Position numbers and translations under genes: made by a program
Notes under the pieces: model-generated
What the model was told of the DNA's origin: nothing
What the model saw: only the letters and a program-made list of their open reading frames with translations
Databases searched by the model: none
Source: Psammoneis japonica
Taxonomy: Eukaryota
Direction of reading: 5' to 3'
Assembly: GCA_008632985.1 (NCBI GenBank)
Contig: QPGO01000031.1
Span: 62,001 to 126,000 of the forward strand
Length of the DNA stretch: 64,000 bases
Shown: one piece after another, positions 1 through 64,000 of the stretch
How positions within the stretch are numbered: position 1 is the first letter of the stretch
Layout: the number at the start of each line of letters is the position of its first letter

Positions 1-281
1 TTTTGACAACCTTGCTCGAGATTTCTTCTGGAACTTCACCGGCCCATGATCCCATGACGCCCGCAAATGCCGGTCCCGTGTCCCGTGGCATGCCACCACG
101 CAACGAGTTCATCACGGGGCATTTCGGGTGTGGGAAACTCAATCGGTCCGCCGGCAGCCAGGGCGGCGAGACCGTCGGCAGTGCCCTTGTAGAGGCGTGG
201 GTCATCCACAATGCCTTCAAAGCGCTTTTTAGAATCTGAAAAGCTCTTGATGAGGTCGTCGAACGTAACGTTGGATATCAT
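1..281 (-). CDS. 5' part of a hypothetical protein running off the window start, with an apparent -1 frameshift near 65-90
   Basis: ATG at 281 (MISNVTFDDL...). After about position 65 a second frame reads GVMGSWAGEVPEEISSKVVK without a stop to the window edge. Confidence 0.45.
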
Positions 282-849
282 GGCTGTTGCCTGCTACAGT
301 ACCGGTTCTGTTGTGTTGGAGGCCTTGCTATTATCTTGTGTCTTGTGTGTGGGGTGGGGGAGGTGAAGTAAATTACCTGTATCTAGACTATCTTCAAATC
401 TTCCTGTGAGAAAGAGTCGATCAATTCATACTCCTGCTCGTCGCGGCGCTCGCAGCTCAGAGTATAAACCGAGCTGTTATGGGGCCCAACCCCTAAGTAG
501 AAGTAAGTAGAAGGAACTTGTGTCTTGTTTTAGTTTTTACTCTCGTGTCGTGCTATTTCGAACCCCGGCAAGCCTCCCTCCAAGGGAACACCTGTCCAGA
601 TGGAGATCGCAGAGAATACCTTGAAAAACACTTTTGTGCGGCTGAGGAGAACACTACTGGGCTTGTCGGGGAAGAGGATCCTCGACGAACACTACGTAAG
701 CAAGAAAGAGTGGTGTTAATGAAAATCAAAGCTAGTAGGTGAGGCTTGCGAATGATTGCATATTATTCATTATAACTAAATCATGTGCGTGTGGTTTAAC
801 GACGAGAAGAACCTAAGATATGTATACTCAGCATGCTGTGGATCGTTTC

Positions 850-3387
850 TCATGTTTTTCTTGGGCGAAGGCACTCTGGACGGCACCGCGACTTCGTCAT
901 TTTGATATCTTCCTGCAGCCCAAGTCCTGCGGCCAATAGGTACAGCCAATGGCTCAACAGCATGCAGTTAGCCGCAAGCGCTGCTGTCCAATGATTCCTA
1001 AACAAACTCTCTAGATTGGAAAACACAATCCACTCAAACCAGACCTCCAGGGTGACCTCCAGCGCAGTGTAGAGGACTGCACTGACGTACTTGAGAAGAA
1101 CGAACCAATGCTGCATCAGCAAAACAAGAATAGGACTGATGACTGACTTTGTCGGCAACACGGTATCGGTAAGCAGCATTACAATCAGTAACGAGGCTGC
1201 ACTATGATGCACTACCGTCCCTGCTCCATTCAAGAAATCCGTGAATCTGTGCAGTCGTGAGTACGTTCCGCTCCTATACAAGGCAAAATACACGTACATT
1301 ATGGTTTCTGGAAAGCCAAACTTCCACAGACCAAGAACAAGAAAAATGAGAGCAGTGTAGTTCCCCCAAACAGCCAACCCCAAAGTTGTAGCTGCAAGAA
1401 CGGGGAAAAGAAATTGAGCGAACCGCCATCGCACCTCCAATTTCGTTGTCCAGCCATCAACGAGAACACTCAATAATACAAGCAACTCCAGGCCGAGACC
1501 TGCCAAAAGAACTGTTACCCATAAAATGAATCCAACGTAGACGTAAAAAGTCTCATCACTGAGCCTGGTGACCGGGTTTGTAGATGCACCCCACCAACTC
1601 TTCGAGTGACAATTCTCGTCACACAGATCATAAAGCAATTTTTCTACAGCGTCCCGTGATGGGTCAGCAAGAGTCGATAGGCTGTGGTAGTTTGCTTTAC
1701 CCAGAGTCGCAGCCAGCTTGGGTAGCGGCAATGCTGTATCATAGAAGAGTCTCATAGCTTCGGTTTCATCAACTGTCAGTCCACTCAAAAGTGGCCGATG
1801 GATTTGCATCAGCGATAACGCGAAAGACACCAGGTGAGAAGCAACGAAGCCTTCCCCATTATTAGACACCGCAGAACACGACACTGGTGAAACGAGAAGT
1901 TGCTGAAGATATCGTGGTGGAGCAGAAGAGGTGACGAATGCCAAATTCCATGCCATGTAATTCTGCGCCCAGTCCTCTCCAAGTGCCCAATATACCTTGT
2001 GGTCGTCGACGGAGGGATCAAATGTAACTTCCGTTGCAAGAGCAAGGCCGATGCGAGCATTTTCTTCGAGACTTTGAAGGATATCCGACTTGACAGCCTC
2101 TAGAATAATTAATTGCATCATGGCTTTCTTCATGGTGTTGCGATTCTCGGCTAGAGCTCTGGCGAAGCCTCCCAGGTTTGTTGCCATTCCGATGTACTTT
2201 GCCATGCTTCTTCCCAACAGGCCTGGCTGGTCATGGAGGCTACCTTCTGCCACCGTTTTCTTGAAAGGAACCACCTGCCTCGTCAACATGGCGTCTGCCA
2301 CTTGTTGTAGGGCATGAGGATCGTTCACAAGGGCTTGGGTAAGACGGTCCAGAACAATAGCCATATGCAGAGAATCTTGGACGTATCTCCGTTGATCAAA
2401 AGATGTCATGTTGTTCAAGAGATCAGGGTAAACTTCTTCAGCAGCACAAGCAAGTCGTTGGATACCAGGTGCCGCGTCCAAGCATTGAAGAGAGCTCTCA
2501 AACATCGCCGTTAAAGGTTGCGGAGCAGACAGTAAGTCCTGTAGATAACGCCGAATACGTGGAATTTTTGACAACCCCATGTTACTCAACACCTCTTGAA
2601 TTATGACAGGCGAAGTCATCACCGCAAAGCTCGCATTGCCTTGAGAAACCAGATCGGTGGAGCTGGTAGCAGCTTGGTACAAACTATCATACCAGTGCTC
2701 AAGACAATGTGATCCCATGCTTTCATTGACCTTGCTTGCTACATTGAAGTCGTCTTCTCCAAATGTCACAGGAAGGAGCGAGGTATCCTCAGTAATGTTT
2801 AAGCCGCGGTACCAACGTTGAACAGAAGGTATGATATCCCCCACGATGTCTTGGTACGGATTACCAAACTCTTGAAAATGCTTCTCCGTGCTCCAATCAG
2901 GGTTTCGACTGTAGATGATGCCGTTCACAAGTGCAACCATTCCATTGGCGAAAGCTATCGCAAAGAAAAGAGATAGCCCCACTCCCCAAAGTCTACGTTT
3001 AGTGGGCTTCACTTCCGTCGATGCGGTTATCAGGCGACGAGAGATCGAGGATCGCTTCATCCGCCCTAGCATAGAGCCGTTTTCCCCGAGAGAAGTTTGT
3101 TCCGATAGCAATCGTGATAATATTGAATTCGCCATTGACCTTGCATTCTGGCCCGACCTATCCTCGGAGAAGCCGCAGTCATATTTTGTTGAGTTGCACA
3201 CAGTATCGCAGTTCTCATACATTTTGTCTGAAGTCAAATTCACGTCCTGACCATTCCTCATCACTTGCTCTTCGTCCCCCAGATCATGATGCGACTGATT
3301 CCACTCCTCCGCCAGACGATCCCATGTCTTTTGAGGCGATTCGACGTCGTCGCCATTGGTCTCTTCTACCATTATGAATCTCTTCAA
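850..3387 (-). CDS. 845-aa multi-pass membrane protein of unknown function
   Basis: Single long ORF with an N-terminal TM segment (LWGVGLSLFFAIAFANGMVALV), a large loop and several C-terminal hydrophobic helices carrying His motifs (VVHHSA, QHW, SHW). Confidence 0.8.
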   Translation of the reverse strand: MKRFIMVEETNGDDVESPQKTWDRLAEEWNQSHHDLGDEEQVMRNGQDVNLTSDKMYENCDTVCNSTKYDCGFSEDRSGQNARSMANSILSRLLSEQTSLGENGSMLGRMKRSSISRRLITASTEVKPTKRRLWGVGLSLFFAIAFANGMVALVNGIIYSRNPDWSTEKHFQEFGNPYQDIVGDIIPSVQRWYRGLNITEDTSLLPVTFGEDDFNVASKVNESMGSHCLEHWYDSLYQAATSSTDLVSQGNASFAVMTSPVIIQEVLSNMGLSKIPRIRRYLQDLLSAPQPLTAMFESSLQCLDAAPGIQRLACAAEEVYPDLLNNMTSFDQRRYVQDSLHMAIVLDRLTQALVNDPHALQQVADAMLTRQVVPFKKTVAEGSLHDQPGLLGRSMAKYIGMATNLGGFARALAENRNTMKKAMMQLIILEAVKSDILQSLEENARIGLALATEVTFDPSVDDHKVYWALGEDWAQNYMAWNLAFVTSSAPPRYLQQLLVSPVSCSAVSNNGEGFVASHLVSFALSLMQIHRPLLSGLTVDETEAMRLFYDTALPLPKLAATLGKANYHSLSTLADPSRDAVEKLLYDLCDENCHSKSWWGASTNPVTRLSDETFYVYVGFILWVTVLLAGLGLELLVLLSVLVDGWTTKLEVRWRFAQFLFPVLAATTLGLAVWGNYTALIFLVLGLWKFGFPETIMYVYFALYRSGTYSRLHRFTDFLNGAGTVVHHSAASLLIVMLLTDTVLPTKSVISPILVLLMQHWFVLLKYVSAVLYTALEVTLEVWFEWIVFSNLESLFRNHWTAALAANCMLLSHWLYLLAAGLGLQEDIKMTKSRCRPECLRPRKT

Positions 3388-3569
3388 CTTGAATCTACTT
3401 TACTGGGATTACTCGACATGGATATCGAGAAAGAGCACCTTGTGTTTCTCAATTTGACCACAGTAGACTCCAAGACCTAATGTTGTCAATCTGAGTACCA
3501 GGTGTCATCTTGTTCGTGTTCGTATGTGAGCCGGGAAATCAACACAGAAAGAACAACTTCAACTAACGA

Positions 3570-4478
3570 TTGTCATAATTTAATCCCCATGTTCAATGTT
3601 TGTGTCATCATCTGGAAGAACTTTCAACTGCAACTTCGCACTTCTGTCGCGCGGCAGATCGGCGCGCGGTGGCAAAAAACGAGGGGAGCACACTTCAGCA
3701 ATCAAAAATGTCAAGAGCACGACGGGCGACGACGGGCGACAGGGAACTTGTTAGAAAATCATCCGCATGACATTGAGGATGCGATTGATGTGCCAGAACT
3801 ACCAAGCCACATCGCAAGCATCTCGTGAGAGCTTGTCCAACATGGACCTTGCATCTCTCGCCCTCACCCCGAGCTGCCACATCACAGCAGGTTCACACAC
3901 TGGGTTCACACGCTGGGTTTCCACCTCCATGACGAAAGAAAGCAAACAAAAACTTCCACCCAAAACTTGTTGCAAAGCTGCAGACAAGCATGAATGGCAT
4001 GGTCTGTGTCAGCCATGACAAACACTGAGGTTTCCCTGTTTCATGGAGATGACAACGCCTTGTTTGAGCGACTTGTTTTTTGGAGATCAACCAGAGACTG
4101 GTTTGAGTTGGCAGACAATTTTGAAGAAGCAGGAATTGTTTTGCAAGGTGCACAATGGCTTTGACATGAGTCTCATTGCAGCCTGTGAGCAAGAAGACAT
4201 CAAGTGCCTCCATCAAGATCCTGGTGTCATCGTCAGGGACAAACTGAAGAAAGTCAGCAGCGCAGCAACCTTCTTCAATGCACAGCGAATCTTGGAACTC
4301 CAAAAGAGCCACGGATCTTAAGACACCCAAATTTTTGGGCATCAAAATCACAACAGAATTTTCAACGAGCCTGGAAAATTTGTCTGGAACTCATGCAAAG
4401 TCTTGTCCAGTTTCTGCAGAAATGTCAATGCCAAAACCAAAGTGGGCGTCAGCTCCAAAGAACTTTGATGGGGTCATG
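3570..4478. repeat. degenerate TpA-depleted repeat-like sequence flanking the copia element on the left (unidentified older element)
   Basis: TpA is rare and the ORFs are broken and Cys/His-rich. It lies outside the LTR. No recognisable domain. Confidence 0.45.
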
Positions 4479-4721
4479 TGACAGAAAATGAAGATGACTG
4501 GGTGGAAGAAAACAATGACTCCTTGCTGCTGTCTAAGCAGGATGAGTCTCCATGCAGAGACCATTGCAGGAGCCGAAAGACTGGTGTCATGATGTCGGCA
4601 CTGCTGCCATCATTCTTGTGAGCCGTGTGGCTCGAAAGCAAACTACTTCGCGCGTCGCGCGCAGAACTAAAAGCACACACAATTGTGTGTGACAAACTAA
4701 AATCTTGTTCAAATCCTGTCA
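4479..4721 (-). repeat. 3' LTR (243 bp)
   Basis: Direct repeat of 9791-10035. The PPT (ctcccc on the + strand) lies at 4722-4727. Confidence 0.93.
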
Positions 4722-4779
4722 CTCCCCAGTTTGCTTGAGGGACAACAGCAACAGATTCAAAGTCAGATTGGCAGGAAGC

Positions 4780-7300
4780 CTCTGGATCAAAGTTCCAAAA
4801 CATCAGGGGACGAAGGAGGGTCCACACCTGGGAGCAACCCCAGTGCTTGCTGAGAATGTCAGCTGGGTTGCGGGAGCCTTCGATGAAGTGAAACTTGAGG
4901 AAACCGGAAGCAATTGCCTCACGTACATGGTGGAACAAGAGGGCGGTGTGTCGCTTGTGTAACTTAGAGTGCGGGATGGTGGCACTATCCACAACCGACT
5001 TGTTGTCCCCGAACATGTAACAGGTTTCATGAATGTGGACGCCAAGGCAATGCAAAGTGATGCGCAGATCAATGATCTGCTCAACGCAGGTCCTTGCGGC
5101 AACAAACTCAGATCCACACATGGCAGTCTTGACTGTTGCTTGTTTCTTGGAGAACCAATCAACCGGAAACTTGTTGAGGAAATGCTGGTTGCCATTGCGT
5201 TCATCGAGAGCCAAGGCATGCTTGCAGTCCCAGGGCACTTCAAATCTGCACTTGCATCATGGTGTGGTGCAAAAGGAGCGCAGCTTGGCTTGGTTGGCCA
5301 TGCGGAATAGCTTCTTCTGGTGCTGAGCTATGGTCTGGAAACGTTTCCAGCCTTTGGTCTCAAGCAAGCCATGTTCACGTGCACAAATGGCACAGGTGAC
5401 GGCATCATCCTTGGCAATGATGGCAAGGGGTTCAGATGTGATCTCCCCATTCTCCCATTCAAGCATTGCATTGTGGCTTGAGCCTTTCCAAGATGGATCC
5501 TGAGGTCTCAATGGACCTTCATGAGAGACGATGCATTGGAACTTCCAGAGGGTAGAATCCTTGTCTTCTTGCTTGATGTGGTGCATGATGTCATTGCAGG
5601 CAAGAACTTCCTTGCATTCGTCATTGTTGACAGAGCAAATGAACTTGACCAGTTCAGGGTTGTCTCTGATTTCCCAATCATGGTCTTCAATGGCTTTGAC
5701 AATGCGGGCTCTGTGACGTTGTCCCCGTCCTCTTGCGGTTTCATGAGGAAGGTGCGTTCGATGACGTCCTCGGGCTTGAAGACTGGCATTTTGGGCATCC
5801 TGATTGCCTCCCCATCTGGTGAAGCCATTGAATCCAGAGGGTCATGTTGGGATTTGATGATGGTTTCAACAGATCCTTTGTCAGGAGGGTCAAGACGGAG
5901 GTTCAGAGCGGACGGGTCATGGGCGGAGCAGACGTTGGAATGGCAAAGAATCTTTTGAGTGTCATCAGAAAGAATCTTGAATGTCATTTCATGACCAACA
6001 TGTTTGGCAATGCCAGTGAAGCAACCACAAAGTTGTGGGATTTGGACGGCCAGTCAGAATCGTCCAAGTGGCAGCACACGGGCTCCCACCATTGGAAGCA
6101 AAGGAGCGGGCTGATGTGGGGGTAGAACCAGACAGTGCCTCAATGGGAGGAGGCCAATGTAGCTTGGTAGATGCAGTGTGGTTAAGCACAAAGCATGCGT
6201 GCACAAGGGCGAGGAGCCAGGTGCATGCGGGAGATCCAAAGCGATCCATGATTTTGTTGGCCATGGTTTTCACAGTCTGGCAGCGGCGCTCAGCAAAGTT
6301 CTGGTGCTGTTGGTGAGGCTTGCTTTGCCAACTAGAGATGAAGAGGGCACGAAGGATGCCAAGGACCTTGTTGCTCATGTCAACCTGGGCACGGTCGCTG
6401 ATGAGCTTGGAGGGAGCACCATGATTGCGGATGTTGTCCTCAAGTGTGTTGACGAATTCTTTGTCAGTCTTGGTGCCGCAGACGTTGGTGACAAGAGATT
6501 CCGCACCAACAAAGAGCTGTGCACTGACAGGCACACTGTGTCATGCAGTCAAAGGTGCAGCAAATAGTGTCCTTTGGGAGGAAGCCAAAACAGGGGCACA
6601 GAGACTCACAGTTGGGATCTTTGGCATTGATCTTGCGCTCATGGCATTCATGGAAGAAGTTGGACGTCGGAAGGAGGTGGTCATCCAGGACAGAGTCAGT
6701 GAGCATGGCATTGTTGACAATGTGGTGGTGACGACAGTTGCAAAACTCATCAAACAGGTTGGTGGTTGGGTCGTCTTGGAGGTCGGACACGGCGTCATGC
6801 CATGTTTCATTGTCAGTGAACTGATGGTCAAGGACAGACAGATCTCAGGTGTCATTGCCAGCGAGGACAACGTGAGGGAGTGTGTCCCATTCGGCGTTGG
6901 TGTGCAGTCGTGTGGCAATGTCAATGGGAACGACGCAGCCATCTATGGTGGCTGTGCGTTGTAGACCGTTGGGCACCTTGATGGACCTGTTGTTCACATC
7001 ATGTTTGCACCACTCAAGTTGGCCACAAGAACAGATGGTCTTGCCTTTGCCAGTGCAAGCGCACTGGTGAAGGATGGCAATGACGGGTTCACGCTGCGTG
7101 TGAATGACACCACCTGCAGTGACAATGGGAATGTCAACAAGCTGGTGGTTGTCAATGCCTTGTACGTCAACCTGACGACCAGTGCAATTGATGACACAAA
7201 CATCATCACCGGTGACACCGCTGTTTGCACCACGATCCACAAGAGCACCCTTGCAAGTTGAGGCATGAGTCAAGGCAGAGTAGATGACACTGTGATTGTC
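4780..7300 (-). pseudogene. pol: copia pol remnants (protease, integrase, RNase H) with stops and frameshifts
   Basis: ORF fragments 6845-7546, 5989-6534, 5257-5586 and 4474-5238 carry the copia motifs in PR-INT-RH order. Confidence 0.9.
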
Positions 7301-8931
7301 AGTGCAACAGCAAGTGTGGCCGTTGATCTCAATGTCAGTTTTGGTGTGGCGTGAGGATGAAGATCCGGGTGGCTTCTCGCCAGAGTGGGCGGAAGGGGGC
7401 CTTTTGGGCGTGAGAAGACATTGCAGATCACCGGGTGGCAAAGGCTTGCGCTTGGCAAGGTGAGCCAGGATGGGGCCAGCATCGGCTGGGTTGGCGGCAA
7501 CGTCAGGTGGTTCAGGGTTCAGGGGCAGACGCGAGGTCGTGAGCATTGGCTGACAAGTTCACGTCACCATCGCTGCCAAGACGGAGGTCGTGGAGGTTGA
7601 CTGCTGTTGAGTCATGATAATTGCCAGCATGAGCAGTGCGTGAACCAAGGATGATGGCCTTGGTGGACTGAGGCAAGGTGTCCCAGATGCGCTGGTGGTC
7701 CGGCGGGATGCGACGCCATTGTTCCTTGGTGAGGGAGTTGCCACAAGTCTGAGCAGCACAAGCCTGAAGGACGTCAACATCACTGTTGATGTCATGGGAT
7801 ACGTCATCATCAGGGTCGTCAGGAGCCAGGTCATGTTCACAGATGGCGCGGCGGGGGGCGTGTGAGGCTGTCTTGGGGTTGAACGTGCTGTCGCACTGTG
7901 CCGCTGCCAAAAGCAGGAGCCCACAGTGCTGCTCACAAGAAAGACCCGTGCCATTTTGCATGCAAAACTGATCAGCTTGATTCTTTACCAAACAAAGTTC
8001 TTTGACAGGGTGAACAGCATTCTTGAGCATGACGCATTTCTGGCCATCCGAAAAATGGTCCGTGTCGGGGATGAGAGCTTCGCACTTGCAAGCTGGTCCT
8101 GCCAGTGGAGTGTGAAGGCATGGGTGGAGCCTTTCCAAGTGCCATCACCAAGGCGAGTAGAGGTGAGGCATGTGAGAAGGCTCAAGGACTCCAGGGATGC
8201 ACAAGTGGACACAAGGGCGTACTTGGAAAGTTCAAGATGCACCGCTTGGGCATCAGAGGAGCCGACATGTTCATGAACAAGTGCCTTGCCCTTGTCATTT
8301 TGCAAGATGCATTCAAATGCGGCAAACATGCATTTTTGTTGTTCGGCAAACAAGGCCTTGTCCTCAGCTGTGTTGGGCTTGTACGTTGAGTCGAGGATGC
8401 GATCGACATCCTGAGAGCAGGCCTGTGCAATGATGGAGGTGTGCCACGTGTGCCACTGCTTGTCTGACTTGAGAGTCACAAAAGTGAGTGGGTCACGTTT
8501 GATGCCTCGCTTGAAGTCACGCACGGGGTCACATGGTTTTGGGGGCAACAAACCAGGAGCAGGAGCAGAAGGTGCCGTGCCCATGGAGAGGGACGCTGCG
8601 CACTTGGGGCTGAGATGACAGTTGGCAAACTCTTCATGTGTGAACAACGTGGGGTTGTTGCTGACATCAGCGCCGCTGCGTGCTTTAACCGTGTGCAAAC
8701 TAATCAAAGCAGCAATTTGTGCTTTGCAGCCATGGGGCAAAGGCGTTTGATTGGTGCCGTTGTTGTAAACTGGAGCATCGAGTTGCAACAGGGTAAACAT
8801 GAAGAGACCTGGTGCAAATCAGTGCCATCAATGCTGAGGGCGGAGCGCAACGGACTGTCTGCGGCTTGATTCAGAACAGTGCCTAAGATGCACTCAAAGC
8901 AATCAGTTTGTTGCTGTCTGGTGAGAACCAT
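7300..8931 (-). pseudogene. gag: copia gag remnants
   Basis: Fragments MVLTRQQQTDCFECILGTVLNQAADSPLRSAL, DFKRGIKRDP, DKGKALVHEH and LHWQDQL resemble diatom CoDi gag. Confidence 0.8.
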
Positions 8932-8989
8932 GGTGCAACTGATTGGGTGCCAGGACCAGAGTTGGAGAGTGGACTGGAGTTGGAGAGCA

Positions 8990-9052
8990 GACTTGAAATA
9001 ACTTGAGACTTGACTTGAAACTTGACTTGAAAAATTGACTTGAAAACTTGAA
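8990..9052. repeat. ACTTGA (TCAAGT) short tandem repeats in the copia 5' UTR
   Basis: acttgaaataacttgagacttgacttgaaacttgacttgaaaaattgacttgaaaacttga, just upstream of the gag ATG. Confidence 0.8.
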
Positions 9053-9790
9053 CTGTCTTGCAAGTCAGAAGCCGCCAGGTTGTGCCATCCCATTCACAGT
9101 CAATTGCCAAGCTTCCTGTCCGGTCTGTAGAGTTGTGCCGGCATGTCCAAACCCACAGCTGGTGACGCTTTGGGTTGCCTGAGAGCGGAGTGACAGGTTA
9201 AAAAAACCCTGCTGACAAGCCAACCAGAGGTGGACAAGACCTCCGAACCTTTCTCATTTTACATCGGTTGGACAACCCAATCAGGCCGGCCAGAATTGGC
9301 ACTGTGGAGGGACAAACAAACATGGGAAAAGCACCCTCACCCCAATGTGGACTAGAGTCATGAACCACTTCCTCTCACAGTTGTCCTTGTGGACCTTGTG
9401 GGACTGTAGAAGACCAGCAATCCGGTGCAGACAGGCAGCAGCAGACTTGGCGTGCTTGGAGCAGGACCAGAGTCAAGTGACAGTGTCATGTGCATGTGAA
9501 CACATGCAAATGTGTTGGTCTGTCTGTCAATGGGAGTAGAATCCGCTGTGAGGAATCCGGAATCTCAGAAGCCTGAGAATGCGGACATTCCTGACCAAAC
9601 AAATGTCCGTTGAACAAACACACGCAGCGATTGGACGCATTGGATGAATCCAAACACATGTGTCCAATCCAATGTTCAGCAGTGAAGAAGGTGGGTGTGT
9701 GCTTCCACTGCCAACGGTTCACGTCGTCGATTTTCTCGGTGACGATGATGAAGGCTCAATGGGTGAATGTGTTGGCCGAGACTGTCAAGC

Positions 9791-10035
9791 TGACAGAAAA
9801 TGAAGATGACTGGGTGGAAGAAAACAATGACTCCTTGCTGCTGTCTAAATGGCAGATGAGTCTCTGTGCAGAGACCGTTGCAGGAGTCGAAAGACGGGTG
9901 TTGTGACATCAGCACTGCTGTCATTGTTCTTGTGAGCCGTGTGGCTCAAAAGCAAACTACATCGCGCGTCGCGCGCGGAACTAAAAGCACACATAATTGT
10001 GTGTGATAAACTAAAATGATGTTCAAATCCTGTCA
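9791..10035 (-). repeat. 5' LTR (245 bp)
   Basis: Direct repeat of 4479-4721 with TGACAG/CTGTCA termini. Confidence 0.93.
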
Positions 10036-10860
10036 TGCAAAAACAAAGCAAAAAAGAAAGCCATGTGACTCTTGAAGACACAGCCATGCATTGCAATGAC
10101 TCAGACACACTGTGCCAACAAATGCAATGACAACCTCTTGCACGGTCTCTGAGGGTTTTAACTGTCGGCAGTCTCACAATCATTTGAGTGGCAGTGCTGA
10201 GCAAAAAAAAAGTGTGCAGAATGAAGTTGGAGTGCAGCTGACGAAAAAAGCAGTCAAAGGAGGTTGACAAATTTGCTCCAATGATGCTCTCATTCTGCAG
10301 AGTGATGAATGGAGCTCCTCCCTGGCTTGTGTCTGCCCTAGATTGATGGCAAAGGTGCAAGTGTGTTGCACTCAAATGTGAAATCAGAACAGTGTGTGAT
10401 GTTGCTTGTGATGAGTTTTTGTGGATTGCTTGGCCTGTTTGTTGCATCAAAAAGGCAAAACACAGTTGTCACAAGGTCAAAAATGAACTGCAAAATGGGG
10501 CAGTGCCACAAAATGCATTTTGTGTTGATGTCATTGCACGTCTTGGTGTTGAGAAAGGGCCACCAGCTCCCCACTCATTCGCTCGTCGCACCCAGAGTGA
10601 GCAGTCACGAGTCATCAACCCCACATGACCCACTCAACTCAAACGTTTTTGAAGCACCAGCTGGACTTTGACCCCCGCCAGATCCACAAAACATGAAAGA
10701 CATGAGCATTGTTGGTTTCCAACTCTTCAAAACAATGTTTTGCAAGAACACGCAACAAGCATGCACAGGACATGGCTGGCATCAGACATTTGGGGGTGAA
10801 TGTGACTTTTTGCAGAGCACCTTTGTTGCACGGGAAAGTGTGAAGGATGATTTTTAGTGA
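10036..10860. repeat. degenerate TpA-depleted repeat-like sequence flanking the copia element on the right
   Basis: Same dinucleotide signature as 3570-4478. It is probably the other half of the sequence into which the copia inserted. Confidence 0.45.
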
Positions 10861-11266
10861 TGGCTCCACAACTGACGCAACTCTCTACTTGTGACCCAAA
10901 AAGTTATCGGGAACTTCGTATGAGTGTGACATTGGTTGGTTCGAAATGCATTTTGGGGTGGTTTTGTGATTGCACGTGGAAGCATGGCGTTGGGCCCCAT
11001 TGCTGTTGGGAGTGGGGCAGGCAACACAAGCACGAGCAGTAGCATACTCTCTAAGTATGGACCATCTTGCCTGACTGTGACTCTCGACAGTGGTGCAGAT
11101 AGAGTTAGCGACTGACGCGTAAAAGGACCTCGAGACCTCTCGGCTAAAGAGATTATCGACAGAGAGTTTACCCAAAGTACCCAAAGTAGTACCAATTTGA
11201 AAGACCAAAAACGACAATCAAAGCAAAAGCTCATGCATTCCAAATTCCAAAAGACAATCTTATTAT

Positions 11267-11673
11267 TTATTCATCATCATGCTGGCGCTTGGATCCATTG
11301 TATTTCTTGGCAAACTTTTGATTCCTCAAAAACTTGGGGTCCATGCCTCGCGTCGACACATACTTGCTTCTCTTGGCCTTTTTGATTCCATTGGCGTGAG
11401 CCTTGTGGGTGTTATTGTGTGCACAAGTGTTCTTTTGCTGTAAGTATGAAAACAAGACGCGATGAAATTTGTGAGCGAAATCGGTTCAAAGAGCGGTCGA
11501 ATGAGTCGAATGGCGCAACGACGAGCACACGGTTATCCATCCGCAAAGCAACGATGTTTGCTTCCTCCACGACAACCACAATATTTTTCTCGCTCCCATC
11601 ATTATAACTTCGGACGGTACAAGCATGTACAGCGGTATTCTTTTTCTCTCTCTTGTCTACTTGCCTTCACCAT
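11267..11673 (-). CDS. RPL29: 60S ribosomal protein L29 (eL29); exons 11673-11665 and 11437-11267 with a GC-AG intron
   Basis: Spliced product [48 protein letters not shown] matches eL29. Donor AAG|GCAAGT, acceptor TTACAG|. Confidence 0.92.
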
Positions 11674-12083
11674 GGTCCAATCTGTTGTTTAGCCGACACA
11701 AGAAGATGCGTGTGGTCGCTCGCGGGTGAGACAGCTCGGTAACGAAGCTACACAGTCTCTACCTACGTAAGATGTTGCTAGTAATTTTACGACAGAGAAA
11801 AGTTTCAGTCGAATGATTCAGTTTAGTAAGTGGTGAGATGAATTATATCATATCCATATAATAAGAATATATTTTCGAAAATTTTAGCCAGTCATTATGC
11901 GATAGTCGTAATGACTATGGTGCTGGTCATTTTTAAATTCTGCCTACGTATTTTTTGTACTGGGTCACACGTACCGAAAATTTGTCGCACAACGCAAACA
12001 ACACAACGTTGCGTTTGACCGCACTTCTGAGTGCTGTTGTGTTTGTGTGTTACACTTTTTGTAGTGTTGACTACAATCATCAC

Positions 12084-13570
12084 ATGTCCCCTGCTGGAAA
12101 AAGTGTCTTTCGTCGTTCTCAGTCGGGTAGTGAAGAGACCTATTCCTCGTCATTTGCATCAGCATCAGCAGCAGCACCGAGAACAACCGGTGGTTTCTTT
12201 TCCAGCAGTCGTGATTTTTTGCCCATTTCAACAATGCGTTCCGAGTCCATGGCTTATCCTTCTTCGGGTTCCATGTCCATGATTGGAAAAGTGAACTATT
12301 ACATGAGGTTTCATTCACGAGCCATTCTGGCAACTTGTGCCTTTTTTGGTTTTGTTTTGATTCTCAGTTCTGATAGAATTCATGACGAAGTACGGCCGGG
12401 ACTGCGATTGTAAGTATACCTAGTACTGCAGTCAAGTGTGTTTTCACATCACTTGACTCTAGTTCACACTTTTCCTATAACATCTCTACTATTACAGGGT
12501 CAGACCCAGCACAGTTTCGAATTTCGGTGGCGCCATTCGCCCCGGCTACTTTCACATCAAGGACTCGGTCATGGACGATCACACGTTTCGCTTTGCTGCC
12601 GTGACGGACTTGGACCAGCTGAGCAAAGTCGAAGACTCTCGCAAGCCTCTCTTCAAGAGTGTCTTGTTACCGGGTACTATTACTAGAGACGAAAACAACA
12701 AGTATACGGTGAAATTTGAAAAAACGCGTGATTTGATTTCTCAACACAACGAGGCGGGACGAGGCATGGAATTGAGTGAGCTTACCATTTATCAGAACCG
12801 TCTTTTGAGTTTTGATGATCGTACCGGAACTGTTTATGAGATTCTCAATAAAAAGGCTGGCAAAGAGTCTTATGCGGTTCCTCGCTTTGTCATTACCGAA
12901 GGAGAGGGTGACACGGACAAGGGTATGAAGTGGGAATGGGCCACGGTCAAGAATGACGAGCTGTACATGGGCAGCATGGGTAAGGAGTATACCAATGCCG
13001 ATGGGTCCGTGGCCAACACGAACAACTTGTGGATTGCCGTGCTGAACGCATACGGTGAACTACGAAGGTTGGATTGGACCAAACACTTTAACTTTGTGAG
13101 AGCCAAATTGGGAGCGTCGAGCCCGGGGTACATTATCAATGAAGCCGTCTTGTGGTCGGATCATTTGCAAAATGGGTCTTTTTGCCAAGGAGAATCTCTT
13201 CGGAAAAGTATGACGAGGATCTGGATGAGAAGCGTGGTTCCAACAAGGTGGTTTTGGTCAATGACAAGTTTACCGACGCAGAGGTGGTGGATGTCAAAAT
13301 GGCCACTCTTGATCCACTCCACGGATTTTCATCCTTTGCCTTTGTGCCGGGAACACAGACAAGCACGCAATGGCCATTCGATCCGTGGAGGAGGACTGTA
13401 CCGGTGACATTAAGGACTGCAAACAGCGATCCTACTTTGTCATTTTCGATGTCTTGACGGGAGAAGTGCTCATGGATGAAGTCAAGTATGAACTCGATCT
13501 CAAATTTGAGGGATTGGAATTTGTTGATATTTACACCAAGGAACCGCACGTCACCACCAACAAGGACTAA
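12084..13570 (+). CDS. Ca2+-activated nucleotidase / apyrase (CANT1 family) with an N-terminal anchor; intron about 12410-12497; two apparent -1 frameshifts (about 13170 and 13358)
   Basis: Motifs VTDLDQLS, GRGMELSEL, FDDRTG, KGMKWEW, GSMGKE, KWVFLPRR, GFSSFAFVPG and KFEGLEF are spread over three frames. GTAAGT...ACAG intron. Confidence 0.9.
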
Positions 13571-13911
13571 GACGTATCGTACCATAATACAACACTAGAG
13601 AAACACCATTTTGTATCTGTCGAGTCGTGTGTTCCCGCTGGATCGTCGTTGTTTTTTTGTTGTGCATATATAAATTTGTGAGTTTTGCCGTACGCTTCGC
13701 ATCAACTCCCACGCGTCAGTAGCTTATATCTCCCCTTATTACAAGTGGGAAGCCCGTTCTTGACATGATCGATGGTCTGCTTCAGAAAGGTTTGTAATCT
13801 TTCGAAAACACAGGGCAAGTCGGGGTTCTCGCCGCCCTTCAACCATCGGAACCATTCATAAGGATTCCAGAACTCCACTCTGGATCCGGTTACTATCGTC
13901 CTTGAGTGCTT

Positions 13912-14271
13912 ATTGCACGTCTGCCAAATAGTTTGCCTCTGCGATGCAGTAATTCTTGGAGAGTTTGGATGAATGATTTTGTGCAGTGAGACGGGAAGAG
14001 CGCCCAAGTATGGCTACAGTACATAGAAAAGAAGCTTGCTGTCGCTGTCTCTGTTACTGTCCTGCAAGATCACAACGGAACGAACCCAAGGATTGCACGT
14101 CTGCCAAATAGTTTGCCTCTGCGATGCAGTAATTCTTGGAGAGTTTGGATGAATGATTTTGTGCAGTGAGACGGGAAGAGCGCCCAAGAATGGCTACAGT
14201 ACATAGAAAAGAAGCTTGCTGTCGCTGTCTCTATTACTGTCCTGCAAGATCACGACGGAACGAACCCAAGG
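13912..14271. repeat. tandem duplication, 2 x 180 bp
   Basis: 13912-14091 and 14092-14271 differ at only three positions. Confidence 0.95.
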
Positions 14272-14648
14272 ATCTTCCACACTTCGGTCTAAAATCTATA
14301 GTGCGCCTTCCTCGGGTTTGATATTTTGACCGTCGCTTCCAGGAACCATGAGTACTCATCCTTTCATTGCCATGATGCATAGGCAACTTTTTATGCTGTG
14401 TCTTTTCTGCCTCAATTGCCCGTCTTTGCCTGATTTGAGTGTTTTGTTTGTGACCAACCCGCCGCGAACTCATATCAAAAGTCAAACACTATCAGGTCCT
14501 CTACTAGCTAGAGGCCCTCTAGAGTAGCTCATCTACAGCAGCTACAACTGAAGTAGAGAGTTGCTTTCTATGTGACATTACTTTTTAAGTCGTTGTACGA
14601 TCTCCATCACCCTCAATGTCCTCTAACTAGACAACGTTTGTCCTAGTC

Positions 14649-15368
14649 CTAGGTGGTCCCAGCATCGGGTCTTCTCCTGATCCACTCGGACACATTGTTC
14701 TTTGGAGTGCAATAAACGAAGGCCGTCCCAGGATCCTCTGAGACTTTCGGTGTCAATGCTTCTTCAGGAGCCTTCATTATGGTGTTAGAAGATTGATATG
14801 CATTTGAATCTGATTCTTTGGGGGCAGATATCGGTTTTATCTCTCGACGAAGCAACTGCCGTCGAGGAGGCGATGAGTCTGAACGCATTAGAGGGAACGA
14901 CGGCGGAGATTGAGGCCTCACAGATGAATCCTCACTCTTATCCCGGACAGAGTGCTTGTACTTTACGTCAGGTAACTCTTCTTTCGAGTTCAAACAAGCC
15001 ACCTTCTCTTTTTGTTTGCAAGCTTCATCGATTTTTCCTTGATGGGCATCATTCCCGTAATTACATACCACCGATTTTCTCTTGGAAGCTCTTGGTCTCA
15101 GCGCAACTGGAGCTTCCATCTGCAACTTTGAAGCAGCTCTGTCGTTATTTTCATGATCCAGAACAATTGGTATGAAGCATTTGCTTCGTGGAAGAGGACG
15201 TTTTCTCGGCGATCTGGACTCATTGGAACGCACCTTTGACGACTCGGCGATTGAGCAAGCGTCGGAAGAATTCTCATGCGTTTCGGAGAAGCTTCCTCCC
15301 CTGCCATCCCCACCATCATTATTCGAAATGCGCAACATTGATACGGTAGGCCCTCTAGAGTCATACAA
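14649..15368 (-). CDS. hypothetical low-complexity Ser/Pro/Arg-rich protein
   Basis: 239-aa ATG-initiated ORF with no recognisable domain. Confidence 0.55.
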   Translation of the reverse strand: MYDSRGPTVSMLRISNNDGGDGRGGSFSETHENSSDACSIAESSKVRSNESRSPRKRPLPRSKCFIPIVLDHENNDRAASKLQMEAPVALRPRASKRKSVVCNYGNDAHQGKIDEACKQKEKVACLNSKEELPDVKYKHSVRDKSEDSSVRPQSPPSFPLMRSDSSPPRRQLLRREIKPISAPKESDSNAYQSSNTIMKAPEEALTPKVSEDPGTAFVYCTPKNNVSEWIRRRPDAGTT

Positions 15369-16035
15369 TCACGATGCCCGCAACGAGTTCTCATTCTCAC
15401 AAGAGGGAGAACAGAAAGAACGATGAAACATCTGTGTGTGGAACGAAGTTCGCCACGTTCTGTTGCGTGCATCTTAATGATAAAATATAGACATTCAGTC
15501 GCTAAAAAGAGAATAAAAATGTCATCGTTAAACAATCTCCATAATCTCGTCTGATATATCATAAGGATCTGATATATTACATTCACTATGATATTTTTGG
15601 CGAATCTTGCTTCGCGAAACTCCGCCTCCCCCTCCTCTCACTCTCAGCTCTCACCTCTCACTCTCCGAGCAGAAAAACGCAAGACAAGACTACACTCTAC
15701 TGTAGAGAGTAAAAGGTAAAAGGGCCTACGGCTAGTACTCCGAATCGCCCTTCTCCACATTGACGCCACTTGTCGATCCTAGACACGGTTCAATCATTGC
15801 ACCTGTCTCCAGATTCTACACCAATGCCAAGTTGGACGTCGACGAAGCCTACGAGTATTCTACGACCCGCGATCCAGGTTCGGCATCAAAATGCTGAGGC
15901 GACAGCAGGTAACGAAATGCTACATGGTACCAAAAAAGTTGCAGCATTATAAATTGTTAAAAAGAGTAAGAATATGAAAACGGATAAACTTTCTGTGGTC
16001 AAAGGCTGGATTTGACTCAGAAATTGTATGAGCAG

Positions 16036-16944
16036 CTACGTGAGCATTGGTAGCAGTATCTCGTTTGTAGGCGCATCATTCGTTTCGACAGATCGATTTG
16101 CTTGTGAAAAGGCTGAAGGAGGCTTATTAGAGGGAGGACCTGCTTCACTGTCTTTCATTGTTGCAGTTGGAGTTTCAAAAGAACTTGCGTCAAAGCTGTC
16201 GACATCATGAAATGTCGGGAGCGAAATATCGACTGGCGTCCATGGCTCTGAATGATTGGTTTCCGAAGGCTTTGGTGAAGTATGTTCAATGTGGGGAGAG
16301 GGCTTTGGAAAAGGAGGGCGTGGTGCCGGCGAAACTTCCTTGGAAAAATCGTCTAGAGTTGGACTTGTTGCCCTCATCCGGAGGCTGAATCGATTCGGCT
16401 TGTGTTGAAGCCTTGATTTGTACTTTGATGGGATGTCTTGATCGCCTAATGCATCTGAATCGGCACTACCTCGTGCGTTCATTTCATGTACAACTGGTCT
16501 ATACCCATAGTTACACTCCGTCGGCACATGAACTGTGGTGATAGTCAAAAGGCTCTCCTCTTGTGATAACACACTGTCGACGGACATACCAGCATGCTCC
16601 TTTGGTCGTCGAGGCATCAACTGCCACCGCGGTTGAGGCTTCTGACGAGGTCGTCGCTGTGGAGGAACCAAGTGAAAAGCTTCGGTAGCCTGTGTCACCG
16701 GGGATTCAATGTTATTCAAGGGACTGATCGGTAGAAATGCGTTTTGAGAACAGTGAGATTGGCACTCGATTGTTCGAACAGGAGCAACATGCTGGAAACC
16801 AGTTGTAGATTCCACACGCGCCCGTTTCGGAGTAGGTCGTGATCGGGGTGTATCTTTTGCCTCTGATTTAAGCACAGATTGTGATTGAAGTTCGGGAGTT
16901 TCGTTCATTTTGATTTGGATGGGATAATGTGAGCACTGTGACAC
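16036..16944 (-). CDS. hypothetical disordered Pro/Ser-rich protein (probable ATG at 16908)
   Basis: About 290-300-aa ORF with LMPR/LRMR motifs and no known domain. Confidence 0.6.
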   Translation of the reverse strand: MSQCSHYPIQIKMNETPELQSQSVLKSEAKDTPRSRPTPKRARVESTTGFQHVAPVRTIECQSHCSQNAFLPISPLNNIESPVTQATEAFHLVPPQRRPRQKPQPRWQLMPRRPKEHAGMSVDSVLSQEESLLTITTVHVPTECNYGYRPVVHEMNARGSADSDALGDQDIPSKYKSRLQHKPNRFSLRMRATSPTLDDFSKEVSPAPRPPFPKPSPHIEHTSPKPSETNHSEPWTPVDISLPTFHDVDSFDASSFETPTATMKDSEAGPPSNKPPSAFSQANRSVETNDAPTNEILLPMLT

Positions 16945-19182
16945 ATGCCAACATGGTTGTGAAATCCGAATTCTGTTTCGGTGAGTGTGACACCAATTTA
17001 AATTGCGGAAAGTTCACACTATGTGCTGAATTTCGACGGTTAGTAGGAATCATATGTAGAGTCCACGGGTCTTTGTCTCAAAGTTGCGGTAAAACGAGCA
17101 AAAGAACGTTCCAAAGCCGGTTTGGTGTGGTTCAAACACGTCATTGCATTCAATCAAGGTAGATCTGTACTAATACCGACGTAGCAATGAGAAAGCTCAA
17201 TTTCCATTTGAATTTGACCATTGATGAAGATGCAGTTTGGTTCTTCGTGTCAGAAACGCCATCACATGCCATCACTATGCTATCTACATCTGTTAGAGCA
17301 ATAATACCATGGGAGGGTCTTTTTGGGTGATACCATTGATGCGTTGAAAAGTACAGAACATCGATAGTAAGAATTGCAGATTCCAGATTCCAAAAAATCA
17401 TCCAACACATCCAGTTTTCATTCATTTCTCGCTCTCAGTTCATTCCCGCCTGATCATCATCTGTTATCTGTTGATTGTCACCATCACAAGAGAATTGAGT
17501 GCGCCAAGCACCTTGCCATGATTCGACGTACTGTACCATACATTTTACAAAAATCAAAGAGAAGCACCATGAAACTGTTCTCGACACTTTGCCAGTGAGA
17601 AAGGCCACAACTCGGCCTTGCGACTTGCGGCCTCGGGCGTTGTTCCAAACAACGGCGACCGGACAGGTAAATCAGCGCCTTTTCGGTGTAACCAAGAGTT
17701 ACGCCAGAAGATGTACCATTGCATCTATACTCTGTACTGGTACCATTGTTTGGCGTTTCATTGTCTACCGGCTGGCTTTGACTTTGAAGTGCGCAGCATC
17801 GATGCCACGAATTCGGCACTGTGGCGGAAGCAAGGCTTTCAACGGAGAAACTTCCCCCGTCGTTTGCCGTGGTCATCATTTGTGGAATTGAAGACCTCCG
17901 TCACACTGTTCCCATATACTGATGTAATCAACGAGTTTGATCGGGCCTACAGACATCTTCCGAGATGAGACAATCCACATACCCAAGCAAATCCTTACGA
18001 TCAGGCGTTGGACAATGGGTGTGCCGGTATACTAACTTATTGCTCCATTTAAACTTGGACTGCCCGGGGCGTTTCTTCAAGAACAACGAGACATGTGCAT
18101 GCATACCTGTATAGAAGCCGTATCGCCCGAGTCATACTGACCTCGCAAGTCGAGGCGACCCCCTCCGTTCCCTCGTCATGCTCTCGGTTGGCTTACTAGT
18201 CCTCGAGAACCTACCATGTGTATCAGGGTCTTGATAATGGGATGTTGTTGACGTTTTCTTTCATATTTACAAGTTTGAATTAAAACGCTCCCTGTCGTCT
18301 GAAAAGGTAGTGGGGTGAGCGTGTCGAGTCTGCACGCGTGTCGACTGCTGCTTACTACGTACGACAAGTGAAGCAGTCTCAAACTCCTTTGGACAGCAGT
18401 TGTGTCCTTGTCAGGCTGGAGCAGGAGTCGAATGTTTTGATTTTGGAGCGACAAAGGAAGGAGTCACCCTGTTCTTGTGCAGATCGGTTCCGGCTAGAGC
18501 CAACTTCAGGGTTTCTTACGATGTTGTTTCAGGTGCAGAATCAAGCAGCGAGATTAGTCACAAACGCGGAAAGTGAGAGTATCTCCGCGTAATAGCGTTG
18601 GCGTCTTGGGCCCTACGTTCAACGTGGCGTCTATCCATTTTTTGCACGTCGCGAGCGTGACGATCAGGAAGGGACACGATTGATTATATTTGTTATAATG
18701 CCACCAACAAATGTGCTGGCATTATCGTGCGGCTGGGAATTTCGCCCGAGCGATTGCGACCACTGCACTGCACCTGATGCAGGCACTGCAGCAGAAGGCG
18801 ATATTGTGGAAGCGTTCCGAACGAAATGCTCTAGAGACAAAATTGACTGCTGTCGTCAGCACCAATAACTGAAGTCAGCATCATGGGGTGGCATTTATTC
18901 CCGTTTCCTAACTTCTCACGCCACCTCCCCGGGACTAAAAACAATCTTGGCAAATTTGGCAGTCAAATCCCTAACCTTAAAAAGTTTCTGTCGACATTCC
19001 CACACTGGCCCGACAAAACTCTGGTTTTCTCTTGATGCTGCTTCAAAGCTCACTTATTTATGCCGTACAAAACACTCAAGATTCTTTCAAAGAGAGAGAG
19101 ACGCAAGGCGCAACTGCGTGCTCACCATACTATACTGGCAGCAATACAGAAACGGAAATGTTGGTTGTACATACTCCTCTAT

Positions 19183-19325
19183 CTACTAGCTAGAGTAGCT
19201 AGGTCTAGAGAGAGCTAGCTACTACTACTACCTCTAGAGAGCTACCGGTAGTAGTAGATAGAGTAGCTAGAGTATTAGTAGAGTATTAGTAGTAGATAGA
19301 GTAGAGAGAGCTACTCTAGCTAGGT
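19183..19325. repeat. TAG/CTAG/AGCT-rich low-complexity island
   Basis: ctactagctagagtagctaggtctagagagagctagctactactactacc... Related islands lie at about 14497-14560, 47170-47354, 51665-51722 and 63155-63190. Confidence 0.85.
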
Positions 19326-19951
19326 ATTGATCATGGGCGGGCGTGTGTCCTCCAATGGTCTATTCTGGCGGCGCGCGGGCGGGCGCATGGCATGGCTGGC
19401 GATGGCGCTGGCTGGCTAAGTCTGAGTCTTGCCAGCGTTTTTCTACCGTCGATAGTGTGGATTAATAAGTCCTAAGAATCGAATGTTGCATTTGGTAAAC
19501 TACAGGTTTGTAACATACAATTACGAAGTGAATATAACGCATATTTTCCAAATGTTGAAATTTCAAATATTTAGTTTTACTATCATTTAGGAGCGTTACA
19601 TATATATCCAAATATTTTTCAGATCTGGTATTACATAGTGACCGAATTTTCGCGCAACGTGCGTTGAACGACAAAAATGGTGAATTTTCCGGCACATAAA
19701 TATCTATGTCTGTATAAGGCAAATCTGGTACGATTGCTACGGTCTGTGTACAGAAAAATAATTTTGTGCAGTGACTGTGCGCCATTCGGGACAAAGAAGC
19801 GAGCACCGCATTTTATGTAACTGAAAATCAAACTGGGAGTCACCAACAGAGGTGATAGAAGGTCGTGTATCTGCGACGATTGCGAAACACGATAGAGCGA
19901 ACAAGAAGCGAATAAGCAATTGATTAGGGAACGAAATGAGACAGAGCGCAA

Positions 19952-22900
19952 GTGCATAATCAAAAGAGAAATAATATACAACAAAAAATGAGCTCGTTCC
20001 ATGGGACAATGTGGCAATGCTTGGCTGGATGCAATCAACGCACGCGACGCCGATGCCGATTCGGTCGACGCAGCTTTGCCGTGACCATGACCCTGTTGCT
20101 TGCCATACTACCAACTGTTGTGATAAGTAGTGGAGCAAATCGACCAAAGGATTTGATTTGCTACGATTATTTTGCAATAGCAGACGTCAACCAGGACAAT
20201 GAAATCGACAAAACTGAGTATTTAAATGCAGTGAAGGCGTTGTCCGATGGCTATTTCAATGACTTGGATGCGTTCGAAGAGTTACCCCCTATCATGCTAG
20301 AAACGTTTCATGACTTGGCGTGTCAGTGCCCTGGGGCTGATGGTGATGTATCATGTTGTACGAATGGCGAAGACCGCGAGGCTACCATTAACATTTTTGG
20401 AATGAAGGATGGGCAATCCGCATCGCAGCAACAAATTCAGCATGTGCGCAATGTGTGTTCTGAGACCAGAGGTACGCTGACCGCTACCACGTTGGATGCT
20501 AAGTATTTGGTGCCTCGAACTGGCTCTCGAGCTGCTCCTCGAATAGCTCCAGTGCGGGAACCGCTGTCCTCTCCGAGGCTTTCGGACACTGATCAGATGG
20601 ACATAACTAAGCGCAGACGCCTCCAGGAGGCGTCGCCAGAGTGCAAATCAACTTTGGCATTGAGCGACGAGAACAACGACAGCTTGATCGATCAAACTGA
20701 GTACATCTTTCTCGTTAACTTGCTGTCGAATAACGAGTGGTCCGACGTTACAGAATTTTCGGGTTTGCCAACGATATTGCAGGATAACTTTGCAGCTCTG
20801 GCGGAAGGAACGCCACCCGCGATTAACGTTTCTGGTGCGAGTGGAACTGAAAATGCAGATGATGATCAAGAACTTTTTCTGCAGAGAGTATGCGATGATA
20901 CGAATGAAGCAGTGATTGACGCCATCGAGGCGAATCCCACAGAACCTAGCCCAGCACCCGTCAGTCAACCAACAGTTTCGATCTTTGGTTGCTATGCCCG
21001 AATGGCACTAGCTGATCAGATCAGACCCGATGGTTTGATTGACAGAGAAGAATATGTCATCTTTGTGAATTCGTTCGTTGTCGGTGCCAATCCCTGGCAA
21101 GGTTTTCAGTTCACGGAGCTGCCACCGATATTGCAAGCGAACTTTATCTCATTAGCAGGGCCCGCCGTGACTGATACTATCGACACTTTCGGTTCAAGGC
21201 CAGGGCAAGATCCGTCACCAGAGCAAGAAGAGTATTTGGAGCAAGTTTGCGTTCAGACCCAGGAAGCTGTGGATATTGCGCTCACCCCTACACCACCGCC
21301 CGTGACGCCGCCTCCAGACACCCCGACTATAGCTCCTTCCCCTGCGCCATCGTCCTCACCGTCCCAGACTGAACCGACGATCGCTCCGTCAGTGTCACCG
21401 ACTGGGACAGGGCCAACTGTTTCTCCGACCGCCGAGCCAACTGCGTCTCCGTCTTTCTCTCCTTCCTCGTCTCCATCATTCGCTCCGTCCCCGTCTCCGT
21501 CATTTGCTCCTTCCCCATCACCGTCATTTGCTCCTTCCCCGTCAGCAAGTATATCGCCAGCACCGACAGATTTTGCGCCGTCGGTATCTCCGACAAGTAC
21601 ACCGTCTGCTCAGCCTTCGCCAAGTCCATCGGACGCACCGTCTGCTCGGCCTTCGTCAAGTCCATCAGACATTCAACCCTCAAGCCCGCCGGCGCTGCTT
21701 CCTTCAGCAGCACCATCGATATCAGCAGCGCCATCGATAGCCGGCTTGACGCCATCAGCTGTTCCCAGTCTGGCTCCATCGCGAAGCGTAGCGCCTTCAC
21801 AATCAAACATTGCAGCCGTGTTTAGTCCATTTGTCATATCGAACACAGAAGGATTGACTGCTGCTGGGTTAGAAGCTCTTCCTTTTTACGATCAACTGGG
21901 ATTGGCGTACAACTTGACAGCAGCCCAAGTTGTCAAGCTTTCGCCTTATGGTGGTATGCGAATCCTCTTCCTGAGAGGGAGCGTTGAAAGGAAGGATGTT
22001 GGCTCCGGACGCCGACTTGTGGTGGATTTTGTCTCCAGCGAAATTGGCCCACTCATCGACGCGCAATGCCCGGAAGGCACCCCGAGCGGCACCTTATGCC
22101 AAAACGTACCGCTTGCTAACTTCGCTGTGGATCTGACAAATGAGGAAACTGATAGAGAAACTGTCGTTGATGATCTACAGACTGCGATGTTTGCCGCAAT
22201 CGATAACGGCGACCTGCAGATGAATTTGGATATGATCAATTCGAACAACCCTATCAACGTTGTAGAAGGAGCTCGTCCAGATCCTACCCCTCCTCCAGTG
22301 ATGGCGCCTACTGCCGCACCAGACAGCAATGGCGGCGACGATGGTCTGAGTACGGGCATCATCATTGGTCTCGTGTTTCTTGGACTGGGCGGAGCGACTT
22401 TACTAGCCGTCGGCGGTCACCAAATCTACAAACGATATGGAAAGCCACCCAGAAGGGAAAGTCAGTTGATGGAATCGCAAAAATATCCGGACGATGATAT
22501 GGGAAGTGATATTGATGATGACCTATCTCAGTTCAAGAAGAACGAAACGGACAGTGTTGGCTGGTCAAAGACTGGAGATGAATCTGCCGCGGCCGCCGCC
22601 GCTGCCGCAGCCGGTGACAGTGAGAGCCAGAGCTCCTCTGAAGGTGAATCTAGCTATGAATCGAGTGAAGATGATTCGACTGTGCAGTCAGCACAATATA
22701 GTACTGAAGGAGATGACAATGAGTCTCCTGAAGAAGGAGACACTTCAGATGAAGATGATTCGGAAGAAGAGACAGGGTCCTCGGAGTACGAAAGTGACTC
22801 TGAAGATGAAGAAGGTTCTGGAGAAGGTGGCGAAGGCAATGCTGGGTCGGACGAAGATAGTTTTGCAGGCGACTCCTCCGACGAGTATATAAGCGAGGAT

Positions 22901-25900
22901 GATAGCGAGGTATCACCAGAGCAAGATGAAAAGGATGGTCAAGAAAGCCAAGAGTTTTCCGAGGAGGAGGAGGATGTCGAAGATGACAGCTCTTCTAACG
23001 CTGGCTCCAGCGGTTGGTCAAGCGGCGACATGATGTCTGACGATGTAGATTCGAAGGAAGAGGGTGCTCAAGCATTACTTTCTGAGCAATCGGCTCTTGA
23101 TGGCGCGACATCGCGAACTATGCCCACTGGAGCAGGCGGTGGTGGAAGTGATGGCTTATCGGGAGGCGCTATAGCTGGAATTGCCGTAGGGGGTGCCGCT
23201 CTGGTTGGAGCAGCTGCGGTAGGCGCCGCTGCTCTACGAAAAAAGGACTCAGAAGAGAGCCAAAGCGAAGAAGAGCCAGGGAGTCTTGCATCTACAAGTC
23301 AATCGGACGAGGCTGATTCTCAAGTTGATTCCGAATCAGAATCACCGAGTGGCTCAGAATCAGAGTCACCGAGTGGCTCGGAATCAGAGTCACCAAGTGG
23401 CTCGGAATCCGTTTCACAAAGTGATTCAGAAGAGAGTGGGAGCTACAGCGAAGAAGAGTCAGGAAGCTGGGCTTCCGAAAGTCACCCCGAAGAACCCATG
23501 CAGGCCGCGTCAGTTGCGCCCAGATCGTACCCTGATGGTGGGGGAGGCGGCGGCGGAGGAGGAGGAGGTGGAGGAGGAGGAGGTGGAGGAGGAGGCGACG
23601 GTGGTTTATCGGGTGGTGCCATTGCTGGAAGCGCCGTTGGTGGTGCGGCTGTCGTAGGAGCCGCCGCTGTGGGAGTTGCTGCGTTACGTAAAAGCGATTC
23701 GGAAAGAAGTGACAGCATCAGCGAAGACGAATCTGGAAGTTTTGCTTCCACTAGTGAATCAGAAGCAGATACCATGGGCGTTTCAGAAGCTGATACTGGC
23801 GCCGCTGCTGCTGGTCCGGAAAGTGAATCAGAAGAAAGCGGAAGCTATAGCGACCAGTCTGGAAGTTGGGCGTCTGAAAGTCATCCAGATGAATCTATTC
23901 AGGATTCCGGGTTATCCGGGGGTGAGATTGCGGGTATAGCTGCAGGAGGCGCAGCTGGTGCCGGAGCTGCGGCTGTTGGTGCTGCTGCATTGCAAAGAAG
24001 TGATTCAGAAGAAAGTGAAAGCCAAAGTGTCAGTGAAGATGACTCGGGGAGCTTTGTTTCAACTAGTCAGTCGGAAAATGATGCTATGGGGGATTCGGAA
24101 GCGGATACGGGTGCCGCTGCTGCTGCACCACAAGGTGAATCAGAAGAAAGTGGAAGCTACAGCGACGAAGAATCAGGTAGTTGGGCTTCCGAGAGTCAAC
24201 CGGAGGAAATGGTAGAGGCGCAGGAGCCAATGCAAGTCGCATCAGCCGCTCCAAGAACAGTTCCCACTGGAGGAGGCGGAGGTGGCGGAGACGGTGGTTT
24301 ATCTGGAGGCGCCATTGCTGGTATTGCCGTTGGTGGAGCTGCTCTTGTCGGCGCCGCCGCTGTCGGTGCTGCTGCGTTACGCAAGAGTGATTCAGATAGA
24401 AGCCAAAGCCATAGCGAAGAAAGTGAAAGTGAGAGCGAAGACGAATCTGGGAGCTGGGCGAGTACCAGCGAATCAGAAGCGGATATAATGGGAGATCCGG
24501 ATGAAGTTCAACCTGAAGATGCTGATAAAGCCACAGCTGGCGGGGCAGTCCCAATAACCCCAACAAGTGAGTCTGACCAGGATTCTGAGCCAGATTTGGC
24601 GTCAGAGTCGGGAAGTGAATCGTACAGCCACGAATCCGAAGCTATGAGCGCCGAAGCGGAGTCAGTGTCTGAAGATGGTGCGAGTAGAGAACACGACGAA
24701 GATGAGTCGTCATACGAACCATCCGAATCAGAAGGAGACAGTGAGGGCTACATTGACGAGGACGCGGAAGAATCTCAATATGAAAGCCGATCGATGGATG
24801 TGGAAAGCTCAGAAGGAGTGGGTGACTGGCAGCAAGCCCCTGCAGTCCCTAGCGGAGGTGAAAGTGGTTTATCAGGAGGCGCCATTGCGGGGATAGCTGT
24901 CGGTGGTGCAGCGGCGGTAGGAGCCGCAGCTCTTGGCGCGGCTGCGCTGCGAAGACGTGATTCAGATGAAAGCGCCAGCGAGCACGAGGACGAAAGTATG
25001 GCGTCTAGTAGCCGCTCGGAAAACATGGTTTCAGATAGTGGGTCCGAAGGTTATGGCGATAGAGAGCGCAGCGTCGGTGAGGGGTCCACCTCTAAATCTG
25101 ATGTTACCGACAATACCTCAGATGCTCAGAAGCGAGCAGAATACCGCGCGGAGGTGGAAGCGTTGGTGAGAATTGTTGTTCCTGACGAAATCGAAAACGT
25201 GGATGTTGTCATGTCGCAGTTTCGTGGTCGCGAGGCAGAACTGGTGGCAACGTTGAGGACCATGCAGGAACGAACCATCACTCAACGTGCTCGTGCCGCC
25301 GTGCACAAAAGTAGGCACAAACCCGAGAGTAGACCAAGTAGAGGACCACTTGCAGCCCGAGGAGCATCGCCCTTTTCGAGTATTTCGGACAGTGGATCAG
25401 TGCACTCTCGCGGTTCTACTGCAGGCTCAGCGATTGTTGCAGCAGCCAGCGTTCCTCGGCCGTCGGCTCGACGGCCATCAGCGAACGATCCGAGTGCAGA
25501 GTCCTTCTTCTCGGAATCAGTATTTACAAATGACAGCTACAGCTATCCTGAGGGGTCCGAGAACAGATCCACGTTCCGAAGTGTTAGCAGCGGAAGTGAG
25601 GGAGTTCTCGGACGACTGAACGTGACAGACAGCGAGAGTGATAGCGAAACAGACAGTAGCGAGGACAGCAGTGAGAGTTCCACTGGAGACTACATTCCTC
25701 AGACAATGAGAGAAGGCGGTAGTATAAGTGAAGAAGACGAAAGTGAATCTGCCTCCGGGAGCGGGTACAGCCCGGGGCGAAAGAAAGGCAGTAGTAGTGA
25801 GTCTGACAGCAATCCCAGTGACTACTTACAGCAAGAAAGTTCAGGATCCACTGGTTTGAAATCAGAGGTGATCAGTGAAGTAACACCTAGCTCGGTGTCA

Positions 25901-25990
25901 GATCCCAGCGGCAATTCGACGATACCAAGCGAGCAAAGTGGGGCGATGAGCTTTGAAGGTTTGAATGATCGGTGGTCAAGCACTCGATAG
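19952..25990 (+). CDS. about 2,000-aa membrane glycoprotein: signal peptide, 3 EF-hand-like Cys repeats, Pro/Ser mucin stalk, TM helix, acidic Ser-rich region with 5 Gly/Ala hydrophobic repeats, small C-terminal helical domain
   Basis: Uninterrupted 6-kb ORF; likely start at ATG 19988 or 20087 (MTLLLAILPTVVISSG). Motifs DVNQDNEIDKTEY, DENNDSLIDQTEY, PDGLIDREEY, APSxSPS repeats, GLSTGIIIGLVFLGLGG and GLSGGAIAGIAVGG x5. Confidence 0.9.
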   Translation: MHNQKRNNIQQKMSSFHGTMWQCLAGCNQRTRRRCRFGRRSFAVTMTLLLAILPTVVISSGANRPKDLICYDYFAIADVNQDNEIDKTEYLNAVKALSDGYFNDLDAFEELPPIMLETFHDLACQCPGADGDVSCCTNGEDREATINIFGMKDGQSASQQQIQHVRNVCSETRGTLTATTLDAKYLVPRTGSRAAPRIAPVREPLSSPRLSDTDQMDITKRRRLQEASPECKSTLALSDENNDSLIDQTEYIFLVNLLSNNEWSDVTEFSGLPTILQDNFAALAEGTPPAINVSGASGTENADDDQELFLQRVCDDTNEAVIDAIEANPTEPSPAPVSQPTVSIFGCYARMALADQIRPDGLIDREEYVIFVNSFVVGANPWQGFQFTELPPILQANFISLAGPAVTDTIDTFGSRPGQDPSPEQEEYLEQVCVQTQEAVDIALTPTPPPVTPPPDTPTIAPSPAPSSSPSQTEPTIAPSVSPTGTGPTVSPTAEPTASPSFSPSSSPSFAPSPSPSFAPSPSPSFAPSPSASISPAPTDFAPSVSPTSTPSAQPSPSPSDAPSARPSSSPSDIQPSSPPALLPSAAPSISAAPSIAGLTPSAVPSLAPSRSVAPSQSNIAAVFSPFVISNTEGLTAAGLEALPFYDQLGLAYNLTAAQVVKLSPYGGMRILFLRGSVERKDVGSGRRLVVDFVSSEIGPLIDAQCPEGTPSGTLCQNVPLANFAVDLTNEETDRETVVDDLQTAMFAAIDNGDLQMNLDMINSNNPINVVEGARPDPTPPPVMAPTAAPDSNGGDDGLSTGIIIGLVFLGLGGATLLAVGGHQIYKRYGKPPRRESQLMESQKYPDDDMGSDIDDDLSQFKKNETDSVGWSKTGDESAAAAAAAAAGDSESQSSSEGESSYESSEDDSTVQSAQYSTEGDDNESPEEGDTSDEDDSEEETGSSEYESDSEDEEGSGEGGEGNAGSDEDSFAGDSSDEYISEDDSEVSPEQDEKDGQESQEFSEEEEDVEDDSSSNAGSSGWSSGDMMSDDVDSKEEGAQALLSEQSALDGATSRTMPTGAGGGGSDGLSGGAIAGIAVGGAALVGAAAVGAAALRKKDSEESQSEEEPGSLASTSQSDEADSQVDSESESPSGSESESPSGSESESPSGSESVSQSDSEESGSYSEEESGSWASESHPEEPMQAASVAPRSYPDGGGGGGGGGGGGGGGGGGGGDGGLSGGAIAGSAVGGAAVVGAAAVGVAALRKSDSERSDSISEDESGSFASTSESEADTMGVSEADTGAAAAGPESESEESGSYSDQSGSWASESHPDESIQDSGLSGGEIAGIAAGGAAGAGAAAVGAAALQRSDSEESESQSVSEDDSGSFVSTSQSENDAMGDSEADTGAAAAAPQGESEESGSYSDEESGSWASESQPEEMVEAQEPMQVASAAPRTVPTGGGGGGGDGGLSGGAIAGIAVGGAALVGAAAVGAAALRKSDSDRSQSHSEESESESEDESGSWASTSESEADIMGDPDEVQPEDADKATAGGAVPITPTSESDQDSEPDLASESGSESYSHESEAMSAEAESVSEDGASREHDEDESSYEPSESEGDSEGYIDEDAEESQYESRSMDVESSEGVGDWQQAPAVPSGGESGLSGGAIAGIAVGGAAAVGAAALGAAALRRRDSDESASEHEDESMASSSRSENMVSDSGSEGYGDRERSVGEGSTSKSDVTDNTSDAQKRAEYRAEVEALVRIVVPDEIENVDVVMSQFRGREAELVATLRTMQERTITQRARAAVHKSRHKPESRPSRGPLAARGASPFSSISDSGSVHSRGSTAGSAIVAAASVPRPSARRPSANDPSAESFFSESVFTNDSYSYPEGSENRSTFRSVSSGSEGVLGRLNVTDSESDSETDSSEDSSESSTGDYIPQTMREGGSISEEDESESASGSGYSPGRKKGSSSESDSNPSDYLQQESSGSTGLKSEVISEVTPSSVSDPSGNSTIPSEQSGAMSFEGLNDRWSSTR

Positions 25991-26375
25991 CCGCAAACGC
26001 AACCCCCCTTCATCCAGACCTACCGTACATTTTGGTTCAACAAGTGCTAGTCTAGTTAAGAAATGCAGAAGGGGTTAAACGTAGTTTTAAAAGTTAATAA
26101 GTCGGTATGTGTGTACGCTAAAACGCAAAACACTGGGTGTGAAACAAAGCTCACACCGCCCCCCCCGCCGTCACGCTGGAAAATCTTTAGAGACGATTTA
26201 TACGTGAAAGTATTACGGCAATCGTCGTAGAAAAGACATTTGAAAAAAGATTGTGAGGCTCGTGCTTTTGCTCGAGAGCACAACGACAGCAACAAACAAC
26301 ACGACGGCTGATATCTTTCACAACTCACAACCCTGGTGTATGGTATTGCCAACAGCCACAGCAGCACGCTTTACG

Positions 26376-28397
26376 ATGAGCACCAACGAGAACTCCTCTA
26401 CTCTAACTGCTGAAAATGCTTCACCACCACCGAAAGCAGCAGCGATAACATCGGCAACCAAGACGCCAGAACCGTCTCAGAAGCCCGTTGCAGATGTCCA
26501 TGTCATGGAGAAGCCGAGCCCAGACGACGTCTCTCTTCCACGCATCAAGCCTCAATCGGCTATAAGGGACAAATTTGGCCTTACGAATACGTCGCAAACG
26601 GCGAAAGAGCCGAGTGTGTCTAAGACGGCCAGTACTACCGGCCCTACCGGTACCGCTGGTACTCCAAAGACGATCGTTCAAAATTCAGCTGAGTCTGCTG
26701 CAGGGGCGATGGTTGCTGCTGCACTTTCGAATTATGTTAGCACAACTACCGCTGAACCTGAGATCATAGCAGTGAAGGCACCGGCTACAAAATCAGACAA
26801 TGCAGAAATTGCTCCCATGGAAGAAAAAGAGAAAGCACCGGCTGCAAAAGCGGACAAAGCAGAAACTGCTCCGGCGAAAGAAAGCGAGTCTACCGTTGTG
26901 CCTGTCTCCACGGCGGCGAAAGCACCAGCCGCAATATCAGACTTGGCAGAAATTGCCCCCGCAAAAGAAAGCGAGTCTACCTTCGCGCCTGAGTCCATGG
27001 CGGCGAAGGCACCAGCCGCAATATCAGACGGTGCAGGAAGTGCTCCAGCAAAAGAAAACGAGTCGTCTACGGTTGCGCCTGAGTCCAACGCGGCGAAGGC
27101 ACCAGCGGCAAAAGCGGACAAACCACAAATTGCTCCAGCAAAGGAAAGCGAGTCCACCGCTGTACCTGAATCCATGGCGGCGAAGGCACCAGCCGCGAAA
27201 GCGGACAAACCAGAAATTGCTCCAGCAAAAGAAAGCGAGTCCACCGGTGCGCCTGAGTCCATGGCGACGAAGGCACCAGCCGAGAAATCAGGCAGTGCAG
27301 AAATTGCTCCCGCAAAAGAAAGCGAGTCCACCGGTGCGCCTGCGTCCATGGCGACGAAGGCACCAGCCAGTGCAGGATCTGCTCTAGCAAAGGAAAGCGA
27401 GTCTACCGTGGCGCCTGAGTCCATGGCGGCGAAGGGACCAGCCACGAAATCAGACAAGGCAGAAATTGCTCCAGCAAGAGAAAACGAGTCGTCTACCTTG
27501 GCGCCCGAGTCCATACCGGCGAAGGCACCAGCTGCGAAATCAGACAGTGCAGGAACTGCTCCAGCAAAAGAAAGCGAGTCTGCCGCTGCGCCTGAGTCCA
27601 TGGTGGCGAAGGCACCAGCCGCGAAATCAGACAGTGCAGAGATTGCTCCCGCAAAAGGGAGTGAGTCTGCAGCTGCGGCTGAGACCATGGCGGCAAAGAA
27701 GCCAGCTGCAAAATCGGATAAAGCAGATCCTACTCACTCAAAAGAAACAATTACTGCTACCGTGTCGTCGCCCGCTGGCAAATCTCGTAAGCGTAAAAAG
27801 CAAGGTACGTGTGCCATTCAGATTGTTTTGGCGGTTCTGCTTAATTTCTCAGAATTACTCATGAGAGCTCTGTTTATATTTGATAAAGTTGCTTCTAAGT
27901 CCGTTCTTACTGGAAAGGTAGAAACAGACACGACCATGCGAAATGAGTTGAGTGGGTCTTCCAAGAAAAAGAAGCAGAAAACGTCGCATGATGGTGCCGC
28001 AGAAGCCGGTAAGAAAAAGAAGAAAAACAAAAAAGTGGCACACAAGTCGGTTTCTATGAAGTCGGACAAAAAGAAGGCGAAGGTTAAGAAACCATCTCCT
28101 CCAGCTAAACCAGCCAAGAAGTCCATTTCTCCAAACGGTCGTCCAAAAGCCAAGGAGATTGAGAGTGGACCGCCAACTGAAGTTCTGCCTGGTGGATTAA
28201 CCTGGCCAGAGGGTTGGATTCGCCAAACGGTTCTACGCGTTTCGGGTGCAACCAAGGGCACAACTGACAAGTACTGGTACTCGCCACAGACGAACAGGAA
28301 GTTTCGTTCCATGGTACAAGTCGCCAAATTCTTAAAAGCGTTACAGACGACAGGAGGCGACGAAAAAAAGGCGTGGGAGGTTATGAAGTCGGGTTGA
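26376..28397 (+). CDS. methyl-CpG-binding-domain (MBD) protein with Ala/Lys/Pro/Glu tandem repeats and a Lys-rich basic tract; possible in-frame intron 27805-27888
   Basis: The C-terminus WPEGWIRQTVLRVSGATKGTTDKYWYSPQTNRKFRSMVQVAKFL fits the MBD consensus (GW.R...R.SG...D.YY.SP.G.KFRS). Confidence 0.85.
   Translation: MSTNENSSTLTAENASPPPKAAAITSATKTPEPSQKPVADVHVMEKPSPDDVSLPRIKPQSAIRDKFGLTNTSQTAKEPSVSKTASTTGPTGTAGTPKTIVQNSAESAAGAMVAAALSNYVSTTTAEPEIIAVKAPATKSDNAEIAPMEEKEKAPAAKADKAETAPAKESESTVVPVSTAAKAPAAISDLAEIAPAKESESTFAPESMAAKAPAAISDGAGSAPAKENESSTVAPESNAAKAPAAKADKPQIAPAKESESTAVPESMAAKAPAAKADKPEIAPAKESESTGAPESMATKAPAEKSGSAEIAPAKESESTGAPASMATKAPASAGSALAKESESTVAPESMAAKGPATKSDKAEIAPARENESSTLAPESIPAKAPAAKSDSAGTAPAKESESAAAPESMVAKAPAAKSDSAEIAPAKGSESAAAAETMAAKKPAAKSDKADPTHSKETITATVSSPAGKSRKRKKQGTCAIQIVLAVLLNFSELLMRALFIFDKVASKSVLTGKVETDTTMRNELSGSSKKKKQKTSHDGAAEAGKKKKKNKKVAHKSVSMKSDKKKAKVKKPSPPAKPAKKSISPNGRPKAKEIESGPPTEVLPGGLTWPEGWIRQTVLRVSGATKGTTDKYWYSPQTNRKFRSMVQVAKFLKALQTTGGDEKKAWEVMKSG
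26770..27725 (+). repeat. coding minisatellite, about 10 units of roughly 90 bp (AKAPAAKSDxAEIAPAKESESTxAPESMA)
   Basis: Repeated gcgaaggcaccagc...gctccagcaaaagaaagcgagtc units. Confidence 0.9.
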
Positions 28398-28483
28398 TTG
28401 AGGGATACAGTGTCGGTAGCGGAGAAAGGAAACTAGAGAATTTAATTGCATTGTAGGCTGTCAGTTAAATCAAAATGTCTCTG

Positions 28484-30067
28484 TTAGTCCTCTGCTGGTT
28501 TGGAATCATTATTTGTTTTGTTCTCGTTCGACTTTGCGGCAAGCTTGACCATTGCTTGAGGTACACCGATTCCAACAAGCAAAACGTGGGCCACAATCGG
28601 ACAAAGCAGGAGCGGCACGAATCCTAGAGCGTCCAGATTGAACGTGGACAACCCCACCACCATCATGGCCAATGGCATAGGTGTAATCGCCGATGCCATG
28701 GCAACTAAGGAACAAGCCATCCCAACCGCCCACGAAGCGTCTGTAATGTTAACAAAGACACGCCCCATCATGGTTGAAGAAATCAGGAGGGGGAAGAACA
28801 AGCCACCGACAAAGCCACACTCAGCACTGATCCAGTATGTTAGCATCTTGACAAACGCGCTCGCAACAAGAATGCTGTTTCCGTATTTGCCTCCATGAAC
28901 AACAACGGCTCCGATCTGATAACTTCCGTCACCCACCGTCAGCGGAAACAAGTACCCAAGCGTTCCTACCAAGGCACCTCCAAAAGTACCCATGAATACA
29001 GTTACGATTTTCGCGTCCAGCTTTGCCGTCAACGCGGATCGCAGCTTTGCCGCAGTCTTCTTGACAAGAGCAGCAACAATAAAATATGCTAAGGCGAGAC
29101 ACGACCCCATTACACCAAGTCCCATAGCGGTCGCAATATCGTTATTGCTGTATCTATGCAAGAATCCAGGAGAAGGCGTTGCCGACGGAAGATAGGTGTT
29201 GTCTTCCAGCGCCCGATATACGAGAAAACTGATGGTCCCAGCAAACGTTAATATTCCAATTGTCCGCATGTACGCCATGCCGTGTCGACTCCTGAGCTCT
29301 TCAAAGCCGATCAATTCAAGACAAAGAAGGATGCTAGCAGCGGGAGAGGGGAGAAAAGAAGAGAATGCAGAAGCGAAACCTGACAAAACGAGGAGCTTTG
29401 ATCGAATTTGATGCTGCTCTTCCTGTTGCTTAGATTCATCCTCATTGTTTGAGTCAGTCATGTCATTTCGAATTGTTTTTTCTCTTACCCACTTGCATAT
29501 ACTTTTGACCGGAATTGACCAATAATGTGCAATAACTCCACAAGAAGCTCCCAATCCAGCTTCTGGACCGACCGAGGCGCCACCCATGAGCGACAAGAGG
29601 CACAGGATGCACACCTTGACACCCTCGCGAGGATTAGAATGAAGAGTCGATAGTTCTTCAATAAAAGATGCGTATTCGTCCAAATGAAACACATATGCCC
29701 GCAGGAAACCAACCACTAGCCCCGCTGCAGTGCCAATGGCAATCCAGAGCGGCTTTCCCGCAGCAAACTGAACCGTGTCCGGATCTTTCGGATAGTTTTC
29801 ATTTCCGTCATATGACATCCAGAGCTTTGGTACTTCATACACAATGTTTAAATATCCCAGAGAAAACAAGCCAATTATTGCCGACTGGAGCCCAATACAA
29901 AGTAGTTCAACGTAGTAGTCAAAGGGAGGTGTTGGAGAAGCATAGGGCTTTCCAAAAAAGTTCGCTGGAGTAGAAGACTGGTCGTTCTCGTCATTTTCTT
30001 CATCTACATCATTTTCGACTTGCGCCCCTTCAAGCTCATCAATACTCTTCTCAATAACGTCCGACAT
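28484..30067 (-). CDS. CLC (voltage-gated chloride channel) family protein, YfeO-like, without CBS domains
   Basis: 527 aa with many TM helices and the CLC motifs GASVGPEAG and GFVGGLFFP. Confidence 0.88.
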   Translation of the reverse strand: MSDVIEKSIDELEGAQVENDVDEENDENDQSSTPANFFGKPYASPTPPFDYYVELLCIGLQSAIIGLFSLGYLNIVYEVPKLWMSYDGNENYPKDPDTVQFAAGKPLWIAIGTAAGLVVGFLRAYVFHLDEYASFIEELSTLHSNPREGVKVCILCLLSLMGGASVGPEAGLGASCGVIAHYWSIPVKSICKWVREKTIRNDMTDSNNEDESKQQEEQHQIRSKLLVLSGFASAFSSFLPSPAASILLCLELIGFEELRSRHGMAYMRTIGILTFAGTISFLVYRALEDNTYLPSATPSPGFLHRYSNNDIATAMGLGVMGSCLALAYFIVAALVKKTAAKLRSALTAKLDAKIVTVFMGTFGGALVGTLGYLFPLTVGDGSYQIGAVVVHGGKYGNSILVASAFVKMLTYWISAECGFVGGLFFPLLISSTMMGRVFVNITDASWAVGMACSLVAMASAITPMPLAMMVVGLSTFNLDALGFVPLLLCPIVAHVLLVGIGVPQAMVKLAAKSNENKTNNDSKPAED

Positions 30068-32794
30068 GCTGCTTGCGATTATTCGTGTTCATCGCCATTT
30101 TGCATTTTGCTGCAATACGGGACATTGGCACAGGTGACATTGGCAGAGGTGACATTTTGTAGTGAGGCACGATCGATGCTGTAGGCACGATCCGCACTGT
30201 CCTTGCGCGGTCCCCGCCACAGTGCGGCCTCTTGACTTCTGCAATCCTCCGATGGGACAGTTGAACACTGTCAGTTCAGTGAAGGACACAGTCCGCCCTT
30301 GCACATCTTGCATTTCGCAGGAAGAAAAGATGACATTGTGTTGTCATCTCAACAACACAGAACAGTGGAGACCAAGAACCAGGCTGCTGGCAGAATGGCC
30401 CAGCAGCCCAAGTCCAAAGCCCACCACCCTCAGTCACTGCCAGCAGTGGTGCTGCACCCTGCTCCACCTCACGGCAATGCTCAGGTTGTTCCCAGGAGCT
30501 GGTGCAGGCTGGCAGAGTGAAGGATGGCAGCTGGGGCAGGAGGAGGAGAGGGGGGAGCACCACTGTCACCTCCACAGCCACCAGCCATTGCACAGCAGGC
30601 GCTCCAAAGGTGCGGCAGTGCTGCGACATTCAACCAACACAATGTGCACTGTCCCTGTCACCACCCTCAAGATTTGTCATCTTTTTGCTCAACATCTGGG
30701 GAACATTTGAGAGGGTTTTTGGACCTGTGTGCCAAGGACTTGATTCACAAATGTCCAAGCCACCCAGCACTTCTCACCAGGCTGCTGCAGCGACACCTGC
30801 AAGCAGAGATCCTGTGTTGGATTTGTCAGCAGAACACTTTGCTCAGCCCATCAAGTTGTGCCCAGTGTGTGCCTCATGGCAACTGTGCATGTGCCTGGTG
30901 TGTGCATTTCCCAAGTCATCCCTTGTGCCCTTGAGATGTTGCCAAAGCCATTTGAGCACCTGTTTGCCCATCGCATGCTCCTTCTTGGGATCTGCTGTGA
31001 AGCATGAGTGCTGCTGAGTGGTGCATGCAATGTCGACACTCCCTGCAGGCAGAGATGCACCTTGCAAAACCAACAGCTGTGGCCACCTTTGCCAATTGAA
31101 GATGTGGCTTGATGGATGAGGAGCTGAGCAAGCAAAATGTCTGGAGAGACACACAATTGTTCTTGCAGGTTTTTGTGAGCATTGCTGTGTTTGTGCAGCA
31201 GCCACAGTGGCAACTGCCCTCTCTCACCTCCACAAGGAAGGCAAAGCATTGTCCAGGGGAGCAAAAATCCCATCTGGCACCCTCCACATCTTCTGCCAGT
31301 GCAGGCACACTGCCAGCACACCTGTTGCTGTCTCACACCCTTTGTGCACAGCAGAGGTGCTCTCAAGAGCAGCGCCAGCCACAGCCCCCACAAGCCTGCT
31401 GAGGAACACGCTCACTTGGGCAGCAGAGCAAAACAGCTGGTTTTGCTTGAGTCGACAGACAAGGGAGCTCTGGGTTGTTTTTTCATGTGCTCTGTGTCTG
31501 ATCCTGGCTGAAACTGCCAGTGCCCCTCAACAGCCATTGTTGGTGCCCCTGTGCTGCTGTTGCCAACCACACCTCTGTTGTGGGTTTGACAGCACCACAC
31601 ACCAGCCCAATGCACCCTGTCAAGTCTGTGCATTTTGGGTGAACCTTGAACTGCAACCTCCACCAGACACTCATGGCCAGTGCACCTCAATGCCAGGTCT
31701 GTCCAGCAAAAGCGGGCTTCTTGTTGGTTGTTGGTCAACGGTTTTTGTTGCAGAGTTGTTGTGTGGCCCCATCATGTTCACACCTTCTTTCCACCCCAAC
31801 ATGCCTTCCCATGGGGGCTGGGCAAACCCACCCCAAATCTTTGCACTGCTGCTGAAACCTTTGAAGCCTTGGCCAGCACCACCACTGTCCATGGCAGCAT
31901 GCCCCTGGGACACCCTCTGGAGTGACTGTGAGTCAACCATCCAAACACCAGACGACACCACCACATCATTGCCTGTCACTGCACAATGCTTTTCATGTGC
32001 CAGCAAAGATGCCTGACCCTCATTTGTGATGGCAATGCCCCCTGCCTCAGCTGTTGATGTCCAGGCACACTGGGCTGGCAGTGCAAGGGTTCTCTGCAAC
32101 CTCCATCAAAAACAACTCTGAGTTGCTCAAACATCCTCATGCCTGCCAAAACAACAACACCATTTCATGACACTGGCTCATGTGGCTGCATTCTGCCCCC
32201 CCCCCCCTCAACAGAGCAGATGATGTCTCTTGTTTCAAGCAAGGGCCTTTCAAACACTGGCTTCCTCAAACATTTCTTGAGCACCACTTGCCCAGCAAGC
32301 AAATGTCCTGGCACATTGTGACCCTTCTCCACCCAAACTTTGTTCTGCTCTCTGTGCTGCACAATGTGCTGCTCAACAACATGGCATCACTGCCTCTTGA
32401 GCTGCCACCAAAACTCCCTCCATTTTGGACCTGGTGGCAATGTTCTGCTCTGAGTTGGTCATGTCAGTCCACTTCTCTCAAAGACAATGAAGAGCCTGCT
32501 GTGCTCATTCAAGTCTTTCTTCAATGACACAGAAATGGAGAGCAGCTTCCCTGATTTGTCATCCATGGATGCACCGCCAAGGATGCTCTGCAGCCAGTTG
32601 GCCAAATTTTTGCTGCAACAGAGTTCCCAGACCCACGTCTCACACCCCAGATGATGAAATGGATTTCCACCTCACTCGCCAACTTCTCAATTTTTCAACA
32701 AGAAAAAAAAGAGCCAACTTGCTGACCACATCAAAGTGCCCCCTGTGTGACATGTGATCATCCATTGGACAATGCATGCAGCTGCAGCCAGTTG

Positions 32795-32799
32795 CCCCC

Positions 32800-32830
<31 letters not shown>

Positions 32831-32840
32831 ACACACACAC
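32795..32840. repeat. poly-C run followed by a (CA)n microsatellite
   Basis: About 22 C followed by about 12 CA/AC units. Confidence 0.9.
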
Positions 32841-33599
32841 CCAGCACCAAAGGCACCACTGACATGACTGCCACTGTGTCTTCTTTGTGACATGGCCTGC
32901 CTTTGGACACCACTCCATTCTGCTGCCTTGCCACAATGCATTTGTTGTTTGTGGGCTGTCCTCCAGCAGCAACATCTTCTGTTTGGATGTTTGAGAGGGG
33001 CTGCCAATGCTCAAGAAACTTGACAACCCCACTTTTCTATCTGCTGCTTTGTTGACCATGCAAAAGAACAGCATTTGTGGCAAAGGCACTGGCCTTGGCT
33101 GCTTGCACCACCCTCTGTCTTGTGCTCTGTCATTTGAGTCTGCCAAGGACTGCAGGCACCTCATCACCCAACACCTGTTGGAGTGTCAAGCCACGGCTCG
33201 CCAACTGGCACATGCTTGTCTGACTGACCCCAAACTCACCACACAGCTTGCAAGCATGTTCCCAACAGCTGCCATTGACTGCCACTGCTGTCATGTTGAC
33301 TGGGCGCAGAAGCCAAAAAGTGAGCACAAGACCTCACCAACAACTCAACAAGAGCCACAAACACAAATTCATCATGTCGTCAACAATTGTCAGTGTGTCC
33401 TGTGTCCTGTGTGAAAAATTGTCTGTCTGTCATGCAAAAACTGCCTCACACCTTGATGTTCCAACACACTCCTTCACACAAGCCATCAATTGATTGGCCT
33501 CATGTGCCACTGACTGCAGGAGGTGGAAACCATGCCAGCCAACCAATCATGCCACTTTGACTGCTTCACCAATCAATGTGGACAACATCATCTGACTCC

Positions 33600-34140
33600 A
33601 CTGATGAATGATCATTGTCATCATTGAGCAAAGGACAATCCTTTCTTGCATGCCCAACCTTGTTGCATTTCCAGAATTTGATCTGCTCTTCTTCTTGTTT
33701 TGCACAAGACTCCTCACACCCTCAGGTTCTTGTTGGCTCCATGCATGTCCAACACCTGCAGTGCCTCCTTGGCTGAGTTGGGGCAATTGTCAACCACCCC
33801 CAGTGCAAACTGCCAATGTTGGTCTTTCAAGACATGCCGGTGTTCCTTGGTGCCCTCCATTGGCATTGCTGCTGACAATTTGTTTCTTTCTTTGTTCTGG
33901 GTGTCCTCAGCATCTGAGCTGAACACACCTTCTTCTTTCTTGGCAATTTGTTCTGGGGCAATCTGCCACGGGACATTTCCGCCATCTCAACAATGCTTGT
34001 GAGCCATTTGCAGCAAACTTGAACAAGCTTTTCTCTCCCTTGTTTTTGACAAATGAGTGCCAACTGCTTCCAAGCCTTGACTGGCTGAGCATGCAAGCAC
34101 ATCTTCCCATTTGCATTGAGGAACAAGATCAACTTGAAGC
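33600..34140 (-). pseudogene. possible LTR-retrotransposon gag fragment
   Basis: LKDQHWQFALGVVDNCPNSAKEALQVL resembles the G.D.YP.T...A..LL gag motif after Cys->Tyr reversion. Confidence 0.3.
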
Positions 34141-34149
34141 TGCAGTGTG

Positions 34150-36800
34150 TTGATGTCATGTCACAATCATCTGATCCAAGCTCAGTTGCAGTCAACAACC
34201 AATGCCAATGTGGCGACAAACCAGCACCATGTTCCCACTGAGGATGCCTGGAGCTGATCTGTGACAAAGAGATGTGCAAGCCTCTGAGGCACACCAGTGG
34301 GTGGCTCTCATGACTGCAATGTGCATCCTCACATTCACAAATCTGCAGACTTCCAAACAAGGCTTCTGCCATTCATCCAAGAGCTCAGCCACAATCAAAT
34401 GAAGCATTGCTTTGGCCTCTTTGCCTGGCAATCCATTGCATGACACTGCAAATGGAGCAGAGTGGTGTCTTTGCTCAAGGCATCGCTTGAGGTTGTTTGT
34501 GATTCACCAAAACCAGTTCCAGCAATTTGGACAGGCAAGACCTTGCACATCCGTGTCTGGTGCTCAACATCAATGGCTGTGTCTTTTGTTCTGTTCTGGC
34601 ATTTGCAAGCTGGCACATCTCCACTGTCACCATTTCTCAACTTGTTGAGATTTGCAGCGACACTCTGGGTTGGCCAGCCAACTGGTTTCCTGCTGTTGAA
34701 CTTCCTGGGGAGTGACCAGCATTGATGAGAGGTTGGTCATGTGCACAGGAAAGCTTGGCAACCTTGTGGCCAGTTGGCAGCTCAGCTCATCATGGATCTT
34801 GTCATGTTGCGAGATGACCAATCTGCCCTTCTTGCACTGAGTGGCATGTTGAATGGAGAGTTTGTGACCACATCCATCACAATGCTCAGGTGGGTGTCTT
34901 GTGAAGCAATGCCATGCCACAGGCAAAGTGCATCATCTCATGGAACTCCTCCTGACTCAAAAGGTCAGTGCCATTCAACAGCAGTGGGCACATGGACAGC
35001 CAGGCTCCAGTCTTGGCACTGTGTCCAACAGAAGGGGCTTTCATGTCTGAGAAAAGAGTTGTGAGAACAGTTTTTGAGGCTGTCTTCATGCATTTTTGCC
35101 TTTTGTTGTGCCACCTCCTGCTTTGCTTTGTACATTGTGTCCTTGTGGACCACTGAAGAGAAGCACAAATGTCCACAAAGTGAGTCAATCACAAAGCATG
35201 TGAGAGTGCTTGCTTTGCAGTTTTGCACCACAGACTTGGGGTTGGGTGAGGCACAGAGGTTCCTGAAAATTTGAATGGAAGAGAAGACAAGGCAATTGTT
35301 GGGTCATTGCCATCCACTGTCTCACCCATTGATGCAGGCAGAAATTGATGCTTGACCACAGCATCCTCAATCTCTGCAAAAAATTCACCACAGTCTTCAA
35401 CTGCACATTGGACATGCTGCCATTGGTGTCAGAGAGACTTCTGAAGGCCCACATGGGCTGTCCAAAAGTGATGAGAATCACAATTTTGGCAAGACCGCCG
35501 ACTGCCAAGGTCCACTTCTTGGACTTTCTTTAAGCCATTTGTTGTGCGCTTCTGTCTTCCACTTTGCCAATGAAGCTGCTGAGGCATCTGCTGTCGGACT
35601 CTGCTGAGAATCCCACCAGATCTCCAAAATGCTCCAAGTTGTTCTCCAGATTGCACTCTGGAATCTGGAATCAGTGCAAGAATGTTCTTGGAGGCATCTG
35701 TGGGGTGACACTCAAATCTGGGTCCAACCTTGTCTCACGGAGTCAAGAAAAGCTTTTGCACAATGTCAAATTTTCCTGCTGCAGCCAAGTCATTGGTGTG
35801 CCAAGGGGTGGGCACTTTGGAAGGCCTGGTTGATGAGCCACCGTGCAAAGTGGATTGCCTTGAGCAATGTCTTCCTTGCTGAGAAAATGTGCTGCCACGC
35901 CAAAGTGACATCAGGCAAGAAGAGTCAACTGGTGTTTGCAGGATGCCCAAGTGTGTCTTGCATTGTGCAACATCAGAGCCCTGCTGGCAGCTCCCAAAAG
36001 TCTGCCTGCTCCAGAAGTCTGCCCAAGTGCTTGGAATTGCATGCAAGTTCTCACAGTGTGTGCTTGTCTTGTCTGCAGCACCTTTTGTCTGCATGCAAGA
36101 ATCTGGTGCATTTTGTGCACAACAAATCCCAAAAAAGCAAAGAAATTTGTTGCAATTCCACCGCATGAATTCTGCTCATGAAATCATGTAGAAAAGCTGA
36201 TGGTTCATGAGATGCACTCAGCACAAGAATTGTGTGGAAGCTGTGTCCCAAAAGGGCAGACTTTTGGGGTGGGAATCAGTGCAAGTCCACAGGGCATCTA
36301 CATGATTTTGGAGTGAGCAGACTTTTGGGTGCTGCCAGCCTGCTCAGTTTGTTGAAGCTGTTGGGGGCATCAACAAAAAGAAAGCCACAGTCATCTTTGA
36401 ATTGCGCTGCTCCCAGAGCATGTTTGTTGCATGAGTTCCACATTTGATGCCCACTTTCAGAAAAAGCACATGACTGATCTGCACTCACGCTTCTCCAGCT
36501 GTGGCTCCAGCAACTGGGAGAATCACTTTGGCCGCTGCATGCTGCCAGACTTCTCCAATGTTGACCGGATGAATGCCCAGAGTTTTGTCCAGTGCTGGAA
36601 GTCTCTTTGCCATCAGTGCCTGGCAAGCAGACCATTGGGAGAGTTGTTTGCAAACCAATTTGTGAACTTGCACATCACTTTCCCAAGCAATCCGCTGGCT
36701 GATCTGAAAGTCCTCGATTTTCCAAGAGTCCTGCTTGAGGCAGGATCGTTGTTTGGCACCACATTTTTAAATGGCTCACAATTTTCCTGTTTTCCCGTGC
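34150..36800 (-). mobile_element. CRE-clade (restriction-like endonuclease) non-LTR retrotransposon, 5'-truncated and degenerate
   Basis: RT motifs RLPALDKTLGIHPVNIGEVW, FLFVDAPNSFNKLSR and PWHTNDLAAAGKFD (from WYADD). Zinc knuckle CDGCGHKLSIQHATQCKKG...QHDKIHDEL. RLE tail GKEAKAML...WQKPCLEVCRFVNVRMHIAVMRATHWC. Confidence 0.88.
35984..36338. mobile_element. 355-bp MITE with 22-bp TIRs and a 4-bp CCTG target-site duplication, inserted in the CRE RT
   Basis: cctg|ctggcagctcccaaaagtctgc ... gcagacttttgggtgctgccag|cctg (one mismatch). Removing it restores the frame NKLSR-ALMLHNARHTW. Confidence 0.88.
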
Positions 36801-37386
36801 TTCACCCGTGTCATTTTGCAATGCCTCTGAGCATCCCAAAACACTTGTGAGTGTGTTGAGCCCCCATCAGGGCTGGCAGACCCTTGTGTGAAGTGCGCTT
36901 GTTGACCTTCAAATGCCAATTGTTGGTTTTGGTGTGGTTGTTGTGTTCAACAAACCGCCATTTTTCACCAAAATCGGGCTGTGGCAGACAAGCCATGACT
37001 TTCCAGGAAACAAATGCCGACAATTGGCGTTTGACCGGCTGTGGACACATCTACAGACAAAGTTCGACCCATCGCTGAAAGCTTGTGTTTGGTGAACGCG
37101 TGTGATTTAGTGCGAGGAATCCGGGTTTTTAAATTGGCTGTGCCGCTCACGGTGGAGAATGTCTCGCTTGCTCTGTACCGAAAGAGCAGCACTGATCTAT
37201 TTTTCTGTCTGAAGTTGAAAACTGGGTAACACAATGATGTAGGTTCTCTTGCCTCTACATGCTGGTGCTTCACTCGTGGCTGTTCTAGTTAGGCATTATA
37301 TCACCCTCTCTATAGCCGTTGCAGAACCGGCCCCAATCTTTTCATAGTATGCAATTGAGTTTTCTCTACATCTGCTTGCCACGGTA

Positions 37387-39690
37387 TTAAAGTATAAGAT
37401 TCACATTGTATTTGAGATGGCCAGTCGCCTGTGCTTGTTTTCGTGCTTTGGAGGATAGGCCAGCACCGCTTATATCGATGCCTCCTTCAATGGCAGGCCA
37501 TTTTTCTGCAATGTGATGCACCAAGCGGGCCAACGAGTGATAGCCTTTGTCTGATATCAGGCTGTTCCCCAGGAAAACCACCTGTGCAATGGGAGGATAT
37601 TTTGCTTCGATGAGAATGTCGGCCAAAGCATGGCAGCCTTCATCACCAATGTTACAGAATGACAAGTTCAGGCAGACAAGACTAGGAAAGAGGGGTGCAA
37701 GCACAGTCACCGCTTCATCAGTCACGGTAGGATCATCATTGAGACCAAGCTCCTTGAGGTTTGGACCACCATCCCTATGACTAAGGACGTCGGCGATGAG
37801 CTGACTCCCATCAAGTCCAATTCTACAGCCTTCGATGTACAACTCACGAAGATTTGGACAGCAGTCCAGTGTGTTCACAAGGTCCTTCCAGTCGAACGCA
37901 TGACACGTGAGGCCATCCAGGTAAATTCTGAACTGCTGGAGATTGGGAACCAAGCCACGACGGATAATATCAGCGACCGCCGTCGCTTCGTCGAATTGCC
38001 CCACCTCCCAAGAAGTCTTAGATTCAAATAGTTCACGAAAATGCTTTGTATAAATCTCGACGACGATCCCTCCGTCTTTCTTGTTGGTAAACTGACGCAA
38101 CTTGAGTCTTTCTTCAAACAGGGCGGGCGAAAGAACACCCCCGATTTGACCAGTCCATGCACGGCCTCCTTCTTGCTCTTCCTCTTCACCCTCCTCTTCA
38201 TCATAATTTGGGTTTTCATGGCATTCTCCGTCGTGACCCTGTCCATAGTGAAGATCAATGATTTTTTCTTCCGAATGAGTGATTCTGGAATGCAGTCCAG
38301 CCCAGCATGATTCCGCAAAGGGCCATCCGCGATCGTCGTAGCCTTTTCGAGGTGATGATGCCTGCGACTTGTCATTCGTCGCTATTGTAGGAGGAAATTC
38401 GCGAATACGAAAGACTTGGATCAACTGGTGCGAATAGAGTTCGGGAAGGGCTGCCAGGCCTTGTTGGAAAAGTCCTTCTTCAGTTAGGCTTCTTTTCTGA
38501 TTGTTTTCGCCGTGTTGATGGAGAGAACACAAATCCCAAAACAAACCGACAGGGTAATCGATTGCCATTAATTTCTTTGATACGGCACGCAACGTATCAC
38601 CTTGCGGATCCGGATGATACTCCTCAAGCCACATGTAACTCAGCGCAATGATTGGCAGACTCGGCTGGCCTTTGGTGGCGAATGCCTTGAAGGCGGTGGC
38701 TCGCACAGTTTGTTCAAATGTAAGAAAGGCTTCCGGTGGTAGGTCTTGTCGCCGACGGACTATGCGTTGTTTGTTTGCACGGGACGACGATCCCGGAGAA
38801 GCCATCATCGCGTGTTGGACCAACCAACCATGATTCATTAGCGCAATCGCTCCACTACGCAAGGCTTGTTCCAATTTGCTTGACGATTGCCCCATCCTTT
38901 CTCTCCATTCTTGCAAGGCCTCTTCCCACGGTATTTCTGTCAGTATGGACATAGCTGCCTCTATCTTCTTTCGGAAAAATGCCAGTACTTGGTCGTCGTC
39001 GGGTTGAACGCCATATCGGCCCGTATGATATATTTGTTCTAGTTCGCGAGCTGCATCCCAACTGTGCCCATTGGCGGCTATTTTTAACAATCGCAAGCCT
39101 CGACGCCGTGGATCTGTGGTGTTCAAAAGGCGGTCGCGAAAGGCCGAACCAAGATACGTGCATCCTTCGCAATAAGCCATTCCTAATTCGTACACGGCCT
39201 CAACGTGTCCAAGTCGAGCCGCTGTGTGTAGGAGACGGAAGGCACGCTTGGGTCGCTGATCGCGAGTGGCACAGGCCAATTCATACAAACGATTGGCGTA
39301 GGCTGCATCGGATGATTCAAAGGACTGCCGATCGTCTCTCATGTGCAAAAAATCCTCTTGGTAGTAGTCGGGAAATTCTTTGTTGCCCATGTCAAATTTC
39401 GTAGTTTGCACTTTCATTTCGGTTTCGTCATCTTCGCTGGCCGGTAACCAGTCCATGTCGTCATCGTAGTTGCAATCGTCCGTCAAATTGGGGTAAAACA
39501 AACTTGGATGAGTTTCGGGTGTGATGACTGTGTTTGTGTATGTTGTTGTTGTTGTTGGTGTCGTCGTCGTCAACGCAGTCGGCGATGCCCTTGTTTTCTT
39601 GTTGGGCACTAATGAAAGGATTGATGCGTCGTCTTGGTTCACCCTCTTGTCCTTTGTTTTGATTCCTTGTCTAATGCTTTGAGTCGCCAT
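37387..39690 (-). CDS. Sel1-like repeat + HET/TIR-like central domain + RI-type leucine-rich-repeat protein
   Basis: Sel1 motifs AARLGHVEAVYELGMAY and AANGHSWDAAREL. Central motifs ALSYMW...HPDPQG, FWDLCSLHQ and YDDRGWPFAE. LRRs LRELYIEGCRIG, LKELGLND and LNLSFCNIGDEGCHALA. Confidence 0.85.
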   Translation of the reverse strand: MATQSIRQGIKTKDKRVNQDDASILSLVPNKKTRASPTALTTTTPTTTTTYTNTVITPETHPSLFYPNLTDDCNYDDDMDWLPASEDDETEMKVQTTKFDMGNKEFPDYYQEDFLHMRDDRQSFESSDAAYANRLYELACATRDQRPKRAFRLLHTAARLGHVEAVYELGMAYCEGCTYLGSAFRDRLLNTTDPRRRGLRLLKIAANGHSWDAARELEQIYHTGRYGVQPDDDQVLAFFRKKIEAAMSILTEIPWEEALQEWRERMGQSSSKLEQALRSGAIALMNHGWLVQHAMMASPGSSSRANKQRIVRRRQDLPPEAFLTFEQTVRATAFKAFATKGQPSLPIIALSYMWLEEYHPDPQGDTLRAVSKKLMAIDYPVGLFWDLCSLHQHGENNQKRSLTEEGLFQQGLAALPELYSHQLIQVFRIREFPPTIATNDKSQASSPRKGYDDRGWPFAESCWAGLHSRITHSEEKIIDLHYGQGHDGECHENPNYDEEEGEEEEQEGGRAWTGQIGGVLSPALFEERLKLRQFTNKKDGGIVVEIYTKHFRELFESKTSWEVGQFDEATAVADIIRRGLVPNLQQFRIYLDGLTCHAFDWKDLVNTLDCCPNLRELYIEGCRIGLDGSQLIADVLSHRDGGPNLKELGLNDDPTVTDEAVTVLAPLFPSLVCLNLSFCNIGDEGCHALADILIEAKYPPIAQVVFLGNSLISDKGYHSLARLVHHIAEKWPAIEGGIDISGAGLSSKARKQAQATGHLKYNVNLIL

Positions 39691-40181
39691 GATTTTTGGT
39701 GGCGAAAGCAGAGAGAAGAGTCCAAGCTCCCAACGACCCAGCGAAGAACGAAGAGCACAGACTGCAAACTCCAAACTGCAATTTTGTTTTTATGAAGAGG
39801 ACGTCTGTTATGAGATGGTTAAAGGAGGGTATCACATGGGGTCGATTCGACATGCTCATTCCCAACAAGCACTGGAAACGAAATTCGCGATCCCATCTTG
39901 AATCTCGCTTCCAGCTTCGGGTACTAAGTATCTTGCGCCAGAAATAACGTCCGTCCATATCCCGCACAGATTTTGGAGGATGGCGGACAGACGACGAGCG
40001 ATGGACGAAATAAAAAATGTAGGGCCCTGCCTACTGAAAAAAATGATGATGCTATTGTAATAATGATGCGGATGGAGAGAGCGGTATGAAAGGCCCTACA
40101 AGTAAAAGAAAACGCTGGACGGTGACAATCACGAAGCATTTTGGCGTAAGTTCTAAAGAAACCGACTGATCAGCTCTTTTT

Positions 40182-41802
40182 TTGTCGGAGAAGCGCAAGC
40201 TCAGATTGGCACGAGCTGAAATTCGCCAATTCAGAAATTCTAAGGCCTTAAAAAAGAAAAAAATGGATCCGTTTCCCTTTATCCCGACCCCGGAAGAACA
40301 ACGACGACGCCAAGCAATTGCTGAATTCAAACCCCGCGTGAAACGTCTATGGGATGGATCACATGAGCTTTGTACCTTATTTATGTCTGAAGGGGTGGTT
40401 GGGGAATTAGCCGGTATTTCTTCTTCTGGTGAAGCACCTTACGTCGATGAGCAAACCCTAAACAACAGATGGAAAATCGCTCTCAGAGCTCGTCAGGAAA
40501 GGAGAGCCATAAATTTTATGTCAAGCATTAACCTAACGATCGAGGACGCGTCGGTTTGGAAGACATTGAAAGCTCCCCCTCCCAGCTCTAACTTTCCTCG
40601 ATCCAAGAGCACACAGGATACGCCAGCCAAGGCCCTTCATAATCTGAACTTCACCAAGCCGCTCAAATCACTTCCAGAACAGCCGCCAGCACCTCGCTCA
40701 AAAGCCTCCCCAAATAGCATCCAGAACGAAGCTACGAGCAAAGAACACCTACAAAGGCCGGTACGTTGCACGGTCCATCACCACCTCCTGAAAGCTCGCG
40801 AAACGCAAACTCTACGAGTAAAGAAGCAACTGGGAAGATCGATATGCCGAAAACGCTGAAAGGTTCATCTCAAGCAGGAAGCCAGTTCCAGAAGCGACAG
40901 CCCCTCGCCAAAAGCTCCTCCTGAAAGATCCCAGACAACTGCACTGGCCGGTGCGACGAAAACTTTGAACGATCAACCCTCAGCGCTGAAGGTTCCTCCA
41001 GAGAAGACGCCACCTCGTTCGAAAGCGCCTATTGATAGCCTCCAGACGTTGACTGGTCCATCCGCAGCAGTGAAGCCAATTCCAGAAACGGCGACACTTC
41101 GTGCGAATGCTCCTTCCCAAAATGTATCATACACGAGCAAAGAAACTACTACCGGTAAGGAGGTCGGCACGCTGAAAACGTTCAGTGGCCCATTCTCGGT
41201 GGTGAAGAATCCCGCAGAAAAGGTACCACCTCGTTCGAAAACACCTTCTGAAAGCTCTCAAAACTTGAAATCTACTTCCAAAGAAAGAGTTACGAATGCC
41301 GGTATTTTAAAGTCGTTAAACGGTCCATCCTCGGCCGTGATGGATCTCGAAGAGGCACCTGCAATAGGAACATCTGCATTATTGAAGCGACCAGCTCAGA
41401 GTGAACCAAACTTGCAGCTGAGATCAGCTGCCCAAAACTTTGCAAAAAGACCACGGTCCAACCGCAGAAGGAAAGGTAAGCTTTGTCCACATTGGCGTGT
41501 TTTTATGCATCCTTTTGGCACTCCCTCCTTACTTTTCCTATTTTCACATGGTGAATCATCTATAAATACCAGTCGCATCAAAATCAGTACTTTCTAATTT
41601 GGCAACTGAAGCGGATCGATTGAAGCACGTAGTAGCCTCAGCAAAAAAAGAGAATATTGTTCAGAGAGAGCCTATTCGATGGGAGCTTCGGGGAATACCG
41701 ACTTCGAACTTCTCAAAACAAGAGCTGAAGAAAATGCCGGTTCTGTATGCTCGACGCGCCACTGAAAGCGACGAAGAAGATGAAACGTTTCTCCGATCCT
41801 AA
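40182..41802 (+). CDS. hypothetical Lys/Pro/Ser-rich protein with PRSK repeats; apparent frameshifts at about 40770-40920 and a probable intron from about 41477
   Basis: Consecutive same-strand ORFs (40182-40859, 40965-41597, 41599-41802). The first two share repeat motifs. AAAG|GTAAGC donor. Start uncertain. Confidence 0.5.
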
Positions 41803-42014
41803 CATAAGCTTTGTTGGCCAGGTTGACGATGTGGCTTCCTACTATTGGGATGGTTCGGGGAGGCAATTCGTCAAGGAAGCGTTTGTCTCGGATAGTATGG
41901 ATAGCGAGAAAGTGCATTACTGAGTAAATCCGACTGGCTGGATATTATTGGTTTGATGAGAAAAGGGGACGCGGAACGGCGGAGATTCTGCTTATGGGAG
42001 TTTCGTGTTAAAAA

Positions 42015-43182
42015 TTAGACCTCAGTGTCAGCTTTTGACACTTGTTTAGAGCCGCTCCATTCAGTAGGGGCGTCACGTTTCTTTTGTGACTCTGACCGAA
42101 TCTCGCCACCGGCCGCTATTGTCCCTGCGTTTTCAGCCCGATTCTCGTCATTGGACTCTGCCGTTTCTGAGGATGGGGCAATTTTCTTCTTCTTGCTCCC
42201 TACTAGCCTCTTCTTCAAAAACCTATAGATCTCACGCAAGGAGTATATCACATACAGAGCCAGCATCATAACCAAAATAAGGGAGAGCCAAGCACTGACG
42301 CTGACTCGTTTTAGAAATTCAAGCAATCGCTTCGATTCCACAGGCACAGAAACGCCGAACGCTGCCTCCACAGGATTCTCTTGAAGATTTCTTCCGTCGT
42401 CGCTTGTTACTCTGACAAGAGCAACCCCACTAATCAGCACATTGTCGCGCGGTCTTCCCATGAACGTTGGTTTGAAGAATTGCGAAGATAAGAGACGTGT
42501 TCGGATAGTAGTGACGTTGTTTGTGGGATCGTTCGTGACCCAAGTAACTTCGTTCCTCTCTCCGTCCGAAATTGCCTTGTCTTCATACGAGCCTTGAGAG
42601 AAAACAAGGTCCAAAATATCGATAATCTGTATCGACTGATCTCTCAAGAAGCAAATAAATAGTTCGTCTCGGCCGGCCATTTTATCGTCACCGACAATGC
42701 ACTTGTTTAGCACATTGCATCTGCAAGCATTTATCGTGAACCTATCTTCCTCGTTTGAGCTGAGTGGCAAGAATCTTCCACGAGCGTATTCGTTGACAAT
42801 GCTTGATTTCCTAAGATATCTAATTTCGTGGCATGGTGGGTCCGAAGCCTTGCGATGAAGGGGAGAGATTGAGACGTGATATCAAAAAGTGAGACGGGAA
42901 GTTTTTGGTTAGGCGGACTTCAACATGATGACGTCACCGTGACGAGTGGGAGACAGATAGACACGACTGACGACGAGGCGATCGAAAAACAACGAAACAT
43001 CCGAGAAACACGCCGACTGTGGGTGTGATCGGCATTTGAGCATTGCAATAGCCTTGCGACGATGATGGACGACAAGACAAGCTACTCACCATCAGCATCG
43101 TATCTCTGGAATGTTCAATGGAAATAGAGCATTGCAAGAACAACGCTAGAATCAAAGGGAAAAGAACCGTCGAGCCTGTCAT
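42015..43182 (-). CDS. type-I membrane or secreted protein of diatom type; exon structure uncertain
   Basis: Signal-like N-terminus at 43182 (MTGSTVLFPLILALFL). The 251-aa ORF has a Cys-containing beta-rich domain, an RNLQ motif and a TM helix (AWLSLILVMMLALYVIYSL). Confidence 0.6.
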
Positions 43183-43331
43183 CGCTATCTGATTTGTATG
43201 ACTTTGATTTTATGATGGCGCACAGTGAGCTCCGTACAAATTCACATGGGCTGAAAACGAGGCAAAAACATTGAAAACCTGTTCATCTAGAGTTGCGAGC
43301 CATCTTGATTCACTTCCGCCGTAGGTCATTC

Positions 43332-44788
43332 CTACGTTGTTGTGCTCTGACACGACGGACAACTCGATATCTCATCTTGATTGACACTCGCATCAAGAGC
43401 ATACACAAGTAACTCCGCTTCAGCAAGTAACTGTTGTCGTGTTTCATCAGAGCCTGTGACGGCATCACTGTATACAATATTTCGACGATCTCCTGCGGGA
43501 AGGGAGGCCAAAAAAATAATGAAAATGGCGTCGATTGTGTGAGCCTGGCATCTCGAACTTCGGGTAACCTCAGGATCATTCTGCCCTGGAAGCGACTGCA
43601 AAGATTGTGACATTAACTGCTTTATCAGTTTCAGCAAGTCTTTCGCGACAGGGTCAAGCTGCGAATCATCAGATCCATTCTCCGCTAGTGGATGCACAGC
43701 TTGCCACACCAACGAGGGATCTTTGCCGTCTCTGGTCCAAAACGAACGAGCCTCCTCCCAAGTAACTGGTTCTTCCTGTGCCCTTTGTCGATTCGATAAA
43801 TACTCTTTATACTCTCGTCTCACTGGATTTTGAATCTTTTTTGCTTTGAAAAGCACCGATTGAGGCGGAGTCTGGGGCTCATTTGTTTCATTTCCCCAGA
43901 AGGACAATAACACAAAGCCACGAGACTTTTTTGTCGCAGAGTCCACCGGTTGCATCGCTTTATACAGCAGTTCCAGTGAGACCCAATGTGGACCATACTT
44001 GAATCTAGCGGTATCCAGAATCAGTACCTGGTCTGAGGCCTTGTCATATGCTGCTATAGGTGAGAAATGGCCATCGCCAGTTTGTTTCAATACTTTTCGT
44101 GTATAAGATACAACCATGAAAGCTCGTTGTGGGCATGAATCGCGATCGCACCCACTCTCGACACAGGCACGTTCTACAGCGTCTCTAAACTCATCCAAGG
44201 AAACTTCAGAAGCCAAGAACGGCTCTACATGCAATCCTTGACAGCGCCCTAAACAAACGAATGTATTTAGAGTAATTCCCGTTGTTTTGACCTGAATATA
44301 GCATGAATTTCATCCGTGAGGAACAGCTTTAATGCAGAGGATACAGACGAGGGTGAGAGACGATGGAATTCAACCTGCACTCACCTGTTCTAGCGAAATG
44401 CAGCAGTTCAGCATCGATTCTTCGTACCAACGCCATGGTCCTTTCCATATTTTCCCCGGGTCTACCGAAAGTGCATTCAGAATAACAACAAGAGTGCTGA
44501 TGCCGCAATAAGCCGGCTCTGATTGAGTCGTGCTATTACCCACGCGAAGGAGAAACATCGCAGCGAAATCGGGACGTGAGTTCTTTGGACGATTATGCAC
44601 TTTCAAAAGACAAAGAAAAGCCCAACAAACACCTACAATTGTTCAATGAGAGGAAAAAACGATTTCAGCCCCTTGTTGGCCATTGACGATTCAAAAAACG
44701 CACGGCCTTTCTCTGAATTGAGTGCAACCGAAGTCTCGGGTAGAGCCCGACGGTAAAAGCTTCTTGGTGGTGACTTATTGGCGGCCAT
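43332..44788 (-). CDS. PCS: phytochelatin synthase; exons 44788-44637, 44532-44385 and 44291-43332
   Basis: [19 protein letters not shown] (Cys), [17 protein letters not shown] (His) and ILDTARFKY (Asp). Two in-frame GT-AG introns. Confidence 0.95.
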
Positions 44789-45057
44789 GTTGATGGCCAA
44801 ACTCGCAAGCACCGGCACTTGTGTTGTTAGAATGAGAACAGAGAAGAGAAACAAGGAACGAAATAGATACAGGCACCACCCTCCCTCTCCAGTCGTCATG
44901 GCTGTGAGCGCTGTGCTGTGCACACGAACATCACATCGCATCACCATCGTCCAATCGATCACGTCGGCCGGGCGGATGACAGATCGGAGCGCATCCGCGA
45001 CTGATCCGCGACCTCGTGCATTAGAGATAGTCGGGATCGTATGCTTTTTATTTATTT

Positions 45058-46851
45058 TTGGAATTGCTCATTTCATTTTTCGAAAAAATGCTCGAGCTGT
45101 TATTATCAGTTTTCATTTTTCATCTCACAGCTCACGCTCAACAGCGTTGCTGCGAGTTCTCTTCAATCCATTATTACACCCATCCTATTCGGACTTTTCT
45201 CATACTGTACTATACGTGTATGTCCCAGGTGATTTATGCTACAATACTTGTGTTATTCGTTGCTGTTTTATCGAGTAGGCAGCGACGGCAGGCGCTACAA
45301 GGTCTCATCAAGAAGTTTCTTGAACGCACGAGGTATCGTCATGTACTGGCTTCCATCTTGAGTTACCGATTTTTCTTTGCTGGCTTTGTGCGGAACCAAG
45401 TGAAACAATGCAATGATGACGAATCTGTGCAAAAGCGTCAAGCCATTGTAAAGCGATTCGCCAAGTACGTGAAGGACTCTGGAATTTACGATACTCTTTC
45501 GGAGGGATTTTTGAACCGTCGTGTTCTGTGGAACTTGATGATTCTCTATCATGTTCAACGTCACATCGTTTTCCTGTCGTCTAAGGATAGCAATTCCAAA
45601 TATAAGAAAAACCAAACAAGTACCAACTCCACCGCGAACGACCCAACAGAGTTCCAAGAAGCTGCTAGAATATTCAATTTTGCCACGGTGGTTTACGGTC
45701 CTGACGTTGTTGCCGCTGTAGAGCGAGAATCGTTTGGTCAGAGTGATACACACGAGCACCATAGTGATGGCAAGAGAATATGTTCCGTTGCCCAGAGCCG
45801 TCGCCATTCTGAAATCCTGTGTCATTTGACAGGTGTTTGCAAGCGCGAGGCCATACTCGTGCGCAACATGGAGTATGGAGGAACGTTGGAATACACCAAC
45901 CACACGGTCGTGTTGGATCACATGCACAAGCAAATCATATTTGCCATTCGAGGCACATTGTCATATTCTGATGCGTTAGTGGATATGGAAGCCAACACGG
46001 TTGATTTCTGTGGCGGCCAGGCTCATGCTGGCATGGTAAGAATGGCCAGGGCGACATGGACCATGGCAACAAAGGGAATGTGTGGAACCTTTCAAGAAGT
46101 GTCCCCTGAGTATGAATTGGTGTTTTCTGGACATTCCCTTGGAGCTGGTGTGGCTACCTTGATGGCCATCATGGTTATGCACGAAAAGCTAGTGGAACGC
46201 GAAGTGAAATGCTTTGCGTACGCTCCTCCCGCTACTTTTTATCCCTCTAGCGTTCTGGAAAAGAAAGGAATCCTAAAGAATTTGTCGGCTTTTGTATATG
46301 GAAACGACTTTGTTCCTTTCTTCTCCGTACACAGTACTCGCATTATGAATGGGAGCCTCGCGGCAATTGATTCCGAAACCACAAAGCTAGGATTCGCTTC
46401 AAATATAAAGTTGGCGTTGGGTTGGCAGGAACCGACAAAGAGCATGTGTGATGCGGTGATGAGACAGTCTACACATGTCATCCCTATTGGTGGTGCAGCT
46501 CCATTGACAGTGATGGCGGACAAGATTGTATGGTTCCGAAGAGCAGCTGATTCAACTTTGGCGGTGTGCCACTATGATCCCGATGCCTTGTTGAATCGAC
46601 CAATGCCTTTGAGCTTGACAATGATAACCGACCATTCACCGGGAAGATATGACTTTGCATTTAGCAAGCTGACAGGGGAGAAATCGCAGCACCGATTCCC
46701 CATGCTGCCAAAGACACTTTCGAGACGAATAGATGTCTTCATGGGTCCACCTTCGCGTCGCCGCGGATTGATTCGACATAACGCGCAACGAAATCTTTGT
46801 CCACTTGCTACAGAGTGCGGCAATATGCATGAAAGGAGCAAAAAGCAGTAG
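45058..46851 (+). CDS. class-3 lipase (diacylglycerol-lipase-like); start uncertain
   Basis: AIRGTLS, AHAGM, GHSLGAG nucleophile elbow, DFVP and a late DH motif. Hydrophobic N-terminal segment. Confidence 0.88.
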   Translation: MELLISFFEKMLELLLSVFIFHLTAHAQQRCCEFSSIHYYTHPIRTFLILYYTCMSQVIYATILVLFVAVLSSRQRRQALQGLIKKFLERTRYRHVLASILSYRFFFAGFVRNQVKQCNDDESVQKRQAIVKRFAKYVKDSGIYDTLSEGFLNRRVLWNLMILYHVQRHIVFLSSKDSNSKYKKNQTSTNSTANDPTEFQEAARIFNFATVVYGPDVVAAVERESFGQSDTHEHHSDGKRICSVAQSRRHSEILCHLTGVCKREAILVRNMEYGGTLEYTNHTVVLDHMHKQIIFAIRGTLSYSDALVDMEANTVDFCGGQAHAGMVRMARATWTMATKGMCGTFQEVSPEYELVFSGHSLGAGVATLMAIMVMHEKLVEREVKCFAYAPPATFYPSSVLEKKGILKNLSAFVYGNDFVPFFSVHSTRIMNGSLAAIDSETTKLGFASNIKLALGWQEPTKSMCDAVMRQSTHVIPIGGAAPLTVMADKIVWFRRAADSTLAVCHYDPDALLNRPMPLSLTMITDHSPGRYDFAFSKLTGEKSQHRFPMLPKTLSRRIDVFMGPPSRRRGLIRHNAQRNLCPLATECGNMHERSKKQ

Positions 46852-47237
46852 AAGTAATGCTACTTCTATAGGCGGTGATTGGGCCCGGCAAACGAGAAAG
46901 GTTTGAAAGCACGATATCTTCCTTAGAAGCAGCTTGTAGCGATCGAGATGTAGATGGTGGAAGTCTTTCAATATGGACGGCATACTGTCAATTTGAAGAC
47001 TGTTTGAGAGTATTTCATGCAAGGGCTTTGTGCGGTTTGCTAGTGTTTAACCCATCTTTCACGAAAGGGTCTGCTTTTCTCCGATACTCTACTTTCGATA
47101 ATCACTAAGTAGCTCGACTTTGGTACCGATTCATTAGTTACCACTCCCAGCTTGAAACTGCTGTAAGCGAGGACTCTCTAGCCCTCTCTACCGGTAGCTC
47201 ACAGAGGCTCTTAGCTCTTCAGTATGGTACATCATAC

Positions 47238-47335
47238 TCTAGCTAGAAGTAGCTACTCTAGCTCCTAGAGAGGGCCTCTCTACCGGTCTAGCTAGAAGTA
47301 GCTACTCTAGCTCCTAGAGAGGGCCTCTCTACCGG
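47238..47335. repeat. 2 x 49-bp perfect tandem repeat within a TAG/CTAG island
   Basis: tctagctagaagtagctactctagctcctagagagggcctctctaccgg occurs twice. Confidence 0.9.
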
Positions 47336-48368
47336 TAGAGCTAGTAGTAGATTAGAGCATCTTCGCCAGTGAGTCGTAAACATAAACCTATGTCCGTACG
47401 TCTTCCGATACGAATGAGATTCACAAAAAATCATCATTTTCGGTGGATCGTAAACATATTTTTTGCGCTAATAACCCTTTTGAATTTACGATTCATGAAA
47501 GTGAATCGCAAATCAGGCCTTGGATACGATCCACCTCCAAAATCGTAAACGAAAATCGTAAATTTCTGGTACAAAAAGGGTGTAGAAATCCTGTAGAAAG
47601 TGCGTGTCACCATGACGAAACGACAATCGACGCTTTCTTGATGAGAGGACCTTACAGAGGCCCAACAATTAAGACTTTGTCGTATCTTATGAACTTACAT
47701 ACGGCCGCATCGAGATATGGGAGGAGAACCGACATATGGGGGGTTTATGGGGTCAGAAGAGAATAAGGCATAAATCGTGTGATAACATTTCGCTTGTTTT
47801 CGCGATGTAGAATGACTTTCACAACATAGTAACACATAGATTATTCTCTATTGATAGACGTCGACATATCTTTGAATAGACGGTGATTTGTGTCGTATAT
47901 TGCGTTCAAAGCCGCCACGGCGTCATGTAAAATTCAACAAGTCCGTCCTACCATCAGTTAGTTATTGATATACGTGTATGGAGTTGGTTGTTACCTCAAC
48001 GTCTGCCCAACCATCGGCCGAATGTGAATACGATCGTGATCGACTGAAAATTTTTTTTGGAGGGACGCGGAGCGTCCCTGGAGGGACATTTGTCCCGCGG
48101 AGCGGGAGGGACGCGCGAAGCGCGCCCCCGAGGGACAGGGTGTCCCTCGGGTCCCTCGCAAATCGGCCGGAAATCGACGGGTGGAGCCGCCGACCAGACC
48201 GGTCACCCTACGACGGACGACAGACGGTCCGACCACCGCACTACCGCCGCTCGCTCGTTGCTGCTGTTGCACCAGCAGCAGGGCCTAGTCTACCGTTTTC
48301 ATTGCCATTGTTGCGATTCGTTGCGATTGGACTTGTATGGCATACGCTGTCGGCATCATTTGTCCATA

Positions 48369-50827
48369 ATGCCATCTCTCATCAATGAAAAAGATGCTCC
48401 AACTGCACAGGCCCAGGACGGGTTGGAACCACCAGCAACCACTGCAGCAGGCACCATCTTCTACTCGCATCACAACAATCCATACAAGAAGGACAAGTCC
48501 AGCGACGAGCCGAGCGACGAGGCAAAAGCGAGTGAGGTGGACCACATCAATCGACTTGCCACTGAGCTTGAGGCCTCCTTTTTGGAAGATTCAAACGAGG
48601 ATGAGGCAGAAGAGCGCGAAGACGAATCCATCATGCTCCAAGCATGCGCAGAAATGCAAGACAAAGCAGACCGAACCAAAGATGGCCACAAGACGGCGGT
48701 AGCAGCATTTAATGTTTTTGCCAAAAAAACAGGATATCCACCAGTCCATCAGTTGGAACGAAAGCATCTGCGTGGAGAGACTCTCACCGTGCCGAACTGC
48801 AGCAAATTGATGAGGCAATTCTGCACTTTCTCAATGGAGTGCAAGATTGAACGCGAAGGTGCTCGCAAGGGGACTCATTGGAAGCCTGGGTCGCAGGCAC
48901 AATGTCATTCTGGTGTGCACATGGTGCTCAAGAATGAGTTGGGGCATGGGGCACTTTACAAAAAATCCGAGCATGACGAACTCAACAAAGCCCTAAAAGT
49001 GAGGGCCCGTGTTGCGGCTGTCAAGCGTGGAGAGTCGCCGGAGGATTCGATGGTGGGCCTTCACAGGGAGCTTCTGGAAGAGGTGAATGATGCTCTTCTC
49101 AAGAAAGGATGCCATCATGAAAGAGATGTCACCAACACATTGCACCATGCTGTTGGGCGGACGGCTGAGGCAGGTGCATGGGTGTGGCACACAACCGTTT
49201 GGAACAGTAGCAAGCAGCAACTTGAGAGCGACTGGAGGGAGACAAAAACCGCAAAGAATGGTTTCATGACATGGCACAAGGATGCTGATGGATTCTTGTG
49301 TGACAAACATCACTCCATGGCCGCAAACATTGTCACCATGACGATTCAGTGGAATTTGTGTTTCCAGAGCTGAAAGATCTGGCCAGCGGTGGCGCAGCTG
49401 CAAAGGTGTCTCAAATTCTAAAGAACTTGGTAGATGAAATTGACAACTTGACAAAGGATCACACGAGCCACAGCTTCCGTGTCGGCTCTGCGGATGACAT
49501 GGTGTTCCATCGTTGCTTCAATGTTGTTGCTTCCATTGCTCGCAGCAATTGGGATTTCAAGGGTGATTCTGCAGTATTTGGATGTTGGACTATGAAACTT
49601 TTTGTGGCCATGGCAGGAAAGAATCTGTGCCGGTGGGCTGATCCGAAGCAACACGTTTCAGCCCCCAGTTTGGACTGCATTCTCACCGCTGAAAACGGGC
49701 CGGTGTTGAATTCGTGGATTCACAGCTTGTTCTCTACCAATGGAATAAAGGCGCTTGCTGCTGACGGCCATTTGAAAAACTTTCGTCCTGTAATGCTGGC
49801 CACCTTGCTCATGCACCACCAGGAAGTTATTGACCGATACGGATGCAGCGACAAATTGGTGAGGCGACTAATCGACTCGGCCCGAGTTGTTGGCACACCG
49901 AGCAATCAACTCTTGGAGTGGGGCACGGCAATTAAAGAAGAATTCATTGCAAGTAACGCGGGCAACTTTCACAAGAGTGGCTATACGTCGACCGAAGAGA
50001 AGCAACAAATCCAGATCGACGCTCTGATGAAGCGAGTCGCAAGCATGGAAGCCAAGCAAAAGTCGATGCATGAGGAACTGCGCAGCATGAACAAGAACAT
50101 CGACAATAAGTTGGACCTCATTGTGGACCTTATATCTGGTTCGCCCCAGTCTTCCCCATTGAAGAGGAAGAAACTGTCACCACCTGAAATGTCGGAGGAC
50201 ACGGATAGGACGGAGACTGCTGCAGCGGGGCACGACGCGATGGCTGTCTTGATGCATGCACAGAACACGCAGCCACAATTCAATGCTTACGCTGATGAAA
50301 AGGAACTTCGAGATTCATCGCTTCACGGACTTCTCAAGAAGCTCATTGAATATAGGATCAATTGGAGGAGTGCTCAAAATCCTTTTGGTGCTAAGATTGA
50401 TCGCAAGCTCAAGGCGAAAGTGCTCAAAATCCTCAACGACATGCACCACCCGAGGAACTTGAATACGCTGTTTACAAGTGAGGAGAAGGAGTATCTCAAT
50501 GGCAGCAATCGTCCTCATGCAAAGGATGATGACAACTACACGGCTTGGTGGGACAGGGCTTGCAAGATATTGAAATCCGTGTCTCTCAAGTGTGTTTTTA
50601 ATTTGGTTGAGCAGCACAACAAAGCCGTGCCCTTGTGCAACAAGCTGGTTGATGAAAAGAAGGCAGCATCAACCCGCAGCTTCAAAGCTGGCACAAGTGA
50701 GGAGAGGAAGGTTATTGATGGAAAATCCAAATTGGAAAACAAAGTGGGAGCTGTTGTTTCCGTGTTGGAAAAACTGCAAACGATGATGAACAAGATTGAG
50801 AAAGAGGGCAAGAGGGCGGCGGCTTAA
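48369..50827 (+). pseudogene. tyrosine recombinase (Crypton-like) with a C-terminal coiled-coil/basic extension; frameshift at about 49345; putative catalytic Tyr reads as Cys
   Basis: GRTAE (box I Arg, 49158), ETKT (Lys), HSFRVG (HxxR, 49469-49480), RSNW and AVFG[C] (TGT at 49583-49585) occur in canonical YR order. Confidence 0.8.
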
Positions 50828-50845
50828 AAACTCCAGTCACATTGA

Positions 50846-51080
50846 CAGCAGATTAGCATGCTATTTGTATCTCTAGTGTTTATTGTAAGAGTCTTAATTT
50901 TAACAACCTAATGTGCTCTATCATGCGACACCACTGGCAGTTTCGGATCGACGGCAGATTAGCTTGCTGTTTGCACTGGCATTCCTTGTAGGAGTCTTAA
51001 TTTTAAATACTACATCATATGCTCTATCACATGTCACATGACATACGTTGGTGTGACACTGTCAATAGTTTCGGATCGAC
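50846..51080. repeat. imperfect 2-copy repeat (about 105-125 bp) downstream of the recombinase stop
   Basis: The blocks gcagattagc...gagtcttaattttaa...tgctctatca...gtttcggatcgac occur twice. Confidence 0.8.
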
Positions 51081-52080
51081 AATTGGGAATCGAAATACTG
51101 CACAACCTGGATCCTTCGTACACGCTTTCCTTAGTGCGCGCTTCTCCAAATTTGAAATTGCTGCATGGTTTCAAACAAAACAGAAATCCATAATTCACAA
51201 TGACACACAATGGAATCAAGCTCATTGGATGAATTATACAATTTATGTTAAGAATGAAACAAGCAACGGGAAAATCGGTGAAAGTATCATTGAGATATCA
51301 CGCCGTAAAGTGGGACACCGGCGGCTCGCATCATCGTGCTGCTGCAGTTTGCTGCGTGCAAATTGACTTGGTGAAATTTTGTGAGGGTTTCGTGTCCCTT
51401 GGAAATTGTGCGTGTTGTGTGCGATTGATTATGTGTCTGTGTATGGCACTTGTATGCGTGTCGTGTCCCTCAGGAATTGGGTGTACTGTCCCTCTGAGTC
51501 GGTCTAACACAGAAAATGATGGTCGCGTGCAGAATCGTAAACTTATACGGGGCAGTCTGTTCGCTTGTCCTTTTAGGTTATGTTCCTATGTTTATGTTTA
51601 TGTTTACGACTCACTGGCGAAGATGCTCTTAGACAGGGCCTACAAACGGTGCGGTGGGACAATAGGTACTGTAGGGCTAGTAGTCTCTCTCTCTAGAGTA
51701 GCTACTCTCTACCGGCAGTAGAGGCATTCCGAATCTTCCGGCATTTCTTCGATTTCTTCATGAAACTCTTATGAAAATATTCAGACATGAGCATAATCGG
51801 TACAATGAGTTGACGTGGCGCGACTGGAAGATTCGAGTGGTCGCACCTCACAAATTGAACGCGAAAATGCACTTCCGTCTCGTCATTGGATTCTGATGTC
51901 TGATGTGTCGTCTGGCGTGGTACTGTAATAGACGACTCCAGCTTGACTACCGGTACGACTAGGGCTAGAAGTATTAGTGAGTACTAAGACACCGCCACAA
52001 ACCGAACATAAACACCACATCAGGACTCACTTTCAATCGGTTCTAGCTACGTCTTCGGAAAGAACAGCATCACTTCAAGC

Positions 52081-52920
52081 ATGACGCAAAATTTCTTCAT
52101 GAGAGAATTGCACGAAAGTCATGGAGAGCAACCTGAACATTTTCGTCTAGAAGAAAAGCATCTTATGTTTGTCAAAATTGCTTTGATTGTCGTATTTTCA
52201 GTCTTGTTCCTTTGCACAGCGTTATCTTGTGGGAGGAATACCTGTATGCCAAGTGAAGAACTGAGTGGCGAAGATGAGTTCGGCACGCTTTCACCCGAAG
52301 AAAGGCGAGAACGAAGAGCTCAAGTAATAAAAAGAGGCCTCAAGACGAAAAGATGGACCTGTACAGAAGACAGCCATCAGCGAAGTGATTCTCCAATGAA
52401 GGACGAAACCAGCTCATCGACTATTGATGACGACACGACTGCAGGCAGCTGCTCGACTGGAGTAGACGACAGCGCGCCCCAAAAAGACAGCAGCCCAACA
52501 AAGAGCCCGTCCCAGCGCATATCGTCTCTGTTACAGACAGCATCGTCGAGCAATTTTCTGGTCGCTTCCATATCCAAAATGGTTTTTCCCGAACAAGAAG
52601 ACGAAGAAGTTTGCGCAATTTGCCTCAATGAGTTTGAGGGGGATGACATTGTAGCATACTCGACGAATGCCAATTGTACACACGAATATCATGAAGAATG
52701 CATTACGTCATGGCTCATGAAGAATAACGAATGCCCGCTTTGTCGAAACATTTTTCTAGAGGAAGATAACGTTGATATTGAAAAGCAATCGATACGAGAA
52801 AGCTCTCATAGTACTGCGTCAACAGGAGATGAGTCGTCCCGTGATCAGGAGGTGGATGGTGATAGCCGTGGTGAAAGGCATCGTTTTCGACACTTCTTTG
52901 GCTTTAGACGGAGTAGCTGA
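52081..52920 (+). CDS. RING-H2 E3 ubiquitin ligase with an N-terminal TM helix (ATL/RNF-like)
   Basis: CAICLNEF...CTHEYHEECITSWL...CPLCR and a hydrophobic helix near the N-terminus. Confidence 0.92.
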   Translation: MTQNFFMRELHESHGEQPEHFRLEEKHLMFVKIALIVVFSVLFLCTALSCGRNTCMPSEELSGEDEFGTLSPEERRERRAQVIKRGLKTKRWTCTEDSHQRSDSPMKDETSSSTIDDDTTAGSCSTGVDDSAPQKDSSPTKSPSQRISSLLQTASSSNFLVASISKMVFPEQEDEEVCAICLNEFEGDDIVAYSTNANCTHEYHEECITSWLMKNNECPLCRNIFLEEDNVDIEKQSIRESSHSTASTGDESSRDQEVDGDSRGERHRFRHFFGFRRSS

Positions 52921-53645
52921 AGACTTCATCAATACAGCTGCGTTAGAATATAACGATATTGCTTTTCTCACGTTTTGAAGTCATCGAGAGTGGAACAGCT
53001 TTGTCACACAATGCAGAAGGCGCTACTAGTAGTTTCTTTGAAAAAAGGCCAGACACAAAACGAGGATAGAAGAAACACCATTTGAGTACTTCGACTGTGG
53101 GTAGAGCAGTGTAGCTTGCAAGACAATCCAACTTCGAAATCATTTCCAATCCTCGAATCAACTGTTGAATCGTTTTGCGTTTGTCTTATCTTCGATACAC
53201 TACCGTAGTTTCGAAACAGTGCACTTGATTCTCTAAGCTATTTAGATGAGCTACATAGTTCAGATAAAATTTTAGTGAGTTGTAATCTTCAATCTGACCA
53301 TAGTGAAGTCGACTGATTCGAACAATCTATCATGATGCAGTTTTTGTCCTATCTACGGTGGTGACATACTGGATCATACGATCTTTCAAACGACACAACG
53401 GCAGGGTCAATCTTGTATAGAATAAATGAATAATATATACTCTGAATATAAGTATTAAAACCATTTTATTTAACGCACTATGACTCACAAGGTATCTTCT
53501 TTGATGGATTTCTTTCGAACTGCTTGAAACCGAGTGTCAACGAGAGAACAGAAGGCTTTTTCTTTTCCCGCACACAAAACAACAAACAACCGACTGCTAT
53601 TATGCCACTTTCTCGATCCGAACTTGTAATTGTAAAGCACTCATC

Positions 53646-54389
53646 ATGATTCAGACTCTTCACCACTCACTCATGACGTTGAGATTGCTGCAGGATAGCC
53701 ATGATGAGACTCCGATAGTTTTGAATGCTGGCGCTTCCTCGGCATCTTTCTCGTGGCTTGACCTTATTGTCTACATTGTTGCAATTGGAGGTCTTCTGTT
53801 GTTTTCTAAATGGGTTTGCTGTGGGCTTCGACTCAGGGCTGTTGTTGTAACATCCGTCGAAGAAGACAATGATTGGACACCAGAACGAGAGGCACGAAGA
53901 GCTGAGGTGATTAAGAATGGCCTAAAGACGAGAAAGTGGACCCCACCATCAAGCGAGAATGATGGCGACGACGCGACTACAGACAGTAGCTCGACCAAAG
54001 AAGACTGCGCTGCTGAAAAAGATGACAGCTCAACAAAGACGACATCAATACGTTTATCGTTCGTGTTACAGACTGCCGCGTCGAGCATCTCCAAGATGGC
54101 GTTTTCTGATGAAAACGATGAAGACGTGTGCGCGATTTGTCTCAGCGGGTTTGAGCAGGACGACATTGTGGCTTATGCTGCTCACCCCGACTGCAAGCAT
54201 GAATATCATGCAGAATGCATATCATCGTGGCTCATTAAGAACAAGGATTGTCCCCTTTGTCGCAAAACGTTTCTCGAGGAAGATGTTGTGGACTTGGAAC
54301 AGCAAAAAGTGACCCAAGAGCCAGTGGGTGCATCCTCGTCTTTGCAAGTAATCAATGGAAATGAAAACAATGAAGCACAACTATACTGA
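53646..54389 (+). CDS. RING-H2 E3 ubiquitin ligase, tandem paralog of 52081-52920
   Basis: CAICLSGF...CKHEYHAECISSWL...CPLCR. Shares the RRAxVIKxGLKT and LQTA..SISKM segments. Confidence 0.92.
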   Translation: MIQTLHHSLMTLRLLQDSHDETPIVLNAGASSASFSWLDLIVYIVAIGGLLLFSKWVCCGLRLRAVVVTSVEEDNDWTPEREARRAEVIKNGLKTRKWTPPSSENDGDDATTDSSSTKEDCAAEKDDSSTKTTSIRLSFVLQTAASSISKMAFSDENDEDVCAICLSGFEQDDIVAYAAHPDCKHEYHAECISSWLIKNKDCPLCRKTFLEEDVVDLEQQKVTQEPVGASSSLQVINGNENNEAQLY

Positions 54390-55231
54390 TAACAACGCGT
54401 TCGAGGCCTATACGGCTTTTAACTAGTTCGTGTCTCTCCTCAGGAGCACACCGACAGACGTGAGCTTGTTTTATTTTGAAGTCATGTCATTACACGTTAA
54501 ATTTTTAATTACATAAGAACATTCCTATATTGAAACAGTGTGCCTAAGCGTTGTACAAAGCGTTGATAATAGACCAAAGTTTTTGTCTCGAAAGTGGTAG
54601 TCATTCATTCTGTGTTATCGTTCAATTACAGTAGATCGCTCCTGCGGGAAGGGCGGGAAGAAGCAATGGCAACATCAGCATCATGCATCTTTCGCGCGAT
54701 CAGATCCGGTGGCCATACAAGACTCAACGCCACGCAACGCAAGACTCACTTGTTAATTGCTGTCGTTGAATATAAGCCTCAACTATTAATATCTTATTAT
54801 TGGGTATCAAGTTTTCACCCGATTTCTCTTTCCGAAAATATTATGAACATATTCAAATGTGAAGGTAATTTATATTTTAATTTTTTGGGCTAGTTAGATC
54901 CCTTCAATCAATAACGTTTAAATATTGATATATATTATAATTTTTATACATATACGCTCGGCGATATCTTCGCTCGACGAATGTCTTGAGTATCGAAAGT
55001 GTGCACCGTAGTACTAATCCACGCTTTTTCTACGTGTCACAACGAACTGGCATCTGACGGAACAGGCGAAAGCACAGCGATGGACCTGCGAGCACCTCCA
55101 TTGAAGGGGCTTACGTGCATCCGTTGTTGTGCTTGACAAGCGAGTTAACAGAGCTTGTCGTGCCGAGCTGCTTTGTAGCACCAACCGTTATCCCTTGAAG
55201 AATAGCTAGAAGCCGGTCAAGCTCTCTCAAG

Positions 55232-58200
55232 ATGGTTCGATCGACGTTTCTCGGAGTACAACCTTCTCAGTTCGAGGTGAGGAAGAACGCTTACAGCTCG
55301 CCGCAGGGGTTTTCAAAGGGCATAACAGACCACCCGTTAGTGACACCGGAGTCTCCTTCGAGACCTGAAAAGGACACAAATGCCTCCACCTCGACAGCTG
55401 CCACGTCCTCGACGTATGGGAATAACGAACAGAGACCGCAAGAAGCCGATTCAGAAATTGCACCTGTTTCGGCTGCCAATCACTTGAGTGTATCGAGAGA
55501 CGGTCCCGATGTTACCATTACGAAACTGCGAGAAATGTTGGACGAATCTCAAAACGCGATGCTACGGCCAAAAGTGCTCTCGCCAAGTCAGATGCGGTGA
55601 TTCTTGAGTTGCGGTCATCCATCCGGCAGCTCAAGCGGGAGTTGGAGCGGGTTCAAAGCGAAAACGTTAGTCTGCAGGAACAACCCTCTCACGAATCGGC
55701 GCTCTTGGAACGATCGCAAGAAAAGCACGCGTCAGAGATACAATCCCTTCGGTCTCAGCTGGAAGAAAAAAACAGCAGTGATAAAAGCCGAGATGAATAC
55801 GTGGGGGAATTGCAAGTGCAGCTGGACCGTGCTCACGCGCAGATTCTTACGGCAGACATGGTTCGAAAGGAGTTGGAGGATACACTCGAGGCGGAGCAGT
55901 ACACGTGGGAGCTGCGAGTACAAGATCAAGATCGAACCATTACTGCGCTTCAGCAAGAGTGCCAGACCATGCAACAGGATTTGTCGCAATGTCGCAATCA
56001 ATGGTCTGAGGCAGAAGAAGGCTGGAACAAGCAGTTGGAGGACTTACAGAACGAACTAGAGTTAACAAAGCAGGAGCTGAACAATGTGCATGGTCCTTCC
56101 GATGAGTTGGAGCAAATGAAGACGACCGTGGCCACTTTGGAGCAGGACCGCAGCGAATTGCAAACGTGTTTGGATGAGGCCATGAAAGAGTTAGAAGCCG
56201 TCGATGCCGAGATTCAGGCCGCACAGGTATGGCAGAGTGAACGTGACGAGCTCATGGCAGAAAATCGACGTCTCCAAGGTATGCTCGACAGTGGCGAAGG
56301 TGGGAACATGTCTGAATCGTCGGTGAAGTCGCTGAAAGAGTTGGTTGAATGGCTTCAAGAACGACCTGTGCGGGATGAAGAGACCAAGAAGGAACTGCCT
56401 GCGAATGGCAACGATGCCGAGTCCATGATTGCGTTTGTTAAGGACCATGTCGATGCTCTTCATGCTGAGCTTGAGTCTGCCAAGGTCGGTTCTGATCTAG
56501 GGGATGCTCGTGACAAGGTTACTGAGCTCGAAGCGCAGATTTCTGTCTACAGGGGTGATCTGAAAGCGCGAGAGGAAAGTAGCGCTGAGCTTCGAACTTC
56601 GCTCAAGGAAGCAGTGGCACTGTTAAAGCCATTACAAGAAGTTGTAGACAGGACCGAGCAAGAGAAAGAGGAGTTGACTAAAGAACTCGAACACTTGCAA
56701 AAGGCAATCGAAGAAGGAAAAGAGAACCAAACACTACGAAAAGAGCTTGAAGATACCAAGGAGCAGCTTGAGAAGAAGGAAGAAGAGATCAAGCGCCTCA
56801 AGGCTGACGAAGTCGATTTGCGGAAGGATCTCGAAGAGAAAAAGAGGCAGGCAGCTGCTGCTGGAGTTGGGAAGGGCATTGCAACCGTTGCGGCTCGCTC
56901 CGTTAACTCCCCAAGCGGAGAAGTTACGGGAGAGCAGTATGACGTCGAGACCAATGCAAAACTGGAAAAGGCACGTCAAGAAATTCGAGCGAAGCGAGCC
57001 TCCGAACGTGCTCTCAAGAAGATGTTATTGAACGCACAGAGTACCTTCAGCAGGCTCAACCAAGAAAACAAGGAGGTTTCCGACCAGAACTACCTGCTTC
57101 ACGAAAAGCTGACCGAAACCGAAAAACGACTTGTCGAAAGGTCGTTTGACGCCAGCGCCTCCCAAGCTTCACATGCATCGCAAGACACATTTGAAAGATT
57201 GGAGAATACCGTCAAAGACTACTCCGATCAACTGGAGGCTAAAAATAAAGAAATTGCCCAGATATCCCAAGAGCTACAGCAACTTCGCGAGGAGGCTGAA
57301 GTCAAGGAAGCAGAAGAGCGGTGGGACCAGGCGCACCGGGTTGGAGAGCTGGAAGCAGAACTGGTACAGTCCAAGGCTGATCTGAAGTCTCGGAAGGAAG
57401 CCGAAAAAGTTCTGAGCACGAGCTTGAAGGAGGCCCTGGGTCTTCTCCGACCGATGCAGAAACACCTTGAAACTGCTGAACGAGAGAAGAAGAAGCTCAA
57501 TAAGGAGCTCAAGGCATGCCGTACTCGCCTGGCAAGTCTTGAGGACGGAGATGGACCGTCTCCTGCTGACACATCGTCAAATCTCTCCCGTTCCTTACAG
57601 CTTCCTCAAGATATGCAAAAAGCAAACCAAGAGTTAGAAAATTTGGTAGAACAGCTAGAAGAGGAAAACGCAACACTGCAGGAGACGTTGGCAGATCTCT
57701 CTATCAACAAATCCAGGAGTATCGAGGAGCCTGCACAGCTTGATAGTCAGTCACCGTCTAAGTCGAAGGAGGACTTTGTGGAGTTGGAGAGCCGGTATGA
57801 AGTGACAAGGCAAAAGCTTGAAGATGCAAACGCACAAAAGGGGGATTTATTGCATAAGCTTGATCAGAAAGAGGAAGAGGAAAGGCGAATGGCGGAAGAA
57901 ATGGAGAGGCTTCGCGAACAGCTCGAACAGACAAACGAGGAGCTTGAGAACGCCAAGTACATCGCAACATCAGCGCTCGTCAAAGTGGAAGAAATGACAA
58001 TGGAAGCAGTGGAGAAAGAAATGACCGACTTATCTGGGGGTCAACTTGGCATGGAGATTGTTGAGAAGGAGATAATGGACATGACAAGAAACAAGCATAT
58101 GGTCGAAGAGTCAGAGGAGGTGCGAAAATTGAGGCTGCAGGTGGAAGCTCTGGAGCGTGAAGTTGCACAAACGAGACGAGATAGTGCCATTTCAGAGCAG

Positions 58201-58428
58201 TCCATAGTGAGACAAAGAGATCGAAGCTCCAGAATAGCGACCGATCAACGACATCGAACGCTACAGACAACGTCGAATGACGATGATTGGTTCAAAAGTG
58301 GGGAAGATGACTGGGCCCCACTTTCGGGGCGAAGGCAACTTACATATTGGGGGAAGTTTATGGGATACGTGTTCATGATACATATTATAATATCTCGCCG
58401 CCAGTTTGTCAAAACTAGGTGCACTTGA
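55232..58428 (+). CDS. about 1,060-aa long coiled-coil protein; apparent -1 frameshift at about 55550
   Basis: Glu/Lys/Leu heptad-rich ORF with a repeated SLKEAxxLLxP motif. One extra A in caaaac joins ESQ to KRDATAKSALAKSDAVILELRSS. Confidence 0.85.
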
Positions 58429-58498
58429 ATCAACAGAATTGGTGCAGGTGTAGCTACATTTTAACGCTTCTAGTAGAATACCTGAATGGCGGGGTAAG

Positions 58499-61400
58499 TT
58501 AGCTTTCTTGACGGCTGTCGCTCGGAATGACGTCGTCTGCCTTCAACAAATCTTGAACCATTTCGTCTTCTTCCAAACCCATGCTATCCAGAGAAGACGG
58601 ATCACGTAACGAATTGTCATTTGCATCGACCGATTCTCCAATTTCTGGGAAAGAGCCGCAACACCATCCGGTACCTTCCGCCATTTCCTATTTTGGATTC
58701 TCTTCCCCCACGCGCTTGAGAAAGATGGTGACGGCGACGTCGCGTCGCTGTTAAACAAAGCGGCGGCTCGCTTATTTAGCTCTGAAAGACCTTCCAAATT
58801 GAATAAACGAGCCTCAAGCTCGGCAAGAGAATGATACAGCGGTGCATGAAGAGGATTGACCTCCAGCCCTTTCTCGTAAATTTCACGAGCCTGATAAAGA
58901 GAAAAAGAATCGTCAGGATGTGCGATACGTTACGTTGAATGAGTGCACCGCAATACAACTTACATCTTGGTATTTGCCAGTTTTAACAAGGTATTCCCCT
59001 AATGCACAATACAGTTGAGCGTCATTTGGAGAACACTCGATGCCTCGACGAAGGAGAAGCCCGACAAGTCCATCGTTCCCTTGCAGTTCTTCAATATGAG
59101 CAGCTATTAACCACCCCGAACCCAGTGTTTTGTCTCGCGTGAGGGCCTCGGAAATCAATTTCTTTGCAGTCACATAGTTTCCAGTTTGCATTTCGAGAGA
59201 TGCCCAGCCCTGTAACAATGGCGCTAGGTTGCTGCGGCATTTCTTCAATCCGGCTGCGAACAGACTATTGACAAGGGATGAGAGAAAGGGGGGTCAGAAC
59301 ATGTTGGTGGTACAAGCGACAAAAGGAATGAGCAACTCACGCTCTCGCAGTCTCCTTATTTCCCATCCGCCCTTCCATCGTTGCTTCACAAGAATAGAGT
59401 AAACGAAAAGACAAGCATTAAAACGGGTTTCTGTTTGAACATGTCCATTGCACTCGGCACTCACCGTAAGCATTCCACAAGGCACTGTGTCTTGGGGTAC
59501 TACGAATCCCCGAGTCAAATAACTGCCTCGCGGTCCTAATGTTACCAGCTCGCAATTCCATAACACCCCAAGCTTGCCATGCTTGCGCATGCTTCTTATC
59601 TGCATTCACTGCCCGTTCGAATAAGAGGCGAGCTGAATCTTCTTTTCCGAGCTTCACTTCACACAAGGCTGCGCCAAGGAGAAGTTGTGAAGAATTACCA
59701 TGCCTTGCAATTCCGTCTTGAAACACTGCCATTGCGTCGGTGGCTCGATTACTGTTCAGCTCCAGCATACCTAGAGTATGGGCGAGAAATACGGCACGTC
59801 CACGTTGGGCTGAATCCATGCCGGTGTCCTTAATCTCTGCTTCCCGAAGTCCTTTGACGAGAACTTCCCGTGCTCTCTCCACTTCACCCACGGACAACTC
59901 CAGCTTTGCCAAACCATGATATACAGAAGCAGCATCTGTGCAGTGCGCGTGTAGACCACGTTCGTGAATCTCCCGAGCTTTCTCAATATTTCCCCGTCTT
60001 AGCTCCATATTTCCGTAGGCGTTGTAGGCAGGGCCGTGCCTGGGATCCAACAGCAGAGCTTCCTCAAACAAGCGCTCTACCTTTGTGTAGTTGGCGGGTT
60101 TGGTCTCAGGATGACGTAACTCCAACATTGCAATCGCAACAAGAGCAGGAGCACATGGTTCAACGAGCAGACTGGCGCTGTACAGATCACGTGCACCTGT
60201 GAAATTTCCAACTCGTTCTTCCACTTTTCCCGCTGCTTGAAAAAGCTGAAAGAGAGGAAACGCAAATGATAGCGATGGGGAGATTAGTGCATATTACAAA
60301 TTCAACGTAGATTTTCCTTCGCTCCAATGTTTCCTTACCGACTGGTCGTCCGGATGTCGTTGCATTCCCTGAAGTAATATCTTTCTCGCCACCTCGAGAC
60401 GTCCAGATTTCACCTCTAGGTTCGCCCAGGCATTGAAAAGGCGCCCATCCTTGGGACTTGCTGCCTTGCCATTCTCAATACTGATACACGCATTTGCTAA
60501 ATGTCGAACTGCGGCTGCTTTTCCGGATCCATCCTTTCCTCCTTCCATTCGTTGTTCCAGTCTTGCAAGTGCAACGTGTGCTCGGCTGCTCCCCGGGCTT
60601 TCGAGTAAGGCGAGGTTGATGAGCTCCTCCGCACGGTCAAGATTGGAAAAGTGCTTCTCTTCAAGCCATGCTGCAGCTAGATATACTTCTGTTTTCTCTC
60701 GTTCCGAGTTAAGTTGAGCCGCAAAACGATTGTATAAATCTCTGGCTTCAGATTGTTGTTTCGATGCAATCAGCTGTTCTCCAAGCGAACATACGAGCGC
60801 AGCCGTCGGCCGCCGTTCTAGAGCGCTTTTCCATAGTTTCCGAGCATGCTGTTTGATTTTGATATGAAAGGTTGATATCAAGCAAATTGAGTTCCAGTTC
60901 CTTTTACAATTCAATACAGAGTCAATGTTCAGAAAGCACTCACCGCCGCATTTCCCAAGTTTTGTTCCATCAATCCATATGCATGGTTCACGTACGGATT
61001 GAACTTGTCAACTCGAAGTGCTTTTTCAAAGAGCTCCCTTGCATGATCCATATTGTTACAGGACTGTTCGTACAGCGCATAGGCTTGAAGAAGATGTACA
61101 TTGTTGGGACACTCCTGCATTCCTCGTTGAAAGGCTGCTCGTGCTCTGCTAAAGACTTGTGTGCTGTTGTCGTTGTTGTGACGCTTTATCGATGTGTAAT
61201 AGCGATGCGTACGTTCTCGTCTTGCCTCTAGCCGAGCAAGTGCCAAGTGACTATGGGAATCTTGTGGATGCCCGTCTAATATTTTCTCCAGCAACCGTAC
61301 AGCCTCCTTCCACTGCCCGGAACGTTCCAAATTCTTTGCTTTCTTAAACATTTTTCGAATCTCGTCCTTTTCTTTTATCCTGGAATTACGCTTTCCCTTG

Positions 61401-61666
61401 TATTTCTTGTTGGTTCTGCTTTTTCTATTCTCATATTGTGTGGGTTTCAGCGACTCCTTATTGTCGCTTTCTAGCGATGAGGCGGACATGAACAAGTTGG
61501 AGCAGGTTCTTCTCCGGTGTTTGTAATATAACCTTCTTTCTCTCTGGAATGATCCGTTTAGAAAGGGCTTGCGATATAAGCTTCTTACGGCTGTAAATCC
61601 ATTTGAGACATTGCAGAACAGTATCACGATGAATGTCAAAACATTCGTCATTTTATGAGCACGCAT
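58499..61666 (-). CDS. HAT/TPR-repeat protein, HCF107/Mbb1 (psbB/psbH mRNA maturation factor)-like, multi-exon, probably plastid-targeted
   Basis: Many HAT repeats (AWQAWGVMELRAGNIRTARQLF, FNAWANLEVKSG, LQGWASLEMQTGN). Signal peptide ending SNG-F followed by a basic transit-like region. Several GT-AG introns. Confidence 0.85.
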
Positions 61667-62127
61667 GGCGAGTTTTGTTGCGAGAAGTACGTGTAGTGAG
61701 AAACCATAAAGAAATCGTAAGAAACTAGCACAACGGGACGGACTGCCGCACTTGGGTCCTCTTTTTCAAAAGAACGGCTTGGTATTCAGTCGCTTGACAC
61801 ACTTGGGGGGCAACACGAAGAACGAAAGAGGTGGCAACGATGGTGGTTGTTGTTCTTTCGAAACATCACCACAACTCACAACGAACACGGCAATAGACGG
61901 ACATGCAACGAGAAAGTGCGTGCGTCCGTCGGGTGGCTCTGCGGTGTGCGTGCGTGCGTGCGTGCGTGCGGCTTACTTGGAGGGAGCTCATAATTGATGG
62001 TGACGTATGATACTTAGTACTAGTGGTACGAGGATTCCACGTAAGTAGATCCAACGGTGATTTATTACTGGGTTGTTCGTCGTCTGCACATCCATCATTC
62101 TCTCACGAAACATCGAGACGGTCAACC

Positions 62128-62693
62128 ATGGTGCGTATGCGCGTCGCTTGTTTGCGGATTCTTTTTTCGTTGACTGCATTCGGCTTTACCTGAGCGTATT
62201 CAAAAAATATTTGGAAAGGACTGAATAACTTTTCGTTTGAGTAATCTTGAGAGTCGCATGTGATGCTGCATTTTGCATTCGCTTTGTCGGCACGTCGCCG
62301 ACGGCGTAGGATCAGTACTGGCGGCTACGGGTGACTGGCGACTGACGGACTGTTGAGAGCCGACTTTTGATTGCTAGGCCCTAAACCCGAATGTGTGAAG
62401 CATGTTGATTCTCACTTTTCGTGTATTCGTTGTACTCACACCAACCATTCTGTCTCTCTCGTGACTCTATCATTCGATTTTAATCTCTACAGTCAGAAGA
62501 AGAAGTTGTGGATCCTCTTCCCAAGCTGCGAGCGGAATGCATGTCCAAGTGTACGGCGCCCAAGGCGGATTACGATGCTTGTGTAAAGCGGATCGAGGCA
62601 AACAACGAGGGTGATTGTGAGGCGTGGTACTTTGATCTGCTGCACTGTGTGGATAAATGCACCGCACCCCAGGTTTTCAAGTATGTCAAGTAG
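62128..62693 (+). CDS. QCR6: cytochrome b-c1 complex hinge protein; ATG-only exon 62128-62130, intron 62131-62492, exon 62493-62693
   Basis: MSEEEVVDPLPKLRAEC...YDACVKRI...DCEAWYFDLLHCVDKCTAPQVFKYVK. Splice sites ATG|GTGCGT and CTACAG|. Confidence 0.9.
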
Positions 62694-64000
62694 TGAAGAA
62701 AAGCAAATTTTCTTTAAAGATTCCATACTAGACTAAGAAACCACGGCACGCTTCCTTTTTTGCACGCACGATTTGTTTTGAGATGTACTCTAGAGTAGGT
62801 TGGAAAACATTTGTTCTTACTTGTTGTTTCTTTCATTGGGACAAATAATTGCTTTCCAGCATATCCGCCAGTTAACTACGAGTATCAAGTTGCAAAAAGA
62901 GACGGGAGAATCTGAATCGCTACTCTAGAAATAGACTTGCAAACGAACCAAGTTCGCCAACAGAAGCACTCAACAGGTTCAAGGATCAACCAACCACCCT
63001 GAGCTCGGGCTCCCTACTTTCTAAGGTACCAGTACGGCAGAGATTGGATCTGTCATATCTAGAGTAGAGATATGTGAGGTAAACAAAGATCAACAACAGG
63101 AAGCACTGTTGCATGTACGATCTTCTTAGAGAAGACCTAAGGGTAGGCATGGTTCCTCTACTCTCTAGCTAGAGTGGCTAGAGTAGAGAGCATGGCATTT
63201 GCACCTCCTCCGCCTAACTACCGTATTTGCACAGACAAGTTTCCGCCGCAAGCGCAGACAAAAACGGTCACCCAAGATCGACTGACTCACAAAAGCATCG
63301 CACGCGCATGCCAGAAAACGTATCCATCCGCGGTATGGTAAGTGCGGTCATAACGGCGGTATGGAAATCTGATTGGACAAACGACGTCAGCTAAAAACTT
63401 TGTTGTTCACAATAAGTAATGTTGACATCATTATTGCCCCCCCAGCTACTACCGGTACGGTAGCCGCACGCACGCAATCTACCTACAGTACGGTACGTAC
63501 AGTACTGTACACTGTATCAGACGCATCACGTCAAATACTTCTACTGAAGCCGCGCGTACATAGAATTGTTTTTGTGCAAGTCGCCATGGCGGTGTGTGGT
63601 CGTTTTGGACAACTTCTCTCTACTTTATGACTGTAGAAGTAGCATCAATCGATAATATGAAGTAGTTATGATACGTGTCGAGAAGGAAATGGTAACGCTT
63701 TACGTACTTCTTTCCAAAATGGACCTGTTGTATTGAAAGAATTTTTCAGGTCTTTTCTTGCATCGCAGATGGCCATGCATAAGGTCCCTAAACTAGATCT
63801 CTATGACACAGAAACTACCATAGAGAGTAATTTAGATATAGCGGATTGAACGGTGTTATATGTAAGCTAAATGATTTTAGTATAGGTGGACTAAATGGCC
63901 CGAGAAGGACGGTGCAAAACTTTCTACTTGAAAGTTGAAGAAATTATCCCTTAAGAGTGTCGGACTTGCATTGAACAAAAAGAGAAACAACGAACACATA

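Follow-up and report, generated by a model that had tools for sequence, protein, structure and literature searches.

Apparent TpA hypermutation with methyl-CpG decay in dead mobile elements of the diatom Psammoneis japonica

Dead mobile elements in the diatom Psammoneis japonica appear, as judged from their sequence, to have undergone TpA hypermutation together with ordinary decay of methylated CpG, and the same TpA signature has just been described in Bigelowiella natans. The signature was analyzed in a 64-kb stretch of contig QPGO01000031.1 (64,000 nucleotides, here called the window).

Depleted islands in the window

The preliminary description of this DNA had dealt with a single region, a copia element in which TpA is scarce between flanking genes of normal content, and this scarcity is borne out. 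Island 1 (3582-10854) has 51 TpA where 442 are expected from its base composition (rho 0.12) and 268 at the window background rho of 0.60 (Poisson P = 2e-59); the minimum among 178 background 1-kb windows is 0.35. Its borders are sharp within tens of bases, TA density being normal through 3581 and again from 10855, in agreement with the limits first given (3570-10860), and a gap of about 95-180 bp separates them from the adjoining genes. Inserted DNA is thus depleted and host genes are spared, as in TpA hypermutation of the B. natans type. The depleted zone is wider, however, than the LTR-bounded element (4479-10035), and the accompanying loss of CpG (rho 0.52) and rise of CpA (1.70) and TpG (1.64) had been overlooked, as had two further islands, of which the one at 30183-36767 is far more extreme. 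GC content is scarcely altered (0.506 in island 1 versus 0.477 in the background). The features are as follows:

3582-10854, unstranded: island 1, nested pair of dead elements, depleted of TpA and CpG and enriched in CpA and TpG
3582-4478, unstranded: left part, older insertion interrupted by the copia element; 3 TpA versus 60 expected, rho 0.05; CpG 0.60
4479-4721, minus strand: 3′ LTR, Ty1/copia, with TG...CA ends; 89.7% identity with 9791-10035; TpA rho 0.25, CpG 0.72
4795-8641, minus strand: degenerate gag-protease-integrase...RNase H coding region in several frames, from alignment to P0002
9791-10035, minus strand: 5′ LTR of the copia element; 15 substitution events relative to the other LTR
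10036-10854, unstranded: right part, older interrupted insertion; 2 TpA versus 60 expected, rho 0.03; CpG 0.28
30183-36767, unstranded: island 2, TpA and CpG almost wholly lost; 6585 bp with 5 TpA, rho 0.01; CpG 0.12; CA 1.81, TG 1.97
36279-36674, minus strand: open frame whose feature profile, from Atlas matches, resembles reverse transcriptase (a lead only)
about 48030-50500, plus strand: island 3, partial depletion, two long overlapping frames; TpA rho 0.28 (minimum 0.14), CpG 0.84

The element inside island 1 has a Ty1/copia layout, with two LTRs ending in TG...CA and collinearity with an 1881-aa polyprotein, broken where about 400 aa of reverse transcriptase (RT) are deleted. In the closest relative, P0002, residues 102-1337 correspond to 8641-5188 and residues 1739-1871 to 5193-4795; RT is deleted at the break, at about 5188/5193, which the earlier account of the element had not noticed. 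GGGGAG, which resembles a polypurine tract, lies directly upstream of the 3′ LTR on the minus strand. No target-site duplication is recognizable around the copia element, its degraded frames gave no Pfam match at E<=0.01, and a Pfam search of 3582-4478 gave none either. As in the "CoDi" groups of diatom Ty1/copia elements (Maumus et al., 2009, PMC2806351), the carrier here is Ty1/copia. The nearest relative with a name belongs to the diatom Fistulifera solaris (P0007, a Ty1/copia protein) and is annotated as a Ty1/copia-type RT; unlike the CoDi elements, the present copy is dead, with RT deleted and frames broken. In a term search of the accessible text of Maumus et al. (2009), TpA, RIP, hypermutation, dinucleotides and deamination were all absent.

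Island 2, which shows no similarity to island 1 in sequence comparison, is probably a very old retroelement and may extend to 37051. For the frame at 36279-36674, 22 of 30 Atlas matches fall in clusters with RVT_1 in 10-28% of members (best score 0.95), and neither a Pfam match nor a sequence homologue was found. The frames of island 3 belong to no Pfam family and are composed of 1.2-1.4% Tyr and 4.1-6.3% His; this island may be a target at an early stage or else a gene of odd composition. Elsewhere in the window, an MBD-domain protein is encoded at 26244-28397, and therefore methyl-CpG reading is probably present in Psammoneis japonica.

Direction and context of the changes

What has replaced the missing dinucleotides? 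In three unrelated islands, the numbers of TA and CG lost are close to those of CA and TG gained (424/482 in island 1, 592/616 in island 2 and 68/71 in island 3), and the remaining twelve dinucleotides stand at background. The two strands are both affected: CA/TG counts are 714/796 for island 1 and, for island 2, 786/762, and Tyr->Cys occurs 20 times and Tyr->His 9 times (binomial P = 0.06). No flanking-base preference around the changed TpA sites could be established, and no strand-coordinated tracts, a possible trace of a processive single-strand deaminase, were found.

The coding frames point the same way. Peptides earlier read as bearing Cys or His in place of Tyr are present in minus-strand frames, TAMCGSEF, LHCLGV, KHWGCSQ and CKCRFEVPWDCKHA within 4474-5256 and AERRCQT and CTWLLALVHAC within 5989-6540, and the reading holds against real relatives: P0002 has 40 Tyr in the alignment, of which 19 are matched in the window by Cys, 9 by His and 2 by Tyr, and at 12 columns with Tyr in at least 70% of at least four long relatives the window reads Cys at 9, His at 1 and Tyr at 2. 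The Cys/His rate at the P0002 positions (28/40) compares with 96/2553 (3.8%) pooled over 76 ordinary relatives (Fisher P = 1.6e-29). The ancestral element thus had Tyr codons, and TpA was lost by TA->TG and TA->CA, that is, A:T->G:C on both strands. In contrast, conserved Asn (12/12), Gln (16/16), Ile (17/19) and Lys (14/18) are retained, and therefore A outside TpA has been spared. AA/AT/TT rho values are 1.18/0.87/1.14, versus 1.12/0.92/1.16 in the background. Polymerase eta, whose WA motif comprises A->G at both TA and AA, had been offered as a candidate and was rejected, since ApA is not depleted (rho 1.18-1.19 versus 1.12).

CpG loss with gain of TpG/CpA runs through islands 1, 2 and 3 (CpG rho 0.52, 0.12 and 0.84), and of 26 conserved Arg, 16 are retained while 5 read as His, 4 as Cys and 1 as Trp, with Arg->Gln also seen. 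CpG->TpG/CpA in the same intervals and Arg->Cys/His/Gln/Trp in pol frames are as in the methyl-CpG decay of silenced transposons. Such decay is unable to remove TpA, and the TpA component here is faster and is missing from most relatives.

Relatives, copies and timing

Far from being as TpA-poor as the window copy, 76 of 78 metagenome relatives of the copia element have TpA rho values of 0.50-0.99, and therefore the family is not intrinsically TpA-poor. CpG decay alone is found in many diatom copia relatives: L051, L010, L054, L019 and L008 combine CpG rho of 0.13-0.22 with TpA of 0.51-0.74, and in L051, L048, L057 and L054 Arg is lost and Tyr retained, so that CpG decay and the TpA process can be told apart. 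One metagenome contig, L002, is an exception, with 3 TpA in 2766 bp and Cys or His at 19 of 35 Tyr positions; at sites shared with the window the outcomes are concordant at 4 and discordant at 4, and L002, its outcomes being unrelated to those of the window, is thus a second, independent case. Protein predictions of different origin (P0064, P0100, P0118, P0088, P0066 and P0067) bear the same signature.

As for timing, the 15 events between the LTRs comprise 4 CA<->TG doubles, 4 CA/CG, 2 CA/TA, 2 other transitions, 2 transversions and 1 complex event. LTRs are identical at integration, and the CA<->TG doubles therefore indicate that some changes arose in integrated DNA. Depletion is stronger in the interrupted outer element than in the copia element within it, and a contig of the other haplotype differs from the window in 3582-4478 by TG/TA at 3710 and CA/CG at 3923. 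On the other hand, the copia family is abundant (3753 contigs with at least 90% similarity in run X1). For copies with a similarity of 90% or higher, a total of 50 places with G>A or C>T was reported versus about 217 lost TpA, and at the 37 island sites listed other copies have TA at 3 and CG at 10. Since most TG/CA states appear to be common to same-genome copies, much of the loss would predate the window copy. Mutation in situ thus stands for the part that arose in integrated DNA, but much TpA loss seems to be common to close copies in the same genome; change in situ at the window locus appears to account for only part of the loss.

Targeting of repeats in the RIP sense finds no clear support: the copia family is highly repeated, but the most depleted parts of island 1 are present in about 1-4 haploid copies in run X1, the summed depth over 3582-4478 and 10036-10854 being 63-250 versus about 55-65 per haplotype, with 3582-4478 at 63-96, the single-copy level. 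Run X1, the only sample containing the sequence, may be the source data of the window assembly. With this proviso, its short k-mer contigs at single-copy depth (55-86) reproduce the window without a single difference across 414, 431 and 585 bp in 7156-7569 and 10008-10993, those over 10008-10993 having a depth of 65-86. A base-calling artefact had been named as a danger. Methylated motifs can give systematic miscalls on some long-read platforms, and confinement to one sample would fit an assembly or base-calling error at modified bases. Given the X1 contigs, the recurrence of the signature in the unrelated metagenome assembly L002 and in the six protein predictions, and LTR and haplotype differences that obey the same rule, such an error is scarcely credible.

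A candidate mechanism and its alternatives

Literature searches retrieved no report of TpA hypermutation in diatoms, as the preliminary description had stated, but its claim of novelty needs qualification, since a 2026 preprint describes the same signature in B. natans. There, TpA->TpG/CpA hypermutation of integrated viral DNA was measured de novo (Mettrop et al., bioRxiv 10.64898/2026.01.13.699255): according to the available part of this preprint, mutation-accumulation lines had 231 mutations in their hypermutable regions, of which 230 were A->G or T->C, each of these at TpA, with a rate near 6e-7 per site and generation; reverse-transcriptase and DDE domains are over-represented among TpA-poor coding sequences, and the Discussion argues for a TadA/ADAT-type preference for U/T before the edited A. 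The likeness, as far as that part goes, extends to TpA->TpG/CpA only, on two strands, confined to inserted DNA, with TpA loss coupled to gain of CpA and TpG. B. natans is a chlorarachniophyte (Rhizaria), whereas the present host is a diatom; its targets are NCLDV and virophage inserts of moderate depletion (rho 0.45 for NCLDV), whereas LTR and other retroelements here approach zero; the part of the preprint seen has no CpG component, whereas CpG decays here too; and its events were measured de novo, whereas ours are deduced from sequence.

Fungal RIP in ascomycetes similarly makes dinucleotide-specific transitions in set segments, saturates, wrecks transposon frames and leaves sharp borders. 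It acts by C->T at CpA, creates TpA and AT-rich DNA, and requires duplicated sequence. Here TpA is destroyed and CpA enriched, which led to its rejection; moreover, GC is 0.506 versus 0.477, and low-copy segments are affected too. ADAR hyperediting and TadA/ADAT deaminases share the A->G outcome. ADAR edits double-stranded RNA in several contexts, including ApA, and in a retro-copy its changes would be confined to one strand, the transcribed one; changes here lie strictly at TpA, on two strands and in chromosomal DNA, and ADAR-type hyperediting of a retro-copy was rejected on the first two grounds.

On balance, a locus-restricted TpA->TpG/CpA process on inserted, inactive integrated DNA, parallel to methyl-CpG decay and likely due to adenine deamination, is probably responsible. 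In such DNA, A:T->G:C transitions would arise at TpA on either strand while methylated CpG decays in the ordinary way to TpG/CpA (in principle, one enzyme could account for the loss of CpG as well, in place of 5mC). The process would act on integrated DNA, halt at insert borders and accumulate over time, so that island 3 would have just started, the copia element would have lost about 80% of its TpA, its older host element about 93% and island 2 about 98%, with TpA decaying about 2-5 times faster than CpG. Coding capacity would be destroyed through Tyr->Cys/His and Arg->Cys/His/Gln/Trp. The most likely chemistry would be enzymatic deamination of adenine preceded by T, TadA/ADAT-like deaminases preferring U/T before the target A, and it would be silenced or foreign chromatin, not repeats as such, to which the enzyme is directed. 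The milder depletion of the LTRs (TpA rho 0.25-0.34) than of the interior (0.12), despite their common history, counts against this explanation, as do the TG/CA states apparently common to close copies and the lack of a flanking-base preference and of strand-coordinated tracts.

Could the signature instead have been inherited, through ADAR- or APOBEC-style editing of RNA or cDNA before integration or non-autonomous amplification of an edited ancestral copy, with little or nothing happening in situ? The abundance of the family, the TG/CA states common to close copies and the exact coincidence of depleted zones with insert borders would all follow, but this is rather unlikely: an RNA or minus-strand cDNA substrate should give one-strand asymmetry, whereas gains of CA and TG are nearly equal; ApA is untouched, unlike in ADAR hyperediting; LTRs that were identical when inserted differ chiefly by CA<->TG, CA/CG and CA/TA; within island 1, depletion is greatest in the outer element, which is interrupted and of low copy number; the unrelated island 2 is depleted further; and the B. 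natans process was observed in chromosomal DNA (bioRxiv 10.64898/2026.01.13.699255).

A by-product of an epigenetic mark or of repair, in which a 5hmU- or J-like thymine (TET/JBP) mispairs with G or T:G repair (MBD4/TDG- or Vsr-like) is recruited to methylated DNA and yields T->C at TpA, is doubtful to a greater degree. 5hmU is capable of mispairing, and Vsr at CTAG sets a precedent for T:G-directed repair. TpA and CpG loss share exact intervals, as expected if both follow silencing marks, the MBD-domain protein of the window would suit such a route, and dinoflagellate 5hmU is reported to be enriched in repeats and to silence transposons (PMC11572971). Yet many diatom relatives have strong CpG decay and normal TpA, so methylation by itself is insufficient; no TET/JBP or glycosylase gene was seen within the 64-kb window; the accessible portions of the 5hmU papers, including PMC11572971, mention no TpA preference or mutational consequence; and a repair bias would need prior mismatches and be slow. 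Selection on elements to avoid UpA and CpG and so escape RNA-directed restriction, after the manner of RNA viruses, for which joint suppression is described in the part of the source seen (PMC3829696), is close to refuted: conserved Tyr and Arg are destroyed, RT is deleted and frames are broken, the non-coding LTRs and outer element are equally or more depleted, and 76 of 78 relatives are undepleted.

With TpA-directed change of inserted, inactive DNA as the preferred reading, nearly every TA and many CG in these dead diatom elements would have been turned into TG or CA, with the adjoining genes left intact.

Composition, borders and anatomy of the depleted islands

The preliminary description had reported a TpA-poor block in normal surroundings, and this is clearly present at 3582-10854 (island 1): it contains 51 TpA, against 442 predicted by base composition and 268 predicted at the window background observed/expected ratio (rho) of 0.60 (Poisson P 2e-59), and rho(TpA) never falls below 0.35 in the 178 background 1-kb windows. 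Its borders are sharp: at 3581/3582 and at 10854/10855 the change in TA density is complete within some tens of bases. CpG is halved in this island (rho 0.52), CpA (1.70) and TpG (1.64) are raised, and the remaining twelve dinucleotides, including ApA, ApT and TpT, are at background level. A sliding dinucleotide profile of the window revealed two further islands, of which island 2 (30183-36767, with a possible extension to 37051) contains only 5 TpA in 6585 bp (rho 0.01), with CpG rho of 0.12 and CpA/TpG of 1.81/1.97, and island 3 (~48030-50500) is weaker (TpA rho 0.28, CpG rho 0.84). Relative to background, the deficit of TA plus CG matches the surplus of CA plus TG in all three islands (424/482, 592/616 and 68/71 in islands 1, 2 and 3), and thus the change is {TA, CG} to {TG, CA}, consisting of transitions only and symmetrical between the two strands. 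It is restricted to inserts. The island borders show neither target-site duplications nor terminal inverted repeats, and Pfam matched nothing in the sequence flanking the copia element of island 1 or in the degraded frames of the three islands.

Features of the islands
4479-4721 and 9791-10035: LTR pair of 243/245 bp with TG...CA ends, 89.7% mutual identity
48048-50824, + strand: two long overlapping frames of 441 and 507 aa, no known family; Tyr 1.2-1.4%, His 4-6%

The interior of the LTR-bounded copia element lies on the minus strand and is collinear with Ty1/copia polyproteins. Its closest relative polyprotein, P0002 (1881 aa), aligns through aa 102-1337 with 8641-5188 and then through aa 1739-1871 with 5193-4795. 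The gap corresponds to a deletion of about 400 aa of reverse transcriptase, and the reading frame is interrupted repeatedly. Over the matched part, identity is 58% to P0007, a Ty1/copia protein from the diatom Fistulifera solaris. The depletion runs 897 bp and 819 bp past the LTRs into non-LTR sequence of no recognisable family (3582-4478 and 10036-10854), which is TpA-poorer still than copia (rho 0.05 and 0.03). The simplest reading is that copia was inserted into an older insert that was already decaying. The frames in 48048-50824 may belong to a young mobile element that has only begun to lose TpA, and include a stretch, HSFRVGSADD, that may resemble a tyrosine-recombinase box. An Atlas feature match makes 36279-36674 a tentative reverse-transcriptase candidate; a sequence search gave no homologue.

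Other features of the window
12481-13407: apyrase ORF; best named matches 65-78% identity, diatoms only (Attheya, Skeletonema, Eucampia, Thalassiosira, Detonula, Grammatophora), none near 100%
13912-14273: 182-bp unit in direct tandem duplication, 98.4% identity
19940-25990, + strand: uninterrupted open frame of 2016 aa; internal repeats 23415-24970; Glu 9.9%; no Pfam family
26244-28397, + strand: ORF of 717 aa with a methyl-CpG-binding domain (PF01429, E 2.6e-09) at its C-terminal end
52012-52920 and 53505-54389, + strand: neighbouring RING-H2 finger ORFs of 302 and 294 aa, same domain layout

The apyrase matches identify the host as a diatom missing from the protein collection, and not Bigelowiella natans; a chloride-channel ORF and the Atlas were uninformative on the taxon. 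The pair of RING-H2 ORFs looks like a local gene duplication. The ORF with the methyl-CpG-binding domain adjoins the island 2 region at a distance of ~1.8 kb; it is Lys/Glu-rich and carries a long internal tandem repeat (26831-27727, ~87-bp register, 77-81% identity). Short intergenic stretches (18501-19500, 46501-47500 and 63001-64000) have rho(TpA) of ~1.0 and GC down to 0.42-0.44, and probably mark promoter or intergenic DNA, the opposite extreme to the islands.

Direction, context and timing of the change

Since the metagenome relatives are only 64-76% identical at the DNA level, too distant for a site-by-site DNA spectrum, the change was polarised at the protein level. The peptides in which Cys or His had initially been read in place of Tyr were all found in minus-strand frames, and the conversion holds for 28 of the 40 aligned Tyr positions of P0002, at which the window reads Cys 19 times, His 9 times and Tyr twice. 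In the 12 columns where Tyr is conserved (in 70% or more of a minimum of 4 long relatives), the window has Cys in 9, His in 1 and Tyr in 2. Conserved Arg is kept at 16 of 26 positions, the others being His (5), Cys (4) and Trp (1), and other conserved residues are largely kept: Asn 12/12, Gln 16/16, Ile 17/19 and Lys 14/18. For a control, the best 80 of 439 confirmed metagenome matches were taken, representing 78 distinct loci, all 78 of which matched P0002. Pooling the 76 ordinary loci of this set gave 2553 Tyr positions, of which 1712 are occupied by Tyr, 10 by Cys and 86 by His; the share of Cys or His is thus 3.8%, compared with 70% for the window (Fisher P 1.6e-29). Tyr in the relatives where the window has Cys or His indicates that the ancestors had TAY codons. 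The change is A to G at TpA, on either strand, with A in other contexts spared, ApA included, so the TpA bias assumed in the preliminary description stands.

A runs test on the order of CA and TG gave z of 0.55, 0.95 and -1.45 in the islands versus -1.0 to -2.9 in the background, and thus no sign of strand-coordinated tracts left by processive one-strand events. Among the residual TpA of island 1, 31 of 51 have C before or G after, versus 39.8% (P 0.004); the outcomes at Tyr sites give no consistent rule of flanking-base preference.

The two LTRs of a retroelement are identical at integration. Those in the window differ by 15 substitution events and 4 gap columns, the former comprising four adjacent CA/TG doubles, four CA/CG and two CA/TA differences, two other transitions, two transversions and one complex change. 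A CA/TG pair requires an ancestral TA or CG resolved oppositely in each LTR, so that 10 of the 15 events fit the rule. These ten arose in DNA after the LTRs separated; some of the change thus occurred after integration. The TpA remaining, computed from rho versus background, is ~47% in island 3, 20% in island 1 and 2% in island 2, and the CpG remaining is ~87%, 54% and 12%; the order of islands is identical in both decays, and per site TpA decays ~2-5 times faster than CpG. The consistent island order, the faster loss of TpA and the deeper depletion of the outer element than of the inner one are signs of a process that acts cumulatively on resident DNA.

Comparison with copies at least 90% identical showed 132 differing places (112 transitions, 18 transversions), and among the 37 island places listed, other copies have CG at 10 and TA at 3 where the window has TG or CA. 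Places of the G>A or C>T kind number 50 in all against ~217 lost TpA, so most of the TpA loss is common to close copies and predates their divergence. This sharing runs against a purely local origin of the loss. Already-mutated, non-autonomous copia copies seem to have kept multiplying.

Relatives and read evidence

The relatives are not equally TpA-poor: in 76 of the 78 metagenome loci (best 80 of 439), rho(TA) is 0.50-0.99. Depletion among these 78 is seen only in loci L002 (0.02) and L006 (0.33), to which all ten windows below 0.3 belong among the 1042 1-kb windows of the same best-80 set. As the loci were picked by score, which disfavours degraded copies, two in 78 is no frequency. Several relatives combine strong CpG depletion with normal TpA (L051, 0.13; L010, 0.16; L054, 0.19; L019, 0.20; L008, 0.22; likewise L018 and L057; rho(CpG) of the whole group 0.13-0.26), and in L051, L048, L057 and L054 Arg is replaced by Cys, Trp, stop, His or Gln with Tyr retained. 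CpG decay is therefore common in the copia family; it is the expected footprint of transposon methylation. As judged from these sequences, CpG-only decay occurs in other diatom lineages, and the TpA process is an extra, lineage-restricted component beside it.

L002 is a 2766-bp metagenome contig with a copia fragment that has 3 TpA, CpG rho of 0.44 and Cys or His at 19 of 35 Tyr positions. It is equally distant from the window and P0002 (55%, 54% and 56% amino-acid identity), and the outcomes in L002 and the window show no relation at the Tyr sites they share (both Cys 3, both His 1, one of each 4). L002 is an independent occurrence of TpA loss. Tyr to Cys changes in conserved motifs are also found in six proteins predicted from other collections (P0064, P0100, P0118, P0088, P0066 and P0067).

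The reads come from one sample of one study (runs X1-X3, Logan contigs), which may be the source of the assembly and so is not independent; no RNA runs containing the stretch were listed. Depth in the unique flank is ~55-65 per haplotype and ~105-120 where both haplotypes coincide. Contigs at haplotype depth are identical to the window over 7156-7569, 10008-10438 and 10409-10993 (0 differences), with which a long-read base-calling artefact, the possibility raised at the outset, is hard to reconcile. A contig over 3041-4313 differs by four bases, those within the island being one transversion, TG/TA at 3710 and CA/CG at 3923; this hints slightly at segregating variation of the {TA, CG} to {TG, CA} kind. 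This region is covered by that single alternative contig, and X1 has alleles near half depth (48.8 of 105.1) at 2599, 2602 and 2612 and small indels at 2571 and 2595. The sample therefore appears to be heterozygous or diploid, and the haplotype carrying copia may be hemizygous. The copia family is very abundant, with 3753 contigs at at least 90% identity and a summed depth of ~9e4 over the LTRs.

Mechanism and significance

A preprint on mutation-accumulation lines of Bigelowiella natans reports 231 mutations in two regions of integrated viral DNA, of which 230 are A to G or T to C, all 230 at TpA, at ~6e-7 per site per generation in some lines only; an ADAT2-like DNA adenine deaminase is the authors' proposal (Mettrop et al., bioRxiv 10.64898/2026.01.13.699255). 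Since the signature in the window equals that of these lines, we infer an enzymatic origin of the TpA change. The most likely chemistry would be deamination of adenine at T-A steps within silenced chromatin. The label "repeat-targeted" is not supported, as the parts of island 1 with the strongest depletion have a copy number close to one and the NCLDV target in B. natans is likewise single-copy (Mettrop et al., bioRxiv 10.64898/2026.01.13.699255).

Other sources of the pattern can be weighed against this chemistry. Polymerase eta, an initial candidate, is argued against by the sparing of ApA, and RIP by the opposite direction of its change. ADAR-type editing of an RNA intermediate fits poorly with the alteration of both strands in a single context, and selection with the destruction of conserved residues and the equal effect on non-coding parts. 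A mark-dependent route is a possible alternative, for example hydroxylation of thymine, known from dinoflagellates, or biased T:G repair of methylated DNA. In dinoflagellates, 5hmU is enriched in repeats and silences transposons (PMC11572971); the 5hmU papers examined, in the parts consulted, give no TpA preference. No deaminase or TET/JBP domain or gene was found among the window ORFs. Returning to adenine deamination, it is conceivable, though rather improbable, that a dedicated genome defence acting at the DNA level is common to diatoms and chlorarachniophytes, in which a TpA-specific adenine deaminase (TadA/ADAT-like or new) would be guided to silenced insertions, edit both strands in situ faster than methyl-CpG decay and erase transposons and integrated viruses with GC content unchanged. 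Such a defence would be the counterpart of fungal RIP on the adenine side and might be ancestral in the SAR supergroup.

The observation made in the preliminary description is confirmed and its interpretation partly supported. Its statement that no description in diatoms was known still holds; the B. natans preprint is the only report of TpA to TpG/CpA hypermutation in the full-text literature searched, whose coverage stops short of subscription journals and the newest papers. No paper there combines TpA, CpA and TpG with diatom. RIP, dinucleotide, hypermutation, deamination and TpA are all absent from the accessible text of the classic diatom retrotransposon paper (PMC2806351), and likewise, together with CpG, from that of a 2025 diatom transposon preprint. 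The signature is the same as in B. natans and is found here in a second supergroup lineage (Stramenopila), with retrotransposons rather than integrated viruses as its targets; here it has gone to saturation and overlies CpG decay. The 2026 preprint lowers the claim to novelty; the finding is still of clear interest.

The diatom islands and the unrelated environmental contig L002 suggest that the process is not a curiosity of a single species, and TpA hypermutation may serve more widely among eukaryotes to inactivate inserted DNA. Where diatom gene sets list TpA-free, Tyr-less, Cys/His-rich "proteins", these are probably transposons that were hypermutated, and the decay of TpA and that of CpG together act as two clocks for the age of insertions. 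The process might also endanger transgenes in such diatoms, and the enzyme and its choice of target become testable in a group with genetic tools.

Follow-up and report, generated by a model that had tools for sequence, protein, structure and literature searches.

Differences between the two long terminal repeats of a Copia-type element in Psammoneis japonica point to TpA conversion on chromosomal DNA after insertion

The two long terminal repeats (LTRs) of a retrotransposon are identical at insertion. The question raised by a 64,000-nt stretch of Psammoneis japonica DNA (hereafter the window; contig QPGO01000031.1, positions 62,001 to 126,000) is what process, acting when and on which molecule, made the LTRs of one of its elements differ. 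The original prediction assigned most of the differences to three classes (TA against CA, CG against CA, and reciprocal CA against TG) and attributed them to a mutator that acted on chromosomal DNA after insertion.

The element is a deleted Ty1/Copia LTR retrotransposon, as identified from its LTR pair, a Copia-type reverse transcriptase in its family, a tRNA primer-binding site, and a purine tract (table 1), whose function beside the 3′ LTR follows from established LTR-element anatomy. The LTRs, 243 and 245 nt long, have the ends TG...CA. A full-length family member carries an RVT_2 domain (E = 3.7e-26) downstream of a frame that we take to be integrase-like from its motifs, without a Pfam match; the reverse-transcriptase core is absent from the window copy, which has a second deletion of about 135 nt near 6528. 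The C-terminal pol region is presumably RNase H-like, judging by its position and a motif. Pfam gave no match for the frames of the window element or for three frames of the 30.3–37 kb block. A search with a first-guess tRNA anticodon stem gave no match either, and 12 motif loci in which ARAGORN found no tRNA are primer-binding sites. In the element interior (4722–9790), the observed/expected ratio (o/e) was 0.12 for TA and 0.51 for CG, and 79% of 163 TA-class sites were converted (64 to TG and 64 to CA). The TA-erased domain extends past the element on both sides, and the second repeat (10190..11010) is a possible earlier source of silencing at the locus.

Table 1. Features of the element, its two LTRs, and the flanking DNA (positions in the window)
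Feature	Position	Strand	Remark
Whole TA-erased domain	3790..10850	.	TA o/e 0.03-0.27 per 500 nt; edges approximate
Broken paralogue of host DNA-3-methyladenine glycosylase I (tag)	3917..4478	+	Split by the element close to the 3′ end of the gene
3′ LTR of Copia-type LTR retrotransposon	4479..4721	-	Adjoins purine tract; 4/18 TA-class sites kept
Reciprocal CA/TG sites	4538, 4551, 4588, 4593, 4611		
CG/CA sites	4562, 4596, 4633, 4662		
TA/CA sites	4680, 4693		
Polypurine-tract-like motif	4722..4733	-	Next to 3′ LTR; common to family
C-terminal pol region	4722..5190	-	Three Tyr conserved in outgroup are Cys here
Deletion breakpoint	5188..5193	.	~1.2-kb deletion taking out reverse-transcriptase core
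Broken gag/protease/integrase-region frames	5257..8818	-	
Primer-binding site	9779..9790	-	Matches anticodon arm of host tRNA-Asn(GTT); TA of site is CA here
5′ LTR	9791..10035	-	6/18 TA-class sites kept, including equivalents of 4680 and 4693 (lost in 3′ LTR)
Last codons and downstream DNA of tag paralogue	10036..10183	+	Continues empty-site sequence
Second repeat	10190..11010	.	Also TA-poor; other copies elsewhere ~65-70% identical

Target-site duplications of 5 bp were exact in 35 of 42 pairs (19 of 26 in one family, 16 of 16 in the other). The flanks of the window copy share only TG at a recognisable empty site, and we infer a small deletion at its junction. The flanking 4-mers CATG and TGCA are both present, but the suggestion that they were one TATA or CGCG duplication mutated two ways fails against the 5-bp duplications of the family and the TATGCG of the uninterrupted paralogue, from which CATG derives as TATG and TGCA as TGCG. 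A recombinant of two insertions, considered for the unlike flanks, was dropped because both flanks are contiguous in that paralogue on contig C75.

Aligned over 243 columns, the two window LTRs show 23 differing columns and a 2-nt gap, and 16 of the differing columns lie in 11 pyrimidine-purine sites derived from TA or CG. All eight difference pairs quoted in the original prediction were present and its three classes stood, with 4596 and 4538 as additional sites; the alignment at 4538 is uncertain because the gap adjoins it. Of the 32 mutable sites 11 differ, whereas of the 177 other columns 7 do (Fisher p=3e-6). When polarised with 58 other LTRs, five of the 11 sites came from TA and six from CG, and the two classes were disjoint across these LTRs; the classes rest on this wider set, an earlier classification with 21 pairs only having left nine sites ambiguous. 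The TA/CA sites run from TA to CA and not the reverse. Among the reciprocal sites, three (4538, 4593, and 4611) are TA-derived, with TA in 3–4 and CG in 0–1 of the 58 other LTRs, and two (4551 and 4588) are CG-derived, so that they are ancestral TA or CG sites hit oppositely in the two LTRs, as predicted, rather than CG sites throughout. The six CG-derived sites can be explained by ordinary 5mC deamination, and only five sites record the TA process. Short-read contigs of run X1, which may be the window's own sample, span both junctions (4285–4506 and 10008–10438) with no differing letter; the LTR differences are therefore not an assembly artefact. Eight of 10 read-versus-assembly differences fall at TA or CG sites.

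TA is the ancestral state at the TA-class sites and was converted to TG or CA. The host tRNA-Asn keeps TTAA, while the primer-binding sites show TTAA, TCAA, or TTGA; 12 of 15 outgroup-conserved tyrosines are now Cys or His; and young 5′ LTRs agree with TA as the starting state. Change from CA or TG to TA was at background level (at most 11 of 12,563 cells, and 37 of 22,964 in a second tally). Tallies of "0 TA at fixed CA/TG sites" were circular, since any TA reclassifies the site as TA, and were not used.

There is little doubt that TpA was converted after insertion, on chromosomal DNA. Sister LTRs mutate independently, site by site: in 26 pairs, 110 of 348 doubly converted sites were reciprocal, where 109.0 were expected under independence and 0 under inheritance. 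In a younger sister family (family 2), 16 pairs differed at 147 of 287 TA sites, 37 of 345 CG sites, and 10 of 3,133 other columns. This family had 25 reciprocal sites against 33.1 predicted by independence, a deficit indicating that part of the conversions came from donors that had mutated earlier. Moreover, the target-site duplications of two copies (L046 and L051) show TA to TG in one duplicate only. Neither strand is favoured, sites are converted singly, and the rate is several hundred times that of change at other bases. The hazard ratio of sense to antisense was 1.02 (0.94–1.14), and no same-direction runs of conversions were detected at any distance (z -2.1 to 1.7). The hazard per A was 0.58 at TA and 0.006 at AA, about 95 times less; the background comprised A>G outside TA (0.004–0.006), C>T outside CG (0.002–0.003), and almost no transversions. 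In young 3′ LTRs, TA change was about 380-fold over background, and in young copies CG loss was about 25 times slower per base than TA loss. Converted TA showed a 2.2–2.4-fold preference for a 3′ pyrimidine (+1), and primer-binding sites, pooled over both families, carried CA 47 times and TG 6 times. The process makes A:T>G:C transitions only at TpA, on both strands, and keeps to bounded stretches of foreign or repeated DNA; by sequence, A>G on one strand is indistinguishable from T>C on the other.

The host gene copy split by the element was changed in the same way. Its intact twin on contig C75 has normal TA and CG, and 22 of 23 scorable TA sites of that copy are CA or TG in the window, where CG has likewise been erased. 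Considering that this paralogue does not retrotranspose, its change at TA identifies chromosomal DNA as the target. Together with the independence of sister LTRs, it bears out the prediction that mutation happened there and not on RNA or during reverse transcription. The paralogue is older than the insertion, because 88 of 687 other columns differ from the C75 copy as against the 7 of 177 between the window LTRs, and its mutation may predate the arrival of the element.

The 5′ LTR and leader of young elements escape TA loss and CG loss alike, with a step rather than a gradient. TA was kept only in the 5′ LTR 108 times and only in the 3′ LTR 14 times among young family-2 copies, which were selected for a primer-binding site with its TA intact and are thus enriched for spared 5′ ends; for CG, the counts were 30 and 6. 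Older family-1 pairs showed no such difference (82 vs 77). This sparing is a new observation and suggests that silenced chromatin sets the territory. Among 40 copies, TA loss and CG loss were imperfectly coupled (Spearman 0.41). Most flanks reaching host-like DNA (11 of 13) had at most two TA in their first 200 nt. A general halo spreading from every insertion was not established: many flanks of young copies have even less TA than the copies do, so part of the pattern is due to insertion into DNA that had already lost its TA. None of 80 metagenome Copia relatives had a TA o/e under 0.3 (minimum 0.31, median 0.81), in a search that favours intact frames and therefore says little about the range of the process.

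Two readings would remove the TA process from the chromosome or reverse its direction. Editing before integration, ADAR-like on element RNA or APOBEC-like on cDNA, is reportedly known for vertebrate LTR elements, and it would account for the conversions that pass through transposition (the family-2 deficit of reciprocal sites and the excess of CA in primer-binding sites); APOBEC editing gives gradients along an element, which the spared 5′ end superficially resembles. However, that zone is a step, RNA edits would reach both LTRs whereas sister LTRs are independent, and edits to cDNA would leave each copy changed in a single direction whereas here the directions interleave without strand bias. 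The host gene and the target-site duplications, which were never RNA, were also hit. Such editing is refuted as the main route, for which we consider it highly improbable, and a minor inherited share remains. CpG decay combined with fungal-type repeat-induced point mutation (RIP; CA to TA), under which the reciprocal sites would all be CG and TA the derived state, has in its favour the six CG-derived sites, two of them reciprocal. It has practically no probability given the three TA-derived reciprocal sites, the background level of change to TA, and the agreement of tRNA, protein outgroup, and host paralogue on TA as ancestral; moreover, the repeats are TA-poor, not TA-rich.

The best overall explanation, conversion of TpA after insertion by adenine deamination in silenced-chromatin territory, is probably correct as a whole. 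Judged from sequence patterns, a targeting defined by chromatin appears likely, while for adenine deamination as the chemistry the case is evenly balanced. Silenced chromatin would mark the territory, and the same zones lose CpG, as would be expected under DNMT5-type methylation, for which CpG loss serves as a proxy. A TadA/ADAT-fold or ADAR-fold enzyme would deaminate adenine to hypoxanthine, needing a 5′ T and preferring a 3′ pyrimidine, and would work at a low rate on briefly unpaired DNA through many cell divisions, each lesion becoming fixed as G at the next replication. Elements would be crippled through Tyr to Cys/His and other missense changes, not through new stop codons. In the accessible text of the respective reports, DNMT5 is responsible for CG methylation of Copia elements in diatoms (PMC9998398), TadA reads U-A-C-G (PMC10586758), and engineered TadA8e causes genome-wide A>G changes at TA (PMC13225742). 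The enzyme search in this genome returned only an ordinary-looking TadA, ADAT2, a dCMP deaminase, and two stand-alone editase domains; the TadA-like gene lies on contig C38 and the editase-domain genes on C40 and C79. There were 29 DNA-methylase matches among the matches listed.

Other chemistries and another targeting were also weighed. A change of T in silenced DNA, whether the thymine of TpA is modified and mispairs with G or a T-to-C activity is at work, seems unlikely: the sequence is blind to the attacked base and the preference is equally R-T-A on the other strand, but the TA(Y) preference, if A is the target, fits an enzyme fold that is already known, and we know of no mutagenic T modification of this kind. 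Error-prone patch repair (polymerase-eta-like, A>G at WA), set off by T:G mismatches from deaminated 5mC, would account for TA and CG loss in shared territory and for a background of A>G outside TA above that of C>T outside CG. With polymerase eta, the rate at AA is a sizeable fraction of that at TA, whereas here AA is far less affected and transversions are nearly lacking; the same-strand runs expected of it are absent, and TA changes about 25-fold over its supposed CG triggers per base. We regard this repair as quite improbable. Only slightly less likely than a change of T is the same chemistry guided, in the manner of RIP, by homology pairing of repeats during the sexual stage. The affected DNA is almost entirely repeated, the tag gene itself is duplicated, and RIP too leaks into flanking DNA. 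Yet the 5′ and 3′ LTRs of a single element, although identical, fare very differently, the tag twin on C75 is normal in TA and CG, strand-coordinated bursts are absent, and the Bigelowiella process, in the accessible text of its preprint, runs in clonal lines on a single-copy region (bioRxiv 10.64898/2026.01.13.699255).

As far as the accessible text goes, one other alga has been reported to carry a TA-erasing signature, with neither an enzyme nor a targeting rule named. Pairs of LTRs serve as an internal clock and control that fix its timing (after insertion) and its substrate (the chromosome, both strands, distributively), and the spared 5′ LTR gives a testable rule for the target mark. In a group for which genetic tools exist, the question of enzyme and guidance can then be approached through knockouts and chromatin mapping. 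TA loss also breaks LTR-based dating: raw divergence of the window pair is 9.5% vs 4.0% at non-mutable columns, and that of the young family 5.3% vs 0.32%. We tentatively suggest, as a possibility rather than an expectation, that a natural chromatin-guided DNA adenine editor is a genome defence common to distant algae (Rhizaria and stramenopiles). Such an editor would be recruited to CG-methylated, silenced domains, would slowly rewrite every TA on both strands, and would be kept off still-active LTR promoters until silencing covered them. If this is true, it would mirror RIP and, for the first time, show adenine bases of chromosomal DNA being edited naturally for defence. A strictly TA-specific natural DNA adenine deaminase would also be of interest to base editing.

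Like the process described here, RIP of ascomycetes places repeat-targeted, dinucleotide-specific transitions on the chromosome after insertion, LTR pairs diverge, and flanking genes are reached. Unlike in RIP, TA is lost and not made, stop codons are removed and not created, members of a duplication are hit unequally (5′ and 3′ LTR, intact tag twin), and there are no same-strand runs. APOBEC/ADAR editing of retroelements differs in its one-direction clusters per copy, which are absent here, and the host flank was changed as well. From the accessible text, CG methylation of diatom Copia elements (CoDi) by DNMT5 with 5mC deamination covers the six CG sites and the CpG decay of older copies (PMC9998398), but it cannot yield TA to TG or CA. 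No diatom report of a TA-erasing signature was found in the largely open-access literature searched. Off-targets of TadA8e and adenine base editors are, in the accessible text, alike in A>G and T>C at TA via single-stranded DNA (PMC13225742, PMC10586758); TadA8e is laboratory-evolved, untargeted, and of modest TA preference, whereas the process here occurs naturally, keeps to domains, and has an almost absolute specificity for TA. For Bigelowiella natans, TpA hypermutation of DNA integrated from NCLDVs and virophages has been described (Mettrop et al., bioRxiv 10.64898/2026.01.13.699255), in a preprint whose accessible text lacks the words "diatom", "LTR", and "CpG". According to that text, both processes change A:T to G:C at no dinucleotide but TpA, with TpG or CpA as the product depending on the strand, in bounded regions of foreign DNA and at hundreds to a thousand times background, and an adenine deaminase is likewise a proposal. 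The Bigelowiella process is live in mutation-accumulation lines, acts on viral inserts, and leaves much TA, with transposons only suggested from Pfam enrichment. The present process, in contrast, affects LTR retrotransposons as well as the copy of a host gene, in a different lineage, and is near saturation; the same zones show CpG decay, the promoter end is spared, a 3′ pyrimidine is preferred, and strand coordination is absent.

The alignment of the two LTRs of the element in the window contained 23 differing columns among 243, together with a 2-nt gap. All of the LTR differences quoted in the original prediction were present in the sequence, and its sorting of them into TA/CA, CG/CA and reciprocal CA/TG classes held for 16 of the 23 columns, which make up 11 TA/CA/TG/CG sites; the remaining differing columns lay outside such sites. 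Mutable sites differed in 11 of 32 cases, compared with 7 of 177 other columns (p=3e-6). Both element junctions were crossed unchanged by short-read contigs from a run that may be the window's source sample. RVT_2 was present in a full-length relative, so the element is of Copia type, and this region is missing from the window copy owing to a deletion of about 1.2 kb. Eight of 10 differences between short-read run X1 and the assembly fell at TA- or CG-type sites (3710 and 7936, where the reads keep TA, and six CG-type sites); alleles, strains or repeat copies could account for these. The LTR TA sites 4534, 4644, 4668 and 4698 resisted conversion in 18-29 of 31 copies; all are preceded by C, and three are then followed by AA.

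Features of the window element and ancestry of the differing LTR sites, with counts in 58 other family-1 LTRs
Feature	Position	Strand	TA/CA/TG/CG	Remark
LTR element	4479-10035	-		5,557 nt
5' LTR	9791-10035	-		element orientation
3' LTR	4479-4721	-		element orientation
TA-derived site	4538		4/20/33/0	adjoins 2-nt gap
TA-derived site	4593		3/19/34/1	
TA-derived site	4611		4/29/24/0	
TA-derived site	4680		12/35/10/0	
TA-derived site	4693		5/44/7/0	
CG-derived sites	4551, 4562, 4588, 4596, 4633, 4662		TA 0, CG 25-37	

Site ancestry was read from 58 other LTRs of family 1, the window element's own family, and the 11 differing sites split cleanly into five TA-derived and six CG-derived. The TA/CA differences (4680 and 4693) polarized as TA-derived. 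Reciprocal sites had been attributed to ancestral TA or CG changed oppositely in each LTR, and they were found to be three of the five TA-derived sites (4538 beside the gap) and two CG-derived ones, hence not all CG. That TA is ancestral also follows from the priming tRNA, the outgroup tyrosines, the intact tag gene and the rarity of the reverse change. TTAA stands in the host tRNA-Asn, whose anticodon arm is matched by the primer-binding site; the corresponding step was TA in 47, CA in 47 and TG in 6 of the first 100 of 296 matches, with the families pooled. Relatives from 80 metagenome loci were aligned, and at 15 positions at least 60% of those aligned had Tyr; there the window element encodes Cys at 9, His at 3 and Tyr, Phe and Trp at 1 each. 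Where the intact tag gene (DNA-3-methyladenine glycosylase I) has TA, its broken paralogue in the window has CA or TG at 22 of 23 scorable sites, with one reverse case; 36 TA sites were aligned, and 13 with gaps or other letters were left out. The change of CA/TG to TA reached at most 11 of 12,563 cells, and 37 of 22,964 in a second count. The window's primer-binding site (9779-9790) is of the half-tRNA type, for tRNA-Asn(GTT). Among the matches listed, CA exceeded TG about 8:1 at its TA, above the context prediction; the CA form would make a G:U pair with the tRNA, might still prime and could be inherited.

The timing was examined in 26 of 27 family-1 pairs (L057 was left out for a tandem third LTR). 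Of the 348 TA sites converted in both LTRs, 110 were reciprocal, while 109.0 were expected if the LTRs were independent and 0 if the changes were inherited. In family 2, a younger sister family, 16 of 20 stretches were used; of the others, two were without a partner LTR and two were rearranged. These pairs differed at 147/287 TA sites, 37/345 CG sites and 10/3,133 other columns, and the TA hazard in their 3' LTRs was about 380 times background. Their reciprocal sites numbered 25 against 33.1 expected, and therefore some conversions were already present in the donor. Among five target-site duplications with a single mismatch, two had TA>TG in one copy only. TA and CG loss were both greater in older copies. 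Six copies of family 1 (L127, L060, L136, L069, L126 and L057), each on a small contig (<180 kb), had 25-48% of TA converted, versus about 85%, and their CG loss was moderate (19-36%); the extent of TA loss thus varies with locus or age.

On the question of whether the two window LTRs are sisters, both carry the marks 4655 T and 4671 A, which the two LTRs share in just 3 of 21 pairs. The lack of a 5-bp repeat at the flanks at first made a recombinant element more likely. A recombinant of two insertions was ruled out, because the two flanks align without interruption to a single locus on contig C75, the intact tag gene (Pfam E=3e-38); thus a single insertion broke a second copy of tag within its last codons. 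The uninterrupted sequence at this empty site is TATGCG, from which the left CATG (TATG) and right TGCA (TGCG) derive, sharing TG only. Target-site duplications are 5 bp long, exact in 19/26 (family 1) and 16/16 (family 2), with 4 bp exact in 1/42. The idea that the flanks were one TATA or CGCG duplication mutated two ways was accordingly discarded, and a few bases were probably lost at one junction. The tag gene is of bacterial type, and its intact copy persists on C75; the named close matches of the duplicated gene (window 3917-4478; L172:1043-1651) were bacterial or unlabelled.

We found that the two ends of young elements were unequally converted. In 9 of 16 family-2 pairs the 5' LTR keeps 14-17 of 17-18 TA sites and the 3' LTR 2-8; over all 16, TA was retained in the 5' LTR alone 108 times and in the 3' LTR alone 14 times (CG, 30 vs 6). 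The spared zone of about 650 nt, comprising the 5' LTR and leader, was less converted than any equally long stretch elsewhere in the same copy in 12 of 13 young copies (exception, L148). Its CG loss was 12/545 versus 274/5,857 elsewhere (p=0.006). The young copies behind these comparisons had been selected by an intact TA adjoining the 5' LTR. One family-1 copy found via its 3' end had the same spared 5' zone (4/38 vs 49/177, p=0.04). Old family-1 pairs had no 5'/3' difference (82 vs 77), and the window pair was only slightly 5'-biased (6 vs 4 TA-class sites kept).

In the left flank, CG was kept at 12/13 sites in 3648-3782 and 5/24 in 3800-4409, and the recovery of TA density, between 3800 and 3580, roughly coincides with the CG edge. 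DNMT5 is described as methylating CG of diatom Copia elements (PMC9998398). Based on this methylation and the coincident edges, silenced chromatin may define the target. The coupling of TA and CG loss across copies was loose (Spearman 0.78 in 16 copies, 0.41 in 40). A 6.7-kb block with sharp edges (30300-37000; TA o/e 0.00-0.06, CG o/e 0.0-0.3) is the end state of both processes; Pfam gave no match in three frames of it. A perfect 49-nt tandem pair (47238-47335), TA-rich and rich in CTAG/TAG, is apparently untouched, and a related inverted copy lies 28 kb off (19179-19214). At 47354-51629, 37-nt inverted repeats flank frames, with partial TA loss and little CG loss in 48500-49500. The C5 DNA methylase family has 29 matches in the genome, several full-length and several broken, presumably more than one DNMT5 and DNMT2 would give.

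At the 163 TA-class sites of the window element, 64 are now TG and 64 CA. A competing-risk fit of 327 sites gave a sense/antisense ratio of 1.02 (bootstrap 0.94-1.14), and C or T 3' of A was favoured 2.2-2.4-fold, with weaker effects at -2, -1 and +2. The hazard per A was 0.58 at TA, and that per C at CG was 0.024. A shared direction of neighbouring conversions, sought at all distances, was found neither in 13 young copies (z -2.1 to 1.6) nor in 40 family-1 copies (z -0.9 to 1.7). RNA editing would give equal LTRs, unlike the observed pairs, and single-burst cDNA editing would give one-direction runs, which are absent here. Polymerase-eta-type repair would be expected to strike AA, yet the AA hazard was 0.006. 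Regardless of which event came first, the mutated tag copy shows that the process acts on the chromosome. The claim that mutation happened on chromosomal DNA rather than on RNA or during reverse transcription is thus borne out, since the tag paralogue changed in the same way and the LTRs changed independently. Because this paralogue predates the insertion (88/687 other columns differ from the intact copy) and adjoins a second repeat, spreading from the window element is not proven.

The most probable agent would be a DNA adenine deaminase that needs a 5' T and acts at a low rate on transiently unpaired DNA in silenced domains. Hypoxanthine would be copied as G, and each strand would be struck at separate divisions, so that an ancestral TA would become TG in one of the LTRs but CA in its sister; a converted TA would no longer be a target. 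Chemistry acting on T instead of A is less probable, as is RIP-like targeting by homology. TadA8e is reported to leave A>G at TA genome-wide (PMC13225742), and natural TadA to recognise U-A-C-G (PMC10586758). The deaminases of the genome, 10 PF00383 matches and 4 PF02137 matches at two loci, were ordinary-looking and none was implicated. In L166:1387-2859 (-) a deaminase domain shares one frame with what we take, from its motif, to be a 2-oxoglutarate oxygenase, and L171 resembles a TA-eroded deaminase relic. In two genes (L173:935-2472 and L174:772-2485) the adenosine-deaminase (editase, PF02137) domain stands alone. ADAT1 would account for one of them, leaving over a second editase, which falls outside the candidates weighed in the main text of Mettrop et al. 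2026 (10.64898/2026.01.13.699255).

The process in the window is not RIP, for TA is lost and the reverse change is rare (at most 11/12,563). In two metagenome Copia relatives (L241, L215) TA o/e is low (0.31, 0.35) and CG is near 0.75; this process may also occur in other organisms. The literature search for such mutation in diatoms found no report. The signature matches the TpA hypermutation of viral inserts in clonal Bigelowiella lines, which is described as A:T>G:C at TpA only, at about 6e-7 per site per generation, with ADAT2 proposed (Mettrop et al. 2026; bioRxiv 10.64898/2026.01.13.699255), and the process here appears to work like that one. The available text of that preprint concerns neither diatoms, LTRs nor CpG, whereas LTR elements with CpG loss are involved here. 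The observation is real, the main inference of the original prediction is supported and the signature has been reported once before; new here are the empty-site control, the finding that hits are not coordinated by strand, and the sparing of the promoter end.

Follow-up and report, generated by a model that had tools for sequence, protein, structure and literature searches.

A probable case of TpA-directed mutation in a CryptonS-type tyrosine recombinase gene of the diatom Psammoneis japonica

Known forms of targeted hypermutation against mobile DNA are C>T mutation (RIP, APOBEC) and RNA editing (ADAR). In Neurospora and other fungi, RIP produces transitions that are limited to repeated or foreign DNA, killing transposon genes and leaving host genes intact. 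These transitions are C:G>T:A, mainly at CpA, and they make TpA and stop codons. For Bigelowiella natans, hypermutation limited to TpA has been described in integrated DNA of giant viruses and virophages (Mettrop et al., bioRxiv 10.64898/2026.01.13.699255). This 2026 preprint is the sole published parallel that we found for the present case; our literature search on TpA hypermutation in diatoms found no paper. The mobile element closest to ours is CryptonS, whose hosts, as given by Kojima and Jurka 2011 (PMC3212892), are oomycetes and the diatom Phaeodactylum tricornutum; Cryptons are held there to move as DNA circles. Here we describe a recombinase gene with a marked shortage of TpA in a stretch of 64,000 nucleotides from Psammoneis japonica (the window; all positions refer to it).

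A recombinase element nested in an inverted-repeat element

The recombinase gene is carried by a 3,466-bp insert (48046-51511, + strand, counting one copy of a 6-bp repeat), and this insert is nested in a multi-copy inverted-repeat host element of ~0.9-1 kb. The empty-site joint 48045>51512 was present in contigs of two public runs, X1 and X2, with 3,466 letters skipped and 6 letters fitting both sides; X2 record 9, which spans 47676-48045 and 51512-51625, bridges the insert site. Summed contig depth rose from 67 to ~1,000 at ~47264 and fell to 61 after ~51691. The landmarks, none of which is assigned a strand, are as follows.

47354..47390: left arm of the host-element inverted repeat, 37 nt, 97% complementary to 51593-51629
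48046..48051: left 6-bp direct repeat GAAAAT, read in the sequence and in agreement with the 6 letters shared at the joint
48060..48165: GC-rich block at the insert's 5' end, containing short palindromes of the form GGGAC...GTCCC, read in the sequence
50841..51029: tandem repeat of ~106 bp in two copies (76% identity by self-BLAST; repeat families D6, D8 and D12) in the insert's non-coding 3' part
51379..51500: 3'-end repeats of the insert that carry GTCCC (repeat family D4), in the orientation opposite to the 5' block, read in the sequence
51512..51517: right 6-bp direct repeat GAAAAT, the first bases of the host element past the insert
51593..51629: right arm of the host-element inverted repeat, 37 nt, complementary to 47354-47390

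The insert lacks terminal inverted repeats; the 37-nt inverted repeat falls outside it. An earlier sequence-only reading of this locus had stated that the terminal inverted repeats and the 3' part of the element retain more TpA. The statement holds for the non-coding 3' part (50828-51511, TA o/e 0.64), but the joint assigns the inverted repeats to the other element, whose flanks have a TA o/e of 1.0-1.4. The palindromes in 48060-48165 may serve as recombinase-binding sites. Around them, in 48046-48368, CG o/e was 1.21, with no rise of TG or CA. The recombinase gene, a pair of ORFs, is the only long gene inside the insert. A Pfam search with both ORFs gave no significant family: its 4 weak matches (best E 0.0025) were all below the Pfam cut-offs, and none was a reverse transcriptase or a DDE transposase. 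No further copy of the element was found in the window by tblastn and blastn.

This anatomy resembles that of CryptonS as far as it is described in PMC3212892: one gene only, for a tyrosine recombinase whose C-terminal region is conserved and which lacks a GCR1_C domain, no terminal inverted repeats or long terminal repeats of its own, terminal direct repeats of 5 or 6 bp, low copy number and a stramenopile host. On the other hand, the termini here are GAAAAT, whereas TATGG is given there as common to most CryptonS elements; our copy is frameshifted and lacks the nucleophile tyrosine, and we liken it to CryptonS by anatomy. Taken jointly with the mutational account of the TpA loss below, the best explanation of 48046-51511 is that it is probably a dead copy of a CryptonS-type DNA transposon.

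The recombinase family and the broken gene

The gene occupies 48369-50827 on the + strand and is split between two reading frames. Its parts, all on the + strand, are as follows.

48369..49337: 5' part, in the first frame; encodes the N-terminal domain plus the leading half of the catalytic domain, 47% identity to residues 120-360 of the homologue P0001
49158-49160: Arg-I codon, first frame
49245-49247: codon of the catalytic Lys, first frame
49337..49338: site of a 25-nt deletion and frameshift; sister contigs of X1 and X2 carry 25 extra letters behind 49337
49338..50827: 3' part, second frame; C-terminal conserved region with a coiled coil, ending in a TAA stop, 39% identity to P0001 residues 373-857
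49469-49480: HxxR box, second frame
49550-49552: codon of the catalytic Trp, second frame
49583..49585: TGT codon, for Cys, aligned with the nucleophile Tyr (P0001 Y454)

The second frame lies 2 positions off the first, and 25 equals 1 mod 3, so the longer sister form is in frame; homologues have 12-15 extra residues at the deletion site. Arg-I, Lys, His, Arg-II and Trp are all retained in the Crypton copy, and the nucleophile Tyr has become Cys. The TGT at 49583-49585, and its role as the former nucleophile codon, had been proposed earlier. The codon indeed reads TGT in the downstream frame, and its column holds Tyr in 32/33 aligned homologues and in 117/122 sequences of a 150-protein alignment. 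The gene has been inactivated twice, by the frameshift of the 25-nt deletion and by the TGT in place of the nucleophile Tyr codon. Judged by its sequence, it is a tyrosine recombinase by descent and not an active enzyme.

That the gene is a recombinase was borne out by the family alignment, by the motifs and by the Cre/Flp fold predicted for P0001. A family search returned 636 representative clusters at E<=1e-3; one member, P0154, comes from a transcriptome of the diatom Skeletonema japonicum. Residues R301, E304, K330, R419, W443 and Y454 (P0001 numbering) are near-invariant. Among the top 150 representatives, the catalytic columns hold R in 119/120, K in 121/122, R-II in 117/130, W in 122/133, Y in 117/122 and H in 63/129. 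The spacing from the nucleophile column to HxxR and W is Cre-like, and a constant offset of 128 fits R173 and W315 of Cre. The fold was tested on the P0001 model (pLDDT 76.6) and not on the broken window protein. Foldseek matched this model to Cre/Tre at E 1e-4, and among the matches listed all with E<=1e-3 were Cre or Tre. With VIA-align, the best scores were for Flp (Z 15.8) and Cre/Tre (Z 13.4-14.7), followed by Xer, lambda Int, Tn1549 Int and IntI, and residues 119-448 of the model superpose on Cre 21-320 with Z 14.7. Sequence-profile searches of the PDB gave Cre/Tre alone at E about 1-2 with alignment A2 and nothing with alignment A3; given these weak matches, the family assignment rests on fold and motifs. 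The Pfam family Phage_integrase was matched by 2/35 family members.

According to the modelled fold and the motifs, the gene belongs to a large Cre/Flp-fold tyrosine-recombinase family with the catalytic set R-E-K-(H)-R-W-Y. The family shares with Cre, Flp and lambda-integrase the fold (Z 12-16), the catalytic R, E, K, HxxR, W and Y and the Cre-like spacing. It differs from them in its low identity (~10-13%) and its eukaryotic transposon context, and it has two added regions: an acidic one at the N-terminus and, at the C-terminus, an extension of ~400 residues that includes a coiled coil. Searches of metagenome contigs with P0001 gave 585 pattern matches, 0 of them related, and 19 loci matched a degenerate 23-letter pattern built around the nucleophile, again with 0 related by tblastn.

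TpA loss, its direction and the fate of tyrosine

The earlier reading had counted by eye about 3 TpA and about 19 CpG in 48841-49380. The exact counts are 3 (o/e 0.10) and 19 (o/e 0.55). At the TA o/e of host genes, 15.6 TpA would be expected in this segment (Poisson P(<=3) = 1.3e-4; with the lowest host o/e, 1.2e-3). The host level was taken from the 11 host ORFs of at least 300 aa in the window, with TA o/e 0.50 +/- 0.06 (minimum 0.41) and CG o/e 0.95 +/- 0.06. Over the whole gene, 38 TpA were counted (o/e 0.25) against 76 expected at this level (P = 1e-6), along with 106 CpG (o/e 0.71) and raised TG (o/e 1.52) and CA (o/e 1.41), so the comparison with host coding sequence, in which the shortage might have disappeared, left it in place. 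The 5' part of the gene had TA o/e 0.15 and CG o/e 0.61, and the 3' part 0.31 and 0.78.

The shortage of TpA extends to two other transposon blocks of the window, where the erosion is much stronger than in the recombinase gene: 4001-11000 (TA o/e 0.12, CG o/e 0.51) and 30301-36900 (TA o/e 0.01, CG o/e 0.11). The 11 host ORFs are spared. TpA loss and CpG loss coincide in the three transposon blocks and increase in parallel, with -ln loss ratios of 2.4, 2.2 and 1.65. The suggestion that TpA loss is independent of CpG decay is not supported. By eye, block 4001-11000 has the look of a copia-like retroelement; Pfam assigned no family to five of its ORFs.

A sister form of the element in contigs of X1 and X2 gave the direction of change. 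The comparison covers 1,785 nt (X1 records 3-6), in which all 20 differences were listed; overall, the differences used here are 40 of 232 difference rows. Within the 1,785 nt, 12/20 differences have CA or TG in the window against TA in the sister form, and the reverse occurs 0 times (binomial 5e-4). Another 3/20 have TG or CA in the window against CG in the sister form (reverse 2), and 3/20 are transversions. As a share of sites, 12 of ~40 sister TpA have changed against 3 of ~86 CpG (Fisher 6e-5), so TpA loss in the Crypton copy was faster than CpG loss, as had been proposed. Outside TpA and CpG there were 3 substitutions per ~1,533 nt; that is, 30% of TpA against 0.2% of other sites have changed. 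The changes are also clustered: 10/16 TpA changed in 48562-49574 against 2/24 in 49585-50494 (Fisher 4e-4), which upholds the claim of a focus within the element. The 12 TpA changes, at 48687, 48770, 49020, 49113, 49116, 49128, 49143, 49192, 49308, 49316, 49858 and 49896, lie on both strands (8 CA, 4 TG). The window-side CpG changes fall in the tract of TpA changes (3/38 vs 0/49, P = 0.08). The sister form itself has a TA o/e of ~0.32-0.42, near the lowest host ORFs, so part of the low TpA may be native or older.

Five His codons of the window copy are Tyr codons in the sister form. They include the following, all on the + strand.

48687..48689: His codon CAC; TAC in the sister form, Tyr in P0001
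49113..49118: His codons CAT CAT, the HH of GCHHERD; TAT/TAT in the sister form, Tyr-Tyr in P0001
49143..49145: first H of TLHHAVGR, encoded by CAC; the sister form has TAC, and 16/33 homologues have Tyr

These codons agree with the earlier suggestion that former Tyr positions now read His or Cys, but two of its examples do not. The C of GCHHERD stands in a column of conserved Arg and looks like CpG decay, and the His residues of KDHTSHSFR are conserved as His in homologues (DHTGHGIR), one being the H of the HxxR box. For the protein as a whole, the window copy keeps 5 of 27 aligned P0001 Tyr, and 7 of the others read His, 4 Cys and 3 Asn; by comparison, 14/28 Phe, 10/13 Trp and 10/17 His are kept. 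The Tyr share is 1.2% in the window protein against 2.9 +/- 0.6% in the family, the His share 4.5% against 2.3 +/- 0.6%, and Cys shows no overall enrichment (1.8% against 1.6%). At the column of 49814, P0009 likewise has His. The contigs of X1 break at 49575-49584, and the Tyr>Cys change at the nucleophile is read from homologues only. Contigs of run X3 gave no match to the element, and no RNA run was among the listed public runs that carry the gene.

Explanations of the TpA loss and known hypermutation systems

We consider it likely that the low TpA of the gene is mutational and stems from T:A>C:G transitions at TpA in a dead CryptonS-type copy. After the split from the sister copies, TpA would have turned into CpA or TpG, by a T:A>C:G transition on either strand, at a rate per site ~9x that of CpG decay and ~150x that of other sites, mostly in a ~0.75-1 kb tract of the gene's 5' half. 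Since every Tyr codon contains TpA, such a process would turn Tyr into His or Cys; it would erase TAA and TAG stops and would be unable to make stop codons. It does not account for two of the most conserved Tyr columns, which are Asn (AAC) in the window copy. The agent presumably acts on DNA in transposon chromatin, in local bursts, and a candidate is an adenine deaminase working on either TpA strand, as has been proposed for B. natans. Reverse transcription of edited RNA is not needed, because Cryptons move as DNA only.

Four other explanations have to be weighed. An unlikely one, though the best of the four, is passive chemistry without a dedicated enzyme: silenced, methylated chromatin would be poorly repaired, and CpG deamination and a TpA-prone lesion (e.g. 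a photoproduct or modified thymine) would build up. The joint rise of TpA and CpG loss in the three blocks and the position of the 3 CpG changes inside the TpA tract speak for it. However, a sub-kb cluster in one copy, with so large a contrast between TpA and other sites, looks episodic and targeted, and the adjoining multi-copy host element is untouched.

Less probable still are errors of the assembly, in which a long-read consensus would have C or G at former TpA and T or A at former CpG because of modified bases, the true locus having the sister letters. In line with this, at the listed fully differing sites in the gene every contig has the sister letter and none the window letter, and X1 contains only 0.61 of the gene's sampled words. 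Nevertheless, the clean 25-nt deletion and the transversions mark the window copy as separate, and minor variants are dropped when contigs are built. TA/CA polymorphism is found within the run data, where contigs read CA and the window TA at 49575, 50868 and 50895, and X1 records 5 and 6 agree with the window over 908 nt of the gene, apart from 2 differences.

We give slightly less weight again to native composition, by which the gene would avoid UpA/TpA like most coding sequences and its Cys and His would have arisen by the normal divergence of a transposon protein that evolves fast. In its favour, TpA is under-represented in host ORFs too, the sister form is itself low, and P0009 shares the His at 49814. 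These points are opposed by the 12-to-0 polarity, the five His codons that are Tyr in the sister form, the poor retention of Tyr against 50-77% for Phe, Trp and His, the clustering along the gene, and a nucleophile column with Tyr in 96-97% of homologues.

Finally, ADAR-like A-to-I editing of transposon RNA, copied back to DNA, would fit the A>G changes with 5' U preference that are a known ADAR signature, and the most eroded neighbour block named for it (4001-11000) is retroelement-like by eye. For the Crypton copy it is barely credible: the insert has no reverse transcriptase, the recombinase being the only gene found; DNA circles are taken to be the mobile form of Cryptons (PMC3212892); the changes lie on both strands; and the preprint reports that in B. 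natans it is resident DNA that changes in the course of mutation accumulation (10.64898/2026.01.13.699255).

Returning to TpA-directed mutation of DNA, the B. natans system as described in the preprint text (10.64898/2026.01.13.699255) is alike in its near-exclusive T/A>C/G transitions at TpA only and in foreign DNA only. It is alike also in being episodic (there it struck some of the lines, here a local cluster of sites in a single copy), and in TpA-depleted, CpA- and TpG-enriched coding sequences that are enriched for transposon domains. By contrast, the host there is a chlorarachniophyte and the target a viral integration, whereas here they are a diatom and a cellular DNA transposon. TpA loss is joined by CpG loss here, and the words 'CpG' and 'diatom' are absent from the preprint text as available. 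The evidence there comes from mutation-accumulation lines, and here from a sequence comparison of copies (10.64898/2026.01.13.699255).

The comparison with RIP is one of likeness in outcome. In both, transitions are limited to repeated or foreign DNA, and a transposon gene is killed with host genes intact. The direction is reversed here, with TpA destroyed and stops never made, and the multi-copy element of ~1 kb beside the gene is untouched. RIP itself was rejected as the cause, as it predicts an excess of TpA from CpA; TpA is instead depleted and CpA and TpG are enriched.

We lean, with slightly better than even confidence, towards a wider reading: that this diatom has a DNA-level, TpA-specific T:A>C:G hypermutator, which would act in sub-kb bursts on transposons without reverse transcription, outpace CpG decay ~9x early on, spare the adjoining short multi-copy inverted-repeat element, and kill tyrosine recombinases and YxDD reverse transcriptases by loss of Tyr codons. 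This would be a second independent lineage with a 'reverse-RIP' defence. For TpA-specific T:A>C:G mutation of DNA we found a single report, on viral integrations in an unrelated alga. The Crypton copy would catch the process early, on a transposon without an RNA intermediate, and from its sister copy one can read the direction of change, how much faster TpA is lost per site than CpG, and the length of the tract. The targeting cue (chromatin, transcription or length versus mere repetition), the coupling to cytosine methylation and the causal deaminase or base modification become testable. If the reading is true, a hypermutator can kill both enzyme classes without stop codons. Eroded elements would keep long open frames with Cys or His for Tyr, and can escape profile searches in annotation. 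As to sequence context, a 3' pyrimidine followed 10/12 mutated and 14/28 unmutated TpA, few sites in either case.

Identity and setting of the recombinase gene

The broken gene and its surroundings comprise the following features.

48369-49370 (+), ORF 1 of the gene
49304-50824 (+), ORF 2 of the gene, in a frame other than that of ORF 1
48046-48051 and 51512-51517, direct repeat GAAAAT, read from the sequence
Near the 5' end of the insert, GGGAC/GTCCC palindromes
Near the 3' end of the insert, inverted GTCCC repeats
47354-47390 and 51593-51629, 37-nt inverted repeat, 97% complementary, outside the insert
~47264-48045 and 51512-51691, host element of the Crypton insert, from contig depth and inverted repeats

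The gene belongs to a tyrosine recombinase family. A Pfam search with both ORFs gave no significant family match. The 861-aa homologue P0001, our family reference, spans both by alignment (identity 47% for the first, 39% for the second); a search with it returned 636 representative clusters at E<=1e-3, and a transcriptome of the diatom Skeletonema japonicum supplied one family member. Columns R301, E304, K330, R419, W443 and Y454 (P0001 numbering) were near-invariant across 35 aligned rows, with counts among the top 150 representatives of 119/120, 119/121, 121/122, 117/130, 122/133 and 117/122, respectively; the His of HxxR was found in 63/129. Pfam Phage_integrase was reached by 2 of 35 members, with E down to 1e-4. 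The AlphaFold model of P0001 (pLDDT 76.6) matched Cre/Tre in Foldseek at E 1e-4, and VIA-align returned Flp (Z 15.8), Cre/Tre (Z 13.4-14.7, model 119-448 on Cre 21-320), Xer, lambda Int, Tn1549 Int and IntI. With a constant offset of 128, R301 falls on Cre R173 and W443 on Cre W315, and Y454 lies within 2 residues of Cre Y324. Model residues 263-574, the region past the catalytic Tyr, aligned with Flp and yeast Ndc10 (Z 13.7-15.8); this agrees with the proposal that Ndc10/GCR1-type domains derive from Cryptons.

Contigs from two public runs of one sample joined 48045 to 51512, skipping 3466 nt (depth 508 and 39.8), with 6 letters at the joint that can be assigned to either side; one 497-nt contig spanned the empty site. 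Given this joint and GAAAAT at both junctions, the recombinase therefore sits in a 3,466-bp insert that is bounded by a direct repeat of 6 bp and lacks terminal inverted repeats. Kojima and Jurka (PMC3212892) describe CryptonS elements from oomycetes and a diatom that are built in the same way, with the terminal direct repeat and the lack of terminal inverted repeats in common. Within the 3' non-coding part of the insert, 51036-51363 had the greatest summed contig depth in the stretch (2,264-2,538) and joints that go back (51319>51175, 51320>51134), as a separate high-copy or tandem repeat.

Summed contig depth, which does not equal copy number, was ~950-1,300 in the parts flanking the insert versus ~61-67 beyond ~47264-51691. 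Since the 37-nt inverted repeat lies outside the insert and depth is raised in its flanks, the "TIRs" belong to a repeated host element; the sequence-only reading was right that they retain TpA but wrong to assign them to the recombinase element. The host element, ~0.9-1 kb long, showed a TA observed/expected ratio (o/e) of 1.0-1.4 and no TG/CA excess, and is uneroded despite being multi-copy. It also contains a tandem duplication of 49 bp (47238-47335) and recurring CGTAAAC motifs.

TpA depletion and tyrosine losses

Exact counts in 48841-49380 gave 3 TpA (o/e 0.10) and 19 CpG (o/e 0.55), the same as the earlier by-eye estimates. The 11 host ORFs of at least 300 aa in the window had a TA o/e of 0.50 ± 0.06 (minimum 0.41) and a CG o/e of 0.95 ± 0.06, at which level 15.6 TpA are expected in these 540 nt (Poisson P(<=3) = 1.3e-4). 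The whole gene held 38 TpA versus 76 expected (P = 1e-6), with o/e of 0.25 for TA, 0.71 for CG, 1.52 for TG and 1.41 for CA; its TpA ratio thus differs from that of host coding sequence.

The triplet at 49583-49585, again TGT on re-reading, occupies the column of the nucleophile (Y454), which is Tyr in 32 of 33 homologues. Judged against these columns, the window's Cys would replace the nucleophile Tyr; the remaining five catalytic residues are all retained. At the 27 aligned Tyr of P0001 the window has Tyr 5, His 7, Cys 4, Asn 3 and others 8 times, compared with retention of 14/28 for Phe, 10/13 for Trp and 10/17 for His. Tyr content was 1.2% versus 2.9 ± 0.6% in the family, tying with the lowest among 150 representatives, and His content 4.5% versus 2.3 ± 0.6%. 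The motifs proposed as former tyrosines fared unevenly: HH of GCHHERD is Tyr-Tyr in P0001, but its C replaces a conserved Arg, which on alignment looks like CpG decay; the first H of TLHHAVGR falls in a column with Tyr in 16/33 homologues; KDHTSHSFR was mistaken, the homologues conserving His there.

Other family proteins also depart by one transition at catalytic columns: P0002 has Cys in place of Arg-II (HSLC), and P0032 (Tyr content only 1.2%) and P0109 have His at the nucleophile column. These may be eroded copies from other genomes.

Comparison with the sister form and candidate mechanisms

We compared the window with the sister form, a related copy of the element, in four X1 contigs (records 3-6) over 1,785 nt, with every one of the 20 differences displayed.

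Differences between the window and the sister form
Window CA/TG, sister TA: 12
Window TA, sister CA/TG (reverse): 0
Window TG/CA, sister CG: 3
Window CG, sister TG/CA (reverse): 2
Transversions: 3

Changed sites amounted to 12/~40 for TpA versus 3/~86 for CpG (Fisher 6e-5), bearing out the claim that TpA loss is the faster, and to 3/~1,533 for other nucleotides. The TpA changes lay on both strands (8 CA, 4 TG) and clustered, with 10/16 in 48562-49574 versus 2/24 in 49585-50494 (Fisher 4e-4), so the loss is indeed focused on one part of the gene. Among the 40 listed of 232 difference rows, TpA stood at 14:3, CpG at 7:3 and other at 13. The sister form has a TA o/e of ~0.32-0.42. Five His codons of the window (48687, 49113, 49116, 49143, 49308) are Tyr codons there; some Tyr losses are older and common to both, for at 48972 (His) and 49326 (Asn) the two are alike. 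It also carries 25 extra letters after 49337 that bring both frames into register, and the window's frameshift is therefore a 25-nt deletion. A third, more decayed form was present in the runs (49544-50201, depth ~55-70), with internal skips (49641>49772, 49828>49994); at 49544, 49575 and 50201 it has letters that set it apart.

The best reading is a DNA-level process making T:A>C:G transitions specifically at TpA, which would target transposon chromatin in local episodes. Passive lesion accumulation in unrepaired chromatin is a possible alternative. An assembly artefact at modified bases has in its favor that the window-specific letters are absent from every contig; against it speak the transversions, the deletion of 25 nt and the CA found in some contigs at window TA sites, and we consider it improbable. 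Native composition as the cause of low TpA is at odds with the 12:0 polarity and is slightly less probable still, while RNA editing followed by reverse transcription is hardly credible for a DNA-only element. For the favored TpA-specific process, a full-text literature search found one matching report, a 2026 preprint on Bigelowiella natans (Mettrop et al., bioRxiv 10.64898/2026.01.13.699255), and none for diatoms. The preprint reports that viral DNA integrated in the genome is hypermutated from T/A to C/G, at TpA only, in some mutation-accumulation lines, and proposes an ADAT2-like deaminase; the process would match the one here, where it concerns transposons.

Other eroded blocks in the window

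Two further blocks showed a composition shift like that of the gene, much stronger.

4001-11000 (-), TA o/e 0.12, CG 0.51, TG 1.64, CA 1.72
30301-36900, 6 TpA in 6,600 nt, TA o/e 0.01, CG 0.11, TG 1.98, CA 1.82

TpA and CpG losses occur in the gene and in both blocks and therefore share targets; the suggestion that TpA loss is independent of CpG decay is unsupported. TpA loss leads CpG loss: the ratio of log losses (TpA/CpG) relative to host ORFs was 2.4 in the gene, 2.2 in 4001-11000 and 1.65 in 30301-36900, the last block showing this erosion at its final stage. This 6.6-kb block has a largest ORF of at most 298 aa and is flanked by two intact host genes. A Pfam search with five ORFs of the 7-kb block at 4001-11000 found no family at E<=1e-3; by eye its ORFs seem copia-like, and they are rich in Cys and His. 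Erosion may conceal such elements from profile searches.
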